This document shows, piece after piece, positions 1 to 64,000 of a stretch of DNA of 64,000 bases. Within the stretch, counting starts at the first letter, position 1, and each line of letters starts with the position of its first letter. Made by a program: the position numbers and the translations under genes. The notes under the pieces were generated by a model, which made no database searches, was not told the origin of the DNA, and saw nothing but the letters and a program-made list of their open reading frames with translations. Origin of the DNA: Promethearchaeota archaeon (lineage in GTDB: Archaea > Asgardarchaeota > Heimdallarchaeia > Hodarchaeales > Hodarchaeaceae); assembly GCA_048938105.1 (NCBI GenBank), contig JBHLMN010000005.1, positions 151,318 to 215,317 on the forward strand, read 5' to 3'.

Positions 1-933
1 CATATTATCCCCTATCAAAGAGTTCAATACGAATATAGTTGGATTGGAAAGTACAATGAAATGATAAAGAATGTATACTACCCAGGAAACACTTGGATTG
101 GTAACCGTAATGATACAGGACAATGGTTACAATGGGGATCTAATAATACCCTTTTAGAAGCTTTTCTGCCTACTCGAAATTATGAAATTCCAATCTTGAT
201 GATTAGGCCTTTTAGCGCAGAAAATAGTGCTTTTCAGTTTCCTGAACCATTTGCCGCAACATTAACAGTTAGCAATAATGAAGCACCAATACAGCATTAT
301 TCATCGTTTTTTTGGAATTATATTGGTGGAGGTTACTTTATTCCAAAAAATGGAATTTCAAGAAGAACATTCTTTGAAGTTAATGATGATACTGTAGCAA
401 ATACAGATCATCTCTATGGAATTCCATTATATCTAGAACGGAATAGAATCTATAATATTACTGCATATCTCCATGGCAATTATACCACAGGATCCTCACC
501 TTGGAATGCCACGCTTGATGGGGTGAGCGTACTTGGTGGTAATCTTAACAATTTGGCTATCTTTGGTACAATGAGTTCTGGTTGGGATGAAACTAGTTAT
601 TGGAATACAATGCTAATTTTGACGGTAGTTAGTACGGTTTATCTTTACGTTGATGTTACACGGACATTCAATGGTACAAATTATAGAAATGCGACGCTTG
701 AGATTTATTTTAAAGAAATTACAGCTAATTACTTAGATTTCGTTTTGCCTCCATTTGAGTACAATGCAACACCACACACAAAAGAAGTGGTTAATGACGA
801 CTTACTCGCCTCTGAACTTACAGCCTCAGAGATGAAAAAACCAAGTGGAGTTCCAGGTTTTGAGTTCATTCTGGTTTTAGGAACTCTTGTTATCGTTGTT
901 GGGCGAATATCTCATTATAGAAGGAAGAGATGA
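1..933 (+). CDS. Membrane-anchored surface protein with PGF-type C-terminal sorting signal; 5' end lies outside the window
   Basis: Frame is open from base 1 (HIIPYQRVQYEYSW...) into the 61..933 ORF. Ends GVPGFE + hydrophobic helix + RRKR. Several N-x-S/T sequons. Confidence 0.75.
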   Translation, partial: HIIPYQRVQYEYSWIGKYNEMIKNVYYPGNTWIGNRNDTGQWLQWGSNNTLLEAFLPTRNYEIPILMIRPFSAENSAFQFPEPFAATLTVSNNEAPIQHYSSFFWNYIGGGYFIPKNGISRRTFFEVNDDTVANTDHLYGIPLYLERNRIYNITAYLHGNYTTGSSPWNATLDGVSVLGGNLNNLAIFGTMSSGWDETSYWNTMLILTVVSTVYLYVDVTRTFNGTNYRNATLEIYFKEITANYLDFVLPPFEYNATPHTKEVVNDDLLASELTASEMKKPSGVPGFEFILVLGTLVIVVGRISHYRRKR

Positions 934-983
934 GTAATCATCACCTACTTCCTCTTCTTTTTTACTATTTCTTCTTTTGAGAT

Positions 984-1487
984 TCATGAAATAAGGATGG
1001 CTCCAATTTCTTTTCCTATCTCTCGAAATACTACTTTAACTTCAGATTCGAGTGGGCCTTCTCTTCCATAGACAATAGCCGATTGCCGAGGCCTAATGAT
1101 TTTAATCTTCATGCTTTTCATTTTGCCTTCGATTCTTCTTGCAGCACTGTTTTCCAAAATTAACCATCGTTTTTTGTTCATTCGAGAATGATTTCTGGTG
1201 TCAAAGCTAAATCCCTTCATCCCCCGTAGATTAACGGATTTTAGGTTCTTTAAAAAGGCTTTCATTGCCTTAGATAATCCTATCATATGGGTTGGCCCAC
1301 CAATTGCTAGAAAATCATAGTTTGGTATTTGATTAATGTTAACCTCATCAATCCCCATATAGACTGTTTCAATACCAGTTTCTTCAATTCCTTTAGCCAA
1401 ACTAAGAGCAACATCTTTTGTATTCCCAAAGAGAGAATGATATAATACTAACGCACGTACCATTAACTTCACCAAGTTCTGATTCAA
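984..1487 (-). CDS. Flavodoxin family protein
   Basis: LYHSLFGNT FMN P-loop, IGGPTH, FSFDTR. Confidence 0.85.
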   Translation of the reverse strand: MNQNLVKLMVRALVLYHSLFGNTKDVALSLAKGIEETGIETVYMGIDEVNINQIPNYDFLAIGGPTHMIGLSKAMKAFLKNLKSVNLRGMKGFSFDTRNHSRMNKKRWLILENSAARRIEGKMKSMKIKIIRPRQSAIVYGREGPLESEVKVVFREIGKEIGAILIS

Positions 1488-2194
1488 GTAACAAGATTTT
1501 GAGCATCCAATTTTCCCAATATTTGGGTATTCGTTCTCTTATTCCGAAAATCCTGAAAAATTACTATTAAAAGTGAGCCAAATGTTAAGGTAGGAAATAC
1601 ACTTAGCCAAAATAAGCTCCAAATTTTCACATGGAAAGGTAATCCAATCAATATTCCAAATAATGTCACCCATTGAAGCCAATACAGAAAAATCTCTTTC
1701 TGATCTCTTCTAGGGTACAATGGCCAGTCTATAAGCCAAAAACTATATTCAATTGTCCATAAAAGGCCTAGGATCAATATAAAGATCATACAATTGATCG
1801 ATTGTTGTACGACTAATAGCACATGTGTTAAAGTAAGGCTTATCACGATTGTATAAATTCCACTATGGAACATCAGACCTGGAGTATAATATCTAGTAAA
1901 TATGCTCGAAATTTTATGTATTCGTAATCCAACTCTATTAGCAACTAAGTAGAAGTAATTGACCAAAATTGGAATCTCAGAAAGAATAAATAGTAAGAAA
2001 ATAATACGTCCTAACTCGGTTCCTTCAAAAGAATCAAATAGAGAAAGGATATATCCACTCACTAAAGAACAAATTAGTAGAATTACTAAACCTATGAGAA
2101 TACTATTCTTTATAGAATCATTTACTTTGATATAAGCTGAATCGCTTGTATTGTACATTTTGACACATCTTCTTTTTTTCCTGAAATAGTACAA
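1484..2194 (-). CDS. Hypothetical multi-pass membrane protein
   Basis: About 6 hydrophobic segments; tightly packed between TetR and flavodoxin genes. Confidence 0.65.
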   Translation of the reverse strand: MYYFRKKRRCVKMYNTSDSAYIKVNDSIKNSILIGLVILLICSLVSGYILSLFDSFEGTELGRIIFLLFILSEIPILVNYFYLVANRVGLRIHKISSIFTRYYTPGLMFHSGIYTIVISLTLTHVLLVVQQSINCMIFILILGLLWTIEYSFWLIDWPLYPRRDQKEIFLYWLQWVTLFGILIGLPFHVKIWSLFWLSVFPTLTFGSLLIVIFQDFRNKRTNTQILGKLDAQNLVT

Positions 2195-2197
2195 TAC

Positions 2198-2881
2198 CTA
2201 ATCATCATAATGTCTCAATCCTTTGTCTATAATATTAAATAAAACTGTCAAATATTCTCGAGATTTATCTTTGGACGGACTCCTCTTTCCACGAATCACC
2301 AATTCGTTGATTGCTGATCCAAGAGTGCTTAGAACCATCACAACCGAGAATGGATCTATCTCAGTCTGAACTCCTGAACTGCTTATGGTTTCTGTGATAA
2401 CATTAATCATGAGCTTTTCAATCCTTAATTGGAGATCTCGAAATTCTTTTTCGCTTTCAGTCAAGGGTTGATTTGTTTCTTCTTTTGTGATCATTTTTCC
2501 AATGACTAAATTCAATCTACCTGATTCAAAGAGGCTTGCATGAGCAGGATACTCTTCAACAAAGGTCAGATAAGCATTCCCTAGAGTGAGTAGTTCATAT
2601 TTCACGTCTTGAGCATGTAATGTATTTTCCATGATCTGAAACATTTTTTCAAAAGCCTTAGCTACCACTGCAATAAAAAGATCATCTTTGGAATCAAAAT
2701 AATTGTAGATCGTTGCTTTACTGTATCCTGATTTTAGTGCAATCTGATCAACCATCGTTTGGTCATATCCTTGATTTATGAAGAACCATTCAGCAGTTTT
2801 AATAATATCTTCCCGACGTTGTTTACGTTCTCGTTCCATTCTCCGCTTTCTAGGAGAATTTAGTTTCTCATTATCGTTCAT
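2198..2881 (-). CDS. TetR/AcrR family transcriptional regulator
   Basis: GYDQTMVDQIALKSGYSKATIYNYFDSKDDL HTH. Confidence 0.93.
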   Translation of the reverse strand: MNDNEKLNSPRKRRMERERKQRREDIIKTAEWFFINQGYDQTMVDQIALKSGYSKATIYNYFDSKDDLFIAVVAKAFEKMFQIMENTLHAQDVKYELLTLGNAYLTFVEEYPAHASLFESGRLNLVIGKMITKEETNQPLTESEKEFRDLQLRIEKLMINVITETISSSGVQTEIDPFSVVMVLSTLGSAINELVIRGKRSPSKDKSREYLTVLFNIIDKGLRHYDD

Positions 2882-2924
2882 AAGCCTTCTCTAACAGATG
2901 AATTAAGATGATTTATTAAGATAT

Positions 2925-2976
2925 TGTACTTAAGTCGAATGAATCAACTCAAGTATATCAAGTAGACTCGAGTTTA
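2925..2976. promoter_or_regulatory. Three phased palindromic sites TnnACTnnAGTnnA (putative TetR operators)
   Basis: tgtacttaagtcga (2925), tcaactcaagtata (2944), tagactcgagttta (2963), exactly 19 bp apart, next to a TTTAAA box upstream of tetR. Confidence 0.65.
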
Positions 2977-3247
2977 AATATTATATTATTGAGGCAAATG
3001 ATAAAATCGTAAAAGAAAATATCGAATTATGCGAGATCATCCAAAATGCAATCTTTTTTTTTATAATTACTTGTAGATAGAAATCTCATTTCATAATATA
3101 ATCACTCATCACCTGTATCTAAGGATATAAAGTATCAAAATGAATGTTATTTTCCTCATTATGAAAGAAAGGTATAAAACGGGTGAGGCTAACCAAAGAA
3201 AACATAAGCACTTGGAAGTAGGATTAACTAAAGGATGTAGGTGCTAG

Positions 3248-3904
3248 ATGGTTAGGCTCTTTAAAAAATCAAGCCAGAAACAAACAACTACTTTTAAATT
3301 TAATTCCTCTTTACAACTAAAGAATTTGGAATTGGAAGAATATGCTCACGTCATTCACGCTTTCCATAAGGGATTAACAGAATTAGATCACTTTTTAAAG
3401 GAATCCTTATTGGAGAATTATATTTCATTCCACACATTTGATCGAATCTCACATGAACTCAGATTAGTGCACTTTCGACAGTGTAAAATCCCAGATGTGC
3501 CATCTATAAAGACTTTATTTTATTCAAAAGCGGTGGAATTAAAAACAAGTGGACCAGAGATTACTTCTAAGATTAAACAGATTGAACTAAAGGGTCCTCC
3601 TCAGAAAGATATATCAGGCCCACCTCATCCTGTACCTAAACCCTCCCCAATTCCTTCTGCTCCACCTCAAGCACCATCCGCGCTTCCCATGGCTTCCCCC
3701 GCCCCATATCCTCCAGTTTCTTCGGGAGGTTCATCATCCCCTAAAATAGTATTTTCTGACACAGTGACAGAAACACCAATGACCAGTAGTCCACTAGGAC
3801 CTTCAAAATCCCAACGAGAAAGTGATCGAGCAACAGGAATTGCTATTTTGCGGAAACAAATGGTTGAGGAACTCAAGAGAATCCGTACGATCCTCCCAGA
3901 CTGA
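3248..3904 (+). CDS. Hypothetical protein with Pro/Ser-rich linker and C-terminal amphipathic helix
   Basis: 218-aa ORF; GAAAGG-TATAAA promoter-like element near 3167-3178. Confidence 0.7.
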   Translation: MVRLFKKSSQKQTTTFKFNSSLQLKNLELEEYAHVIHAFHKGLTELDHFLKESLLENYISFHTFDRISHELRLVHFRQCKIPDVPSIKTLFYSKAVELKTSGPEITSKIKQIELKGPPQKDISGPPHPVPKPSPIPSAPPQAPSALPMASPAPYPPVSSGGSSSPKIVFSDTVTETPMTSSPLGPSKSQRESDRATGIAILRKQMVEELKRIRTILPD

Positions 3905-3976
3905 AATTTGGGAAACTATGTTATTTAATGTACCTTACATTGTTAATAAAACTGGTTGCTATTTCCCACATTACCA

Positions 3977-4303
3977 TTACGGTACAGTTGTTTTGACTTC
4001 TGATGAAGGCAATTTATTCCTAATAATTTTGAGAACAACACCAGCAGAGGTAGGATCAGGGCAGCGAACGAATTCGGTAGTCTGGCCTTCAGAATCAATT
4101 ACTTTTTCATAAGGTGTCCCCAAATAATCCCAGGGAAGTAAGCCATCATATTCTAACACACGAATCATTGAATTAGCACTATCTAGAAGCCATGAACAGA
4201 TCTTAGCTTTATCATCAGGGTAAGAGAATTTTTGACCGGCCCTATGATATGGACATCCACTTTCAAAAATCTCCAGTTCGAATGAGTACTTTCTTCTTAC
4301 CAT
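3977..4303 (-). CDS. TIGR04076-like small Cys-containing protein
   Basis: GCPYHRAGQKF...ICSW...VRCPDP pattern; GGAGG upstream. Confidence 0.7.
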   Translation of the reverse strand: MVRRKYSFELEIFESGCPYHRAGQKFSYPDDKAKICSWLLDSANSMIRVLEYDGLLPWDYLGTPYEKVIDSEGQTTEFVRCPDPTSAGVVLKIIRNKLPSSEVKTTVP

Positions 4304-4460
4304 TTGGTTTATTCCTCCATAAAAGTTGTTTAAATAAAAGTGATTAATTCACTTTTATTAGAGATGTATAAAGGTAATTTTATTAGTAAAGCTCTATTAG
4401 TCAATTATACTAAATCCATGTTTCTGTTTTTCAAAGATAAATTCCATATTTAATAGGAGC

Positions 4461-5051
4461 TTATAGATGTTTAATTATTTGACAGGGATTTCCTACAGCT
4501 ATAACACTATCAGGGATATCTTTAGTAACAACACTTCCAGCACCAATACTGACATGATCACCAATAGTCACTCCTGGACAAACAATGACTCCACCGCCAA
4601 ACCAACAATTCTTCCCAATTTTAATTGGTAATCCTAATTCTAATCCTTTCATACGTGTTTCAGGATCAGGGAGATGTGTAGCGGAAAGAAGTTGACAATG
4701 AGGTCCAAACATAGTATTTGCTCCAATTTCAACGGTGTTAACATCTAAAATAATACAATTATGATTCATGTAGACATATTCACCCATGGAAATATTGTAG
4801 CCATAATCACAGTAGAACGGTGGTTCAATGAAAATATATGAGTCAACTTTACCGAACAATTGCCTAATAACTATCATTCTTTCTTCCAATAATTCCTCTT
4901 CACTGAATTTAAGTTCGGTTATTGAGTTATATTTCCACATCAGCTTCTTAGCCCTAAATCGATCGCTAATTAATTCAGGATCGGCTGAAAAATATAGTTC
5001 ACCTGCTAACATCTTTTTCTTTTCCGTTTTGACATTATTATCGTCATTCAA
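4461..5051 (-). CDS. maa: Maltose/sugar O-acetyltransferase (hexapeptide repeat)
   Basis: EKKKMLAGELY, IEPPFYCDYGYNI, IGAGSVVTKDIP, AVGNPC. Confidence 0.9.
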   Translation of the reverse strand: MNDDNNVKTEKKKMLAGELYFSADPELISDRFRAKKLMWKYNSITELKFSEEELLEERMIVIRQLFGKVDSYIFIEPPFYCDYGYNISMGEYVYMNHNCIILDVNTVEIGANTMFGPHCQLLSATHLPDPETRMKGLELGLPIKIGKNCWFGGGVIVCPGVTIGDHVSIGAGSVVTKDIPDSVIAVGNPCQIIKHL

Positions 5052-5371
5052 AATGAATCACCGGTTAAAGCGTTGTCAATAAATATTACTAATTTTTCTT
5101 TTACCTTTCTTTATCATTGTATTCTATAACATAGGAAGAAGAAAATTCTAAGTAGTAAAGATTTCTTTCATCCAATATTCAAGGAAACGAGATTTAAATA
5201 TCACACAGTTTAGCCCTCTAAAAACATAATCGCTATAATATCCAAAACCCTATGTGTTTTAGTTTGTTTTTTATGTGGAGATTAATCTATTTGGTATTTC
5301 AAAAAGATTATATCAAAATAGAAATTCTCCTTTGCACTGTAAAGGAATGATCTAGGGATTGCGTTACCATC

Positions 5372-7144
5372 ATGAGTTTGGATCTAACAAAGATATCAAG
5401 CTATAGAAAGTGGTTTTTATACCATCTCGCTAGGCAAAAAATCTTAGTGCTGTGCACTCTTCTTGGTATTATAATTGTTACATTCTCAAGAGTTATCATT
5501 CCTGTTTTTATTGGATATATTATAGATACTACTCTTATAACCCAAGACCTAACTGATTTAGTACTCTTACTCGCCATTACTCTTACTGTTTATGTTACTC
5601 GGAATGCCATGGATTATCTAACTATGATGATAGGACACTATCTTGGTCTTTCTGCTGAAAAGAATATGCGGCAAGAATTTTTCGACACACTTCAGTATAA
5701 ACCATTGCGGTATCATGACAAAGCACGTACTGGTGACCTTCAAGCTCTAGCAACAAATGATTTGCGTATCATCAATACAATGATCTCTCATGGAGCTTTT
5801 TACCTTTATCCTTTCTTTCAAGTTATTATGGCTGCATTTTTGATGATAGTAACCCTTGATTTCAGACTGGCCTTGGTTTGTACTCCCTTCATGCTTTTCT
5901 ACATTATTTTTATTTTAGACTATCGAAAGAAAATTGCTCCATGGGCTGCTGGTAGGATGGTTACTCATTCAAATGTCGCAGTGGTCTTACAAGACAGTAT
6001 AAGTGGTGCTGCAATTGTACGATCCTTTACTGCAGAAGAACTAGAACGTGAAAAATTCCACAACGCAGTAATTGGATTTCGTGACAATCGGATTGGGGAG
6101 ACGAGAGTTCAAGCGAGATTTTATCCATTGTTGGTGCTTTATCTTGCAATTGGGATGACATTTCTTGCAAGTTGTGTGTTTGTGTTCGAGGGGTCGCTAA
6201 CAATAGGAGCATTGACGGCAGCTAATTTACTATTAATCACCCTGATAGATCCAACTAACATGATCTTTTGGGCCACAAATGACATGATGAGTGGTTTTGC
6301 AGCTTGCTCACGCTTGTATACAAGTTTATCACTAGAAGAGGAGGAACCAAAAGAAAGTAATCTTGTATGGCCAGATACTTTTAAAGGAAGAATTGAGTTC
6401 AAGAATGTAACTTTTGCTTATGGAGATGATGGAGAAGAAAATACACCTATTCTAAAGAATCTATCATTCATTGTTGAACCAAATCAACGAGTAGCACTTG
6501 TAGGTCCAACCGGCTGTGGAAAAACAACTCTAGTGAAATTAATCCTGCGGCTCTATGAACCGCAAGAGGGAATGATCCTACTAGATGGAATAAATATTCG
6601 AAATTATCCTCTTGATGAATTGAGACGGCATATCGGGTATATTGAGCAAGATATCTATCTTTTTTCCCGAACAATAAGCGATAATATCGCGTTTGGGAGA
6701 CCAAATGCATCACATGAGGCAATAATGGATGCAGCGAAGCTTGCTCAAGTTGAAGAGTTCGTGCTAGAGTTTCCAGAAGAATACAACACCGTTGTTGGGG
6801 AGAGGGGAACTCGACTTTCAGGTGGAGAGAAACAGCGTGTTGCCATCGCCCGTGCGTTCTTAACCAATCCCGAAATCCTCATTCTGGATGATTCCGTTTC
6901 ATCAGTCGATAGTGAGACGGAGGAGAAGATCACACGTGCAATGGAGAATATTATCAAGAATAGAACAACATTAGTCATTACTCATAGATTACACACAATC
7001 AGGACTTCTGACAAAATAATCGTACTTAAACGCGGGAAAAATGTAGCTGAGGGTACTCACAATGAATTATTACAAAATTCGGAAGATTACAGACGAATTT
7101 TTGGAAAGCATCTGGTCTTGCCAGAATTACTAGTAAGAAGCTAG
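5372..7144 (+). CDS. ABC exporter TMD-NBD half-transporter, subunit with degenerate Walker B
   Basis: GPTGCGKTT, LSGGE, ILILDD (catalytic Glu replaced by Asp). Confidence 0.93.
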   Translation: MSLDLTKISSYRKWFLYHLARQKILVLCTLLGIIIVTFSRVIIPVFIGYIIDTTLITQDLTDLVLLLAITLTVYVTRNAMDYLTMMIGHYLGLSAEKNMRQEFFDTLQYKPLRYHDKARTGDLQALATNDLRIINTMISHGAFYLYPFFQVIMAAFLMIVTLDFRLALVCTPFMLFYIIFILDYRKKIAPWAAGRMVTHSNVAVVLQDSISGAAIVRSFTAEELEREKFHNAVIGFRDNRIGETRVQARFYPLLVLYLAIGMTFLASCVFVFEGSLTIGALTAANLLLITLIDPTNMIFWATNDMMSGFAACSRLYTSLSLEEEEPKESNLVWPDTFKGRIEFKNVTFAYGDDGEENTPILKNLSFIVEPNQRVALVGPTGCGKTTLVKLILRLYEPQEGMILLDGINIRNYPLDELRRHIGYIEQDIYLFSRTISDNIAFGRPNASHEAIMDAAKLAQVEEFVLEFPEEYNTVVGERGTRLSGGEKQRVAIARAFLTNPEILILDDSVSSVDSETEEKITRAMENIIKNRTTLVITHRLHTIRTSDKIIVLKRGKNVAEGTHNELLQNSEDYRRIFGKHLVLPELLVRS

Positions 7145-7156
7145 TGTGGGATCAAT

Positions 7157-8989
7157 ATGGGTCTCTATAGAGGATTACTCAAAGAAAAACGAGAACGAGA
7201 GTATTCAGATCATGAGCTATTAGCTCGATACACTCATCGAATCGTTCCGTTTAAGAAGAGTATTCTATTAATTTCTCTATTTATACTCATTTCCACAGTA
7301 GCCGATATTATTATCCCCCTTATTGTTGGATTTGCAGTTGAGGAGCTTGTACAACCCGAGAGTGATTTCATTCTATCTTTAGGTGTAGGAGGGATATATC
7401 TCATCTTATCTGCACTAATTTGGATTATGTTTAGCCTACGCCGAAAAGAAATGGGGAATTTTATGCCTTATTTTTTAGAAAAACTTCGTATGGATATTTT
7501 TGATAAGTTACAGGAGCAGGACATGAGTTTTTACGATAAACACTTGAGTGGTAGTCTGAATTCAAGAGTTTCAAATGATGCTTTAGACTTTGGAAATACC
7601 ACTATTCTATTTGCAGACACTATGGGGAATCTTCTTGTAAGCATTTTGACTTTCGGAATTCTTTTCTGGTTGAATCCAACATTAGCTCTGATTACCTTAG
7701 CTGGTGTTCCTTTTCTTTTTCTGTTAATGTTTTCTTTAAGGAAACTAGCTCGAATTGTTAGTCGAGATTATCGAAAATCAATTGGAAATATTAATAATGC
7801 AATGGTAGAATCAATTGAAGGCATTCAAGTGTGTAAAAGCTACGGACAAGAAGCTAGAGTTTCTGAACAATTTCTTGAGACAAACAAAGAATACTTTAGA
7901 ACAGCTTATCGTTTAACTGCAGTAACTCATGTCTGGAGATCTATTCTTGAAACAATTACCGCCATAATACTGGTGATAATTGTATATTTGGGTGGTCAAC
8001 TCATCTCTCAAGGAATATCATCCACAGCGATTATTTTGATGTATATCCTTTATATCCAACGATTTTTTCGTCCGATCATGATTCTTGCTACATTTTTTCC
8101 AGAACTTAGTGCAGGGATGGCTGCATATGAACGTATTTTAGATATTTTAGACTCCAAGCCTAATGTTAAGCAAAACCCAGAACTTCACAATGTCAATGAG
8201 TTAGAAGGAGAGATCGTTTTTGAAAATGTTGACTTTAGTTATAGAAACGATGGTGAATGGGTCTTCAAAGGGTTTAATTTAAGAATAGCTAAGGGAGAAA
8301 AACTCGCAATCGTAGGTCACACAGGAGCGGGAAAATCCAGCTTAATCAACCTTCTAGCTCGATTTTATGAATTTCAAGGGGGAAAAATCTTGATTGATGG
8401 AATTGACATTAGAGAGATGAAGCTGGATTCATATAGACGAAATATCGGGATGGTGCAACAAGATGTGTTCCTTTTTTCTGGGACAATAGAGGAGAATATT
8501 CGCTATGGTAGACGAGATGCATCAGAAGGAGATCTGTGGAACGCTATTCGTGCAGTCCATGCTGATGAACTTATCGAATATTTACAAAATAGTCTTCAAA
8601 CTCAAGTAGGTGAAAGAGGAAGTGGGTTATCAGCTGGTCAAAAACAGCTGATCAGTTTTGCGCGAGCCCTCCTAACAGATCCTAAAATTCTCATACTCGA
8701 TGAAGCCACGTCTTCAGTAGATGCTTATACAGAGGCGATTATTCAAGAGGCCCTTGAGGTACTTTTATCTAATCGAACCTCAATCATTATTGCTCACAGA
8801 CTCTCTACCATATTAAATGCAGATCGAATCATTGTAATGGAAAAGGGGCAAATTATTGAAGAGGGAACACACGAGTCCTTGCTAGTTCAAGGAGGCAAAT
8901 ATGCACAGTTGTATAAACAATACTATGAGCACCAAAGTCTAGATTGGAGGCCAATTAAATTATCTGGTGAAAAGATATCTAATTTATGA
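7157..8989 (+). CDS. ABC exporter TMD-NBD half-transporter, partner subunit (MdlB/TM288-like heterodimer)
   Basis: GHTGAGKSS, LSAGQ, ILILDEATSSVD, IAHRLST. Confidence 0.93.
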   Translation: MGLYRGLLKEKREREYSDHELLARYTHRIVPFKKSILLISLFILISTVADIIIPLIVGFAVEELVQPESDFILSLGVGGIYLILSALIWIMFSLRRKEMGNFMPYFLEKLRMDIFDKLQEQDMSFYDKHLSGSLNSRVSNDALDFGNTTILFADTMGNLLVSILTFGILFWLNPTLALITLAGVPFLFLLMFSLRKLARIVSRDYRKSIGNINNAMVESIEGIQVCKSYGQEARVSEQFLETNKEYFRTAYRLTAVTHVWRSILETITAIILVIIVYLGGQLISQGISSTAIILMYILYIQRFFRPIMILATFFPELSAGMAAYERILDILDSKPNVKQNPELHNVNELEGEIVFENVDFSYRNDGEWVFKGFNLRIAKGEKLAIVGHTGAGKSSLINLLARFYEFQGGKILIDGIDIREMKLDSYRRNIGMVQQDVFLFSGTIEENIRYGRRDASEGDLWNAIRAVHADELIEYLQNSLQTQVGERGSGLSAGQKQLISFARALLTDPKILILDEATSSVDAYTEAIIQEALEVLLSNRTSIIIAHRLSTILNADRIIVMEKGQIIEEGTHESLLVQGGKYAQLYKQYYEHQSLDWRPIKLSGEKISNL

Positions 8990-9321
8990 CACTTGTCAGC
9001 TGTTTCACAGAATAAAAGCCAATGTTTCCTTAAAGAAATTCATTTTATCTAATTAAGTCTTTAGACATACAATTCTTCTTATCATTGAGGATAATCTAAT
9101 TTACTCATTATTCATTAGCATCTCTTTTCAAACAATCGGGAAAAGGATAATAATTTTTTTCAAATATAAAATGAACCTCCTCAATCATAACCAATATACT
9201 TCGTTGGAAGCGCGTATATCATTCACTTGAAAAGAAGTCATCTCTTACCCTCCCATATCAATGAGTCCAATACTTGATGTAAAGATTTATTAGATTGAAG
9301 GTTTATAAATATTGATAATAA

Positions 9322-11334
9322 GTGTTTATTTTTAACTGGTGTATGGGAAGAATGCTTATAAATAGAACAGAAATAAAATTCATACTATCCATTTTTATCA
9401 CTTGTTTTATTATTGGAAATTTAGCAATTATGCTATTTTTTGAAACATCAGGTAGCTTGGTGACAAAAAAACCAAGTAAAACCACAAATCAAGATAGCTG
9501 TGATGAGAATCTTGATATCGAATCATCAGGAGTAATTTTTGAGAAAGCAGAGGTTTTTTCAGATGGATTTTTAACCAATGTAACTCTCAATGAAAACAAA
9601 GATCTCTCCTTAGCAGAAGAAATCTCTGAGAATTGGTGGATTGAGGTTACCCTACCTGGGCCTTCTCCTCGTGAAAAATTTGGAATGGCTTATGACCAAG
9701 AAGGTCAGAAAGCAATGTTGTTTGGGGGTGCTGATGCAGGAATAAGAGACGATGAGACATGGGTATATGATTTTCCATCCAATACATGGATTAATATGAG
9801 TCCCTCATCTCACCCGAGTGCGAGAGTCTCTGCTTCTATGTGCTATCATTCCCAAGCGAAAAAATTTGTACTATTTGGAGGTTTTGATGGAAGTAGGAAC
9901 AATGAGACTTGGATCTATGATCTCAACGCGAATAGCTGGACACTAAAGAACCCCTCACTTTCCCCAAGCCCCAGAAGCGGTCACTCAATGGTGTATGATG
10001 CCTACCATGATAAAATAGTTTTGTATGGAGGCAATACTGGGTTATATAATGGCGAAACCTGGGTGTATGATTTAGATACAAATACTTGGAAAGAGAATAA
10101 GCCAGAATTTTCTCCAGCAGGAAGAGAAAGTTCTCCTTTAGTTTATGATAAAAGTAATAAGAAAATATTCCTTTTTGGGGGTTGGACTGGGAGTACAAAC
10201 AGTGAGACTTGGATGTATGATTTAACTACTAATAATTGGACACAATTAAACTCAATAATTGAGCCAAGTGCAAGATTTGCACATAGCTTAACTTACAATT
10301 CGGTCAACAATGCGATTATATTATTTGCTGGGCGAAATGGAACAGCTGCTTTTGATGACACTTGGGTTTATACTTTTAGTGAAAACACATGGACTCCTGT
10401 ATTTCCTAGGAGTAGACCTCTAAAGAGAAGTGGTCATACACTACTATATGATGAGCAATCGAATAAAGCGATCCTATTTGGAGGATCTGCTTCGATTGGT
10501 GTCCCTCTTCTTGGAGACACATGGATTTACCCAGTTAACAAATTTTTTCGATATGGTCAGTTTTCCTCAAAATTAACTTTTTTTGGGGGAATTTATAACG
10601 TCACAGGCAACTTAATATGGAAAATGAAAGAGCAGCCTAAAAATACAACTTGCAGATTTCGGTGTGGTTTATCAAATACCACTAAAGAAGAAGATTTCAT
10701 GTACTCTAAGATTTTTACAGAGCCCTTTTCTATTAAAGGCTTGGGTCGATATTTGAGATATCAAGTCTTTTTTGAATCAGATATCTATCAAATCTGGTCT
10801 CCTCAGCTAGAAAGTGTTTCACTCTATTATGTAGCAGAAAAACCAAAACCTTCAGTAACTATAACACAACCACAAAACAATAGTGTGGTCACAAATATAG
10901 TCTACATCACCGCATCTTCGGAATCTCCTAATGGAATTGAAAAGGTTGGCTTCTATATTGATGGTTTCTTATTAAGTTGGGATTATATTCCACCGTATAG
11001 CTGTGTATGGAATAGTAATCATTCAGAGAACGGGTACATAAATGTCATGGCTGTTTCTTACACTAATCTGGGACGACAAAACGCTGATGTGATTCAGATT
11101 TGTGTTAATAACAGCTTACAAGAGAAAGAAACTATTTTATCAACCCAAAGTTCTAAGTCTATAATCACAAAAACAACAACAAAAGCTTCTATTACCACTA
11201 CTGAAACAACAACGAAAACAGTAACGGAATCAGCAGGAACATTTGCAGAATTATTTTTGATTGTACTTGCTATAAGCGCTTTAACGTTCTTTATGAGAAG
11301 AAGTTTTAGATCCAAAAATTCTCGTCCTTTATAA
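9322..11334 (+). CDS. Membrane-anchored Kelch beta-propeller protein with Ig-like domain and Thr-rich stalk
   Basis: Six repeats PS.R..H.M.YD.....LFGG......ETW.YD; Ig-like PSVTITQP..GIEKVGFYIDG; TTTETTT linker; C-terminal TM + basic tail. True start may be 9352. Confidence 0.85.
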   Translation: MFIFNWCMGRMLINRTEIKFILSIFITCFIIGNLAIMLFFETSGSLVTKKPSKTTNQDSCDENLDIESSGVIFEKAEVFSDGFLTNVTLNENKDLSLAEEISENWWIEVTLPGPSPREKFGMAYDQEGQKAMLFGGADAGIRDDETWVYDFPSNTWINMSPSSHPSARVSASMCYHSQAKKFVLFGGFDGSRNNETWIYDLNANSWTLKNPSLSPSPRSGHSMVYDAYHDKIVLYGGNTGLYNGETWVYDLDTNTWKENKPEFSPAGRESSPLVYDKSNKKIFLFGGWTGSTNSETWMYDLTTNNWTQLNSIIEPSARFAHSLTYNSVNNAIILFAGRNGTAAFDDTWVYTFSENTWTPVFPRSRPLKRSGHTLLYDEQSNKAILFGGSASIGVPLLGDTWIYPVNKFFRYGQFSSKLTFFGGIYNVTGNLIWKMKEQPKNTTCRFRCGLSNTTKEEDFMYSKIFTEPFSIKGLGRYLRYQVFFESDIYQIWSPQLESVSLYYVAEKPKPSVTITQPQNNSVVTNIVYITASSESPNGIEKVGFYIDGFLLSWDYIPPYSCVWNSNHSENGYINVMAVSYTNLGRQNADVIQICVNNSLQEKETILSTQSSKSIITKTTTKASITTTETTTKTVTESAGTFAELFLIVLAISALTFFMRRSFRSKNSRPL

Positions 11335-11357
11335 AGCAACTCCGTTAATGGATTTAA

Positions 11358-11576
11358 AAAGCACTTGAAGTACTCCTTAAGAATCAAATATCATTTATTA
11401 TTGCGTACAGGCTTTCAACAATTTCAGATACTTATCGAATCATTGTAATGGAAAAAGGGCAGATTATCGAAGAGGGAACCCATGAGTCCTTGCTTGCTGA
11501 GGGAGGAATGTATAGCCAACTGTATAAGCAATATTATGAACATCAAAGTCTGGACTGGAAATCCATTTCCCTTTAA
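11358..11576 (+). pseudogene. Startless duplicate of the last ~70 codons of the upstream ABC gene
   Basis: Translates KALEVLLKNQISFIIAYRLSTISDTYRIIVMEKGQIIEEGTHESLLAEGGMYSQLYKQYYEHQSLDWKSISL*, matching 8747-8960; in-frame TAA at 11355 and no start. Confidence 0.88.
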
Positions 11577-11603
11577 TCGTTTTCAAATTGAATTGAGTAA
11601 GTA

Positions 11604-11870
11604 CTAGAATCCTTTTCCAAAAAAAGCTGTCAGATTAAAATACAGATTAACAACACTTTGATCAGTAAGTTGAATTATTATTCGATCATATACTTGCTGT
11701 TTCTCATTCAATAATTCTTGTTTGATTAATTGCCATTCTACTCCTCTTCTGCCGAATTCGTTCTCAATATATCGATATTCCGCGTCTATTCCCTCAAAAT
11801 GATCATCAACGTCAGTTATGATAATAGCATCTTCAATTGATCTTCCTTCATTAGCAGAATAAGTTACCAT
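11604..11870 (-). CDS. Small hypothetical protein
   Basis: 88 aa; GRSIEDAIII..GIDAEYRYI..YFNLTAFFGK; AGGAG upstream. Confidence 0.7.
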   Translation of the reverse strand: MVTYSANEGRSIEDAIIITDVDDHFEGIDAEYRYIENEFGRRGVEWQLIKQELLNEKQQVYDRIIIQLTDQSVVNLYFNLTAFFGKGF

Positions 11871-12072
11871 TCCGTTTGTTCTCCTGATATGTCTCGATAT
11901 AGTTGAGAATCAAAAGAAGCAATATCTTAAATAAAAAGTTTAATAAAATTACAATTCAGAAAACAGCACAATCATTGTGTATTTTTCGAAGTATCCTAGA
12001 ATCAATGTAAATAATGTAGTTTATGAGTTTCAATTTATCAGTACTTGCTAGTTGACAATCTAAGAAGGAAAA

Positions 12073-13455
12073 TTGAACATGGTTAACAAACAGAAGCTTG
12101 TTTCTATCAGTTCCTTTTTAACAATTACTTATTTAGCATTCTTTGGGTTTATATTTTTCTCTTCTAATTCTTTAGGATCTGAGTTAATAAGTGATAACCC
12201 CAATTTGTTTATAAGTGAAGAATATACGGATAATGTTCCAGATGGTATCCTTCTAATCGGTGCAGACAACGTTTGGAATCGAACAGCTGGTTCCCCAGAG
12301 ATAATAGTTGCAGTTCTCGATACTGGACTTGATGCTACTCATTCCGATCTGGTAAATGCTCTTTGGAATAACACAGATGAAATCCCAAATAATGGTATCG
12401 ATGATGATGATAATAACTACATTGATGATTGCCATGGATGGGATTTTGTACGTAATAATAATGATCCATTCAATCTCTCCATTTATGACAATTCCAAATA
12501 TAAATCTAGTTTAAAAAGACATGGGACGCATGTTACCGGTACAATTGCAGCTCGTTTGAATAATTTTGGAGTGGTTGGAGTTGCTCCTAATGTTTCGATC
12601 ATGACTCTAAGAGTCGTGAATGAAAGCGACTGGAACCCTGATATCCTCGTCGCTGAAGCTATTCGCTATGCTACCAATAATGGCGCTCAAATTATTTCTA
12701 TGAGTATTGGTATTTATAATGAAGAGATTACCAATTCAACTTCTTACCAACTCGTTGAGGATGCGTTACAATATGCTTTTTCAATGGGCGTACACATTGT
12801 GGCTTCAGCAGGGAATGATTATCCTGCTCCTGTTATTCGACCTGCAAATAATGACTATGTAATAGCTGTTGGAGCAATTGATTCTATGAAAAAAATTGCA
12901 TCCTTTTCGTGTCAAGGTCCGGAAGTTGAAGTTGTCGCTCCAGGTGTTAATGTTTATTCTACAGTCCCTGGTGACAATTTTGGCTCTTCATCGGGTACTT
13001 CGATGGCGGTACCTCATGTATCAGGAGCTTTGGCGCTTATGATTAGCTATGATCCCAGTTTGACTAATACTGAAGCCCGTATGATTTTACAACAAACAGC
13101 GGAAGATCTGGGTACATCTGGTCGAGATGATGTGTATGGATTTGGATTGATCAATCTTACTCGTGCTATAGAAACCATTGCTGCAATGAAGTATACTTCA
13201 ACATCAACTGAGTCTACAACTTTATCCTCAACAAATTCGGAAACCACACCCATTTTTTCATCTACTTCGGCTACAATTCCCTCATCGACAACAACTTTAG
13301 AAACAAAAACCATGTATAATTCATCTTCAAAAACCACAAATTCTTCTCAAATAAATTCAAAAACAACAGCCATAGATGGCTTTTTATTCTATTTGTTTGT
13401 CCTCCTCGTCCTTCCTCTCACTAGGTTGTATCAACATAGAAGAGAAAGAAACTAA
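12073..13455 (+). CDS. S8 subtilisin-like serine protease, membrane-anchored
   Basis: Triad VLDTG / HGTHVTG / GTSMA, oxyanion SAGN, DDDDNNYIDDCHGWDF insert; Ser/Thr stalk, DGF + TM + RRER. Confidence 0.93.
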   Translation: MNMVNKQKLVSISSFLTITYLAFFGFIFFSSNSLGSELISDNPNLFISEEYTDNVPDGILLIGADNVWNRTAGSPEIIVAVLDTGLDATHSDLVNALWNNTDEIPNNGIDDDDNNYIDDCHGWDFVRNNNDPFNLSIYDNSKYKSSLKRHGTHVTGTIAARLNNFGVVGVAPNVSIMTLRVVNESDWNPDILVAEAIRYATNNGAQIISMSIGIYNEEITNSTSYQLVEDALQYAFSMGVHIVASAGNDYPAPVIRPANNDYVIAVGAIDSMKKIASFSCQGPEVEVVAPGVNVYSTVPGDNFGSSSGTSMAVPHVSGALALMISYDPSLTNTEARMILQQTAEDLGTSGRDDVYGFGLINLTRAIETIAAMKYTSTSTESTTLSSTNSETTPIFSSTSATIPSSTTTLETKTMYNSSSKTTNSSQINSKTTAIDGFLFYLFVLLVLPLTRLYQHRRERN

Positions 13456-13570
13456 CTTATAACTAGAGTTTAAAGCTAATATCAAACAAATTGATCACCA
13501 ATTAAATTAATTTTGCGATAGTGCTCCAACTGCTTGAGATTATAAGGTGTGACGAGATTAATTGCCTCTT

Positions 13571-14473
13571 TTAGGAAAGTACAATACCATACACTGCTGA
13601 TTTAGGTACTTCATTACTAGGAAGGGGACCATGACCAGCAGCGGCTTTTGAAAGAAGTTTATTCCATCGGTTCCAGTTTGTATTAAAGGTTATTGCATGA
13701 CTTGGGCAGTGAGAGACACAGGAGCCACAATGAATACAGCTTGGACTTCCTTTCGGAATGGTTGGTCTTTTATCAATCATTTCAATCCTTTGAACAGGAC
13801 ATATATTAGAACACTTACTACAATGGATACATTTCTCGAGATTAATCACTTGTTTGGGGTACAGGTAATTCTGCCAAAGTTTTTCCCGAAAAATTGTTTT
13901 TGCTTTAATTCGAACCTTTAGTTTCTGATAACAGAATTCCTTGGAAGCATCCGTAAAGCCCTCACCATTCAGAAGCTTGTGTGATAATTCTTCGATTAAA
14001 GGATCAATTTCTTTTCCAGGCATACCCTCATTTACCTTGACCGAAATCTGTGGTAATTTTGTTAGAGAGTGCTGAGAATTGATTTTCATGCCAGCGATGG
14101 GGATCCGACCAGTTTTTTTCAAAAGATGGCCTGCCTCTTGGAGAGCAACCCCAGAATTTATTCCCCCATAAGTGATGAATGGGATAGCCAATCGCCCCCA
14201 CCCATCACCCGGTGGAGGTAGGGATTTAATGAGATCTTGGACATTGTAATGTAGGTGATGGGCATAAACAGGAGATCCGATACAAAGAACATCATGTTCT
14301 TCAATATGTTGCTTCAAATATTGGCCAAATGTTCTATATCTAAAAACTTCTTTGGTTCGTGTTATATCAACGATTTGGACGAGAATATTATTCTCTAAAA
14401 GATGGCTTTCTAGCATCTTTGCAACTTTCAAAGTATTTCCAGAAGGACTGAATACAATAATAGCAATTTTCAT
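13571..14473 (-). CDS. EFR1-family flavodoxin-ferredoxin fusion protein
   Basis: MKIAIIVFSPSGNT; CIHCSKCSNICP and CIHCGSCVSHCP 4Fe-4S motifs. Start moved from 14608 to ATG 14473 because operators and a TATA box lie in the extension. Confidence 0.85.
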   Translation of the reverse strand: MKIAIIVFSPSGNTLKVAKMLESHLLENNILVQIVDITRTKEVFRYRTFGQYLKQHIEEHDVLCIGSPVYAHHLHYNVQDLIKSLPPPGDGWGRLAIPFITYGGINSGVALQEAGHLLKKTGRIPIAGMKINSQHSLTKLPQISVKVNEGMPGKEIDPLIEELSHKLLNGEGFTDASKEFCYQKLKVRIKAKTIFREKLWQNYLYPKQVINLEKCIHCSKCSNICPVQRIEMIDKRPTIPKGSPSCIHCGSCVSHCPSHAITFNTNWNRWNKLLSKAAAGHGPLPSNEVPKSAVYGIVLS

Positions 14474-14491
14474 GCGCAATTTAACCACTTC

Positions 14492-14545
14492 AATAGCGAA
14501 CACATGTTCACTATTATATTTATTAGCGAGCGGTTGTTCGTTATT
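14492..14545. promoter_or_regulatory. Two palindromic operators AATARCGAAC-N4-GTTCGYTATT upstream of the EFR1 gene
   Basis: aatagcgaac-acat-gttcactatt (14492-14515) and attagcgagc-ggtt-gttcgttatt (14522-14545), next to a TATA-like tract. Confidence 0.75.
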
Positions 14546-14659
14546 GATATATATAAATATAGTTATGAAGGCAAAACATGTTAGAAAATTAGCTATATTC
14601 TTATTCAAAAAGACAAGTTAAGGATAAGACAAAAAATAAGTGACATAGCTTGAAACTAT

Positions 14660-15265
14660 TCACTTAAAAAATTGAGCCATGCCATGTACATGGTATTTCA
14701 TTAATGCTTCAATGTTATCGTCCACCCATTTGTCATTAATATAGTGTCTAGAGATTTCTAATAATCCTTCTAGCAAATTTCTCGCCAAAATATGGAAGAT
14801 GAAAGTATCTGACACATTCTTAGTCGTTGTGTTATCAATTGTTTGTAAATGCTCAGCAAAATGCTTCTCCATTATTATTACCAATTCTTCCTGGAAATTT
14901 TCGTATTTTGTTCCTTGGCTACCCTCCATAATTAGAAGAAATTCTTTCCGGTGATTCTTTAATAAATCTTTGATTGGTCGTGCAATCAAATTACTAACTT
15001 GCTCAAAAAAGAATTCTCTTCCAATTTCTCTTTCAGTGTGTACAAGATCATTTGTTAAATCTTTTATAATGTTGTAAACTTCATCAGTAATCGAGTAAAA
15101 TAATTTCTCTTTGCAGTCAAAATAATTATATAAATTACTTGTACTAGTCTGCGCATTCTGAGCAATAATCCTCATAGATGCATTTAAGAATCCTTTGGAT
15201 AGAAATTCATCTAGAGCTGCACGTTCTATTTTCTCTTTTATTTGTTTTTTTAAAATCTGAGGCAT
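14660..15265 (-). CDS. TetR/AcrR family transcriptional regulator
   Basis: KGFLNASMRIIAQNAQTSTSNLYNYFDCKEKLF. Confidence 0.92.
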   Translation of the reverse strand: MPQILKKQIKEKIERAALDEFLSKGFLNASMRIIAQNAQTSTSNLYNYFDCKEKLFYSITDEVYNIIKDLTNDLVHTEREIGREFFFEQVSNLIARPIKDLLKNHRKEFLLIMEGSQGTKYENFQEELVIIMEKHFAEHLQTIDNTTTKNVSDTFIFHILARNLLEGLLEISRHYINDKWVDDNIEALMKYHVHGMAQFFK

Positions 15266-15338
15266 TTTAAAACCAAGCCATTGAGAAAAATTCCATTGAG
15301 TCCATGAATTAAATGAATAGTGCGAAATGTATCATTTT

Positions 15339-15362
15339 AATAACGAACGTTGGTACGTTAAT
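15339..15362. promoter_or_regulatory. Third copy of the same operator, upstream of tetR (autoregulation)
   Basis: aataacgaac-gttg-gtacgttaat. Confidence 0.7.
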
Positions 15363-15820
15363 ACAATCTAATAATTGTTTTTCTTGTATCTAAGAGATAT
15401 GTCCATAGGGGATTTTAAGTCCTTTAGTGAAAATTATTATTGCAATAATCTTATTAGTATGAGGGGATGAGGAATCCATTGAATAATGGGTTTTCTAATC
15501 AAGATAAAGGTAAGAAATTTTCCGATCTTGACAGGGAAGAGGAATTTACAATTTATATTGGCCCTGTTGAAAAAATAACTCAAGAAAAGAACATTGGTGA
15601 AAATAGATAAACAAAAATGGGATTAATGATTATTTTATAGATTCGGGTAGATTCTATTCTTTGTAAATACGAGATACAATAATTCAATAATCCGAAGATA
15701 TTATTTAGTTTAATTAATATTGTTTGGATTCTAGCATAATCACTGAAAGGTAAGATAAATTCTCTAGGAGAGTTTAATAACTCTTCGGATCCGTCTCCCT
15801 TTTTTATCAAATTCTTTTGG

Positions 15821-18800
15821 TTGGTAGAGATGAGATTAAAGATTGTTCGTCTTTTCGGAATAATATTGTTATTTATTTATATGGTAACGTTATGTTCAAC
15901 AATTGTCTCAATAGAGAAATATGAAAGCGAAGAGACTTCTAATTTCTTTATTGATATACTTAGAGGGGTAGGTATTCCCCCTGCAAAAGAATACATAGGA
16001 GCTCCTATTGAACGTCTTATGTCTGAATCTGTCGATGATGATCTTCATTTTTCCAATTTTAGTATTAATTCTAAAATTGGGGGTTCTTATGCAAGAACAG
16101 ACTGGGTAGATACGCGTTGGAAATTTAGGAAGAATATTACAATAGATCACAATCAGGTACCAGCAGATCTTGAAAATTTCCCAGTGTATGTTGAGTTGTT
16201 TGATACTGATCTTCAGGAGCATGCACAAGCGAGTGGAAATGATATATTTTTCACGAATGAGAAAGGAAAAGTTTTGGATTTCGAAATTGAACAATATCTT
16301 AGAACTTATAACTCTAGTCATGCCAAATTAGTTGCTTGGGTAAGAGCAAATGTGTCAAGTTCTGCCCCTGACACAATTCTTACGATTTATTATGGTAATC
16401 CCTTATCTTCTAATCACGAAAATCCTTCTGGGGTTTGGGATAATAACTATCTTTTTGTTCTTCATATGGATCAAGACCCTTCTATTTCTGATATTCTTGA
16501 TAGCTCTCAAAATGGCTTTGATTTCGATGTAGAACCCACAAGTAATATGAATTCTGATGATCTTGTCATTGCGCAAACTGGTAAAGGAATTTCATTCGAT
16601 GGATCTGATGATTATATATTTCTGCCATACTCTGAGAATTTTATAGGGTCAGTTGATAAAATGACCTTTGAATTCTGGATAATGTTTCCAAACGGAGGTC
16701 CTGTTTCACGAGAATGGCTTGCTGCTCCAGGAACGACCTCTCATAATCCGAGATTGTCTTTTAATTACAATTTTGATTTTAGAGTAGAAGGTATTTTGAC
16801 TTCAACCTCTGAACTGACTTCTGCTTTATCATCTTTTTCAGCAAACACATGGTATTATATTACAGCCATTTGGGATGGGACAGGGGATGGACTTCATGAA
16901 ATATACATTAATGGTCTATGGGATAATGATGATAGCACCCCACTAGCAGAGCAACATATAGAATGGAATACATTTGCCATCGGTGCGGAAGATGACGAGA
17001 CGAATGGTGTTGGTGGTGATAATCCTCATAATGAGATTAATGCAGTAGTTGGAGAATTTAGATTGTCAAACAGTGTTCGAGATTCAAATTGGATTTGGAC
17101 TCAATTTAGCAATCAAAAGGATCCAAGGGATTTTTTCGCCCTTAGTTCAGAAGAAGAATCACCAACACAAGACGACTGGTTACTCCCACTCTATAAATAC
17201 AGAAAGAACATTCATATTAATTCTTCACAAATTAGTGGAACTTTAGTAAACTTCCCTATCCTTATTGATGTTATTGATTCTGACTTAAGTGATACTAGTA
17301 AAGTTCAATCAGATGGGGACGATATTGCATTTACCTCTAATGAGGGATGGATTTGGAGCGATGAGCTGATTAGCAATGGGGGGTTTGAAACAGGGAATTT
17401 CGCTGGATGGACAGTATCTGGAAATTGGGCCGTCGGGACTGATCCATCCCAAGGTGATAAAGGCCCTCAAGCAGGAAGTTATTGTGCATATGTCTCGTCT
17501 TCGGGTCAATCTACTGATTATATTCAGCAAGATATTAACATTGGGAGTTATGCTAGCTATATTGACTCTGGGAAAGCGATATCTAATGTTACTGGATGGA
17601 TGGTGGCAGCAGAAGATGGTTTTGATTATTGTAATATGGCTATTGAATATTTGGACAACATAAAAAGTGTTATCTCAACACCCGTTGACAAAGGCAATTT
17701 ACTACCAACTTCTTGGACAAAATATGGTGCTATTTCAGATTTAATACCAATTAACACCCGATATATTAGAATCCGTGCATCTTGTTGTGAAGAGGGTTGG
17801 GATGCCGGAAGCTTGGACTCTTTTAGTGTGAAAATTGGCACATATCAATCTCTTACTCGTGGTTTCCAACTAAGCCATGACATTGATTATTTTGATCAAG
17901 GAACTGGTCATCTTGTTGCTTGGGTTAATGTACCACGCTTAGCGAGTGATACCAATAACAATATAACCATATATTATGGAAATGATGTTTTAAGAAACAA
18001 CCAAGATCCTTCCAATGTTTGGAAGCAATATCATGAAGCTGTATGGCATCTTTCAGAAGAAAGTGGATCAAGCAGCTATATTGTAGATTCAACAATGAAT
18101 GGGTATGACGGAACACCATCGGGTACCCAATATCTTCAATCAGGATTGGTTGGAGGAGCAAGGGATTTTATAGCTTCAGGAGTTAATGAAATCGTTATGG
18201 ATGATGGTTCTGAATTGCTAGATGGTTGGGATGCTTTTACTATCTCTTTTTGGATATACCCCAACTTTGCCAGTGATTCAGAATGGGAAAGCGCGAGTAA
18301 TGGGGCAGTTTTCTACAAACAACAATCTGCGTGGCTTTCACGAATTTGGCGAGTTTCTGGGATGGATCCAGGTGTGGGTAAATTCCAAGTAGATTTAAAT
18401 TTCGAAAATTCAGGGACTCAATATATAAATGTAGATATTTATCGTCAATATTGGAATTGGATAGTGTATAGCTTTGATGGCCAGTACTTGCGAATTTTTG
18501 TAAATGGATCATTCATGGGATCAAATGATCTGGGGAGCGATAAGCTAGTATCCGATACAAGTCAGTTCAAGCTAGGTAATGGAGCAAGTACGTTTAAAGG
18601 GTATCTTGATGAATTTCAATTACTTAATTATGGAAAAACTGTTGACTGGGTGACAACAGAATACACGAATATCGATGACCCCACCTCATTCTATACTGTA
18701 GGGGAAGAAGAAAACAGTAGTAAGTGGTGGGCTGATACGTCATTCGGATACCGGAGAGATATTGTAATTGACCGTAATGAGATAGCTGGTGATTTGAGGA

Positions 18801-21800
18801 ATTTCCCAGTCCTAATTGACATTAGTTCCACAAGTTTTAAAGAGAGTCAGATAAGATCAGACGCAAATGATATTCTTTTTACTGATGAATTTCAGAATAA
18901 ATTAGATTTTGAGATTGATTATTTCTCACAAACTCCCACCCAAGGACGGTTAATTACCTGGGTTAAAATTCCTTACCTTTATGAATCTGTAGATACTGTA
19001 ATATCTCTTTATTATGGAGGAACATCACCTCTTGAATCACAACAAGATCCTGTTGGTGTATGGGAATCAGATGTTGGGGTATGGCACCTATCAGAGGATC
19101 CCTCTGATACAGATCCTCAATTTAGCGATAGTACAGGAAATTCAAATGATGGAACTGCTGTTGCATTAACAACATCCAATCAAGTGACTGGAATTATTGA
19201 TGGGAGTTTAGAGTTTGACGATACGAACGAACGTCATGTTGAAGTTAATCATTCATCTTCGCTTCAATTATCTTCAAACATTAGCGTATTTACGTGGGTT
19301 AAAACAACAGATAGCGATTCAGATGTTGGAGTTATAGTTGCAAAGTGGGGAAGTCAAAGTACAGACAGAAATTACTGGTTGGGAAAGCTTGATGCCGCAA
19401 ATATTGCATTTTATGTTGATGACACCCAAACAGTATCATCAAATTTAAATCTGATAAATAACGACATCTGGCATCTAGTTGTTGGCGTTGCTGATGCATT
19501 GAATGGTCAATTACGATTGTATGTTGATGGAGTTCTCAGAAATTCAGCCAGTTATGATGGAACTTCTTTTACTGGTAGTTCAAGTTTTCACGTTGGAAAT
19601 AGTCCTGGAGAAATATTTCAAGAATGGAATGGATTAGTTGACGAAGTTCGAGTTTCAGGAAGAATATACTCCGTAGAATGGCAAACAACTTCATATAACA
19701 ATCAATTATTACCTTCAAATTTCATTGTTGTGAGTGGAGAACGAGAATTCGATGTAATATCTCCTACCCTAAATGACTTTGGTGTTGATGACCTAGGAAC
19801 TGGTACAGGTGTGTTCTGGGCACAGGTTACTGATAATTTAGCTGGAGTGAGTTCTGTAAAACTTGAAGTAAATGGAATACCTCATTTAATGAGTGATAAT
19901 GGGACACATTGGATTCATCAAGAAACGGTGGATTATTTAGGCTATTACGAATATCAGATTATTAATGCGTCGGATTCAGTTGGAAATTATCTTATAAATC
20001 CCTCTATTGTGAGAAATTATACATTTATTAATGATATCGTTGCCCCTGATGTAATTGATTGGAAATATATAAGGGTAGAGGATAGATTTTATGCAAATGT
20101 AACTGATTCATGGGGTACGATCGATACTGTTATTGTAGAAGTAACTGCTCATACAGTTTCCTTACCTGATCCCCCAACAGCTGTAATGCAGTTTTACCAG
20201 GATTTTGGAAGTGATCTTCTGGGATATTTGAATGATACTATCGAAATGAGCTCTGGTGATATTGAATTTAGAATTTTTGTCAATGACAGCAATGGTAATT
20301 CTTATACTTCAAGTCCCCACCCTGGAACTGTCTTTAAGAATCATCCTCCTGTTGTCAGTGATCTTACACTAGATACTGCTCCTTATCATAGTAATAGTCC
20401 ATTAGAACTATCATATAATTACACTGATGAGGATGGACATGCAGAAGTTGGAACTGAAATAAGATGGTACAAGAACAATGGCACAGGATTTCAACTAGTT
20501 CCTGATAAGAATAATAGCCTCACAATATCCGCTTCTTTGCTCTTTAAGGATGATGAGTGGTATGTTACCGTAAGACCTAAGGATGGACAAGCTTTTGGGG
20601 ATCTTGAAAACTCTACAATAATAACGATTACTAATACTCCTCCAATTGTTCAATCTGTTCAATTGAATCCAATAAGTGCCTACACTACTTCTGCTCTTAC
20701 TATTCTAAACACCACATCTGATTATGATGGAGACACTATAACAAAATACTACATTGAATGGTTTGTAAATTCTATTCATGATCCAACTTATGATAATGAA
20801 TTTCAGATTAATCCAATTAGCACCACTAAAAACGAGTTTTGGTATTGTCATCTAAGAGCCTTTGATGGAACTGACAATTCAACTTGGGTTAATTCAAATA
20901 CGATCACAATACTAAATAGCCTTCCCAAGGCAGTAAATCTTTCCATTACTCCTGCACAGCCATATAACACTTCCATATTGACAGCAAACTGGGATATGCA
21001 GGATGCGGATGGTGATAGCGAGAATAAAAGTCTCGCAATAATATATTGGTTCAAATATGGAATTCCTCAACTTCATTTAACCAATTCTACCTATATTAAT
21101 CCTGATAATACCAGTAAAGGTCAACTATGGTCGTTTAAAATCCGAGTCTGGGATGGTACAGCTTATTCTGGAAATTACTCTATTTCTCCAATCGAAATAT
21201 TAAACTCGGTTCCAACAGTTAAAAACGTAGAAATATTAATTTCTAATCCTCAATCAGGTGATGATTTGCCAATCGGATGGTATTATTCCGATCTCGATAA
21301 CGATTCGGCTGGAACTCCATTAATTAAATGGTATAGAGATAATGAGTTAATATATGAAAATTATGACCCCTTACCATCATCTGTTACAACCAAAGGGGAG
21401 TATTGGCATTATGGGATTCAGGTTTTCGACGGAGAGGTTTATTCAGCTCAGGTGAACTCAACACAAGTATATATTGAAAATACTGTTCCTATTATTGAAT
21501 CTCTCTCCCTTACAAGTGATGCAAAAACATTAGACGATTTAATAGCTTCTTGGAATGCCCTTGATAATGATACAAGTGATGACTTAGAATTTAATGTTAC
21601 TTTTTATTTAAATGGGAATAAAAATTCTTCATGGCTCACAACTAGCTCAAGTGTGATTTTAGAGTCAGGAAACACTACTAAGCATGATTTATGGTATTTT
21701 ACAGTAGAAGCGTTTGATGGAGACGCATATTCTAACATCTTCTCATTAGAAAGCAATGTTACTATTTATAATTCTTTACCTATTGTACCCCCGAGTAGTG

Positions 21801-24800
21801 CGACTTTCAATAAAACTACTCCGCTAAACAACGAAGGTTTTAATATCACTTATCAATTTACTGATGTTGATGGTGATGTAGAAAACCTAAGTAAAATATT
21901 TGTATATTGGTTTGTAGATTCAGGTGCTGGATTTGAACATCGTCTTGAATTTCAAAATTATACAGAAATCCACTCTGATAATACCTCGGATGGCCAGATT
22001 TGGTATTATAAACTAAGAGTAAGTGACAATGAGGGATATAGTATTAATGTAACCTCAATTTTGGGAGTTCAAATTGGGACTGGTGGTCCGGAAAATAAAC
22101 AACCTAAAGCATGGAATCTGACAATTAAACCGATTTCTCCAAACACAACTCAATCGCTTATCGCAAATTATACTTATTTCGATTTTGATGATGACCCACA
22201 AGTTGCAGTTGAAATACTTTGGTATATGAATAATGATCTTCAACCTGAATTTACTAATCTACTCACTATTTCTTCAAGCGTTACAGAAAAAGGTCAAGAA
22301 TGGAATTTCACTGTTAAAGTTTTTGATGGAACCGATTGGAGCCCGCTAAATTCATCTGATACCATAACGGTTTCTAATGCAGAACCATTCGCAAGTAATC
22401 TTGATTTAACTTCTAATATCTATACTGATGATAACTTAATTGCATCGTGGCAAGCATTTGATTATGATTCAAGTGATAGTTTAACATACAACATAACTTG
22501 GTACCAAAATGGTGTGAAGAATTATTCTTGGATCACTTCAGATCTTAGTGCTGTGTTGAATCATGAAAATACAACTAAGAATGCGAATTGGACCTTCTCC
22601 ATTCAAGTTTTTGACGGAATTATAAACTCACAAGTTTTTTCGTTGGATTATAATGTTACAATATTGAACTCAGCCCCCATAGCCGCAAATCTGACGATAA
22701 CTTCTAATCCACGGAGTATAGATGATCTCATCGCTGGATGGGATTATGATGATATTGATGGTGATCCTGAAGCCGACTCTAGTGCGATTATTACATGGTA
22801 CAAAAATGGAGAGAATCAAACAGGCTTATTCAATAATGATGTGATTGATTCTGGGAATTTAGGTAAGGATGAAAAATGGTGGTTTACAGTTCAAGTTTCA
22901 GATGGAGAAGACCACTCTCTTCAGATATATGAATCTAACCACGTTACAATCTTGAATACAGAACCTCTTATCTCTGGGAGCCAACTTCCTGTTCCTAGTA
23001 GCCCCACTCGACTATCTGGGATTGATCTTAATTTAAACGATATTTTACTTGCCTTCAATGACCCAGATTTAGACGATATTGAAATAATTGAAATCAGTTG
23101 GTATAGAAACAATGTTTCACAAGAACAATTCGCACAGAGTTTGTCAATCGATGGAGATTATTTCACGAAGGGTGAAACTTGGAATTATTCTGTGATTGTT
23201 ACCGATGGTTTATCTAATTCGTCTGTTCTCTTCTCTCAAGTGTTTCAAATTAAAAATTCGAAGCCCGTTGTAGAAAATTCACATTTTGAGGACACTGATG
23301 TTAAAACAAATGATGATCTGGTAATTATATACCAAGCGACGGATGTTGATAATGATCCAATAACAGTAGCTAATATAATTTGGGAGCTTTATAATTCTAC
23401 TAGTGGCGAATATGATATAATGACAGATTATAACAATACGATGGTTTTACCTTCTAATGCCACAACAAAAGGGGAAATCTGGTTGTTTGAAATTCAGGTG
23501 ACGGATGGATTACTAGTTTCCGAATGGGACGACCCGACAATCCCAATTGTGATAGAGAATAGTGTTCCTCGTATAATTATAGATAGTATTACCATTTCTG
23601 GGGGGGAAACTACTCAAAGTTCTCTAACTGTGAATTACTATTGGGAAGATGACGATCCTGAGGATGATGAAGGAGCGACAGGAATTATCTGGGAAAGTAG
23701 TACTCAATATATAACAAATGAATCTACCAATCTTCCTTCTAAATATACTGTTGCTGGAGAAAGATGGTGGGTAACCATACGTCCTCATGATGGAGAGGAT
23801 TACGGGGAGTATTATGATAGTAAACAGTTTGGGGTGACCATTATCATCGGGAACACTCCACCTTACGTAATACCTGATGAAGCAGCAATATTCGGTATTT
23901 TAAATGAAACTATTTATGATAGAAGTACTGTAGGAACTACCCTTGACTTGGTTGTTAAATATAATGCTTCTGATATTGATGGTGATCAAGGAGTAGTTGC
24001 TTATGATATCGTACTAATTGAAGGGGATTATGTAAGTAATTCAGAATATCATTGGTATAGAAATCGCTCTGGAATTGTTACCCAAGTATCAACATTAAAT
24101 GGGAAAACCAAAGTTCCATTCTATTTCACACAACGTGGTGACATTTGGTGGTGTGAGATAAAGCCAAGAGATCTTTACGGTGATTTTGGCTCTACTTATA
24201 ACTCAACTCCAATAATTATTGGAAATACCGCGCCCAAGATTAGGGATATCAGTTGGTTAAATGATTATCCAACTGCTAATGACAATTTAAGTATCGAATT
24301 TGATTATTTTGATGCTGATAATGATCCTATAGTGGAATCTAAAACTCTTATATTGTGGTACAAAAATGGGAACCTAATATTTGGCACTGAAAATCAAACA
24401 ACTATATCAAACACCTATTTTATAAAAGATGATAACATTACTGTTATCATTAGACCATTTGATGGAAAAAATTGGGCAGCATGTAATTTTACTAGCGGAA
24501 TCATTCGAATACAGAACTCCCCCCCAATTATTAATGAGATTATACTTGAACCTTTAGTTTTCGAGGATCTTGCAATTTTGTGCCTTAATTGGTCTTATTA
24601 TGATTTAGACGGAGATCCTGAAAGTAATAATTACTATATTAGATGGATTAGAAATGGAGGGGTTGTGCCTGAGTTTGAGAATTCATCATATATCCCCTTA
24701 ATTACTGTAAGTAATGGCGATTTATGGCGTGTTGAACTGAAGGTTAATGATGGAACGAATTATAGTGTTCTCTACTTAAATCATATTTATACCAAAGTTG

Positions 24801-26479
24801 TGAGAGTTGAGTACGTTTTTGAAGCATCTTCAAATGTTGATCCCAATATTAGAATAGATGAATTTTGTGTAGAAGACGAGAATATCAGAATTATATATCA
24901 ATTTTCGATTCAAAACGATGCCCTCAATTCGTTAATTCAATGGTACAAAATTTTTCCAAATGGGACATACATCGAAGTGTTTGACTTTGAAAATTCTACT
25001 TCCATACCTTATTGGGCCACTTCGGTTGGTGAAAGGTGGTACTGCACAATTACTCCCTTTGATGGAAAGTACTACTGGAGAAGGATTAATACATCACGGA
25101 TTATAATACTAAGTCGTCCAATTATTGAAACATTAATAGAAGATATAGTAATAGCACTATCTGATATAGAAGGCCATTATCTCTTCAACCTGACAGTAGG
25201 TGATACTGAAAATCCTGTTACATTCGTTGAATACACACTAAATGATACTGTACGCCTTGCGGAGCAAATAAATCAAAATACATGGGTATTAGATTATCAG
25301 CTACCAATTAATAATTTCGCGAGCTTAGAGGGAACCTTGATTGTCGGAGAAGTTAAAGTAGGGTACTCAGTAAATCAATCATTTGATGTATTTACATTTC
25401 TTAATCTTAACTTTACAGTTGTTGATTCTGCTGCTCCAAGAGTATTCAATGCATATTTTGCTCCTAGTGAGGTAAATATCACCTTTTTTGCAGAAGTAGA
25501 AGAATTCGGGAGTGGTATAAACTCGGTAATATGTCATTACTACTTTGAACCTGTAAATGAGACTGAAGGTGGAGCTGGAGGCTCAATAAACCACTATGTG
25601 CATTCATCTCAGATGACTTTTTTGAATTCTACAGACTCAGCTCAACTTTATTTAGTAACAATACCATTCAAACAAAACGGAACTGATTGGAGAGTTATTT
25701 ATTGGATAGAAACCTTTGATAATGCAGGTAATCATAATCCAAGGGCATTTGATGTTTTAAGAGATGAACCTGAAAGTGTTGATTTAAATATAATAAAGTT
25801 CATTCCCCCTGGGTTGCCTCAATGGATATTACTAGTTGCTGGAGCCATTATTTTCCTTATTTTTTTCGGTGCTGTCGTTTATGTACGATTTATCCGAAAG
25901 GCTGAATTGGTAGGATTAGACAAAGAGATGGTAATGAAAGGTATAGCACAATTCTCTGATGCTGAAATCTCATCACAGATGGAGCATCATACAATTGGAG
26001 GTATGGTAAGTTTCTTTGATCAACGACATGGGCCTATTCCCATTGTCGTTCATCCTGAAGTTTTGAAAGACAATTTTCCTAAGCTTGTTGATCTCAGTGA
26101 TAAGTCTTTTTCGAGTACTGGTTTTAGTAGTAACTTTACTACTGAAACAACCTCATCTTATGATTATGTGCTAGACCAAGATTTACTTGTCGCAGTCATG
26201 AGCTTTGGATTCTCCTTAGACAAACCTCAGGCTAGAGGGGGACAAGAAAATATCACTTTTAATCTTATTATCTATAAAGATCTTTTCGATCTCCTGAATC
26301 AATTTCTCAATGAAATAAAGGTTGAGGTTCATAAGTTACATATGATTATGAATGATCCATCCACACCAAAACAACAGTTGAGAAATGACATTGTTCGGAT
26401 CAGGAAGTATGTTACTAGCATTATTATGAGCTATGAGTCACAATATGGGACCACAGAACTCCTTGAGGAAGAAATTTAA
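15821..26479 (+). CDS. Giant single-pass surface protein: 3x DUF2341+LamG, ~16 cadherin/Ig-like repeats, TM helix, cytoplasmic longin/uDENN-like domain
   Basis: W...W.YRK.I.I...L.NFP..DI.FT...WV modules each followed by LamG (WH...W; G..DE.R); repeats N..P..D.DGD..WY..DG; TM 25823-25885; tail FFDQRHGPIP..FSLDKPQARG. Probable start ATG 15830. Confidence 0.85.
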   Translation: MVEMRLKIVRLFGIILLFIYMVTLCSTIVSIEKYESEETSNFFIDILRGVGIPPAKEYIGAPIERLMSESVDDDLHFSNFSINSKIGGSYARTDWVDTRWKFRKNITIDHNQVPADLENFPVYVELFDTDLQEHAQASGNDIFFTNEKGKVLDFEIEQYLRTYNSSHAKLVAWVRANVSSSAPDTILTIYYGNPLSSNHENPSGVWDNNYLFVLHMDQDPSISDILDSSQNGFDFDVEPTSNMNSDDLVIAQTGKGISFDGSDDYIFLPYSENFIGSVDKMTFEFWIMFPNGGPVSREWLAAPGTTSHNPRLSFNYNFDFRVEGILTSTSELTSALSSFSANTWYYITAIWDGTGDGLHEIYINGLWDNDDSTPLAEQHIEWNTFAIGAEDDETNGVGGDNPHNEINAVVGEFRLSNSVRDSNWIWTQFSNQKDPRDFFALSSEEESPTQDDWLLPLYKYRKNIHINSSQISGTLVNFPILIDVIDSDLSDTSKVQSDGDDIAFTSNEGWIWSDELISNGGFETGNFAGWTVSGNWAVGTDPSQGDKGPQAGSYCAYVSSSGQSTDYIQQDINIGSYASYIDSGKAISNVTGWMVAAEDGFDYCNMAIEYLDNIKSVISTPVDKGNLLPTSWTKYGAISDLIPINTRYIRIRASCCEEGWDAGSLDSFSVKIGTYQSLTRGFQLSHDIDYFDQGTGHLVAWVNVPRLASDTNNNITIYYGNDVLRNNQDPSNVWKQYHEAVWHLSEESGSSSYIVDSTMNGYDGTPSGTQYLQSGLVGGARDFIASGVNEIVMDDGSELLDGWDAFTISFWIYPNFASDSEWESASNGAVFYKQQSAWLSRIWRVSGMDPGVGKFQVDLNFENSGTQYINVDIYRQYWNWIVYSFDGQYLRIFVNGSFMGSNDLGSDKLVSDTSQFKLGNGASTFKGYLDEFQLLNYGKTVDWVTTEYTNIDDPTSFYTVGEEENSSKWWADTSFGYRRDIVIDRNEIAGDLRNFPVLIDISSTSFKESQIRSDANDILFTDEFQNKLDFEIDYFSQTPTQGRLITWVKIPYLYESVDTVISLYYGGTSPLESQQDPVGVWESDVGVWHLSEDPSDTDPQFSDSTGNSNDGTAVALTTSNQVTGIIDGSLEFDDTNERHVEVNHSSSLQLSSNISVFTWVKTTDSDSDVGVIVAKWGSQSTDRNYWLGKLDAANIAFYVDDTQTVSSNLNLINNDIWHLVVGVADALNGQLRLYVDGVLRNSASYDGTSFTGSSSFHVGNSPGEIFQEWNGLVDEVRVSGRIYSVEWQTTSYNNQLLPSNFIVVSGEREFDVISPTLNDFGVDDLGTGTGVFWAQVTDNLAGVSSVKLEVNGIPHLMSDNGTHWIHQETVDYLGYYEYQIINASDSVGNYLINPSIVRNYTFINDIVAPDVIDWKYIRVEDRFYANVTDSWGTIDTVIVEVTAHTVSLPDPPTAVMQFYQDFGSDLLGYLNDTIEMSSGDIEFRIFVNDSNGNSYTSSPHPGTVFKNHPPVVSDLTLDTAPYHSNSPLELSYNYTDEDGHAEVGTEIRWYKNNGTGFQLVPDKNNSLTISASLLFKDDEWYVTVRPKDGQAFGDLENSTIITITNTPPIVQSVQLNPISAYTTSALTILNTTSDYDGDTITKYYIEWFVNSIHDPTYDNEFQINPISTTKNEFWYCHLRAFDGTDNSTWVNSNTITILNSLPKAVNLSITPAQPYNTSILTANWDMQDADGDSENKSLAIIYWFKYGIPQLHLTNSTYINPDNTSKGQLWSFKIRVWDGTAYSGNYSISPIEILNSVPTVKNVEILISNPQSGDDLPIGWYYSDLDNDSAGTPLIKWYRDNELIYENYDPLPSSVTTKGEYWHYGIQVFDGEVYSAQVNSTQVYIENTVPIIESLSLTSDAKTLDDLIASWNALDNDTSDDLEFNVTFYLNGNKNSSWLTTSSSVILESGNTTKHDLWYFTVEAFDGDAYSNIFSLESNVTIYNSLPIVPPSSATFNKTTPLNNEGFNITYQFTDVDGDVENLSKIFVYWFVDSGAGFEHRLEFQNYTEIHSDNTSDGQIWYYKLRVSDNEGYSINVTSILGVQIGTGGPENKQPKAWNLTIKPISPNTTQSLIANYTYFDFDDDPQVAVEILWYMNNDLQPEFTNLLTISSSVTEKGQEWNFTVKVFDGTDWSPLNSSDTITVSNAEPFASNLDLTSNIYTDDNLIASWQAFDYDSSDSLTYNITWYQNGVKNYSWITSDLSAVLNHENTTKNANWTFSIQVFDGIINSQVFSLDYNVTILNSAPIAANLTITSNPRSIDDLIAGWDYDDIDGDPEADSSAIITWYKNGENQTGLFNNDVIDSGNLGKDEKWWFTVQVSDGEDHSLQIYESNHVTILNTEPLISGSQLPVPSSPTRLSGIDLNLNDILLAFNDPDLDDIEIIEISWYRNNVSQEQFAQSLSIDGDYFTKGETWNYSVIVTDGLSNSSVLFSQVFQIKNSKPVVENSHFEDTDVKTNDDLVIIYQATDVDNDPITVANIIWELYNSTSGEYDIMTDYNNTMVLPSNATTKGEIWLFEIQVTDGLLVSEWDDPTIPIVIENSVPRIIIDSITISGGETTQSSLTVNYYWEDDDPEDDEGATGIIWESSTQYITNESTNLPSKYTVAGERWWVTIRPHDGEDYGEYYDSKQFGVTIIIGNTPPYVIPDEAAIFGILNETIYDRSTVGTTLDLVVKYNASDIDGDQGVVAYDIVLIEGDYVSNSEYHWYRNRSGIVTQVSTLNGKTKVPFYFTQRGDIWWCEIKPRDLYGDFGSTYNSTPIIIGNTAPKIRDISWLNDYPTANDNLSIEFDYFDADNDPIVESKTLILWYKNGNLIFGTENQTTISNTYFIKDDNITVIIRPFDGKNWAACNFTSGIIRIQNSPPIINEIILEPLVFEDLAILCLNWSYYDLDGDPESNNYYIRWIRNGGVVPEFENSSYIPLITVSNGDLWRVELKVNDGTNYSVLYLNHIYTKVVRVEYVFEASSNVDPNIRIDEFCVEDENIRIIYQFSIQNDALNSLIQWYKIFPNGTYIEVFDFENSTSIPYWATSVGERWYCTITPFDGKYYWRRINTSRIIILSRPIIETLIEDIVIALSDIEGHYLFNLTVGDTENPVTFVEYTLNDTVRLAEQINQNTWVLDYQLPINNFASLEGTLIVGEVKVGYSVNQSFDVFTFLNLNFTVVDSAAPRVFNAYFAPSEVNITFFAEVEEFGSGINSVICHYYFEPVNETEGGAGGSINHYVHSSQMTFLNSTDSAQLYLVTIPFKQNGTDWRVIYWIETFDNAGNHNPRAFDVLRDEPESVDLNIIKFIPPGLPQWILLVAGAIIFLIFFGAVVYVRFIRKAELVGLDKEMVMKGIAQFSDAEISSQMEHHTIGGMVSFFDQRHGPIPIVVHPEVLKDNFPKLVDLSDKSFSSTGFSSNFTTETTSSYDYVLDQDLLVAVMSFGFSLDKPQARGGQENITFNLIIYKDLFDLLNQFLNEIKVEVHKLHMIMNDPSTPKQQLRNDIVRIRKYVTSIIMSYESQYGTTELLEEEI
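20339..25120 (+). repeat. About 16 tandem ~100-aa cadherin-like repeats within the giant ORF
   Basis: Successive starts NHPP, NTPP, NSLP, NSVP, NTVP, NSLP, NKQP, NAEP, NSAP, NTEP, NSKP, NSVP, NTPP, NTAP, NSPP plus one degenerate unit; most carry a DxDxD-type motif. Confidence 0.8.
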
Positions 26480-27325
26480 GTTAAAGAAGAAATACCTCAG
26501 ATTGCTAATCTGGTTTTGGCTTTAATTGAATTTTAATTAATGATTATAATACTATAAAATCCTTTAAGGGAACCACTCACAACCATCTCATTCTAATCTA
26601 AATCCTTTTACTGAATTTTGGATTCATATTTTACCTTGTTAGCTTAACAGATGCAGCAGTAACCCAAGAGTGAGAAACAACCAAGTGTTTGCAGCCAGCT
26701 TGAATAATGGGAAAGGAGTCTTTGAAATAAAAACAGCTATGTCTAAGATTATGGAGAACGCCAAAAGGACAGAAACATAAAAGACTGTTAGATCTACCCC
26801 CCAAATTTCTTCATAATTTAAAAATGTATAAAAATTATCGATAAACCATCAGGACGTTTCTTTTAGGCATTAAAAGCATAAATGTAAAGGAATATTGCCC
26901 TGTGTGTTATTTAGATGGGGGTTTTATCATATAATAACTAGTAAAGGATTTAAATTCAAACATATCTTCGGAATTTTAGGTCTTTCGGGCTTTGTGTTCA
27001 TTTATCAGATTTGTATAAGTAATATTTCTTAGATCTTTCATAATGGCTCTTTATAGGAGTGCAATTCATATTCAAATTGGTACCTTAGATAATAGTTTTA
27101 TTATTGCTCTATTATTTATGTTTCAAAGCTCCTAGAGTAAAAAAAAGAGTCCTAGAATCCAAGCAACAATTATTATTATCAAAAACAATATCTACAATAG
27201 ACTGATTTCTATTTCAATCTCTTATTAGTAGTATTTAGATAGATTTAAAATAATTAGTTTGAGTGGCTAACTATCATTATAATATTTAGGAGGTTCAATA
27301 AATTAAAGACAAGCTTCAATCTATT

Positions 27326-30250
27326 ATGTTGGAGCTTCACCCGGATGTCCCAATATCATTAAATCGTTTAGCGGAACTAGCTGAACAGGAGACAAACGAG
27401 TGCGAAGAGAATATTAGGAGATTATTAAGAGAAGGGGAGATAGTAGGGAAATACTTTGAATTCGAACAAGTGTTTATTCTGGGAGAGACAACACTTTATT
27501 GTCAATTTGATGAAAGAAAGTTCTCAACATCAACGCCTCACTATACCTGTTCGTCCTGTGGAAGGCATGTATGCGGTTGGTGTGTTGGAAAACAGCTTAC
27601 AATTGGATTTGTTGTTTGTCCTAACTGCAATACAAAGTTTGATCCGAATCCTATAATTAAATCAATGGAAATGTCTATGGATAATTATAAAAGAAAATAC
27701 GGAGAGGGTCTCGGTTTTATATCGGAGGAAAAATGGAATGAAGCCTCAGAAGTTTTCCAAGAAATACTTGCAGATAACTACAATGATGATTTAGCTTGGT
27801 TCAACCTAGGGTTCGTCTTAAGCGAACGAGATAAGTATAAAGATGCACTTTATTGTTTAAAAAAAGCCAATGAGCTAAGACCAAATAATCTGACAACACT
27901 TCTAAAATGGGGGATAACACTTCATAAAATGGCTCATGTCGAAGAAGCCATTGAAAAGTATCAAGCTGCTGAGAGGGTACGTCCAAATTATCCTCCTACT
28001 CTATTAAAATTGGCGAATGCGCTTACTGAGTTAAAATATACAGAGGAAGCGTTAAAAAAGTGTGAAACTGTTGATAAATTGCAGTTGAACCATCCTAAAA
28101 CTCTCGCAGACTTGGGAGATGCTTATTTAGATTTAAAAAATGTTAAGAAAGCTATAAAGAAATACAAAGCTGCAACCGAACTAGGACACAACCATCCCTC
28201 AACAGTTATGAATTGGGGGAAGGCTCTATATGCCTTAGCTCGTATAGATAAAGCGTTAAAAAAGTTTCAGGAAGCAGATAAATTACAACCAAACCACCCT
28301 GGTATTCTCGTAAACCTTGGAATAGCACTTTATGCCTCAGGTCGTGAAGAGGAAGCTGTACAGAAGTTCCAAGCTGCAAATAAACTACGACCATATCATT
28401 CATTAACGATCTATAACTGGGCTAAAGCGCTCTATAAGTTGGGTCGTTTAGAGGAAGCTATAGGAAAATATCAAGCTATAAACGAACTACAACCTAACAA
28501 TCCCTCAATACTTGTAAATTGGGGTATAGCACTTGATGAATCGGGTCGTTCAGAGGAAGCTATACAAAAATATCAAGCTGCAGACAAACTACGGCCGAAC
28601 CACCCTGATATTCTTATGAACTGGGGGATAGCACTCCGTCAGATAGGTAATTCGGAGGAAGCTATAGAAAAATATCAAGCTGCAGATAATCTAAGACCTA
28701 ACCGCCCTGACACTCTCGTAAACTGGGGTATAGCTCTTAGTAATTTGGGTCGTACAAAAGAAGCCATACGGAAGTATAAAGCTGCATCTAAACTATTTCC
28801 AAGACAACCATTGGCGTTCTATAACTGGGGTTTAATTTTCTATAAGATGGGTCGCCTGAAAGAAGCCATAAAGAAATTCCAAGCTGCAAATAAATTTAAA
28901 TCAAAATTCCCAGAGGTTTTCATAAATTGGGGAAATGTACTTGGGAGCATGGGGCGACCAAAGGAAGCTATAAAGAAATTCCAAACTGCAGATAAATTAC
29001 GACCGAACAACCCCGATATTTTCTATAATTGGGGTAAAATGCTCCAAAGCGCGGGTTTTTTAGAAGAAGCCATACAGAAGTACGGACTTGCATATAAACT
29101 ACGACCAAACCATTCATTGACCCTCATAAATTGGGGTCTTGCACTCGATGAGTTGGGATATTCAAGGGAAGCCATACAGAGGTACCAAGCTGCGGATAAA
29201 GTACAACCAAGAAATCCTGATACTCTCATGAATTGGGGTATAACACTCCGTAGCTTGGGTCGTTCAGAAGAAGCCTTACGGAAGTACCAAGCTGCGGATA
29301 AATTACGACCGAATCACCCTGATACTCTCGTGAATTGGGGTATAGCGCTCCGTAGCTTGGGTCGTTCAGAAGAAGCATTACGGAAGTACCAAGCTGCGGA
29401 TGAATTACGACCGAACCATCCATTAACACTCTCAAATTGGGGTATAGCACTTCGTACTTTAGGCCGTTCTGAAGAAGCATTACAGAAGCACAAAATTGCC
29501 AATGAATTACATCCAGGAAACCCTGACATTATACTGAACTGGGGGATAACGCTTCGTACTTTGGGGCGTACTGAGGAAGCATTACAGAAGTTTCAAGCTG
29601 CAAACAAACAACGGCCGAACCACCCATCAACACTTGTAAACTGGGGGATTGCACTATATGAGTTAGGCCATACAGAAGAAGCATTACGGAAGTTTCAAGT
29701 TGCGGATGAACAACGGCCGAACCACCCACCGACACTTGTAAATTGGGGGATTGTACTCGATGAGTTGGGTCGTTCACAGGGAGCATTACGGAAGTTTAAG
29801 GCCGCAGCTAAAGTGCAACCGAGAAATCCTGATATCCTCGTGAACTGGGGGATTGCACTAGACAAATCAGGATATTCAGAGGAAGCAATACAAAAATACC
29901 AAGCTGCAGACAGAATACAACCGAGAAATCCTGATATTCTCGTGAATTGGGGCATTGCACTCCGTCGTCTTGGTCGTTCCGAGGAGGCCATCCAGAAGTA
30001 CCAAGATGCGAATAAACTACGACCGAATCATTCATTAACGCTATACAACTGGGGTATTGCGCTCCGTAGTATCGGTCATGCGGAGGAGGCCATCCAGAAG
30101 TACCAAGCTGCTTACGAGTTACAACCGGAAAATATGTCGATCCTATATAACTGGGGAAATGCGCTATATGAGGTGGGACATATTGAGGAAGCCATAAAAA
30201 AATGGGTTGCCAGTATAAGAGGTAGTGTGGAGGATCAGAAGCTAAAATAG
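27326..30250 (+). CDS. PCI-like winged helix + RING-like Zn finger + 25 TPR repeats
   Basis: ISLNRLAELA..ECEENIRRLLREGEIVGKY; CQFD-x12-CSSCGRHVCGWC-x11-CPNC; 34-aa repeats PDTLVNWGIAL..LGRSEEA..KYQAAD.LRPNH. Confidence 0.85.
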   Translation: MLELHPDVPISLNRLAELAEQETNECEENIRRLLREGEIVGKYFEFEQVFILGETTLYCQFDERKFSTSTPHYTCSSCGRHVCGWCVGKQLTIGFVVCPNCNTKFDPNPIIKSMEMSMDNYKRKYGEGLGFISEEKWNEASEVFQEILADNYNDDLAWFNLGFVLSERDKYKDALYCLKKANELRPNNLTTLLKWGITLHKMAHVEEAIEKYQAAERVRPNYPPTLLKLANALTELKYTEEALKKCETVDKLQLNHPKTLADLGDAYLDLKNVKKAIKKYKAATELGHNHPSTVMNWGKALYALARIDKALKKFQEADKLQPNHPGILVNLGIALYASGREEEAVQKFQAANKLRPYHSLTIYNWAKALYKLGRLEEAIGKYQAINELQPNNPSILVNWGIALDESGRSEEAIQKYQAADKLRPNHPDILMNWGIALRQIGNSEEAIEKYQAADNLRPNRPDTLVNWGIALSNLGRTKEAIRKYKAASKLFPRQPLAFYNWGLIFYKMGRLKEAIKKFQAANKFKSKFPEVFINWGNVLGSMGRPKEAIKKFQTADKLRPNNPDIFYNWGKMLQSAGFLEEAIQKYGLAYKLRPNHSLTLINWGLALDELGYSREAIQRYQAADKVQPRNPDTLMNWGITLRSLGRSEEALRKYQAADKLRPNHPDTLVNWGIALRSLGRSEEALRKYQAADELRPNHPLTLSNWGIALRTLGRSEEALQKHKIANELHPGNPDIILNWGITLRTLGRTEEALQKFQAANKQRPNHPSTLVNWGIALYELGHTEEALRKFQVADEQRPNHPPTLVNWGIVLDELGRSQGALRKFKAAAKVQPRNPDILVNWGIALDKSGYSEEAIQKYQAADRIQPRNPDILVNWGIALRRLGRSEEAIQKYQDANKLRPNHSLTLYNWGIALRSIGHAEEAIQKYQAAYELQPENMSILYNWGNALYEVGHIEEAIKKWVASIRGSVEDQKLK
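27686..30235 (+). repeat. 102-bp-period TPR-coding tandem repeat
   Basis: 25 units counted in the translation; neighbouring units around 29228-29431 are highly similar at DNA level. Confidence 0.9.
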
Positions 30251-30303
30251 TAGCTATATGATAGATCATACCTTGAATCATTATTGCAATCTACTATTAG
30301 GTA

Positions 30304-33297
30304 TCATAATATATCTGATAAGGTCTGTCTTGTTTTTATCAAGATAACAATGATATTAGATAGAATTATTCCAAATATAATACTCAGATCTGAAGATGGG
30401 AAAATTATCAGGCCTCCTATATTGGTTGATTGAAATAATTCTATTTGTGTCATCATCAGGATCCCCATCATCGAACCCAAAAAACTAGCAAATACGCTCA
30501 TGATAACTAATTGAACAGATATCATTATATAAATTTGCATCAAGGATCCTCCTAACCTTTTTATGGATTGTAAGCTCCTGTAGTTCATTATAATTGGATA
30601 TGAAATTACAGAAGAAACATTCAACAGGGATAATGCTGCTATTATGAGTACTAATGCTATCAGTGAAGTTTTTGCTACTTCTAACGCCCCACCTAGGAAA
30701 CTTTCCATATAGTCTGTAGATTCTACTACATCAATATTAGTTCTACCTCTTCGATTCACTGAAGAAGCTAAATCATAATTAATTTCAGTTGGCATCTTTA
30801 AAGTTAATGAAATTGATTTTTTCTCTTCTGCGAAACTTATTAACACTGTTTCATAAACAGTATTTCTAATTAATGCTGTTACAGAGTAATTTCCCCACGG
30901 TAGATCTAAAAATGTAATAGTAGCATTTTGGGTTGTTATACCTGTTCTTGAAATATTAAACAGGATGTTTTGAATGACTATTCTTGCTCCTACTATTCTT
31001 CTGCCTTCTGAAGACATAACCTTTAGAATCAATTTACCTGTAAGATCTAAAGTTTCCCCTACAATGTAGACTTGACTTTCCATAAATGATACATTAAATT
31101 CTCGTTTGAAATCAAAATGTTCAATTGAAATAGAATAATTCCCTAAAGGGATTGTTACTACTGATTTTCCTGATGTGTTGGTAGTAAATTTTTTAAAAAT
31201 GCTTCCATTATAAAAGATTGTAACATTAGTTCCTTCAATAGGAATATTACTTGAAGTTCTAAATAGAAATTTCAATTTTACATCTCCTAAAGGGATGTTC
31301 ACAAATGTTGTCTCTTGAGAAATTTCAATTTCCTTATGCCACTTATAATGGTTATATGTAGCATTAAGATAGTAATTTCCAGAATTGTTTAATAAGAATC
31401 TGACAATCCCATCATCATTTGTAAAAGATGTGTTTATGATCTCACTATCATTGTAAAGGTCTATTTTACAATTGCTTAAGCCATTTAATTCAAGAGTTTC
31501 TATTGTACCGTTGTATGCTCTGATTTCCACCCAATAGATCTCGGTTTGATTTGGTGATAGGAATTTTAAAGGTATTATTGTTGAAGAATCAAAAAAAATT
31601 GTTGTAGAAATAGAATTATTATTCTGTGGATTTTCAGCAGTTACCATATAATTGAATCCAGTTTCTAGCTCAAAAATTACTTTACTTTGGCTATTAGTCT
31701 TCATATAGTCGATCAGGACACCTTTAGAATAAATTGAAACATTCACATTTTCAATAACTTCCCCCTTATAACCAAGGACGTTGATTTCTAATTTTCCCTT
31801 TCCAATGTAAATTTGATTACTGGTATTAGCAGAAATTGTTTGATTCCATGATCTTACTTTCTCTCCTATCGAATAATTAACCAAATAAATTCCAGGTTCA
31901 TCTATATACAATATCTCTTTACTATCATATTGGAGCCAGGTGAGATTATTCGTTGGATATAGTAACTGAGTCGGATTGCTCGAATTTATGAGCTGTATTT
32001 TACCTCCATCAATCTCTTCCTCAGTTGTAGCATTCAAAACTTCTATTTGTAAAAAGTTTTTTAACTCAACATTGATTGTATCGTCATTACTAATTCTAAA
32101 GCGAGTTTTAATATCACTATTGCTCTCAATGCTGTTATGATTCACTTCAAACCTCTCCAATAATCCCTTATAAAGCACAGTGACAGAGTAATAACTGGTG
32201 ATTAAATTATAAAATGTGACAATACCATCTGATTGTGTTACTCCTGTGTATATCATATCTGGATGAAATTTTTCTCGAAGTGTTACCCTTGCATTTATTG
32301 CTGGGTGATTATTATATGTTACATTGATTTTTAAGTCTTTTCTTGTTTTTCCAACCCATAGAGTCACTGGAGAGGGTAATGGTTGATATATAAAAACCTC
32401 AACGGGAGAACTCTGTTGTATGTTTTTTGAATCCGCAATTAACCGATAGCTTCCAAAAGAGAGTTGTAAAGTACCTGTACCATCGGAGCTCAAGTCTGTT
32501 GTTAGAAGTAACTCACCTGCTAAGCTATACACAAGGACATAAACGTTATTGAAATTTTCAATAAAATCATGAGATCGCACAATAATTGGAACTTCATACT
32601 CTCCTTTTACTATTGTTTTTAACTGTGATTTTGTGACTACTGATGGATCTACCTTGACTCTTATAAACGAAACAAAATCGGATAAAATGCCTTTTAATGC
32701 CTGTGCTGTAGCTAAAGGAAGAATTAATTCAGTATCCATTGGTGAATCAGTTGTAATTATTCCCTCAATCGTCACTGTAACAGTCATTGGTGTTAAAGTG
32801 CTTACTAATGTTAATCTCGACCCAATTGCCAGTTCATGTTCTTCTGCAAGGGATTTTCCTGCTACTGCTCCAAGGGTTATACTCATGTTTGAGTCACTCG
32901 AGAGTTGATCAAACCATTCTCCTTCCAGATTTATTTGTTGAGTAATATCTAAGAACTTTGATGTTATTCCCCTAACAATTATTGCACTCTCATCCAAATT
33001 CTGAACGATTACAGCTGTTAAAACTTCTGCGCTAATGATTTCTACACCCTCCAACTTTTCAACATCATACACAAATGAAAGAGGAACCGTTCCAGTCATA
33101 GGTGTGGTTGTTCCTGATGGTGTAATAACTAAAATATCTTCTTCTTCTCCCAAAAAAAAATCTTCAGGTTTTATTCCTATGACGAAAGAACCAACTGCTG
33201 CCGAAGTAAATGAAATAAATAATATTGCGATTATAAATAAATTAAGATCTTTTTGTGAAAGAATTCGTACTTTCGCTAAAGTGATTCTATTGAACAA
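30304..33297 (-). CDS. FtsX/MacB-family ABC permease with very large extracellular region of beta-sandwich (carboxypeptidase-regulatory-like) repeats
   Basis: N-terminal TM + MacB-type core (IIVRGI..VAGKSLAEEHELAIGSRL); repeats I.GA.V.I....TN..G...F..L..GNY; C-terminal KRLGGS + TMs. Confidence 0.75.
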   Translation of the reverse strand: MFNRITLAKVRILSQKDLNLFIIAILFISFTSAAVGSFVIGIKPEDFFLGEEEDILVITPSGTTTPMTGTVPLSFVYDVEKLEGVEIISAEVLTAVIVQNLDESAIIVRGITSKFLDITQQINLEGEWFDQLSSDSNMSITLGAVAGKSLAEEHELAIGSRLTLVSTLTPMTVTVTIEGIITTDSPMDTELILPLATAQALKGILSDFVSFIRVKVDPSVVTKSQLKTIVKGEYEVPIIVRSHDFIENFNNVYVLVYSLAGELLLTTDLSSDGTGTLQLSFGSYRLIADSKNIQQSSPVEVFIYQPLPSPVTLWVGKTRKDLKINVTYNNHPAINARVTLREKFHPDMIYTGVTQSDGIVTFYNLITSYYSVTVLYKGLLERFEVNHNSIESNSDIKTRFRISNDDTINVELKNFLQIEVLNATTEEEIDGGKIQLINSSNPTQLLYPTNNLTWLQYDSKEILYIDEPGIYLVNYSIGEKVRSWNQTISANTSNQIYIGKGKLEINVLGYKGEVIENVNVSIYSKGVLIDYMKTNSQSKVIFELETGFNYMVTAENPQNNNSISTTIFFDSSTIIPLKFLSPNQTEIYWVEIRAYNGTIETLELNGLSNCKIDLYNDSEIINTSFTNDDGIVRFLLNNSGNYYLNATYNHYKWHKEIEISQETTFVNIPLGDVKLKFLFRTSSNIPIEGTNVTIFYNGSIFKKFTTNTSGKSVVTIPLGNYSISIEHFDFKREFNVSFMESQVYIVGETLDLTGKLILKVMSSEGRRIVGARIVIQNILFNISRTGITTQNATITFLDLPWGNYSVTALIRNTVYETVLISFAEEKKSISLTLKMPTEINYDLASSVNRRGRTNIDVVESTDYMESFLGGALEVAKTSLIALVLIIAALSLLNVSSVISYPIIMNYRSLQSIKRLGGSLMQIYIMISVQLVIMSVFASFLGSMMGILMMTQIELFQSTNIGGLIIFPSSDLSIIFGIILSNIIVILIKTRQTLSDIL

Positions 33298-33318
33298 TTT
33301 GACATTCTTTTCCCTTTA

Positions 33319-34491
33319 TCACTTTTCTTTAATAAGCATTGATATTTTTGAAGGAGATGTTCTGCTGATTTTAAGACTGGGAATTATAGTAGCACCTGTT
33401 GTTATGATCATTGATAAAATCCACAATGGAGCAATAATACTTATTGGTGCCAGCGTCACTACGAACCTCACGTTTAGGACTGCTGTTAAAATCGACAAAA
33501 CCATTGGTGGTAATATAATTCCTATTAAAACTCCCATAAAAAATCCAATATTCCCGACTATCAGACCTAAGAGGATCATTAGTAGCAAAAGTCGTTCTCT
33601 CGACAAACCTATTGCTCTCATGATAAGAAACGTTCTCTCATAGGTAATTACAAACCAAGTGATATTATGATATAATCTTATCATAACTAGGACAAATAAA
33701 AATATGTACAATAACTCTAATTTGGCTAAGATTTCTTTGAAAATGGTATTTGTATAAATCTCAGGCTGTTGTTCTTTCCAAACCAGAATATCTTTGTAGT
33801 TGTTTCCCAGTAGATCTGATAATATTTTCTCAAAATCTACTAAGGATATTGATTCTTTTACCTTAATTTTCACTTCACTAAATCCTAAATCTGTTTCTGA
33901 TTCTCCAATGATTGTCTTGAAGTCATTAATATGAACCATTATTGTCTGTTGAAGCTCTGCCACACCAGTTATTGTACCGACTATTTTACACGCCCCTGAC
34001 TGGTTCTCCGTGAGTAATGTGTAAGTTATATTTGATGTAAAATACCCACGTATGTCAGCTCCCTGAATACACTCTATAGGTGTTTGATTTGAGTGTGGTA
34101 CATATCCTTCCAACATATATACCCAAGAATAAAACGAAGTTAATGTTGTTAAATTTGTACCAATCAATTCTGTTTGTAACAATTTTCCATTTGCAGAGAA
34201 ATTTGCCCGTGTTTTAACAACGGGTAATACAGATTCAAAATCACCAAGATACAGTGTTTCAATGATATCATTCGTGATTTTATTTTCAGAATCTATCATT
34301 CTCATGGAAAACTGAAAACTCGGAGTGCTTTGTGCAGTTATTTCATAGATTGAGGTAGAAACGCCAGTTATGATTCCAGATACTGTAATAACTATAGTTA
34401 CTATCAATGCAAAACCTATTATGGAATGTATGGAGTGTTTAGCACTTCTTCCAATTAATCTTAGACATAATGTTGTTAATTGCCCAAACAT
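33319..34491 (-). CDS. FtsX-like ABC permease
   Basis: One TM, extracellular domain, then ERTFLIMRAIGLSR + 3 TMs. Confidence 0.8.
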   Translation of the reverse strand: MFGQLTTLCLRLIGRSAKHSIHSIIGFALIVTIVITVSGIITGVSTSIYEITAQSTPSFQFSMRMIDSENKITNDIIETLYLGDFESVLPVVKTRANFSANGKLLQTELIGTNLTTLTSFYSWVYMLEGYVPHSNQTPIECIQGADIRGYFTSNITYTLLTENQSGACKIVGTITGVAELQQTIMVHINDFKTIIGESETDLGFSEVKIKVKESISLVDFEKILSDLLGNNYKDILVWKEQQPEIYTNTIFKEILAKLELLYIFLFVLVMIRLYHNITWFVITYERTFLIMRAIGLSRERLLLLMILLGLIVGNIGFFMGVLIGIILPPMVLSILTAVLNVRFVVTLAPISIIAPLWILSMIITTGATIIPSLKISRTSPSKISMLIKEK

Positions 34492-34724
34492 TTCAGTAGA
34501 GTTTCCAAATATGGTCTATCATTATATTTCCGATTTATCAATATAAATTGATATGTTATATTAGAAAAGTAATCCTTAGATTCTCTATTAAAACAATAAC
34601 ATTAAATATATCAAAAATGATTTCTATCTTTCGATAAAATGATATTAATTTTAAGAAAAGCAAAAGCATAGGAATTGAGGGAGTATCAATTAAAGTTCAG
34701 AAAATTTTAGTGTTTCAAGAATTT

Positions 34725-37094
34725 TCAAATGATTTCATACATTTGATATTTTTCATTCTGATATATCAAGCTAAAGTAAGTTTTATTAGTTAAAGATCGG
34801 AAAAAGTATGATTTTGACCAAATATCTTCTTGAAATGCTTCAAAATTCTTGTTCTGGTGATATGGTATAACAATACGTTGGAAAGGAACTTCAAAGTCAA
34901 ATGGAGAAGGAAGATGTTCATCAGGATGTTTTAATATATAGACTAGGTAACTAAGATTTTTAGAACTATAAAACTGATTTCCCAGTAAATCACTTTGATA
35001 ATAGAAATCTAAAACAGGGTGTAGAGTAAAATACTGCAATCCTGTCGTTTTTACGGTCAGAAAAGCCCCTTGGAAGTCTTTATCCTGAAGACTTTTAGTT
35101 ACTATAGCCTGATAATAGTGATCATATTCATCCACTAATGTACTTTGAAAGGTTTCAATATCTCCATTGCTTTGTAACCAAACATAACTTTGTAAGGTAA
35201 TAGGCAGGATCAGCACTATTGAAAAAATAATTACTGTTAAACCAGATCTTATTTTAGAAAAAGTTTCAAAATTTCTTGTTGGTGTTACTAGAAATTTAAA
35301 CACAAATCCTATCAACGCGACCCAAATCATTGCAAAGATCAACACTTGTACAAATGCAAGTTCTGTGTGTGAATAGTAGAAGAAGGCTAATTGATTATAG
35401 GTCATTTCAGTGATATCTTGGGAGATTTCAACGTTAAGGACTGAATCAAAGATATATGATACTAAGAAGGGAATATAATAATAAAAATTAATGCAACCAA
35501 AAAATAATAATGAAATTCGAGGTAATTTTGAATCGGTTGGAATCTTGAAGTGGTTAATTAAAGTATAAAAACCCTGTACTATTAAAATAGCCAAAGGAAC
35601 ATAAATTGGACTAAGGAATCCGATAGGTTCTTGAAGGTAGTAGGTTATCCAGATCATGTAGTAAAAGATTACCCATATCGAAAAAGTAGTCGTTTCTTTT
35701 GTCTGAATCAAGCCAATAACCTTTAGTAGAATCCACGGTAGACAAACACCAATTCCTAAGAAGATATAAAGACTAGCTGACCAAAAATTGACTATGTGCA
35801 TCTTTTCCAAGGATAGGTCTAAGCTAAAAATTTGGAAACCATTGAACTCCCAAATCAATGAATCAAATACTCTGAAGTAGGAATCATACAAGTTGTTGAG
35901 AAAATCACCTGATTTAGTAATTCGATCAATTATCCAAACACTACCAAGGATCATACTTCCAATGAAGAATACTATTAATGAACTAACAGATGTTTCATGC
36001 TCTCTATAGGGTCTTTTAATAATATGATAGGCAATTAAACCCGCGAAACACAAAATTATCAATCCTAAACCAATGAAAACGTGTGTTATTGCTCGGGCCA
36101 TCAAAAAAACTGATAAAATTATTAATAACATAATCTGGATGATTTTACCTCGCTTTTGAGTTGGTAAGACAAGAATTATGATTAGATATAGTGCCCAAGC
36201 GTTAATCTGACTCAATAAAGACAAAACCATACTTAAACTCCCAATAAAAGTATACAACTTTGTATATTCAGTTTGTTGGTTGATTCCTTTCCAAATAAAG
36301 TAAAAGGATACACCAAAGAAGTAACAGATGTATAAATCTTGATAAAATGCCCAATAAGACATGGTCCAATAAACAACTGGTAATACTAAAAATACTAACA
36401 TAACTAGTTGCCCTTTAATTTTTTCTCCCCACACCTCCATAGAAAGATCATATCCGAGAAATGAGGATCCTATCAAAAACAGTAATGGAAACATTTGATA
36501 AGCTCGCTCATTACTAACATAATAAGAAAATGTAAAAAGTAGTGTGTTAAGTGGAGCTTTTTCTATTTGTGTGTAAGACAAATAATTGATATCAGTGATT
36601 TTATTGGCAAAATAAAAAATTTCAGCCTCGGGTAAGTAATAATTAAGAGCATCTAAGCCACGGAGTGGAAGAATGAATTGTAATGAAAAATACTCAAAGA
36701 TCAATAAAAGGAAAAGCAAGATTTCCCAAGTTATCGTCTTTTTTATTGATATCAAGTTGAAGTTTTCAAGATTCAGAATAAAGGATCTCATTAGATGATA
36801 TACTACATAAAGAGAAAGAGTCATTAGAATACCGTAACACAAGTAGATATAATTTTCGAAAAATAATGAAATCACGACTAATCTCTCAATAATAACAAAG
36901 CTAAATACTCCATCAGGTTGAATACCAATAAGGATCCAAGGTACTATTAAAATAAAAGTTCCAACTATCAATGAAAAATGAAAAATTTCAGTGGGTCGAA
37001 ATGACCAATGGAATCGACGATTCAATAATAAAAAACAACCAAAACCTCCACCTAGGATAGCTATGATAGAATAAACTGACTGAATTGGCATCAT
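34725..37094 (-). CDS. Large polytopic membrane protein, GT-C (PMT/ArnT-like) glycosyltransferase candidate
   Basis: Many TMs; external loop PLRGLDALNYYLPEA..KAPL; soluble C-terminal domain; glycan-locus context. Confidence 0.55.
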   Translation of the reverse strand: MMPIQSVYSIIAILGGGFGCFLLLNRRFHWSFRPTEIFHFSLIVGTFILIVPWILIGIQPDGVFSFVIIERLVVISLFFENYIYLCYGILMTLSLYVVYHLMRSFILNLENFNLISIKKTITWEILLFLLLIFEYFSLQFILPLRGLDALNYYLPEAEIFYFANKITDINYLSYTQIEKAPLNTLLFTFSYYVSNERAYQMFPLLFLIGSSFLGYDLSMEVWGEKIKGQLVMLVFLVLPVVYWTMSYWAFYQDLYICYFFGVSFYFIWKGINQQTEYTKLYTFIGSLSMVLSLLSQINAWALYLIIILVLPTQKRGKIIQIMLLIILSVFLMARAITHVFIGLGLIILCFAGLIAYHIIKRPYREHETSVSSLIVFFIGSMILGSVWIIDRITKSGDFLNNLYDSYFRVFDSLIWEFNGFQIFSLDLSLEKMHIVNFWSASLYIFLGIGVCLPWILLKVIGLIQTKETTTFSIWVIFYYMIWITYYLQEPIGFLSPIYVPLAILIVQGFYTLINHFKIPTDSKLPRISLLFFGCINFYYYIPFLVSYIFDSVLNVEISQDITEMTYNQLAFFYYSHTELAFVQVLIFAMIWVALIGFVFKFLVTPTRNFETFSKIRSGLTVIIFSIVLILPITLQSYVWLQSNGDIETFQSTLVDEYDHYYQAIVTKSLQDKDFQGAFLTVKTTGLQYFTLHPVLDFYYQSDLLGNQFYSSKNLSYLVYILKHPDEHLPSPFDFEVPFQRIVIPYHQNKNFEAFQEDIWSKSYFFRSLTNKTYFSLIYQNEKYQMYEII

Positions 37095-37123
37095 TAATTT
37101 TCACTTAAATTCATTCTACATTC

Positions 37124-38131
37124 TTACATGTCACACTTATGACAGAAGGGTAATTTCTCAAATAACTTTTCTTTATGTATTTTCTTGATAACTAATAACC
37201 GTTTGTTATTCCAGATTTCTCTTATTGATTGTTCATTCAAGTTACCTAGGATCCAGTCTCCATCTACATCCTGACAGCATACAGTTACATCTCCATTCCA
37301 GAAAACTGTCATTATTTGCCAAAGATGTAAGCAAGTTTGAGTTCTAAGCTGAATGTTATTCCTTTTTTGTTTATATTTTGAAAAAGATTCAGAGATTACA
37401 CCACTCACTCTTACATGATCCACATATTTACGCCATTTATTGACATATTTCTCTTCTTCATGTGCATTTTCAGGTAGAATGTAGAAATTTGTTTCAATGA
37501 CTGGTCCATTCCATTTCATTTTTCTCCGTAAGGCTAGAAAGGTGAGAATATTCTTCACTATTCTATCAAAGTTACTTCGTTTCATAACTGTTTCATGAAC
37601 TTCTTTAGAATGCCCAAAAATTGAAAAAGAGAAATGATCAGCATTGTTAACTCCAGAACTAAGGATAGCTTTAATTTTCTCTTTGTTAAATGGCATACCA
37701 TTGGTTGAAATTAAAATCCCAAGTTTTTTTGATTTAATATAACTGATCATCTCAACTATATGAGGATGGAGCAACGGTTCACCATGAAGAAATAGATGTA
37801 TTCTCATCACTCCAATCCGAGCCGCGTCGTCAATAATCTTGCGAAATAGCTTAATATCCATATATCCCCTCGATCTTGAACTTCTCAAAGAGGGACAACA
37901 AATACAAGTAACATTACAATGGTTTGTTGGTTCTATCTGAAGAGCTGGAGGTCCAGTCTGGTACTTATCGAGTCTTCCAGTCAATCGTGGCAGTACAAAT
38001 TCCACTTTTCGAAAAAAGATACGTAGGTCTTTGAATGATTTTATAAACTTTAACTCCTCTATTGCATATCGAAGAACATTGCTTTTTGAGCGTTTATATG
38101 GCCTACCTTTTATCCTGCTTAAAAGCTTCAA
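37124..38131 (-). CDS. Radical SAM protein with SPASM/twitch domain
   Basis: CNVTCICC, HGEPLLHP, STNG; C..LW..V.WNGDVTVCCQD..LGN..IREIW..CHKC. Confidence 0.9.
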   Translation of the reverse strand: MKLLSRIKGRPYKRSKSNVLRYAIEELKFIKSFKDLRIFFRKVEFVLPRLTGRLDKYQTGPPALQIEPTNHCNVTCICCPSLRSSRSRGYMDIKLFRKIIDDAARIGVMRIHLFLHGEPLLHPHIVEMISYIKSKKLGILISTNGMPFNKEKIKAILSSGVNNADHFSFSIFGHSKEVHETVMKRSNFDRIVKNILTFLALRRKMKWNGPVIETNFYILPENAHEEEKYVNKWRKYVDHVRVSGVISESFSKYKQKRNNIQLRTQTCLHLWQIMTVFWNGDVTVCCQDVDGDWILGNLNEQSIREIWNNKRLLVIKKIHKEKLFEKLPFCHKCDM

Positions 38132-38293
38132 CTCTACACTCCATAAAATAAAGCTAATAATGGTTTTATTTTTTGTTTTCTTTTTTTCTTCAGAGTATTC
38201 AATCTGATATTTCTTTCCAAATATATTACAGAATAATACTTAATTTGGTAAGACAAATATAAAACAATTATTATGGATTTTAAATGAAAAGAA

Positions 38294-39349
38294 ATGATCA
38301 AGAATGAAAATATATCTATTGAAACTCAAATCGACGATGATGAATGGCTTGCTTTTATTCAAAAATGTCCACAAAAGGAAATTTTCCAAACGCCTTATAT
38401 GAGAAACGTTTTCAATAAGACTAAAAATCATAAATCTTTTAGTTTTTTTGCCCGTGATAATAATGATGAAATTGTTGGTTCACTCTTAGCCTATACTGTT
38501 CGAGATAAAGTTCCTTTATCTTTTTTCTCTCGGAGAGCAATAGTTGAAGGTGGACCTATTTTTTTAAACAATGAAAAAGGTAAATTGGCTGCAAAGCTAC
38601 TAATAGATAATTTTTCAAAAGAAATGAAAAAACACGCAATTCTCGCAGAAGTTCGTTATCATAGACCAACAACAAACATCGACTTTTGTTTTCAAGATAT
38701 CAAGTACAATTATATCGAATATGAAAACATTTTAATTGATCTTATTGGGGGAGAAGATGCAATTTGGAAAGGTTTTCATAGAAGAAAAAAGAGTAAAGTT
38801 AAACAAGCAGCAAAAAGAGGCGTTATATGTAGGAGGGTTGAGAGCGAATCTGAAATGAAAGTGGTTTATTCAATTGTTCAAGAGACTCATAATCGAGTAA
38901 AAATGCCTTTAGCAGATGAGTCCCTCTTTACAGCTATTTTTCATGAACTAACCCCTCAAAATCTTGCGTATCCACTTTTAACCGAGCTAAAAGGTGAAAT
39001 AATAGGAGGAATTGTCCCTTTACTATTCGAAAAAGTCATATTCGGTTGGTACATGGCTGGATTAAGAGAATATTCAAATCATTATCATCAAAATGATCTT
39101 ATAGTATGGGAACTTCTCAAATGGGGAAGTAAGAATAATTACAACGTTTTTGACTTTGGCGATGCTGGAGACCCAAATAAACCATCTGGATTGAGAGATT
39201 TTAAAATGCGATTTGGTGGGAAACGAGTAAAATACAATATATATCAGCGTATTTTACGTCCTTATTATTTTAAAATATCTAAAACTGGCTATAAAATTTG
39301 GAGTAAATACTACAAAGGATTAAGGAGAACTATTACGCTGGATAATTGA
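38294..39349 (+). CDS. FemAB/FemX-like GNAT (aminoacyltransferase fold), paralog 1
   Basis: IFQTP, GGPIF, FDFGDAG..GLRDFKMRFGG. Confidence 0.85.
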   Translation: MIKNENISIETQIDDDEWLAFIQKCPQKEIFQTPYMRNVFNKTKNHKSFSFFARDNNDEIVGSLLAYTVRDKVPLSFFSRRAIVEGGPIFLNNEKGKLAAKLLIDNFSKEMKKHAILAEVRYHRPTTNIDFCFQDIKYNYIEYENILIDLIGGEDAIWKGFHRRKKSKVKQAAKRGVICRRVESESEMKVVYSIVQETHNRVKMPLADESLFTAIFHELTPQNLAYPLLTELKGEIIGGIVPLLFEKVIFGWYMAGLREYSNHYHQNDLIVWELLKWGSKNNYNVFDFGDAGDPNKPSGLRDFKMRFGGKRVKYNIYQRILRPYYFKISKTGYKIWSKYYKGLRRTITLDN

Positions 39350-39485
39350 GAACTGAAGGAAATTGAATAATATACTCCAAATTATAAAAAGACCACTTGG
39401 ATCCTGTCCATAGCTACAGAGATAGCAAATATTTAAAGTGATAAAAGAAATATAAAACAATCATAGTGAGTTTTAAGTGCCAAAA

Positions 39486-40514
39486 ATGATTAACAATGAA
39501 AAATTCTCTATTGAAACTCAAATCGACGATGAAGAATGGCTTGCTTTTATTCAAAAATGTCCTCAAAAAGATATCTTCCAAACCCCTCATATGAAAATCG
39601 TTTTTGAAAAAACAAAAGATTACGATCCATTTTGTTTCTTTGCCCGTGATGAGAAAGATGAAATAATCGCTTCTCTTTTAGCATATACTATTCGAGAACC
39701 CGTTCCCTTCTCATACTTCTCCCGAAGAGCAATAGCCGAGGGAGGACCGCTTTTCTTAGAAAATGAAGAAGGCAGATTAGCTGCGAGACTTCTTATAGAA
39801 GAATTTTCTAAAAAAATAAAAAAACATGCTATTTTTGCCGAAATTCGTAATCATCGTTCATCAGAGGAAATCAATTCGATATTTCAACAATCTAAATTCA
39901 ATTTTGTTGACCATTTAAACATAATAATTGACTTAACTAAAGGAAAGGAAGCACTTTGGAACGATATGCATAAACAAAGACGAGCTGGAATCAGACGATC
40001 ATTAAGAAGAGGAGTATCTTGTAAGGTCGTTAAAAGTGAATCTGATATAAAAGTTTTATATGATATCTTAAAAGAAACGTATAAATATGTTAAGGTCCCT
40101 TTCGCAGATGAATCGCTATTCATAGCGATATTTCAAGAGTTGGTTCCAAAGAATTTCGCTAAACCATTTCTTTTACAACTTGATGATTGCCCTATTGCGA
40201 GTTTCGTTCCTCTTATGTATGAAGGTAAAATAATCGAATTTTATACAGGTGGATTACGGGAATATAGTAGATATCATGCAAATGAACTTGCAGTTTGGAA
40301 ACTTCTTGAATGGGGTTCAGAAAACAATTTTAATGTTTTTGATTTTTTTGGTGCTGGCCCCCCAGATAAGAACTACGGAGTAAGGGATTTTAAATTACGT
40401 TTTGGGGGTGAGCTGGTGAATAATGGCAGATACTTGAGAATTTTGCACCCCATTTCTAACAAAATATCAAAATACGGTTATAAAACATGGAAAATTCTGA
40501 AAAAAATATTCTAA
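39486..40514 (+). CDS. FemAB/FemX-like GNAT, paralog 2
   Basis: IFQTP, GGPLF, FDFFGAG..YGVRDFKLRFGG; start placed at ATG 39486 by alignment with paralog 1. Confidence 0.85.
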   Translation: MINNEKFSIETQIDDEEWLAFIQKCPQKDIFQTPHMKIVFEKTKDYDPFCFFARDEKDEIIASLLAYTIREPVPFSYFSRRAIAEGGPLFLENEEGRLAARLLIEEFSKKIKKHAIFAEIRNHRSSEEINSIFQQSKFNFVDHLNIIIDLTKGKEALWNDMHKQRRAGIRRSLRRGVSCKVVKSESDIKVLYDILKETYKYVKVPFADESLFIAIFQELVPKNFAKPFLLQLDDCPIASFVPLMYEGKIIEFYTGGLREYSRYHANELAVWKLLEWGSENNFNVFDFFGAGPPDKNYGVRDFKLRFGGELVNNGRYLRILHPISNKISKYGYKTWKILKKIF

Positions 40515-40777
40515 TTAACCCTCATGACTAAAAGAATCACACAGAAAAGAATGCTTTTAAGTTCACAATTGGTAACTATTGATGATAATATGTATTTATC
40601 CATATTTCACACTTATAATTTCTTTATGTATGTCTTTTAAGATAGGAATTCAAAAGTCTTTATAATTGATATTATTATATTCTAAAACAATCTCTTATTG
40701 AGGAAAAATGGAAGCGTCTATACAAGTAGATAACAATAAAACTCCATAGAGGTATTAAATTACTGGATCTGTTTGAT

Positions 40778-42103
40778 GTGGTAACAAAACTAGACATGAG
40801 TGCTATAATTTCTTCAATTGCATGCAACAATATCGAAACAATCGAAGAATGTAAACTCTATGGCAATATCGATATAAATGCTACAGCTAGAGTAATATCT
40901 AAAAGACAGATTCGGTTTTTACAAAATCCACTGAATGCATTATTTTTGAAAAGAGCTGAAACCTCCGAAATTTCTATCAATAGCATTTTCACAACAGGTT
41001 CCCTCCCTGGGGAAAAACTAGCGGTCTTTGAAAATGGGGAACCAGCCTTGACTATTAAGGATGGAGTATTTTACTTCAATTTTGACCCTTTTTATAGCAT
41101 AAGATATTATCTCAATGAGGAAAAGGGAAGTATTCAAAACAAGTCGATTTTTCCACATCTAATTAAGTTCTATTGGAGGATTCCTAAACTACTTAGGCCT
41201 CAAATCCGAAAAATGGTAAGAAGAAAAAGAAGAAGTAATATTAAACCCCCAGAGGATTTTTTAGGAGTTTATGTTAATATTTTATCAAAAATACTTGAAA
41301 ATTGTTTTATAGAAAATGGTTTTGAAATCAAAGAAGAAAAACGTCTATTTGCAGTAACTCATGATATAGACACTTGTAAGTGTTATAATGATGGTATCAG
41401 CTATATTAGAGAGATCGAGAAGAGTTTAAACATACCTACAACAGTATTCATTGTCCCTTTTGGTCAAGAATATGATCCAGATCTTAACTTACTTGCAGAT
41501 CTTTCGGGGGAGGATTTTGAAATTGGTTTACACGGATTTTCTCATGATGGCCATCTTCTCAGAGAGGGCCCAATTATTTTCGAAAAGAAAATCAAAAAAG
41601 CTTTAAATTTTCTTAAAAATGGAGGTATAGAAATCTTTGGATATAGAAACCCTTATCTCATGAGAAGTGAATTTTTACTCGAATCTCTTTCTAAATTGAG
41701 ATTTCAATATGACAGTAGTTCTCCTGATATAGATACACTTCCTTTGACTCGTCCTTATATTGGATTACATTATAATAAGCCCATTACTCGCACAATAGCG
41801 ATAAAAAACAATATTACTAGAAGAATTCTACAAATTCCAAGCAGTTATCCACAGGATGTTCAAATCTTAGATGATTATAATTTAAATGATAAAGAGGCAT
41901 TTAATTATTTTAAAGTAAAGATTGATTTCATTAAAGACTTTGATGGACTATTTATCTTTCATACACATCCTATCTACTTGATTAATAGGGAAGGATTTTT
42001 CAAAGGAGTGATTGAATATGCTAAATCAAAAAACTTTTTACCTCTTTTGATGAAGGAGATAGCTTCAAAATACCAAAATCAATCGCATGATAATAAATTG
42101 TGA
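40778..42103 (+). CDS. Polysaccharide deacetylase (CE4/NodB-like)
   Basis: VTHDID, EIGLHGFSH, GYRNPYL, YDSS, FHTHP. Confidence 0.85.
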   Translation: MVTKLDMSAIISSIACNNIETIEECKLYGNIDINATARVISKRQIRFLQNPLNALFLKRAETSEISINSIFTTGSLPGEKLAVFENGEPALTIKDGVFYFNFDPFYSIRYYLNEEKGSIQNKSIFPHLIKFYWRIPKLLRPQIRKMVRRKRRSNIKPPEDFLGVYVNILSKILENCFIENGFEIKEEKRLFAVTHDIDTCKCYNDGISYIREIEKSLNIPTTVFIVPFGQEYDPDLNLLADLSGEDFEIGLHGFSHDGHLLREGPIIFEKKIKKALNFLKNGGIEIFGYRNPYLMRSEFLLESLSKLRFQYDSSSPDIDTLPLTRPYIGLHYNKPITRTIAIKNNITRRILQIPSSYPQDVQILDDYNLNDKEAFNYFKVKIDFIKDFDGLFIFHTHPIYLINREGFFKGVIEYAKSKNFLPLLMKEIASKYQNQSHDNKL

Positions 42104-42232
42104 GGTAATGTTTTATTCAAAGTCACTTAGAATCTATTACGATTTACAACAAAAGTAAAACCAAGTGGTTTTAAACTAGTCTTTTTTCCCTGGATTACTG
42201 TGAAATTCTTTATGATTATAGACGACAAAATA

Positions 42233-43435
42233 TTATCTAAAAAGATTGTAATATGATTTTTTCAGCTTAATTGATTGTGTTTCCCACCAGAGTTCTTCAA
42301 ATTCTTTAAGATTTACTTCAGAAGATACATGTGTCTCAGTGACTAATTTTATCAATGCATCATTTATTTCATCTGCAACTGGATTTACTGCTAATCCAAA
42401 AGGAAGTTTGTTTGCCAAGGCTTTCATTTCGCCAAAATTACTTGTAAGAAATCTTTTTCTAAATCTTGCAGCATATAAAACTTTCGTGGGAATGGAAATA
42501 ACATAATCCCTTATTTTTGGATACATTGCATACACTAAATCACAAATGCAAAATATCTCAGTAATTTCATAATTAGAAATCGCATCAAATACTAAGACAT
42601 TATCTTGAATACCTTTGGAATGAATTAACTTTTGAAGATGTCTTCGATACGCAGAACCCGTTGATGAACCACCAATAAGAATTACTTTTACCTTTTTTAC
42701 TTTAATCAAATCTGGTACAGCTTCTATTAGCTCTTTAAGACATCTACCTGGATTAATTGCTCCTGGATATACAATAGTGAATTCAGAATCATCTACTTGC
42801 CACTTTTTTTCCAATGCTGATTTTTCCGAAGCTAAATGATAAATTCTGTTTTGAGTAATGGATGGTGCATTAAATAATACTTGGATATCTTTGACTCCAT
42901 ACCTCCTTATGAATACGTTTGCTTTTGCATTCTCTGCGGTAAACATCAGGTCAACTCGATTTGATAGAAATTTCTCTAACTCTATTATGAGATTAATTAA
43001 GGAGTTATACGTTATTTCGTCAGAAGCAAGTAGTGCAGGATAGTATTCGTGTGAATCGTATACTACATAGGCGTTTTTCATTTTGGCAATACAAAATGCA
43101 AGTGGTAATGTTGTGAAGTCATGTGCTTGATATACTGAATAACGAGGGAGTTTTAGCAGTTGAAAAAACAGTAGGATATTAAATAAAAATAAGTCTTTTA
43201 TCTTTTTAACATTCTTTGGAGAGTTTGTATTGGTTCTAATGATTTTAATGTTTTTATGTGATCCATGAGTGGATTCTCCTGGTCTTTTCCAGGCAAAAAC
43301 AGTCACATCAAAAGCTTTCGTATTAATTAATGATCTTGCTTCCCTGAAAACCCTAGGATCACCTGGATATGTATTGAATAACAGCATTGCAACAGTTTTT
43401 TGCATAGTGATCATCAAGATCCAATGAGAGCTCAA
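42233..43435 (-). CDS. Glycosyltransferase family 4
   Basis: DPRVFREARSL, QAHDF, YDSHEYYP, PTK. Confidence 0.88.
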   Translation of the reverse strand: MSSHWILMITMQKTVAMLLFNTYPGDPRVFREARSLINTKAFDVTVFAWKRPGESTHGSHKNIKIIRTNTNSPKNVKKIKDLFLFNILLFFQLLKLPRYSVYQAHDFTTLPLAFCIAKMKNAYVVYDSHEYYPALLASDEITYNSLINLIIELEKFLSNRVDLMFTAENAKANVFIRRYGVKDIQVLFNAPSITQNRIYHLASEKSALEKKWQVDDSEFTIVYPGAINPGRCLKELIEAVPDLIKVKKVKVILIGGSSTGSAYRRHLQKLIHSKGIQDNVLVFDAISNYEITEIFCICDLVYAMYPKIRDYVISIPTKVLYAARFRKRFLTSNFGEMKALANKLPFGLAVNPVADEINDALIKLVTETHVSSEVNLKEFEELWWETQSIKLKKSYYNLFR

Positions 43436-43718
43436 AGTAATCTGATTATTTTCTCTAGTTTTTTCATGTTTGCACTTAAACCTTTTTAAGAATATAACGA
43501 ATTATAAGAACTCTGATCAGTAAGTATTCTCTATAGAATACGAATAATCCTTGGCTTTTAAAAAAATACTCAAATAGAACATAAAATAAGCTTGGGTATT
43601 TTTTGCTCAGTATCGTTTTTTTTAATTAATCTAAGGCTATTTATCTTTACAAAAACAAATAATCTTCTTTAATTTTAGTGAAAATTGTATTTCTATTATA
43701 TTTATTTTAATTAATTAT

Positions 43719-43747
43719 AAATTCTCAATGGAAAGGTTATATTTATA
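43719..43747 (+). repeat. 29-bp direct repeat copy 1 (BRE/TATA-like)
   Basis: aaattctcaatggaaaggttatatttata; 27/29 identical to 45035-45063. Confidence 0.75.
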
Positions 43748-43752
43748 TATAA

Positions 43753-43947
43753 GGCACAATTGACACTATCTACAAGAATTTTCCAAAGATACTCAATATT
43801 AAATGTCCATTTTATTGGTCACAAAAGGATAAAATTGTAGAAGAGAGACTTAAAAGATTTATAGACATCTATAAAGAGAGAATTGGAACCTTCAAGAACA
43901 TTGTTAAGAAGTTCAAATCGATCAGAAATGGTAAAATAAAACAATGA
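43753..43947 (+). pseudogene. Startless 3' gene remnant whose stop overlaps the DUF354 start
   Basis: Open frame ...YKNFPKILNIKCPFYWSQKDKIVEERLKRFIDIYKERIGTFKNIVKK...Q*, ending in an ATGA overlap at 43944-43947. Confidence 0.5.
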
Positions 43948-44981
43948 GAATACTTATAGATATTGGACATCCAGCGCAGGTTCATCTTTTTAAGCACTTT
44001 ATTTCTGAAATTGAAAAGAAAGGGCATAAGGTTGCACTTACCGCACGAGATAAAGATGTAGTAATAAACCTCTTGAAGGCATATAAAATACCTTTCAGAA
44101 ACCTTGGGAAATATCACGGCACATTAGGAAAGGTGACATCTCTTGTAAATTTTAATATTAAGCTTTTTGGAATATCTAAGAAATTCAAACCTGACCTATT
44201 TATAAGTTCAGGATCTATCCATGCCACACAAACATCGACACTCCTTAGGAAATATTCAATCATATTTCTAGATACTGAACATCACAGTGTACCACAATTT
44301 CAAAACCTGGTCGGACGTTTTACAGATGTAATTTATACTCCTAGTTGTTTTGAAAAAAACTTAGGATCAAATCACCGTCGGTATAATGGTTACCATGAAT
44401 TAGCTTATCTTCATCCACAGTATTTCAAATCTAATGGAGATATTTTAGAAAAAATTGGTCTATCGAAAGATGAAAAGATAATTTTAGTAAGACATGTGGC
44501 TTGGAATGCACAGCATGATATAGGTCAATCAGGTTTAAGACGCGACGATAAAGATTTCTTGAAGAAACTTGAGGATTATGGAACAGTTATATTAACTTCA
44601 GAAAAACAAGTTCCACGTTACTATCGAAAATATGTTTATATTTTTCCACCTGAGGAAATGCACAATATTCTGTATTATTCTAGCCTGTACATTGGAGAAG
44701 GCGCAACAATGACAACTGAAAGTGCTTTACTTGGAACACCAGCGATATATGTTAATAGTATAAAATGTGGGACAATAAATGAGCTGGCAAAATTCGGTTT
44801 AGTTAAAAAATTTCACAAATATTCTGCAAATGAAATACTAGAAGTAGCTATTGACATTTTAGAAGATCCCTCTTCAAAGAAAAATGCTCAAAAAAAGAGC
44901 AAACAACTGATTAAACAAAAGATCAATGTAACACAATTTATGGTTCAAGAAGTTGAAAAAATTGCCAAATTAATTAACTGA
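43944..44981 (+). CDS. DUF354 domain protein (GT-B-like)
   Basis: MRILIDIGHPAQVHLFK, YNGYHELAYLHP, GEGATMTTESALLGTPAI. Confidence 0.88.
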   Translation: MRILIDIGHPAQVHLFKHFISEIEKKGHKVALTARDKDVVINLLKAYKIPFRNLGKYHGTLGKVTSLVNFNIKLFGISKKFKPDLFISSGSIHATQTSTLLRKYSIIFLDTEHHSVPQFQNLVGRFTDVIYTPSCFEKNLGSNHRRYNGYHELAYLHPQYFKSNGDILEKIGLSKDEKIILVRHVAWNAQHDIGQSGLRRDDKDFLKKLEDYGTVILTSEKQVPRYYRKYVYIFPPEEMHNILYYSSLYIGEGATMTTESALLGTPAIYVNSIKCGTINELAKFGLVKKFHKYSANEILEVAIDILEDPSSKKNAQKKSKQLIKQKINVTQFMVQEVEKIAKLIN

Positions 44982-45034
44982 AGATTTCATTTTCAAGAAT
45001 ACAAAAGTAAATCCAGTTCATAAGGATTATAATG

Positions 45035-45063
45035 AAATTCGCAATGGAAAGGTTACATTTATA
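45035..45063 (+). repeat. 29-bp direct repeat copy 2 (BRE/TATA-like)
   Basis: aaattcgcaatggaaaggttacatttata. Confidence 0.75.
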
Positions 45064-45130
45064 ATTGACGCTTTCAAACTATCAAAAGAAATATTTATAG
45101 TAAGGTAATAATGCCTTTATTTGAAGATCG

Positions 45131-47041
45131 GTGGAAATTTTAATGACCCATTTTTATGCTGAATTCTTTCAAACTGGATATTCAAGTGATGCAAAAGAAG
45201 AATTGAAGGAGTTATTTCAAACAAAGTATAATAATTTTGAATTCATTGACCAAGATGGGTTCTTCTTATATGCAGCTGATATTAACAAAAGAAACTTTGA
45301 AATTCAAAAATATGACTCAATGATTGTCTTTTCAATGAATAAACTAAGAAATCCTCCACTAGATACCACTAATACAAAATATGTTAGGAATTATCAAAAT
45401 GGTTATTCGAGCATTATCTCATATAATAGGGAATTACATGAAATTGAGATAATCACAGATCCTTTTGGACTTGATTATATTTATATCGCAGCAATTGATG
45501 AGAAAAGGATCGCAATTTCATCACACATGAAGTATATCTTAGCACATCATACCCACCTATTAAATAAACTAGATTATGATGCCATTATTGAATATTTATT
45601 TAGTCATTTTATTTTTGGGCACAAGACTTTTTTTGTAGATGTCAAGCTCCTCCCTTACAACTCGATAATCAAGTTGAAAAATTGGAAGAGTAATGCTCAT
45701 GAATTAATTAATGATGGTATGGCAGAAAAACAATTTTGGTATAAATTTCCCACAAATTATGAAGAGAATCTTGACTTTAATGAGAAATCGAACGAAGTAG
45801 CAAATTTATTGAAAAGATTAATCGGAACTTTCTATGCTAATCAAGAGTCAGATGTTTCATTTTTATTGTCAGGGGGTTTGGATTCGAGACTATTAGTATC
45901 TACAATAAATGATAATTTTAAGAGTAGATCAGAAGCTTTAACATTTGATAGATCTCCAAAAGGAACAGAAATACCAAGAGCTCTTGAAGTAACAAATATA
46001 GTAAGAATTCCACATCATACACGGATTGTAACCCAAAATGATATTGTTGAAAATTGGATTAACCATATGTGGTCAACTGAAGGAATATCAACTCATGCTG
46101 TTAGTCATTTTCTTAAACTTCTGGAGATCAGTAAAGGAAATAAAGTATATATAGATGGTTATATGGGCGATACTCAATTGGGTGGATCTTTCCTTGGGAA
46201 TATTGAAGAGGAAGTCAAAAGAGGAAAAACTTCACACGAACGTCTATATTTAGCCATAATAGGACATGGTTATACTTTTCCTGAAAAAGTGTTCTCTTCG
46301 ATTTTGAACAACGATATTAATAGTTTGAAGGAAATATTGGTTCAGGGAGTAAAGGAACAATCCAATATGATGTGGGAGACTGAAAACGACATTCTAGATT
46401 TAGAATGTCTTTTACTTCATACCCGCGGGCGTCGTTATACCTTTGGTGGCTCAAGAGTAGTTAGCAATTATGGACCAGTAATGTATCCTTATTATCATCC
46501 TGAAATATTCTCAAAGTATATTGTACTTCAACCAGAATTAAGGAAGAAAAGGAAATTCGAAATAAATACACTGACAAGTTTGAATCCAGATTTAGCTTCA
46601 TTGTCATCAACATCACGTATATGGTACCGTAGATTTAAAATTGGTGTAATTGGGTACAAATTTCTAGTATTCCTTGAATCAATTTTTCGCCACCGTTTAA
46701 TTCCTGCCTATTCACCTGTTCCTATTTTTGAATGGTTGCGAAAAGAAGGGCCATACAGAGATTTATATGATGATCTTCTAATGGATGATAATTCATTGAT
46801 GTGGAATTTATTAGACAACGAAGAAACTAAAAAGGTCTTTCATGATTTTTTTAAGCGAAAAAACAACTATTATAAGGTATTACGGTACATCGTTGATCTT
46901 GAGTTGACATTACGTCTCTTTTTTTCCTTGAGAGAGGTTAATACGGATGTCAGAATGATTAGTAATGTTCTCAAATTTGATAAACATTTCAAAGTTGATT
47001 GTGAATTATCAGAACTAAAAAATAAAACGAGACTTAATTAA
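45131..47041 (+). CDS. Asparagine synthase-related ATP-dependent amide ligase
   Basis: TDPFG, LSGGLDSR, IDGYMGD; no N-terminal Cys. Confidence 0.82.
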   Translation: MEILMTHFYAEFFQTGYSSDAKEELKELFQTKYNNFEFIDQDGFFLYAADINKRNFEIQKYDSMIVFSMNKLRNPPLDTTNTKYVRNYQNGYSSIISYNRELHEIEIITDPFGLDYIYIAAIDEKRIAISSHMKYILAHHTHLLNKLDYDAIIEYLFSHFIFGHKTFFVDVKLLPYNSIIKLKNWKSNAHELINDGMAEKQFWYKFPTNYEENLDFNEKSNEVANLLKRLIGTFYANQESDVSFLLSGGLDSRLLVSTINDNFKSRSEALTFDRSPKGTEIPRALEVTNIVRIPHHTRIVTQNDIVENWINHMWSTEGISTHAVSHFLKLLEISKGNKVYIDGYMGDTQLGGSFLGNIEEEVKRGKTSHERLYLAIIGHGYTFPEKVFSSILNNDINSLKEILVQGVKEQSNMMWETENDILDLECLLLHTRGRRYTFGGSRVVSNYGPVMYPYYHPEIFSKYIVLQPELRKKRKFEINTLTSLNPDLASLSSTSRIWYRRFKIGVIGYKFLVFLESIFRHRLIPAYSPVPIFEWLRKEGPYRDLYDDLLMDDNSLMWNLLDNEETKKVFHDFFKRKNNYYKVLRYIVDLELTLRLFFSLREVNTDVRMISNVLKFDKHFKVDCELSELKNKTRLN

Positions 47042-48348
47042 TGAGATCACTATTTTTCTTCAAAGAAAGCATATTTTTATCTGGAGCTGCAACAATAACT
47101 CAAGTCTTTTGGTTTATCTTCAAGATTATAACCATGAGGCAAGTAACTAATTATGACTACTCAATATTCATTTTCGGTGTTTCAAGTGTTTTAGCGTTTC
47201 AACTTTTTGGCCATTTTCACTTGTTTAAATCAATGTCAATATTGATTTCAAAATATCCAACAGAAAGTTCTGAAGGAAGACAAAATGCACTTGAATCGAA
47301 AGAATACAGAGAAATAATAAAATCACATTTAACTTTAGGACTCATCTTGACCTTTGTATCTGGTATAACACTATCTGTTTTTCTTTATTTGGACACACAA
47401 AACTCCTTTATTTCTCTCGTTTATGCTGCTGATTTATTACTTCAAAATTTAATTTTATATTTCTATTTTCTATTCTTAGGCTTGAAAAAGACTGTCATAG
47501 GAGGTTTAACTCTTTTGGCTACTAACTTATTCAGACTAATTTTACTTATTGGCTTTTCCCTTCATAGAACCATTTCTTTAGAAGGTGTGATCTTATTTTA
47601 TACAATGGGTTCTTTTTTTGCTTTTCTAATGTCATTCATTTTAGCAAAACTTATATTCAACAGCAAATTCTTCCCAATTGGAAGAGATTTAAAAGAGATC
47701 TTGGAGAATTTCTCTATTATAAAAAATGGTATTTTTCTCGCACTTATTTCTATCATAGTTCAAATTTTTTCAACAATTATGTATTTTTTCATCAAATTAT
47801 TCGACTATGCTTCAAGTAAAGAAGCAGATATCTCTTTAATGTTTTGCTCTGCCTTTCTAATTTTTTTCATATCAAGTGGGGTACTTATCTCTGTAAAACC
47901 TCATCTGTTAGTAGAAAAGAGAAAATTTACAAAAGAAATTTTATTTCCTTTAGCTCTCCTTTCTAGCGTATTTACAATTCTTGTTGGGATTTTGTTATTC
48001 TTAAATTTACAAATTTATGAGGATATAAGTGGAATCATTTTTAATATACATTATAAATCCTTACAGCCATATTTGCTTATATCCCTTATCAGTATTCCCT
48101 TTCATTCGATCTACGTGGTCTGTCTAGGTTTTTCTACTGGAAATGGTTTACTAAAGAGGCAATTTAGTTGCAATTTATCTTCATTCATTATTGTTTTACC
48201 CTTTCTCATACTTTTATCTTTTTCTTATGGAGCAAAAGGCGTAATCCTTTCATATTCCTTATTCTCTTTATTTCTTGCATTTTTCTCCATAATTATCATT
48301 TTCACTTTTGAAGCGGAAAAAAGTGATTCTATTCTTTTTTGGTCTTAG
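47041..48348 (+). CDS. Polysaccharide flippase-like (Wzx/MOP) membrane protein
   Basis: About 12 TMs, YGAKGV near the C-terminus; overlaps the stop of the Asn-synthase-like gene. Confidence 0.6.
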   Translation: MRSLFFFKESIFLSGAATITQVFWFIFKIITMRQVTNYDYSIFIFGVSSVLAFQLFGHFHLFKSMSILISKYPTESSEGRQNALESKEYREIIKSHLTLGLILTFVSGITLSVFLYLDTQNSFISLVYAADLLLQNLILYFYFLFLGLKKTVIGGLTLLATNLFRLILLIGFSLHRTISLEGVILFYTMGSFFAFLMSFILAKLIFNSKFFPIGRDLKEILENFSIIKNGIFLALISIIVQIFSTIMYFFIKLFDYASSKEADISLMFCSAFLIFFISSGVLISVKPHLLVEKRKFTKEILFPLALLSSVFTILVGILLFLNLQIYEDISGIIFNIHYKSLQPYLLISLISIPFHSIYVVCLGFSTGNGLLKRQFSCNLSSFIIVLPFLILLSFSYGAKGVILSYSLFSLFLAFFSIIIIFTFEAEKSDSILFWS

Positions 48349-48467
48349 AATGAGTTATCAAGCTTCGCATAGCAGTTAGTCTCTTAGAAAGTCAGATCAA
48401 AAACACTAGTATACCTCATTATTATCTCACGGGTTCTAGTGTAATCATAAAATGAATTGGGTTTATC

Positions 48468-50900
48468 TCAACTTGGAATTTCATATAAGCGTAAATATTC
48501 AGTTTCTAAGCGTAAAATACCAGCATCTACAATTGAAGACAGTAAAGAAACTTCATAATTTCCGTATGTTGTACGAAAAAGTGGTTTTATGACATTTTCT
48601 GTAACAATAAAACCAATTCCATAAGAAATGATTGCTTCCATACCAGAGGATTCAGATACATTTAAGCTAAGTACAGGGTTTAGCAACTCATGCTCTGGAT
48701 CCTCCCCAATGAATTGGAATGGGGTAGCAGAAGTGAAAACATTATAAATGGATAGTTCGGTACGATTTATGATTTCGTCGTCTGATATCCAGCCATAATA
48801 TACATCAGCTCCTTCATTGAAGGGGTAAAGGAAGGGTTGGAAACATAATGCTTGCATTCTTCGAGCGACACTAGGATTATATACAACTACTATTTTCTCT
48901 TCTAGATTATACTCTTTTAAATACTGAGCAACTCGGATTTCATCATCGCTAAGGTAAGCTAAAGGATATTCTGAGCCTGCATTGTACTCGTACACACCAT
49001 CTAGAGAAATCAAAGCAAATAATATAATAGAAATGCATATAACTGCATTTATACTGATGAATTCAATTTTAAGTTTTTTCTTATAATCAATTTTATACTT
49101 TATGATAAAATAGATTCCAAAACTAAATAAGAAAAGAATAAATGTTCCTATCTGGTGAAATGGTAAAGTTATAACATTAATTGAGTAAAATATACTAAAA
49201 ATAAGGGGGAGAAAGCCTATAGAGTAAGTGAGAATTTTTATACGCCATTTGAGTAAAAATTGAGTGCCAAGTACGGCATAGTATGCACAGAACGGTAAGA
49301 AGAGAAGAGAAGTATATGTTGAGATTGGATAAACAAAGAATAAAAAAGTACCAAGGATTAAAAACGTTGTTGAATAGAAAAGATACTTTTCCTTATCAAT
49401 TGAACCATTAGAATGCCTTCCCTCTGATTCATTTGTTGCCTCTTCCATTATATCATTGAGGTTATTTTCCCTTTGTTCGACAGTTCGAGATTGTACTAAA
49501 AAACCTAAAATAGCTAAAGGGATAATTAATCCAATTCTTAACGTGTAATCAACAAAAAGGTTCCAAATTTTCCCTATAAAAGTTTCATTACTTATCAAAA
49601 ATTCAGCAGTCTTATCAGGATCTATTGGAAATATCATAATCCCTAAAATACATACACAAATATATACAGGTATGTAAATGTAGGGATGAATACGATGAAA
49701 GATAGTATACCTAGAAAATAACAAAGCTATACTTGCAGATAGAAAAAATAATGGGAATATAATCACAGTAAGCCCATGCATTAAGCTAGTTAAGAATAAT
49801 GAGATACAAAATAGAGCAAAATTCTTGCTATTGAAGTCATTAAAAAGCTTAAGAATGGAATAGAGAAGCAGGGGTAATAGTGCGAGGAATGGGCCTCTCA
49901 CTGAGCATGTCCAATAAGTGAATCGAAAAAATATAGGACTAGTAGCAAAAAACATGACGAAAAGGAAGATCGAGGTCTGATTCTGTCGAAAGATCAATTT
50001 TGCTAAGTAATAGCAGGTTATTATAGAAACTCCCATGAATAAAAATGAGAATATGAAGATACTAAGATCCTCAGAAAAGAAGATCAATATAATTGAAAGA
50101 ATAAATGGTCCACCAATGGGGTAGTTTGAAAATGGATATAGACCAAAATAAGATAAAGGTGTTATAATCCAGGCTGGTAAAAGTTGTTTATGAATTGCTT
50201 TTGCCATCCAAACAACAACAAAAGCATCATCTCCTATTGCATGAGGGACTCGAGGGATCCTGATTATTAGATTTATTAATATTGCAAGAAATATAGGATT
50301 TTTAACTATTTTTCTTGATTTTTGGGTAAATAAAGGAAAATAAGTTTCTTTTAAACTTACTGTTCTATCCCTCCTACTAAAAAAAAGAAAGAAAGATTCT
50401 TTAAAGCCAAATGGCTTATTCTTGCGTTCTAGAGTCACTTGCGGAATATCATCTATTATTTTTCTTATCTCTTTTTCCTCGACTCCTAATCTAGGGATAT
50501 CTACTACTGATGTTCTGATTTCTTTCTCGTCAACATTTAATCTTGGCATATCTTCTATAACTATTCTGATTTCTTTTTCATCAACACTTAATCGTGGAAT
50601 AACCTCTCTTGGTTTTTCAGTTACTTTTTTTTCACCACTCAATTTAGAAATTTGATTGATTGCTTTTCTAAATTTATCACTTGCCTCTTTTAGGCTATCT
50701 GACTTTAAATCCTGTTTTACATCCTCAATTAGATTCAAGATTTTTTTCTCATCAGCTTTCTCAGCTTTCGCGGTAAACTCTGTAATTGGTATTTGCTTTA
50801 ATTTGACCTCTGCTTTCTTAGTGTCATTTTTTCTAATAGCAGGTTTTGGATCCTTTGCTTGTTTTTTGATTTCTTTCTTTTCAGCTCTCTTTCGAGACAT
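48468..50900 (-). CDS. Polytopic membrane protein, GT-C-like, with charged N-terminal cytoplasmic region containing 17-aa repeats
   Basis: IRIPRVPHAIGDDAF first-loop acidic motif, SYFGLYPFSNYP, many TMs, soluble C-terminal domain. Confidence 0.6.
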   Translation of the reverse strand: MSRKRAEKKEIKKQAKDPKPAIRKNDTKKAEVKLKQIPITEFTAKAEKADEKKILNLIEDVKQDLKSDSLKEASDKFRKAINQISKLSGEKKVTEKPREVIPRLSVDEKEIRIVIEDMPRLNVDEKEIRTSVVDIPRLGVEEKEIRKIIDDIPQVTLERKNKPFGFKESFFLFFSRRDRTVSLKETYFPLFTQKSRKIVKNPIFLAILINLIIRIPRVPHAIGDDAFVVVWMAKAIHKQLLPAWIITPLSYFGLYPFSNYPIGGPFILSIILIFFSEDLSIFIFSFLFMGVSIITCYYLAKLIFRQNQTSIFLFVMFFATSPIFFRFTYWTCSVRGPFLALLPLLLYSILKLFNDFNSKNFALFCISLFLTSLMHGLTVIIFPLFFLSASIALLFSRYTIFHRIHPYIYIPVYICVCILGIMIFPIDPDKTAEFLISNETFIGKIWNLFVDYTLRIGLIIPLAILGFLVQSRTVEQRENNLNDIMEEATNESEGRHSNGSIDKEKYLFYSTTFLILGTFLFFVYPISTYTSLLFLPFCAYYAVLGTQFLLKWRIKILTYSIGFLPLIFSIFYSINVITLPFHQIGTFILFLFSFGIYFIIKYKIDYKKKLKIEFISINAVICISIILFALISLDGVYEYNAGSEYPLAYLSDDEIRVAQYLKEYNLEEKIVVVYNPSVARRMQALCFQPFLYPFNEGADVYYGWISDDEIINRTELSIYNVFTSATPFQFIGEDPEHELLNPVLSLNVSESSGMEAIISYGIGFIVTENVIKPLFRTTYGNYEVSLLSSIVDAGILRLETEYLRLYEIPS
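50436..50600 (-). repeat. 51-bp (17-aa) coding tandem repeat, ~3.3 copies
   Basis: IPRLSVDEKEIRIVIED / MPRLNVDEKEIRTSVVD / IPRLGVEEKEIRKIIDD / IPQV. Confidence 0.85.
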
Positions 50901-51025
50901 TTTTCTACCAATTTCTGCGTTCTTTTGCCTCTATATTCATACGAGAAATCGAAAAAATCAACCTAAATTTTCTTTCACATTTGATTCCTTATAAGATTTG
51001 AGTTACTATTATTTTTTTTCTGCTA

Positions 51026-52204
51026 TTACAGGGCAAATATGCTATCAATTAATTTGGATAGATTTTCTTCCATATTATAGTTATTAATTATGATATTTTT
51101 ATTGATTTTCTTAATTTTTTCATTCAGATGCATATCAACCAGTACTGATTTTCCAATTATTTTTGCCATGCGATGTGGTGATTTTGTTGAAACAAAGATT
51201 GCTCTTTTTTCGTTAACTACCTCTTTATAGACTTTTAGATCTGATAAAATGGGAATACACTCACAATACATACCCTCTTGCACTGTAGCAGCTACTTGAT
51301 CCCATTTTGGAATTGAAAAGAAATAATCTGATATAAATACTAATTTTACCAGGTCTTCGGTCTCCAATACATAATTAATGAGTTTTGAATGTCTAGAAAG
51401 CTTTTTTCGTATAATTAGTTCCTCAAATTTTTCATGATATCTTGTTCTTGAAGATCCCATAAGATAAATGAAATAGGCTGGAATATTCTGTTGTAACAAT
51501 TTGAAATGAATTAATGGAAGTAGATGAATTTGATAAATTGGAGTGAATCTTCTATAGCTTAAGAATACTATAGAATTTTGTGGAATATCCATATTTTCTT
51601 TGAACGAGTTTAAAATGGAATCAGAAGGTTTTTTCCACCTTTTAAGATTAACCCCAGTGTGAAATGTTATCATCTTACTTTTAGGAATTTTATATTCATT
51701 TACTAGATGGTCAACCATGAATTTGCTTTGTGGGTGTACCAAATCCGCACGTCTCAACAACAATTTAGATATAAATTTCCTTATCCCAGATATTGAGTAG
51801 ACATCAGAACCATAAAGAGTAACGATCAGTTTTTTAGGGCGTAGAATTAGGCCTAAGAGTGCAAAATGCCCTAAATAATGAGTATGAAATATTATTTCTC
51901 TGTATTTTCTTTTCATAGAATAAAAATAAATAAAAGCTTTCAAATATCTCAAAATAATTAATTTAGAAAAGTATCCATATTTACTAGTTATTTGGAATAA
52001 TTGAATAGAAGCTGATTTGGGAAATTCTTCTCGTAGATCATTAAGAAAGGGATTTTTCTTTAAATCATAAGGGGAAATAACCAGTACATTTATGTTTTTC
52101 TTCAAGTAACCGATTATCCAGTGTATTGCAAATACACTTTCAGCATTCAAAGCTAAAATAACATTTTTTGAGGAAGCTGATGGGAAATTATGTCGTTTCA
52201 TCAT
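51026..52204 (-). CDS. Glycosyltransferase family 4
   Basis: FHTHY, TLYGSDV, EGMYCECIPILSD. Confidence 0.8.
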   Translation of the reverse strand: MMKRHNFPSASSKNVILALNAESVFAIHWIIGYLKKNINVLVISPYDLKKNPFLNDLREEFPKSASIQLFQITSKYGYFSKLIILRYLKAFIYFYSMKRKYREIIFHTHYLGHFALLGLILRPKKLIVTLYGSDVYSISGIRKFISKLLLRRADLVHPQSKFMVDHLVNEYKIPKSKMITFHTGVNLKRWKKPSDSILNSFKENMDIPQNSIVFLSYRRFTPIYQIHLLPLIHFKLLQQNIPAYFIYLMGSSRTRYHEKFEELIIRKKLSRHSKLINYVLETEDLVKLVFISDYFFSIPKWDQVAATVQEGMYCECIPILSDLKVYKEVVNEKRAIFVSTKSPHRMAKIIGKSVLVDMHLNEKIKKINKNIIINNYNMEENLSKLIDSIFAL

Positions 52205-52392
52205 CAGTTTTACCTAGAAAATGCTTCATAATATTTTTTTTTATCGTGATTAATTTGAAAAGATTTAAACCTAGGATTCTTATAAAACAGAAAAATATGG
52301 GCAATACCATCTATAATGAGTAGAATGCAACCAGATTAAAAATCAGATCTAAAATAGTAAAATATGATTGCTAAAGGGTTGAAAAGGAAGAA

Positions 52393-53394
52393 GTGACGAA
52401 AATGGAACTTAGTGGTGAAAAAGTTTTAATTACTGGTGCAGGAGGCTTCATTGGAAGCCATCTTGTAGAAGTACTTTTAAAAAAAGGATGCAATGTTCGT
52501 GCTTTCATAAAATACTCTTCATCAGGAAATATAGGAAACTTAAAATGGCTTAAGAATAATACGAATAATTTAACAGTTATTTATGGTGATGTTAGAGATT
52601 ATGATTCTGTTTTTCAAGCAATGAAAGGATGCAGTATTGTTTTCCATTTAGCTGCTCTTATATCAATACCGTATTCTTATAGCAATCCTGTAGGTTTTTT
52701 CAAAACCAATGTTCTTGGTACTTTAAATGTTCTTGAAACAGCGAGAAAACTCAGAATAGAACGAATATTACATACTTCTACAAGTGAGGTTTATGGAACG
52801 GCACAATATGTACCAATGGATGAAAAGCACCCAACCATTGCACAATCTCCATACTCAGCTAGTAAAATTGCTGCAGATAAAGCTTCTGAGAGTTACTTTC
52901 TTTCTTATAATGTTCCTGTGGTAATTGTGCGACCATTTAATACTTTTGGCCCAAGACAGTCAACAAGAGCCTTTATTCCTTCGGTCATCGTTCAAGCTTT
53001 AACAAAAGATGAGATAAAGATGGGGGATTTGACCCCGACTAGAGATTTAACTTATGTTATTGACACAGTTGAAGGTTTCATTGCATTAGCTATAGCAGAA
53101 GAGGATGTATTAGGAAAAACCTTCAATCTTGGGACAGGTCAAGAACATATAGTAGGAGATGTTGCAAAAAAGATTCTTTCTCTTACAAATCCGAAAGGGA
53201 GAATAGTCACAGAATCTTCTCGAATTCGACCAAAAAAGAGTGAAGTGAGAAGACTCTGTTCTAATCCTGAAAAGATTTGGAAATATACAAACTGGAAGTG
53301 CAAGTATAGTTTCGATGAAGGGATAGAAAAGACGATACACTGGTTTAAGAATAATAAACAGATCTTAGCAGAATTTTATTCTAATCTTATCTGA
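52393..53394 (+). CDS. NAD-dependent nucleotide-sugar 4,6-dehydratase (LegB-like)
   Basis: GAGGFIGSH, HLAALISIPYSY, TSTSEVYG, YSASK, RPFNTFGPRQS. Confidence 0.88.
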   Translation: MTKMELSGEKVLITGAGGFIGSHLVEVLLKKGCNVRAFIKYSSSGNIGNLKWLKNNTNNLTVIYGDVRDYDSVFQAMKGCSIVFHLAALISIPYSYSNPVGFFKTNVLGTLNVLETARKLRIERILHTSTSEVYGTAQYVPMDEKHPTIAQSPYSASKIAADKASESYFLSYNVPVVIVRPFNTFGPRQSTRAFIPSVIVQALTKDEIKMGDLTPTRDLTYVIDTVEGFIALAIAEEDVLGKTFNLGTGQEHIVGDVAKKILSLTNPKGRIVTESSRIRPKKSEVRRLCSNPEKIWKYTNWKCKYSFDEGIEKTIHWFKNNKQILAEFYSNLI

Positions 53395-53434
53395 AATTGT
53401 GGGTCTAGCCATGAGAATAAATACTCACTCTAAT

Positions 53435-54286
53435 ATGAAGAGAATTCTAATTACTGGAGATGAAGGTTTTATTGGAAAGAAAGTTGTAGAGAAATTATCT
53501 GCCTTGGAGATCCCTTGGATTGGTTTTGATATAACTAGAGGTGAAGATATTTTAGATTTTAACCAATTAGAAGCAATTTCAAACATTAAAACAATAATTC
53601 ATCTAGCAGGGATCACAGATAGAAATTTTGCACTAAAATATCCTCAAGAAACCCAAAAGATAAATGTATTAGGCACATTCAATGTATTAGAGTTAGCAAG
53701 GAAAACAAAGGCAAAAGTGATTTTTGCAAGTTCAAGTCTTGTTTATGGAGACTCATACTCACACTTAATTTCAGAAGACTGCGAAAGAAAACCAATGGAT
53801 CCATATGCGCTTTCAAAGATGCTCGCAGAGGATGCTTGCATCTATTATTTCAATAATTATAGGCTTACAGGAATTATTTTACGATTTTTCAATATATATG
53901 GAGATTCCCTAAAACCTGGGACGTTAATTTCTGATCTATTGAAACAAATACTGGATCCATATGTTGATATTATTATTTTACGTAATAATTCATCTTCGAG
54001 AGACTATGTGCATGTTAGAGATATTGTTACCTGTATTATAAAGTGTCTAGATGTTGAGTTTTCAGGAACCTTTAACGTGGGACTTGGTCGGGCTTACAGA
54101 CCCCTTGATATTGCTGAAATTCTTTTTGACAAGACAAAGATTAGGAAAAAGATTTCTATTTTTGATAGATCTGTCAAGAAATCTATTATATGTGCAAACA
54201 TTGAGAAAATACGTGATACACTTGGATTCAAACCAGAAATAACGCTTGAAAAAGGGCTTTCCGAACTAATTGAAGATATTCTCTAA
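53435..54286 (+). CDS. NAD-dependent epimerase/dehydratase
   Basis: ILITGDEGFIG, ASSSLVYG, YALSK, RFFNIYG; start set at MKRILITG. Confidence 0.88.
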   Translation: MKRILITGDEGFIGKKVVEKLSALEIPWIGFDITRGEDILDFNQLEAISNIKTIIHLAGITDRNFALKYPQETQKINVLGTFNVLELARKTKAKVIFASSSLVYGDSYSHLISEDCERKPMDPYALSKMLAEDACIYYFNNYRLTGIILRFFNIYGDSLKPGTLISDLLKQILDPYVDIIILRNNSSSRDYVHVRDIVTCIIKCLDVEFSGTFNVGLGRAYRPLDIAEILFDKTKIRKKISIFDRSVKKSIICANIEKIRDTLGFKPEITLEKGLSELIEDIL

Positions 54287-54351
54287 TTACAGAAGCATTA
54301 GAAGACAAAAAATTCTGATTAGAGATGTTGAAATATTTTAAAAGAATATTG

Positions 54352-55065
54352 TTAAGAATTCCTAGGTAAAAATTTTGATTTATATTTTTTAAATAATTCC
54401 AAAGAATGCTGAAAATCTGTGATATTCCCAATGTCAAGCCAGATACATTCAGCTTGATTATGGACTTTAACAGTCTCCCCATTACTAATTAGTTTTTTTA
54501 TGAGATTAGGTATGTCTAGATATTCATTGTAAGGAATAAAATCAACAACACGGTTATTAAAAGCATAAATTCCCATACTAACTTGATAACTAGCTGTAGG
54601 TTTCTCTATATAGTTAATAACTTGATCTTTTTTTGTTTCAATAACCCCTAGATCAATATTTATGTTTTTTGTATAGACAGCGACAGTAGCTATGGCATCA
54701 TGGTTTAGATGCGTCTTAAAGAATTTTAGAAAATTAAAATCTGTTAAGATATCACCATTCAAAACCAAGAAATTATTGTCTAAATTTTTAATTAATCTAA
54801 TAGGTCCAGCTGTTCCTAAATTTTGTTTTTCATAAGAATACTCGATTTCTAGACCTAAATCTGTGCTATTAGCAAAAAAAGTTCTGATATATTTTGCCTT
54901 ATACCCCAATGCAAGAGTTACTTTATGAAAGCCATAGTATTTCAACTGTTTAAAGATAATTTCCAAAATTGGAGTCTCGCCAAAGGGCATCAATGGTTTA
55001 GGGAGGACAGTAGTATAAGGTTTCAGTCGCTTCCCCTCACCTCCAGCAAGAATTATGGCTCTCAT
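54352..55065 (-). CDS. Sugar-phosphate nucleotidyltransferase
   Basis: AIILAGGEGKRLKPYTTVLPKPL, LGTAG, LNGD, WLDIG. Confidence 0.92.
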   Translation of the reverse strand: MRAIILAGGEGKRLKPYTTVLPKPLMPFGETPILEIIFKQLKYYGFHKVTLALGYKAKYIRTFFANSTDLGLEIEYSYEKQNLGTAGPIRLIKNLDNNFLVLNGDILTDFNFLKFFKTHLNHDAIATVAVYTKNINIDLGVIETKKDQVINYIEKPTASYQVSMGIYAFNNRVVDFIPYNEYLDIPNLIKKLISNGETVKVHNQAECIWLDIGNITDFQHSLELFKKYKSKFLPRNS

Positions 55066-55247
55066 TCTATTTTTTTCCTTTTTAGGAGTTGATATTTATT
55101 TATCTCTCTCTTGCATTCCTGAAAGTTACAGACTTTTAATAAAAGATAGATGATAATATCGCTTATACTATTAAAAGCCTTTTGTATTCTTCAGTAGAAT
55201 ACTTAGTTAGTCAGTAAGGAAAAAATTAATAATGCTTTTGCTCGATT

Positions 55248-55934
55248 TCATATTATTGCGTCGAAAACTGTTGTAGGGCGCCCTGTACGACTTCGCTTTT
55301 CCGTATATTGAACCACGAAACCTTTCACTACTAATCGTTGTAAACAATTATAGATTGAGCTTCGGGGAATTCCAGTGAAATGGACTAATTCAGAACGAGT
55401 AAGAGGACCGTAAGATTTCAAAACTTCGAATAAGATACGCTCTAAGTCATTTATTAGAGCTGGTCGTTCCAAATCTTCCATAGAATTCCGTTTATCTGAC
55501 ATAGAATTCATTATTAGAATCTTGAGAAGAAGAGAATTGTATTTCACTCCTAAAGATGCGAGTCTTTCCAGAGGTTCTCTCTGGACAAATGAAATAATCT
55601 CAGAAATAGGTGTGGTTTCATGAAATCCGAGATGCTCGCGAAGATTAGAGATCTCAACATATAGTTGGTATAATTGGTTGAAATCTGAATTAGGGAGATT
55701 TAATACTTGGCGAATCTCTTCTAATTTTTGATAAAAATAATAGTGTTCCTTAATCGAATGAAGTGATGGAAGTTTTAATTCCTCTTGCATTTTTTTGAGA
55801 GAATTCCATGTTGAATTTAGAACTTCTTCTGATTCTTTGCCTTTTAAGCTTAACAACCGTCGTAGTTCTTCTTTCAGTTTTTTTTCTTCAAGTAATTGGA
55901 TTTTGTCTATTGAAGAACTAGTTTTATTGTTCAT
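55248..55934 (-). CDS. Putative regulator with C-terminal TrmB-like winged HTH
   Basis: GPLTRSELVHFTGIPRSSIYNCLQRLVVKGFV..GRP; helical N-terminus. Confidence 0.75.
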   Translation of the reverse strand: MNNKTSSSIDKIQLLEEKKLKEELRRLLSLKGKESEEVLNSTWNSLKKMQEELKLPSLHSIKEHYYFYQKLEEIRQVLNLPNSDFNQLYQLYVEISNLREHLGFHETTPISEIISFVQREPLERLASLGVKYNSLLLKILIMNSMSDKRNSMEDLERPALINDLERILFEVLKSYGPLTRSELVHFTGIPRSSIYNCLQRLVVKGFVVQYTEKRSRTGRPTTVFDAII

Positions 55935-56254
55935 GAATTCTCATCTACTAAAGAGCTAATGTCTTTCATTGAGATAATCGAAAGAAGAAAAACCTAGAGG
56001 TTGCTGAAAAGAAACAGTAGATCAACCGAATACATCATCCTTGAGATGAAAGCATTTTTGATGAGGTAATAGAGTGGATATAACTGTTAGCAGTTAAGAC
56101 TTATTATTCATATTAGAATGGATTACAATATCACTAATATTATATAAATCTTTTATTTATGGATACAAAAATCCATCCGACTTAATAAGCTAAAAATTTG
56201 ATCGAAAGTTTAGATTTCGAGTTCTGAAGCTAATAAATCCAATCGAATCCGTTT

Positions 56255-56767
56255 TCATCTAATATCTTTTGTTTGAAGATGGTCTTCATTTTCAATCTTT
56301 TTTAGCCATTCTCCTCTCCAAAAAAAGAAACAAGATCGATCACAAGGACCATAAGACTCTGTCCCTTGGCAGATGAGTCCTTCTAAGATAAAAATGCCTT
56401 TACTTCTCTTTACACTTAAGTCACGTTCATCGACAAATCTCAATACTGGTTTCATTACTCGCTGGATAGTTCCACAGTACTCTTCCATTTCATGCATAAA
56501 CGCGCAACCCCTGAGTGCTCCCCAACGGTCAAGGGTAGCTCTGATTTCTTCTTTAGATCTCACACGAACCAAATCTCCAGTTTTTAAGCTTTCTATTGTA
56601 AGATTTGAAGATGGGATTGCTGGATTATTACTTCTCCTGAAAAATCTTGATGGTAGATTTATCACTTTCTTAATTCTCTGTTTCATACTGTGACTCAAGT
56701 GTTTTCTAAGAAACAGTCTTAGACGGATGCGAATAGGCCGATGAATCTTAATCTTCCCCTCAGACAT
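56255..56767 (-). CDS. Cys-containing hypothetical protein
   Basis: LKTGDLVRVRSKEEIRATLD..EMEEYCG..IC.G..CDRSCFFFWRGEWL; start probably MSEGK at 56767. Confidence 0.7.
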   Translation of the reverse strand: MSEGKIKIHRPIRIRLRLFLRKHLSHSMKQRIKKVINLPSRFFRRSNNPAIPSSNLTIESLKTGDLVRVRSKEEIRATLDRWGALRGCAFMHEMEEYCGTIQRVMKPVLRFVDERDLSVKRSKGIFILEGLICQGTESYGPCDRSCFFFWRGEWLKKIENEDHLQTKDIR

Positions 56768-57022
56768 TATGTTAATACAATGAAGTTGGCAATTATGAAT
56801 TTTATTCATGTAATAGCTCTCCTATTCTTCAAAACCGATATTATATTTAGATTTTTTACAAATGAGTACTATAAAACTCTTAATGTCATAGAATACGTTT
56901 TCCTATTATATTTATTTTCACTTCGAAGAGATTTTCGAGGGATAAATGAAACAATATTCAGAGGAGAAATTCTACATAATTGAGAATCAAATATATCTAA
57001 ATGTCCAGATGGCATAATAGAG

Positions 57023-58540
57023 TTACTTTAACAAAAATTTGGAGTCATCATCAGATAATATTCCTTTTTTTTTAAATGTGATCAATAAAATGCTAAGGAA
57101 GAAAAAAATATGTGAGATATCAGAGAATGGACTAGTATGATTAGATGTTGTTGTAGACATCTTTGAAGTGGTGTTATTACTTACTCCAGTTTTTGTTTCG
57201 GTAGATTGGCAGGATGGTAAACTATCAATATTTTTTTGTACTCCTTCAATAATGGTGATGTCAATGCTAGTGGAAGGTCCCGAGCCTCTCTCTTCAGGGG
57301 CAATTGGTGTATTTTCAGAGATGTAACTAGTGATTAGATACGCCTCATCAATTAATGAACCTGAAAATGACTCAGTTATTGTACTTGTTTCCAAATAATG
57401 TACGTTTTGATTGACATACCAACCATGAGAATCATGTACAGCAAGGGAAATCCCAATCACATCCTGTGGGACCTTATTAATGATGACTGTAAAGTTATTC
57501 GGTGGAGCTTCTAGTTTGTGAATATAAAACGCATAATGATTGACAGAGATGGTTTTATTAGCTAGTGGTAGTTTATCCACTACTTCATAATTAGTGATTC
57601 GGGCATCAAATCCTTCAAATCCAAACAGATTATTCTGAAAACCTAATTCATCTAGAGTAAGAGTAGTAATCCAGTTCATAAAAAGCTCATTAAATGTTAT
57701 ATCATAACCTGCTGCATGTAGAACTGTTTCAATTCCATGAGGGCCATCATCAGGTTCGGTTATCAGGTCTCGAAGAATATCTACCCCATATTTTTCAGCA
57801 ATATAGAAAGCAAAAAGATATGCACTTCCATAATCTTGGTCATCAGTCCAATATAATGGTGAATTTTCAGGATGAGGTAAATAAAAAGCAACTTGGGGAA
57901 CGAGATTATTATATGGACCTAAATACCCTGCATGATAAGTTGCATATTGAGCTAGTGCTTCCAAGGTAAATGGTGGTTCACCCCAATCATTATTAAACCA
58001 AATAAGATGATGAAATTCATGAGCCATTGTTGCATATAACCAATCATGATGATAAAGTCTGTAACAAATGTAAATCATTTCACAAAGATTAGAAACATTA
58101 TGTTCTATGTCATTAACTTCAGAATAGTAATTGTAATTGTCAAGAAATAAGATGTAGATTCTCGGATCACCATCGATATCTCCCATCGTCCCATTGGGAT
58201 GGCCAGCCAGGTCAATTATACGGGGATATATTACATTGTCAAATTCATAGCAAATTTCTTCCACCTTTGCCATGATAGAATTCTCTCCCAGTTTTGGTAT
58301 ACACTCTTCTTCCATATAAATGTAACACCAGTCACCAATTGCAAGTAACCTAGAGTTTACTTCCCAATATTCTTTTTTGATATAATTATATGTCCAAAAT
58401 ACTCGTTCTTCTTCAGGTTCCTTACTCATTGTTGAATTATTAAGAGTAATTGCTAAATTGACCTTATTAGTAACGATGGGGAGGGAGATAATAGTGGAGA
58501 TCATACATAAAACGATAATATGTGATTTAGTCATATACAT
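57023..58540 (-). CDS. Membrane-anchored zinc metallopeptidase (gluzincin, M30-like)
   Basis: AHEFHHLI + downstream LEALA, GDIDGDPRIYI, DYGSAYLF; signal peptide; Thr/Ser stalk + TM + KKK. Confidence 0.82.
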   Translation of the reverse strand: MYMTKSHIIVLCMISTIISLPIVTNKVNLAITLNNSTMSKEPEEERVFWTYNYIKKEYWEVNSRLLAIGDWCYIYMEEECIPKLGENSIMAKVEEICYEFDNVIYPRIIDLAGHPNGTMGDIDGDPRIYILFLDNYNYYSEVNDIEHNVSNLCEMIYICYRLYHHDWLYATMAHEFHHLIWFNNDWGEPPFTLEALAQYATYHAGYLGPYNNLVPQVAFYLPHPENSPLYWTDDQDYGSAYLFAFYIAEKYGVDILRDLITEPDDGPHGIETVLHAAGYDITFNELFMNWITTLTLDELGFQNNLFGFEGFDARITNYEVVDKLPLANKTISVNHYAFYIHKLEAPPNNFTVIINKVPQDVIGISLAVHDSHGWYVNQNVHYLETSTITESFSGSLIDEAYLITSYISENTPIAPEERGSGPSTSIDITIIEGVQKNIDSLPSCQSTETKTGVSNNTTSKMSTTTSNHTSPFSDISHIFFFLSILLITFKKKGILSDDDSKFLLK

Positions 58541-58915
58541 GATATTTCACATAATCCATGAGACACAAATTGAATAAAAAAACATTAATAACATCTAATA
58601 GAAAAACTGTAGACTTTTTTAATCCTATAGATTGGTGCAAAATGTTTAATCACTATTCAGAAGGAAAAAAGTGTTCTAATTTAGAGAACAGGCTGTTTCA
58701 TTCTATAGGACACATTTCTAGGCTTATTGTGATTTATCCTCTAGTAGATAGATAATAAGTATTTTTACAAAAATAATTTTCACATGCACCAAATATGGAA
58801 AATGAATCGCATAAGGTTAAATAAACGTGAAGTTGGCTACTTTAAATCTAAAAATATACTCCTAATTTTGTGTCGAAATATGTGGGAATACATTGAATCT
58901 TTGGAAGCTATTACG

Positions 58916-59305
58916 TTATAATGGTAAATAGTGACGTATAGAAGCCACCAATAATTCAAAATCATCGAATTCAGCACTTCTGAAAGGCTTTAACAATAGT
59001 TTTTCCTTATATAGTTGTTCAAATTGTCTTTCTAGATATTGAGAGATAGCTTGAGTAATAAAATTCTTCTCTGTGACAATTAATACACAGGATACTTCGC
59101 GTCCTCTTGCTGTTATTATGTTTTTATCACCGAAAGATATCTGGTTTCGTTTATGATACCAATTATCTGTAGTAATATTTCTTGATATAGAACAGACACA
59201 TCCAGTATGTCGAAAAAGGCCAGATTACTCGCTAGAATTCAGAACAGAATCTTTCTCGGTGGTATTCTCTTTTTTCACCTCTCTTCTCATAAACTTCAGA
59301 ATCAT
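58916..59305 (-). pseudogene. Interrupted, unannotated frame resembling an Asgard longin-like domain
   Basis: ATG 59305, in-frame TAA at 59227-59225, then 102 open codons SGLF..QISFGDKNIITARGREVSCVLIV..FEQLYKEKL..FDDFELLV. Confidence 0.5.
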
Positions 59306-59316
59306 ACTTTACTCTC

Positions 59317-60183
59317 TCATATAACCAGTAGAATAGCCCCAAATACCATGAATACCATACCAGGTATTCGTTCTTTGATCTCCTCCTTTAAAATTAACTT
59401 GGCTAGGAAGGCGGTTACAAAAACTGATAATAATGATGCAGGTTCAGCAACTGTTACTTCTAATCCTACTATAGCAATTAATAGCATTACATATGCCCAT
59501 CCATTTGATAGACCAGCTAGAATAATTGTTTTGAGGTTATTTCTAAAAGCAAGAATGCCATCATAATACCTTCTGGTAAAGATTGCTATTACAAAGAACA
59601 TTAATCCAGCAAAGAAAAGGATTGAGAAAGCATAAACTCTTGAATCTATCGTTCTAATGGCATAAGTATCCACTGTTCTTCCAAGAGCTAAAAAGAATGA
59701 ACCACTTATCATCAATAACGATGCCCTTGATGTTTTTATCTTTTGGATTTTTTCGGTAATTTTTCCAGGATATAAGCAGAAAACTCCAATGAACATCGTG
59801 ATCCCCCCTAATACTCGAAATACTCCTACATTCTCTCCTAGAAGAAATAAACCTAACACTAATAACCATAATAGTGATGAATTATAGAGAGGAGCAATTA
59901 ACGAAGCGTCCTCCTCTGACAAGGCTTTCACATAGGCAAAAAAACCAAAGGTGTAAATGATAGAACTGATAAATGCGAACTTTAAATCCTCTAATCCTGT
60001 AAGAAGTACTTCTATAGGGATGAACACAAAAATTGGTAATAAGAATAATGCTCCTGTTAAAAAGAAGATAGCACTGATTATTAACGAATCATATTCTTCA
60101 AGTTGTTTTAGAAAAATTCTTTCAGCACCTAACAAAAAGATCCGAAGTGATAGGGCAATAAATGAAATTATTACAATATCCAA
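59317..60183 (-). CDS. EamA/DMT family transporter
   Basis: Two 5-TM halves, DASLIAPL, LLGENV, ILKEEI. Confidence 0.88.
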   Translation of the reverse strand: MDIVIISFIALSLRIFLLGAERIFLKQLEEYDSLIISAIFFLTGALFLLPIFVFIPIEVLLTGLEDLKFAFISSIIYTFGFFAYVKALSEEDASLIAPLYNSSLLWLLVLGLFLLGENVGVFRVLGGITMFIGVFCLYPGKITEKIQKIKTSRASLLMISGSFFLALGRTVDTYAIRTIDSRVYAFSILFFAGLMFFVIAIFTRRYYDGILAFRNNLKTIILAGLSNGWAYVMLLIAIVGLEVTVAEPASLLSVFVTAFLAKLILKEEIKERIPGMVFMVFGAILLVI

Positions 60184-60253
60184 ATCAAAATCTTCCTAAA
60201 AATCATCAATAAGTCACTAAAAGTTGACATATTAGGATTAGGAAAAAAAAATC

Positions 60254-60269
60254 GGTTGCATAAGCAACT
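60254..60269. promoter_or_regulatory. Palindrome GGTTGC-N4-GCAACY upstream of eamA
   Basis: ggttgcataagcaact; 15/16 identical to the reverse complement of 61239-61254. Confidence 0.7.
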
Positions 60270-60434
60270 ATGTTAAAAAGCAGTAATAAATGTCAACCAA
60301 AGCTTCTTAAAGGGGAATAATTTCTGATTAAGTTATAAAAAATTGTCCATTTGAAAATTACTTACTATATGGCCATGCCTGTGATAAAATAATGATGTTA
60401 CGTGGCTAAATCGGCAATCAAAGATGCTAGGAAT

Positions 60435-61124
60435 TCAATTCTCGGCTGAACTTTTCTTTAATAAAAGATATGGCATTAAGGATGTGAATAACTTGTTTTC
60501 TGCTTTTCGTAAAGTCTTTTCAACAGCATATCTAGAAACCTTAAATTCGTCCGCAAGATCTTGAGTTCTAATTCTCCGTGGAATTTCATAATAACCTTTT
60601 TCAAAAGCTCCAATAAGAATCAATAGTTGATGTACAGTCAAATCGCTGGTTAATTCTGCTATAGAAATCATTTGGGAGGGAAATATTCCTTCAGATTCTA
60701 ATTCCTTTATGGAAATAATCTTTGTTTTGGGATATGTTTGCAATACTTGTACCACTGAGGATAAAATGGAGTTATCTAAGCATACGATTTGATAATGGCT
60801 CCATCCTCCCGAATATCTTATTGGATAAATCGATATACCTCCCTGTTGTTGAATCTGTGAATTAATTGTTTTATCACAAAGACATTTCATACTAATATAC
60901 GAAATTGTTGTCGGATTACTATCAATCGTCGTAATTTTCCAATCATGAGTATTTGGATAAAGATTGTTGGCTATTTCCATATTTTTTTCGTTAATCTCAC
61001 CTGGAATCATTAGTATATCGAATTTTGAATTGCAGTATCCATAAATCTCTTTCATTAAGAAGGATTTTGAAAAATTAAGATGAGGAGAATCGTGTTGAAT
61101 TTTAATCCGGAGTTCTATTACCAT
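60435..61124 (-). CDS. Bat-type (HTH_10) archaeal transcription regulator
   Basis: LTVHQ..AFEKGYYEIPRRIRTQDLA..LRKAENKL. Confidence 0.88.
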   Translation of the reverse strand: MVIELRIKIQHDSPHLNFSKSFLMKEIYGYCNSKFDILMIPGEINEKNMEIANNLYPNTHDWKITTIDSNPTTISYISMKCLCDKTINSQIQQQGGISIYPIRYSGGWSHYQIVCLDNSILSSVVQVLQTYPKTKIISIKELESEGIFPSQMISIAELTSDLTVHQLLILIGAFEKGYYEIPRRIRTQDLADEFKVSRYAVEKTLRKAENKLFTSLMPYLLLKKSSAEN

Positions 61125-61238
61125 AAATCAATCCCTATCTAGAAATTAATTTTCGATTCAAAAATCATGTCAAAGCGGCAAATCTACTAATTCTAATTCC
61201 TTAATCAATAATTATTTTTCAAGACTTGAAAAAAAAGC

Positions 61239-61254
61239 GGTTGCTTATGCAACC
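61239..61254. promoter_or_regulatory. Palindrome GGTTGC-N4-GCAACC upstream of the HTH_10 gene and the divergent mttB-like gene
   Basis: ggttgcttatgcaacc, preceded by an A-run as in the 60254 copy. Confidence 0.7.
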
Positions 61255-61632
61255 ATAATATAAGATTACTTAAAAGATTACATTCAAAAAAAGGTGAAAC
61301 GTTAATTCATTCTGAGGTGCTGCTGGTTTTTTTAAGGTGAACATAATAAGAATTTGAGCTCTCTCTCCTCTCTTTAAGACTGGTTAGATATGAAAAAGGT
61401 ATAAAAGTGGATTACTGATAATGAAACAGTAAAACAGGACACATATACTATGAACCTTCGCTTTATTAACAAAGATAGGACGGACAGAATGAGAGAAATC
61501 TTCAGAATGAATTCTATAATAGGTAATTCCAGAATCAAACTCTAGCAAATAACACACAAAATTATCATCACTTTCTCTTTTCTCTTACTTCTACGGAAAT
61601 TTTTATAATGTCACGGAATTCTTGGATTATTT

Positions 61633-63063
61633 ATGTTAAAATTGTCCATTTTAACCCAACAAGAACAAGATTCAATTCATACCGCTGCGTTAAAGGTATT
61701 AAAAACCGTTGGTTGTGAGATTCAAGACAAGAAATGGCTGAGTCTTTTAGCGAAAAATGGAGTAAAAGTCGATTATACAACTTCGAGGGTTTTTATAACT
61801 GATGAAGACATTGTTAACTCCTCACTTGAATCTTGTGGTCACTCGATTAAATATGCAGCTAGAGATCCCCAAAAAGATTGGATTATAGGCCAAGGAGTGG
61901 CTAAAACCCATACACCAGAAGGTATAACTCATGTCATAGAATTGGAATCAAGATGTCACCGAGAAGCCCAATTATCTGATCTAGCAGATATTACAAAAAT
62001 TTGTGACTTTCTTTCCAATGTCGATGGTATAATTGATCCTGTTGTTCCTTATGATGTTCCTCCTGCTATACAAAGTGTCATAATAACAAAGACACTGATA
62101 GAAAATACAACAAAACCAATTGATCCAGCAGGGATCGCTTTGAAGAAAGGATTTCCTTTTGTTATGCAGATGCTTACTACTCTCCTTGGAGATCGAGATA
62201 TATCAGAATACAGCTTAGGTGTTGGTGTTACCGCTACAAGTCCATTATTATTTCCATTTGACCAATTAGATACCTATTGGCAAGGAATTGAGCTAGGATC
62301 ATCCTGTGATGTAGGTTCGATGCCACAGGCAGGATCGACTGCTCCTGCCTCTCTAGCAGGAACATTAACGTTGTTTGTCGCTGAAATATTAATGGGACTC
62401 ATTATGGGACAGATAAAAAAGCCTGGATTATCTCAATTTGTATTTGTACGACCGTGCCTTTCGAATCCACGTTTTGGGATATTTAATTCAGGTCCGCCCG
62501 AGGTTGGATTGCTCCAGGCGGCAGCCACTCAATTCTGTAAGGAAAAATACGGCCTTCTTGTTAATGCAGGTTGGGGTGTAAGTGATTCCCATTGTATTAG
62601 TCCCCAAGTAGCCTATGAAAAATGCTATATTTGGATGATGTCATTAGCTGCTGGTGCAGATATGATTTCGGGTGTTGGAGGCCTCGGTAGTGGGTTAATA
62701 TCTTCTCCTGCACAAGTTGTTATTGATGATGAGATTATTGCTCACCTTAGACGAGGTGTTCAAGGAATTACCGTGGATGATTTCCATTTAGGCGTAGAGA
62801 TGATTGAAGACACTGGTATCGGGAACACATTTCTTTTTCATCCAAAAACAAGCCAGATTATTAGGGAAGAATGGCTATTATCTGAACTACCAAGTCGGAA
62901 TTCTTTTAGTACTTGGCAAAATGCAGGTGCTCTAGATCTAATTAGTAGAGCAGAAAAGAAGGCAAAAGAAATTCTTGCGAATCATGAGGTAGAAGCATTG
63001 GATCCCAGTCTAGAAGAAGATCTTAACTGTATCCTTAAAGAAGCCAAAAGAACGTTACTATAG
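61633..63063 (+). CDS. Trimethylamine methyltransferase (MttB) family protein, non-pyrrolysine type
   Basis: IHTAALKVL..G, SPL, GSTAPASLAG, SD...Q.AYEK, GIGNTFL.H..T; no in-frame TAG. Confidence 0.88.
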   Translation: MLKLSILTQQEQDSIHTAALKVLKTVGCEIQDKKWLSLLAKNGVKVDYTTSRVFITDEDIVNSSLESCGHSIKYAARDPQKDWIIGQGVAKTHTPEGITHVIELESRCHREAQLSDLADITKICDFLSNVDGIIDPVVPYDVPPAIQSVIITKTLIENTTKPIDPAGIALKKGFPFVMQMLTTLLGDRDISEYSLGVGVTATSPLLFPFDQLDTYWQGIELGSSCDVGSMPQAGSTAPASLAGTLTLFVAEILMGLIMGQIKKPGLSQFVFVRPCLSNPRFGIFNSGPPEVGLLQAAATQFCKEKYGLLVNAGWGVSDSHCISPQVAYEKCYIWMMSLAAGADMISGVGGLGSGLISSPAQVVIDDEIIAHLRRGVQGITVDDFHLGVEMIEDTGIGNTFLFHPKTSQIIREEWLLSELPSRNSFSTWQNAGALDLISRAEKKAKEILANHEVEALDPSLEEDLNCILKEAKRTLL

Positions 63064-63874
63064 GAAAAGATACTGGACTCTAGAAATAAATTTTAAACCT
63101 TACATTAAGAAAATACTTGAAAAACCTAACTTTTCCTTAATCATTACTCTTTTAATAAAAAAACCATTTCTTAAACATGATTTGATTGGATGGACTACAT
63201 AAACCAACTCTAGATGAACACCACTTAATTCATCAAAAAGTGTCTGAATTCTTCTTATCATGATTAATTGACTTGAATCTTTAAGTATGCAAAAATTAAT
63301 ACTGTTGAAATTTTAGTACTAAATTGAAATCAAGAATAGGAACATCAGGAATTATAAAACTCTATCTATCCTAGAATTATAGTTGATGTACTTATCTTCT
63401 AGCGAATACCATATGGTTAGCCTTATAAAGGAAGAAAGATTACATTGTAACTGAAAATATAATGATTAAAAATTCGAATAAACCTCAGAATGAAGGAGAT
63501 ATCACAGATATTATAGAAGTACTAGAATTTCTAAATTATGACGGTACAATAAGCTTTCATGATATAGATTCCACTGTAGCAGTTCATTAACATACAATAT
63601 CATTTTTATAGTTAGGAAGGAGCATTTTTGCAGTTATTATCCCTACTGATTATGATTTTCAAATATAAATCTCTGGAAAATCCAATCTAGGCTTTCATAG
63701 CAGCTATACTCAATGTCAGAAAAAGCTGGATTATATTGTAATGGTAAATGGTGATACCAAAAGTATTAGGTAAATCTTCTTAAAATTACTCCAGAGGAAA
63801 TTTAAGAAGCTCTTTGGATTGGTTGTTCTCCTGATGTGAGAATTATCACATCATAAAGAGTTTAAATGCTGGAA

Positions 63875-64000
63875 TTAACCAGGGGGGATTAAAATTCTGA
63901 CCTTTGATCCTTCATTCTTTGTAGCATCAATAAAAATATTCCCACCATGTTGATCAACAATACCTTTAGTTATTGTTAATCCTAAACCAAGGCCCCCTGC
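63875..64000 (-). CDS. C-terminus of a histidine kinase (HATPase_c), truncated by the window edge
   Basis: AGGLGLGLTITKGIVDQHGGNIFIDATKNEGSKVRILIPPG*. Confidence 0.85.
   Translation of the reverse strand, partial: AGGLGLGLTITKGIVDQHGGNIFIDATKNEGSKVRILIPPG

Follow-up and report, generated by a model that had tools for sequence, protein, structure and literature searches.

Locus and gene product

A single gene on the forward strand of the window (the whole 64,000-nucleotide stretch of DNA that was analysed) encodes a giant protein whose features are collected in Table 1. Its open frame of 10.6 kb, at 35% G+C, excludes a chance origin. The listed start codon is the TTG at 15821, although the ATG at 15830 (M4) is the likelier one. 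Upstream lies a divergent TetR gene and downstream a TPR gene.

Table 1. Features of the gene and its product (positions within the window).
Feature	Positions	Strand	Basis or remark
Whole gene	15821..26479	+	3552 codons and stop, frame unbroken
N-terminal signal peptide or signal anchor (aa 4-30)	15830..15910	+	Hydropathy scan; basic n-region, then hydrophobic core
Module 1: DUF2341 (aa 139-205) and Laminin_G_3 (aa 260-422)	16235..17086	+	Pfam
CBM_4_9-like stretch (aa 515-574)	17363..17542	+	Pfam, 21.8-23.4 bits, just under cut-off of 25.9
Module 2: DUF2341 (aa 682-738) and Laminin_G_3 (aa 803-944)	17864..18652	+	Pfam
Module 3: DUF2341 (aa 1014-1074) and Laminin_G_3 (aa 1135-1284)	18860..19672	+	Pfam
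17 tandem repeats of ~95 aa (aa 1469-3145)	20225..25255	+	Iterated profile
Membrane-proximal ectodomain region (aa 3146-3334)	25256..25822	+	No family match (Pfam)
Transmembrane helix (aa 3335-3355)	25823..25885	+	Hydropathy; basic stretch RFIRK right after
Cytoplasmic tail, predicted, 197 aa (aa 3356-3552)	25886..26476	+	AF2: two short helices, then longin domain
Longin core (aa 3391-3542)	25991..26446	+	AF2: strand, strand, helix, three strands, C-terminal helices
GP motif G3404-P3405 (tail G47-P48), start of strand 2	26030..26035	+	G 79/79, P 77/79
Candidate arginine finger R3472 (tail R115), beta4-beta5 loop, motif ARGG	26234..26236	+	R 78/79

The long part of the protein, about 3300 aa, comprises three modules that pair DUF2341 with LamG, a CBM-like insert and the 17 tandem repeats. 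Specifically, Pfam recognises three copies each of Laminin_G_3 (PF13385; 107.6 bits, gathering score 27.6) and DUF2341 (PF10102; 62.9 bits, gathering score 23.4), and the CBM_4_9-like stretch is apparently an insertion within the second DUF2341 module. The consensus of the repeats features a W, a DG, an N-x-P linker and D-x-D-G-D, and judged from their sequence they are probably Ig-like beta-sandwiches. The preliminary description had read the ectodomain as LamG and cadherin-like repeats; the LamG domains stand, whereas a cadherin identity is unsupported, since a Pfam search of the whole protein placed no family, cadherin included, on the repeats at E<=1, and the named Atlas clusters nearest to them are Big_9/Ig_2, with a low share of 10-15%. 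Overall the ectodomain looks glycan-binding or adhesin-like from its predicted domains.

Besides the N-terminal signal or anchor, the protein has only one strongly hydrophobic segment, and the hydropathy scan places this single transmembrane helix exactly where it had been described. The helix is flanked by one K/R residue before it and four after it, and N-glycosylation sequons number 83 in the ectodomain (46 expected) and two in the tail. On account of the N-terminal signal or anchor, this charge asymmetry and the distribution of sequons, the tail is predicted to be cytoplasmic, in agreement with the topology proposed earlier.

The tail is predicted to adopt a GAP-type longin fold

Modelled with AF2 from a 79-sequence alignment, the tail reached a pLDDT of 92.3, whereas from its single sequence it reached 40, and the model is usable only with the alignment. 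In tail numbering its elements are strands at 34-43 and 47-54, a helix at 56-76, strands at 86-95, 98-110 and 118-128, and then helices. Structural comparison places the tail nearer to the longins of FLCN, FNIP, NPRL, SMCR8 and C9orf72 than to SNARE, TRAPP or adaptor longins.

Both motifs noticed in the preliminary description are present in the order given there: GGMVSFFDQRHGPIPIVVHP at aa 3393-3412 (nt 25997-26056), the first F of which is residue 3398 at nt 26012, as described, and FGFSLDKPQARGGQENITF at aa 3462-3480 (nt 26204-26260). The catalytic arginine fingers of FLCN and SMCR8 are R164 and R147, respectively, with R164 falling within SLARGF. The GAP longins FLCN, NPRL2, SMCR8 and C9orf72 carry the GP motif, which is absent from FNIP2, from NPRL3 and from other longins that are not GAPs, and the GP and arginine positions of the tail match, the latter as a candidate, the sites at which GAP longins have their GP motif and their arginine finger (PMC12290439). 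Both are kept in 77-79 of the 79 family sequences, with identity falling to about 24%. When the tail profile was aligned by hhalign to FLCN 115-192, a fragment identical to 6ulg_L, R115 was placed on R164, albeit with an E-value of 0.17 and a probability of 0.35%, which is not significant.

Searched against Pfam, the tail gave no family at E<=1 save a chance-level match, PF11704 (Folliculin) being unmatched, and phmmer and hmmsearch against the PDB returned chance-level matches only and no longin. Membership of the folliculin family is thus without support at the sequence level in the Pfam and PDB searches. No DENN domain follows the longin, as the protein ends about 10 residues past the last longin helix. 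The kinship to FLCN, SMCR8, NPRL2 and C9orf72 that had been proposed from the motifs therefore holds for the fold and in structural comparison, but not as a sequence or profile match.

A family of tails across Asgard archaea

Homologues of the tail were found in 139 clusters at E<=1e-3. A survey for other proteins with this helix and tail, suggested as a check in the preliminary description, located the module at the C-terminal end of about 130 protein clusters with varied ectodomains (spanning 200-5800 aa across the family), all the named ones being Asgard; the spacing is close to constant, with the transmembrane helix ending 46-50 aa before the GP motif in 186 of 198 members. Tandem tail genes also occur and, together with the dimeric structure 8yqg, are hints toward dimerisation. 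In soluble members (P0057 type), the N-terminal domain had no Pfam or PDB match and its hhalign comparison with the GP region was non-significant, so that a tandem-longin reading of these proteins is unsupported. A literature search found no description of a membrane-anchored FLCN-type Asgard longin, the listed papers that mention Asgard longins together with transmembrane segments and GTPases appearing unrelated by title and abstract; PMC12290439 does not contain the word "transmembrane", and its 15 Asgard longins may include membrane-anchored ones.

Linkage to Rag-like GTPase genes

One paralogue in the same genome is preceded, 239 bp upstream and on its own strand, by a 729-aa Rag-like gene; a divergent 300-aa Rag-like gene adjoins it as well. 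The two products match PF04670 (Gtr1_RagA) at 5e-32 and 1e-37, respectively, and the Rag-like motifs GxxxxGKS, DCGGQE and HKxD are invariant across 72 homologues. Over five genomes of the same genus, which are non-independent samples, a Rag-like gene lies within 1 kb of 7 of 35 tail genes against about 0.14 expected; about 75-80% of the tail genes within the genus have no adjoining Rag-like gene. In a Heimdall MAG the order is a Rag-like gene, a 645-aa tail protein and a 1328-aa DUF2341/LamG tail protein. Thor-labelled MAGs contain a pair of Rag-like genes adjoined by a tail protein and, elsewhere, a Rag-like gene with a homologue of the window's protein behind it; this homologue, of 3148 aa, is 33% identical over 1738 aa and shares the transmembrane helix and tail. 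In a Hermod MAG a tail protein is followed by a 693-aa Rag-like gene. Close to one Heimdall family member lies only a Ras-like gene. Where neighbours are linked they are recurrently of the PF04670 Gtr1/RagA type, in several gene orders and several lineages. The connection to small GTPases proposed earlier is therefore supported by paralogues and homologues but not by the window's own locus, where a search found no GTPase gene adjoining and the nearest Ras-like gene is about 39 kb off. Comparison of the tail profile with the 729-aa Rag-like protein by hhalign found nothing, and an Atlas look-up with the C-terminal 530 aa of that protein gave no usable match.

The tail was also predicted in complex with GTP, Mg and the GTPase domain of the 300-aa Rag-like protein. 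The ipSAE was 0.59 (runs 0.59, 0.61 and 0.57) against 0.00 for the best of three controls, which earns the verdict 'weak support'. In the calibration of the scale, 58 of 80 solved complexes attained the mark, as did 2 of 110 mismatched pairs; with a score of <=0.60 only 7 of the 80 attained it, together with both passing mismatches. The alignments and ligands used here differ from those of the tool's calibration. Contact agreement between runs was at least 95% and the partner pLDDT at least 85. The score may also reflect memorisation of the solved FLCN-RagC, GATOR1-RagA or SMCR8-ARF1 complexes.

Proposed function

We hypothesise, with a probability of about 0.6, that the tail is a membrane-anchored folliculin-type longin that regulates Rag-like GTPases, probably as a GAP. 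The product would be a giant single-pass surface protein, predicted to be N-glycosylated, ending in a folliculin-type (GAP-type) longin domain of ~160 residues that a fixed two-helix linker of about 48 residues holds at the membrane's inner face. There the tail would most likely engage Asgard Rag-like GTPases and stimulate GTP hydrolysis; R3472 would supply the arginine finger, and G3404-P3405 would line the pocket. The active form would probably be a dimer of two tails. Weighing against this reading are the heterodimeric working form of eukaryotic longin GAPs, the absence of a GTPase neighbour at the window's own gene and of a Rag-like one at most tail genes, the missing DENN domain, the lack of folliculin-family membership by sequence and the weak complex score. 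What the analysis shows is the architecture, fold and motifs with their conservation, the topology signals and the linkage of family members to Rag-like genes, while GTPase binding, GAP catalysis, dimerisation and control of the tail by ectodomain contact, and with them the outside-in signalling of the preliminary description, are inferred.

The strongest competitor, which we nonetheless consider unlikely, is a membrane tether or scaffold: the tails would dock Rag-like GTPases, which lack a lipid anchor, at the plasma membrane, the arginine serving binding and not catalysis, or, working inside-out, the state of the GTPase would control where the surface protein sits or clusters. Dimers of longin and roadblock domains serve generally as platforms for GTPases (PMC10933270), a constant spacing from helix to domain fits a docking site, gene linkage shows partnership rather than catalysis, and the complex prediction does not discriminate between GAP and dock. 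What speaks for catalysis is that the GP motif is typical of GAP longins and not of FNIP2 or NPRL3 (PMC12290439), and that it is conserved with the arginine through nearly the whole family alignment.

Less probable again is that the tail acts on another small GTPase, Arf-like or Ras-like, among the genome's ~77 Ras-superfamily matches. ARF is the target of C9orf72-SMCR8, whose longins belong to the same class (PMC12290439), and both the lack of Rag linkage at the window's gene and most paralogues and the Heimdall member with its lone Ras-like neighbour would suit such a partner; against it, the neighbours, where present, are repeatedly of the Gtr1/RagA type. We give little credence to the idea that the tail is a general-purpose module that anchors, sorts or oligomerises giant surface proteins, with no tie to GTPases and a longin fold by coincidence: its position is always the extreme C-terminus behind a transmembrane helix, below many unrelated ectodomains, as for a sorting signal, and longin folds have non-GTPase roles too, for example in SNAREs (PMC10933270), but the conserved GAP-type motifs, a structural kinship to GAP longins above SNARE longins and the recurrent linkage to Rag-like genes all argue otherwise. 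An inverted topology, with the tail extracellular, is scarcely credible given the signal or anchor, the charges and sequons described above, the 11 Cys of the long part against none in the tail, and the extracellular nature of LamG, CBM and Ig-like domains.

A further step from the regulatory longin that we favour, and a tentative one, is that these proteins are receptor-GAPs, in which contact or glycan binding would pair two longin tails into a folliculin-like GAP site for a pair of Rag-like GTPases at the plasma membrane. If true, receptor-GAPs would be an ancestral cell-surface form of the eukaryotic lysosomal FLCN/GATOR1-Rag nutrient-sensing axis. Since sister genes adjoin Rag-like GTPase genes, Rag GTPase control from the cell surface may be older than eukaryotes, and the arrangement suggests that Rag regulation first worked there.

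In eukaryotes, Rag and Arf GTPases at lysosomes are controlled by soluble GAP complexes, namely FLCN, GATOR1 and C9orf72-SMCR8. A 2025 paper connected these complexes with one class of longins in Asgard archaea, leaving partner and cellular setting unnamed (PMC12290439). Here a longin of the FLCN type is conserved as the inner tail across a large family of giant surface proteins, some of them Rag-linked, which also gives an explanation to the otherwise unannotated 197-aa tail of the window's gene. Cloneable pairs of a tail with the 300-aa and ~730-aa Rag-like proteins make it possible to ask if Rag regulation and the GAP chemistry of longins antedate eukaryotes.

Comparison with known systems

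FLCN-FNIP2 is the GAP for RagC/D, and the tail is built like the Rag-inactivating part of human folliculin, its longin (PDB 8dhb, 6nzd, 6ulg). However, it has no DENN domain and no PF11704 match, it carries two extra N-terminal helices, and, where folliculin is soluble, this longin forms the C-terminus of a surface protein of 3552 aa that crosses the membrane once. The Asgard FLCN/SMCR8-type longins of PMC12290439 (Traffic 2025) share longin class, both motifs and phylum with the tail, and a possible GAP role towards Asgard Rag or Arf-related GTPases was likewise proposed for them; that paper has no receptor-type architecture, whereas here the longin is the tail of a large membrane-protein family with linkage to Rag-like genes. 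The Lokiarchaeota Roadblock-Longin protein (PDB 8yqg, a dimer) has 12% identity to the tail and is soluble, with a roadblock preceding its longin in place of a transmembrane helix and ectodomain; a literature search found no paper on 8yqg and no match for LokiRagM. C9orf72-SMCR8 and GATOR1 (NPRL2-NPRL3), at 7-10% identity, are soluble multi-subunit complexes with DENN or other domains after their longins.

For the tether reading the analogue is Ragulator (LAMTOR), a membrane-attached roadblock/longin-fold platform that holds Rags (PMC10933270). It differs in consisting of small lipid-anchored lysosomal proteins of roadblock and not longin type, with neither arginine finger nor ectodomain. Plexins are receptors that span the membrane once and carry, on the cytoplasmic side, a GAP domain acting on Rap, the activity of which depends on receptor dimerisation. 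They are alike in working only, through a large ectodomain, one transmembrane helix and an intracellular GAP module, and are not relatives, having a RasGAP-like fold, an animal-specific distribution and another GTPase family as substrate. Finally, the longin SNAREs (VAMP7, Sec22 and Ykt6) resemble the tail in being membrane-attached with a cytoplasmic longin domain.

Fold and identity of the tail

We consider that the last 197 residues of the putative receptor encoded in the window form a folliculin-type longin domain, with a probability of roughly 0.95. "Folliculin-type" refers here to fold and motifs and not to membership of the folliculin family, since the tail does not match the Pfam Folliculin profile and has no DENN domain. 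By itself the tail gave no sequence-level matches, Pfam and PDB sequence and profile searches included, and AlphaFold2 run on the single sequence reached a pLDDT of only 40; a usable model needed an alignment of 79 tails (pLDDT 92.3, pTM 0.88). The order predicted is two short helices, then strand-strand-helix-strand-strand-strand and C-terminal helices, a model that supports the longin fold claimed in the preliminary description, and both motifs quoted there were located at the same places in the translated frame.

A GP motif in the loop before, or at the start of, strand 2 marks the GAP-active longins FLCN, NPRL2, SMCR8 and C9orf72, an arginine finger adjoins it, and one class of Asgard longins has both (PMC12290439, Traffic 2025). 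In the tail model G3404-P3405 opens strand 2 and R3472 lies in the loop between strands 4 and 5. Over the 79 tails, with identities down to ~24%, the glycine is present in all 79, the proline in 77 and the arginine in 78; the GAP-type motifs are strongly constrained. FLCN R164 sits in SLARGF, within a 78-residue query identical to 6ulg_L 115-192. In the sole hhalign alignment, of the tail profile with this fragment, R3472 falls on R164; at E 0.17 the register is compatible, but homology is not established.

Architecture of the putative receptor

Features of the receptor, its surroundings and related loci
Feature	Location	Strand	Source
Receptor gene, unbroken frame of 3552 codons	15821-26479	+	ORF reading
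Signal or anchor	aa 4-30, from ATG 15830
DUF2341+Laminin_G_3 modules (three)	aa 139-422, 682-944, 1014-1284		Pfam
CBM_4_9-like stretch	aa 515-574		Pfam
Possible nested domain	17348-17863
Repeat rod, 17 tandem ~95-aa units	aa 1469-3145		Iterated profile
Transmembrane segment	aa 3335-3355 (nt 25823-25885)		Hydropathy scan, whole protein
TPR gene	27326-30250	+
Further secreted or surface-type genes	9322-13455, 30304-34491
Rag-like cassette on C28	G000:C28:57968-62399 (L009:11969-16400)
Rag-like cluster on C52	G000:C52:92445-103480 (L010)

The listed start codon is TTG and an ATG follows three codons on, where a typical signal or anchor, basic then hydrophobic, begins. Besides this, the hydropathy scan gives one strong hydrophobic segment, which coincides with the single transmembrane helix already proposed. 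G+C is ~30-38% across the window, with one 2-kb bin at 42%.

The ectodomain is giant, with lectin-like modules carried on a repeat rod. The CBM_4_9-like stretch appears to be inserted within the second DUF2341+Laminin_G_3 module, where it lies between the two halves of that module in what looks like one domain nested in another; neither module 1 nor module 3 carries an insert of this kind. The ~95-aa repeats matched no Pfam family, and the earlier label of cadherin-like is unsupported. Four K/R residues occur in the 15 residues after the transmembrane segment (RFIRK and further basics) vs one before it, and the long N-terminal part has 11 cysteines and 83 N-x-S/T sequons, vs 46 predicted from composition, while the tail has two sequons and no cysteines. 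Together with the N-terminal signal or anchor, these sequence rules agree in placing the tail in the cytoplasm, as first suggested, from which we infer that ~3300 residues lie outside and 197 inside; the ectodomain is probably glycosylated.

Directly downstream of the receptor gene, after an 847-bp gap holding no ORF of at least 60 aa, the TPR gene encodes a 974-aa protein that is nearly all TPR repeats and has a cysteine-rich N-terminal region of ~130 aa. The surface-type genes around the receptor encode a Kelch propeller that also has a Big_7 domain, an S8 subtilase and, next to an FtsX-type permease, a 997-aa protein with CarboxypepD_reg/SpaA-like repeats; these surroundings resemble a cell-envelope gene neighbourhood.

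A membrane-anchored longin family

The tail family comprises 139 clusters in an exhaustive HMMER search against 1.84 billion cluster representatives. These proteins range from 200 to 5809 aa, and almost all of them carry the match right at the C-terminal end. A spacing of 46-50 residues separates the end of a hydrophobic helix from the GP motif in 186 of the 198 family sequences, with basic residues such as YVKFIRKPEL after the helix; the survey of anchored tails with varied ectodomains that the preliminary description had suggested bears out the architecture, and the spacing keeps the longin close to the membrane at a constant distance. The few exceptions are short fragments or soluble proteins of ~280-350 aa with an unrelated N-terminal domain. 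Six of the latter (P0057, P0059, P0066, P0071, P0074, P0079) lack a transmembrane segment and begin with ~130-170 aa of no known family, possibly a second longin or a roadblock domain, which in P0057 has its own L-G-P-M-P stretch.

Where an organism name is given, the member is Asgard (Hodarchaeales, Kariarchaeaceae, Heimdall-, Thor- and Hermod-labelled MAGs), almost invariably with the annotation "hypothetical". Across 300 genomes surveyed in the phylum, 18 of the 19 from the window's genus have the strong form of the tail, mostly with 3-11 matches each; the window's genome itself has five strong copies, whose frames run from 1134 to 8857 aa. Two other families of the class have more diverged forms, and elsewhere the matches are weak and lie on frames of ~350-480 aa. 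One out-of-class genome, G025, has two strong matches (E 6e-69), where the others have weak ones only; gene transfer or a binning error could account for these.

Linkage to Rag-like GTPases

Tail-family members are encoded next to a pair of Rag-like (Gtr1/RagA-type) GTPases. The window's genome has ~77 Ras-superfamily matches, and its best Gtr1/RagA-type matches adjoin tail genes or related soluble longins. On contig C28, a 729-aa protein with an N-terminal Rag-like domain is encoded 239 bp upstream of a 2580-aa receptor paralogue, on the same strand, and is adjoined by a divergent 300-aa Rag-like gene. Pairs of this kind also border tail genes in four further genomes of the genus, in varying orders (upstream, downstream, convergent). 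By our own count, in related genomes and not as a formal test, a Rag-like gene lies no more than 1 kb from 7 of 35 tail genes, vs ~0.14 expected.

The linkage extends to other lineages. On one strand of a Heimdall MAG a Rag-like gene is followed by a 645-aa tail protein and a 1328-aa DUF2341/LamG tail protein; a Thor-labelled MAG has long and short Rag-like genes adjoining a 1549-aa tail protein; in a Hermod MAG a 1811-aa DUF2341/LamG tail protein precedes a 693-aa Rag-like gene; and in a Hodarchaeales MAG the distance is 4.5 kb. One Heimdall genome has no Rag-like gene within 10 kb of its tail gene. The window gene, flanked by a divergent TetR gene and the TPR gene, likewise has no GTPase gene nearby. 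In a second Thor-labelled MAG a 298-aa Rag-like gene lies ~200 bp ahead of a 3148-aa homologue of the window protein (33% identity over 1738 residues), which has the same module order, ends in the same transmembrane segment and tail with GP and ARGG, and finds the window gene as its best match in the window's genome. The 300-aa Rag-like protein is 53-87% identical across Asgard lineages and retains the P-loop, DCGGQE and the Rag-typical HKxD.

The conserved C28 cassette also holds a 340-aa protein without Pfam match, whose homologues (42-46% identity) flank tail genes in Heimdall and Thor-labelled MAGs (L014, L018); the L018 homologue also matches a degenerate Rag-like gene on contig C52 (26% identity). 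The ~530 aa that follow the GTPase domain of the 729-aa protein have no assigned fold. The C52 cluster has four or five Rag-like genes, one degenerate, with a CBS protein, an F420-hydrogenase beta-like protein, an MFS transporter and a 357-aa soluble protein whose N-terminus matches the tail profile (hhalign 81%, E 1.3e-5), GH replacing GP. In the Hodarchaeales MAG with the 4.5-kb distance (L021) the order is a 1699-aa tail protein, a 290-aa unknown, a 118-aa gelsolin-domain protein, a 1014-aa HEAT-repeat protein and a 316-aa Rag-like GTPase, which hints at a tie of the receptor family to Rag-like GTPases and actin regulation.

Complex prediction and proposed function

A complex of the tail (79-tail alignment, residues 8-192) with GTP, Mg and the 300-aa Rag-like protein's GTPase domain (own alignment, residues 1-200) was predicted at ipSAE 0.59 (runs 0.59, 0.61, 0.57), the best of three controls giving 0.00, a result that the tool calls "weak support". 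Between runs, 95% or more of the contacts recur, and the pLDDT of the partner is 85 or higher. Of 80 solved complexes 58 reach the pass mark, as do 2 of 110 mismatched pairs; just 7 of those 80, and both of the passing mismatches, do so at 0.60 or below, and user-built alignments and ligands depart from the tool's calibration. Since similar complexes have been solved (FLCN-RagC, GATOR1-RagA, SMCR8-ARF1), a passing score may reflect resemblance to them and not binding, and the prediction gives only a small push towards a tail/Rag-like pairing.

We propose that the tail would bind Rag-like GTPases at the membrane, where probably a dimer of tails would supply R3472 as arginine finger. That the tail regulates or binds such GTPases is reasonably likely; that it is a true GAP using R3472 falls somewhat short of even odds; and an outside-in receptor, in which ligand or contact at the ectodomain alters the tail, we regard as rather doubtful. 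The inside-out direction, with GTPase state acting on the receptor, is a possible alternative. The tail may also serve mainly as a Ragulator-like tether, which the constant spacing from the membrane would suit and the constrained GAP-type motifs speak against. An Arf-like partner is a further rival, with the SMCR8-ARF1 complex on its side, set against the Rag-like gene pairs.

Comparison with known systems

Longin-GTPase fusions are already known in Asgard archaea (PMC10933270), as is the folliculin-type longin class, Asgard included (PMC12290439, where the word "transmembrane" is absent). For a membrane-anchored receptor form of such longins, we found no description in the full-text literature, as far as partial coverage extends. 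In the FLCN family a DENN domain follows the longin, whereas the window tail carries neither this domain nor the family's Pfam signature. Receptor-GAP logic is present in animals, in the plexins, which resemble the proposed function of the tail but have an unrelated GAP fold.
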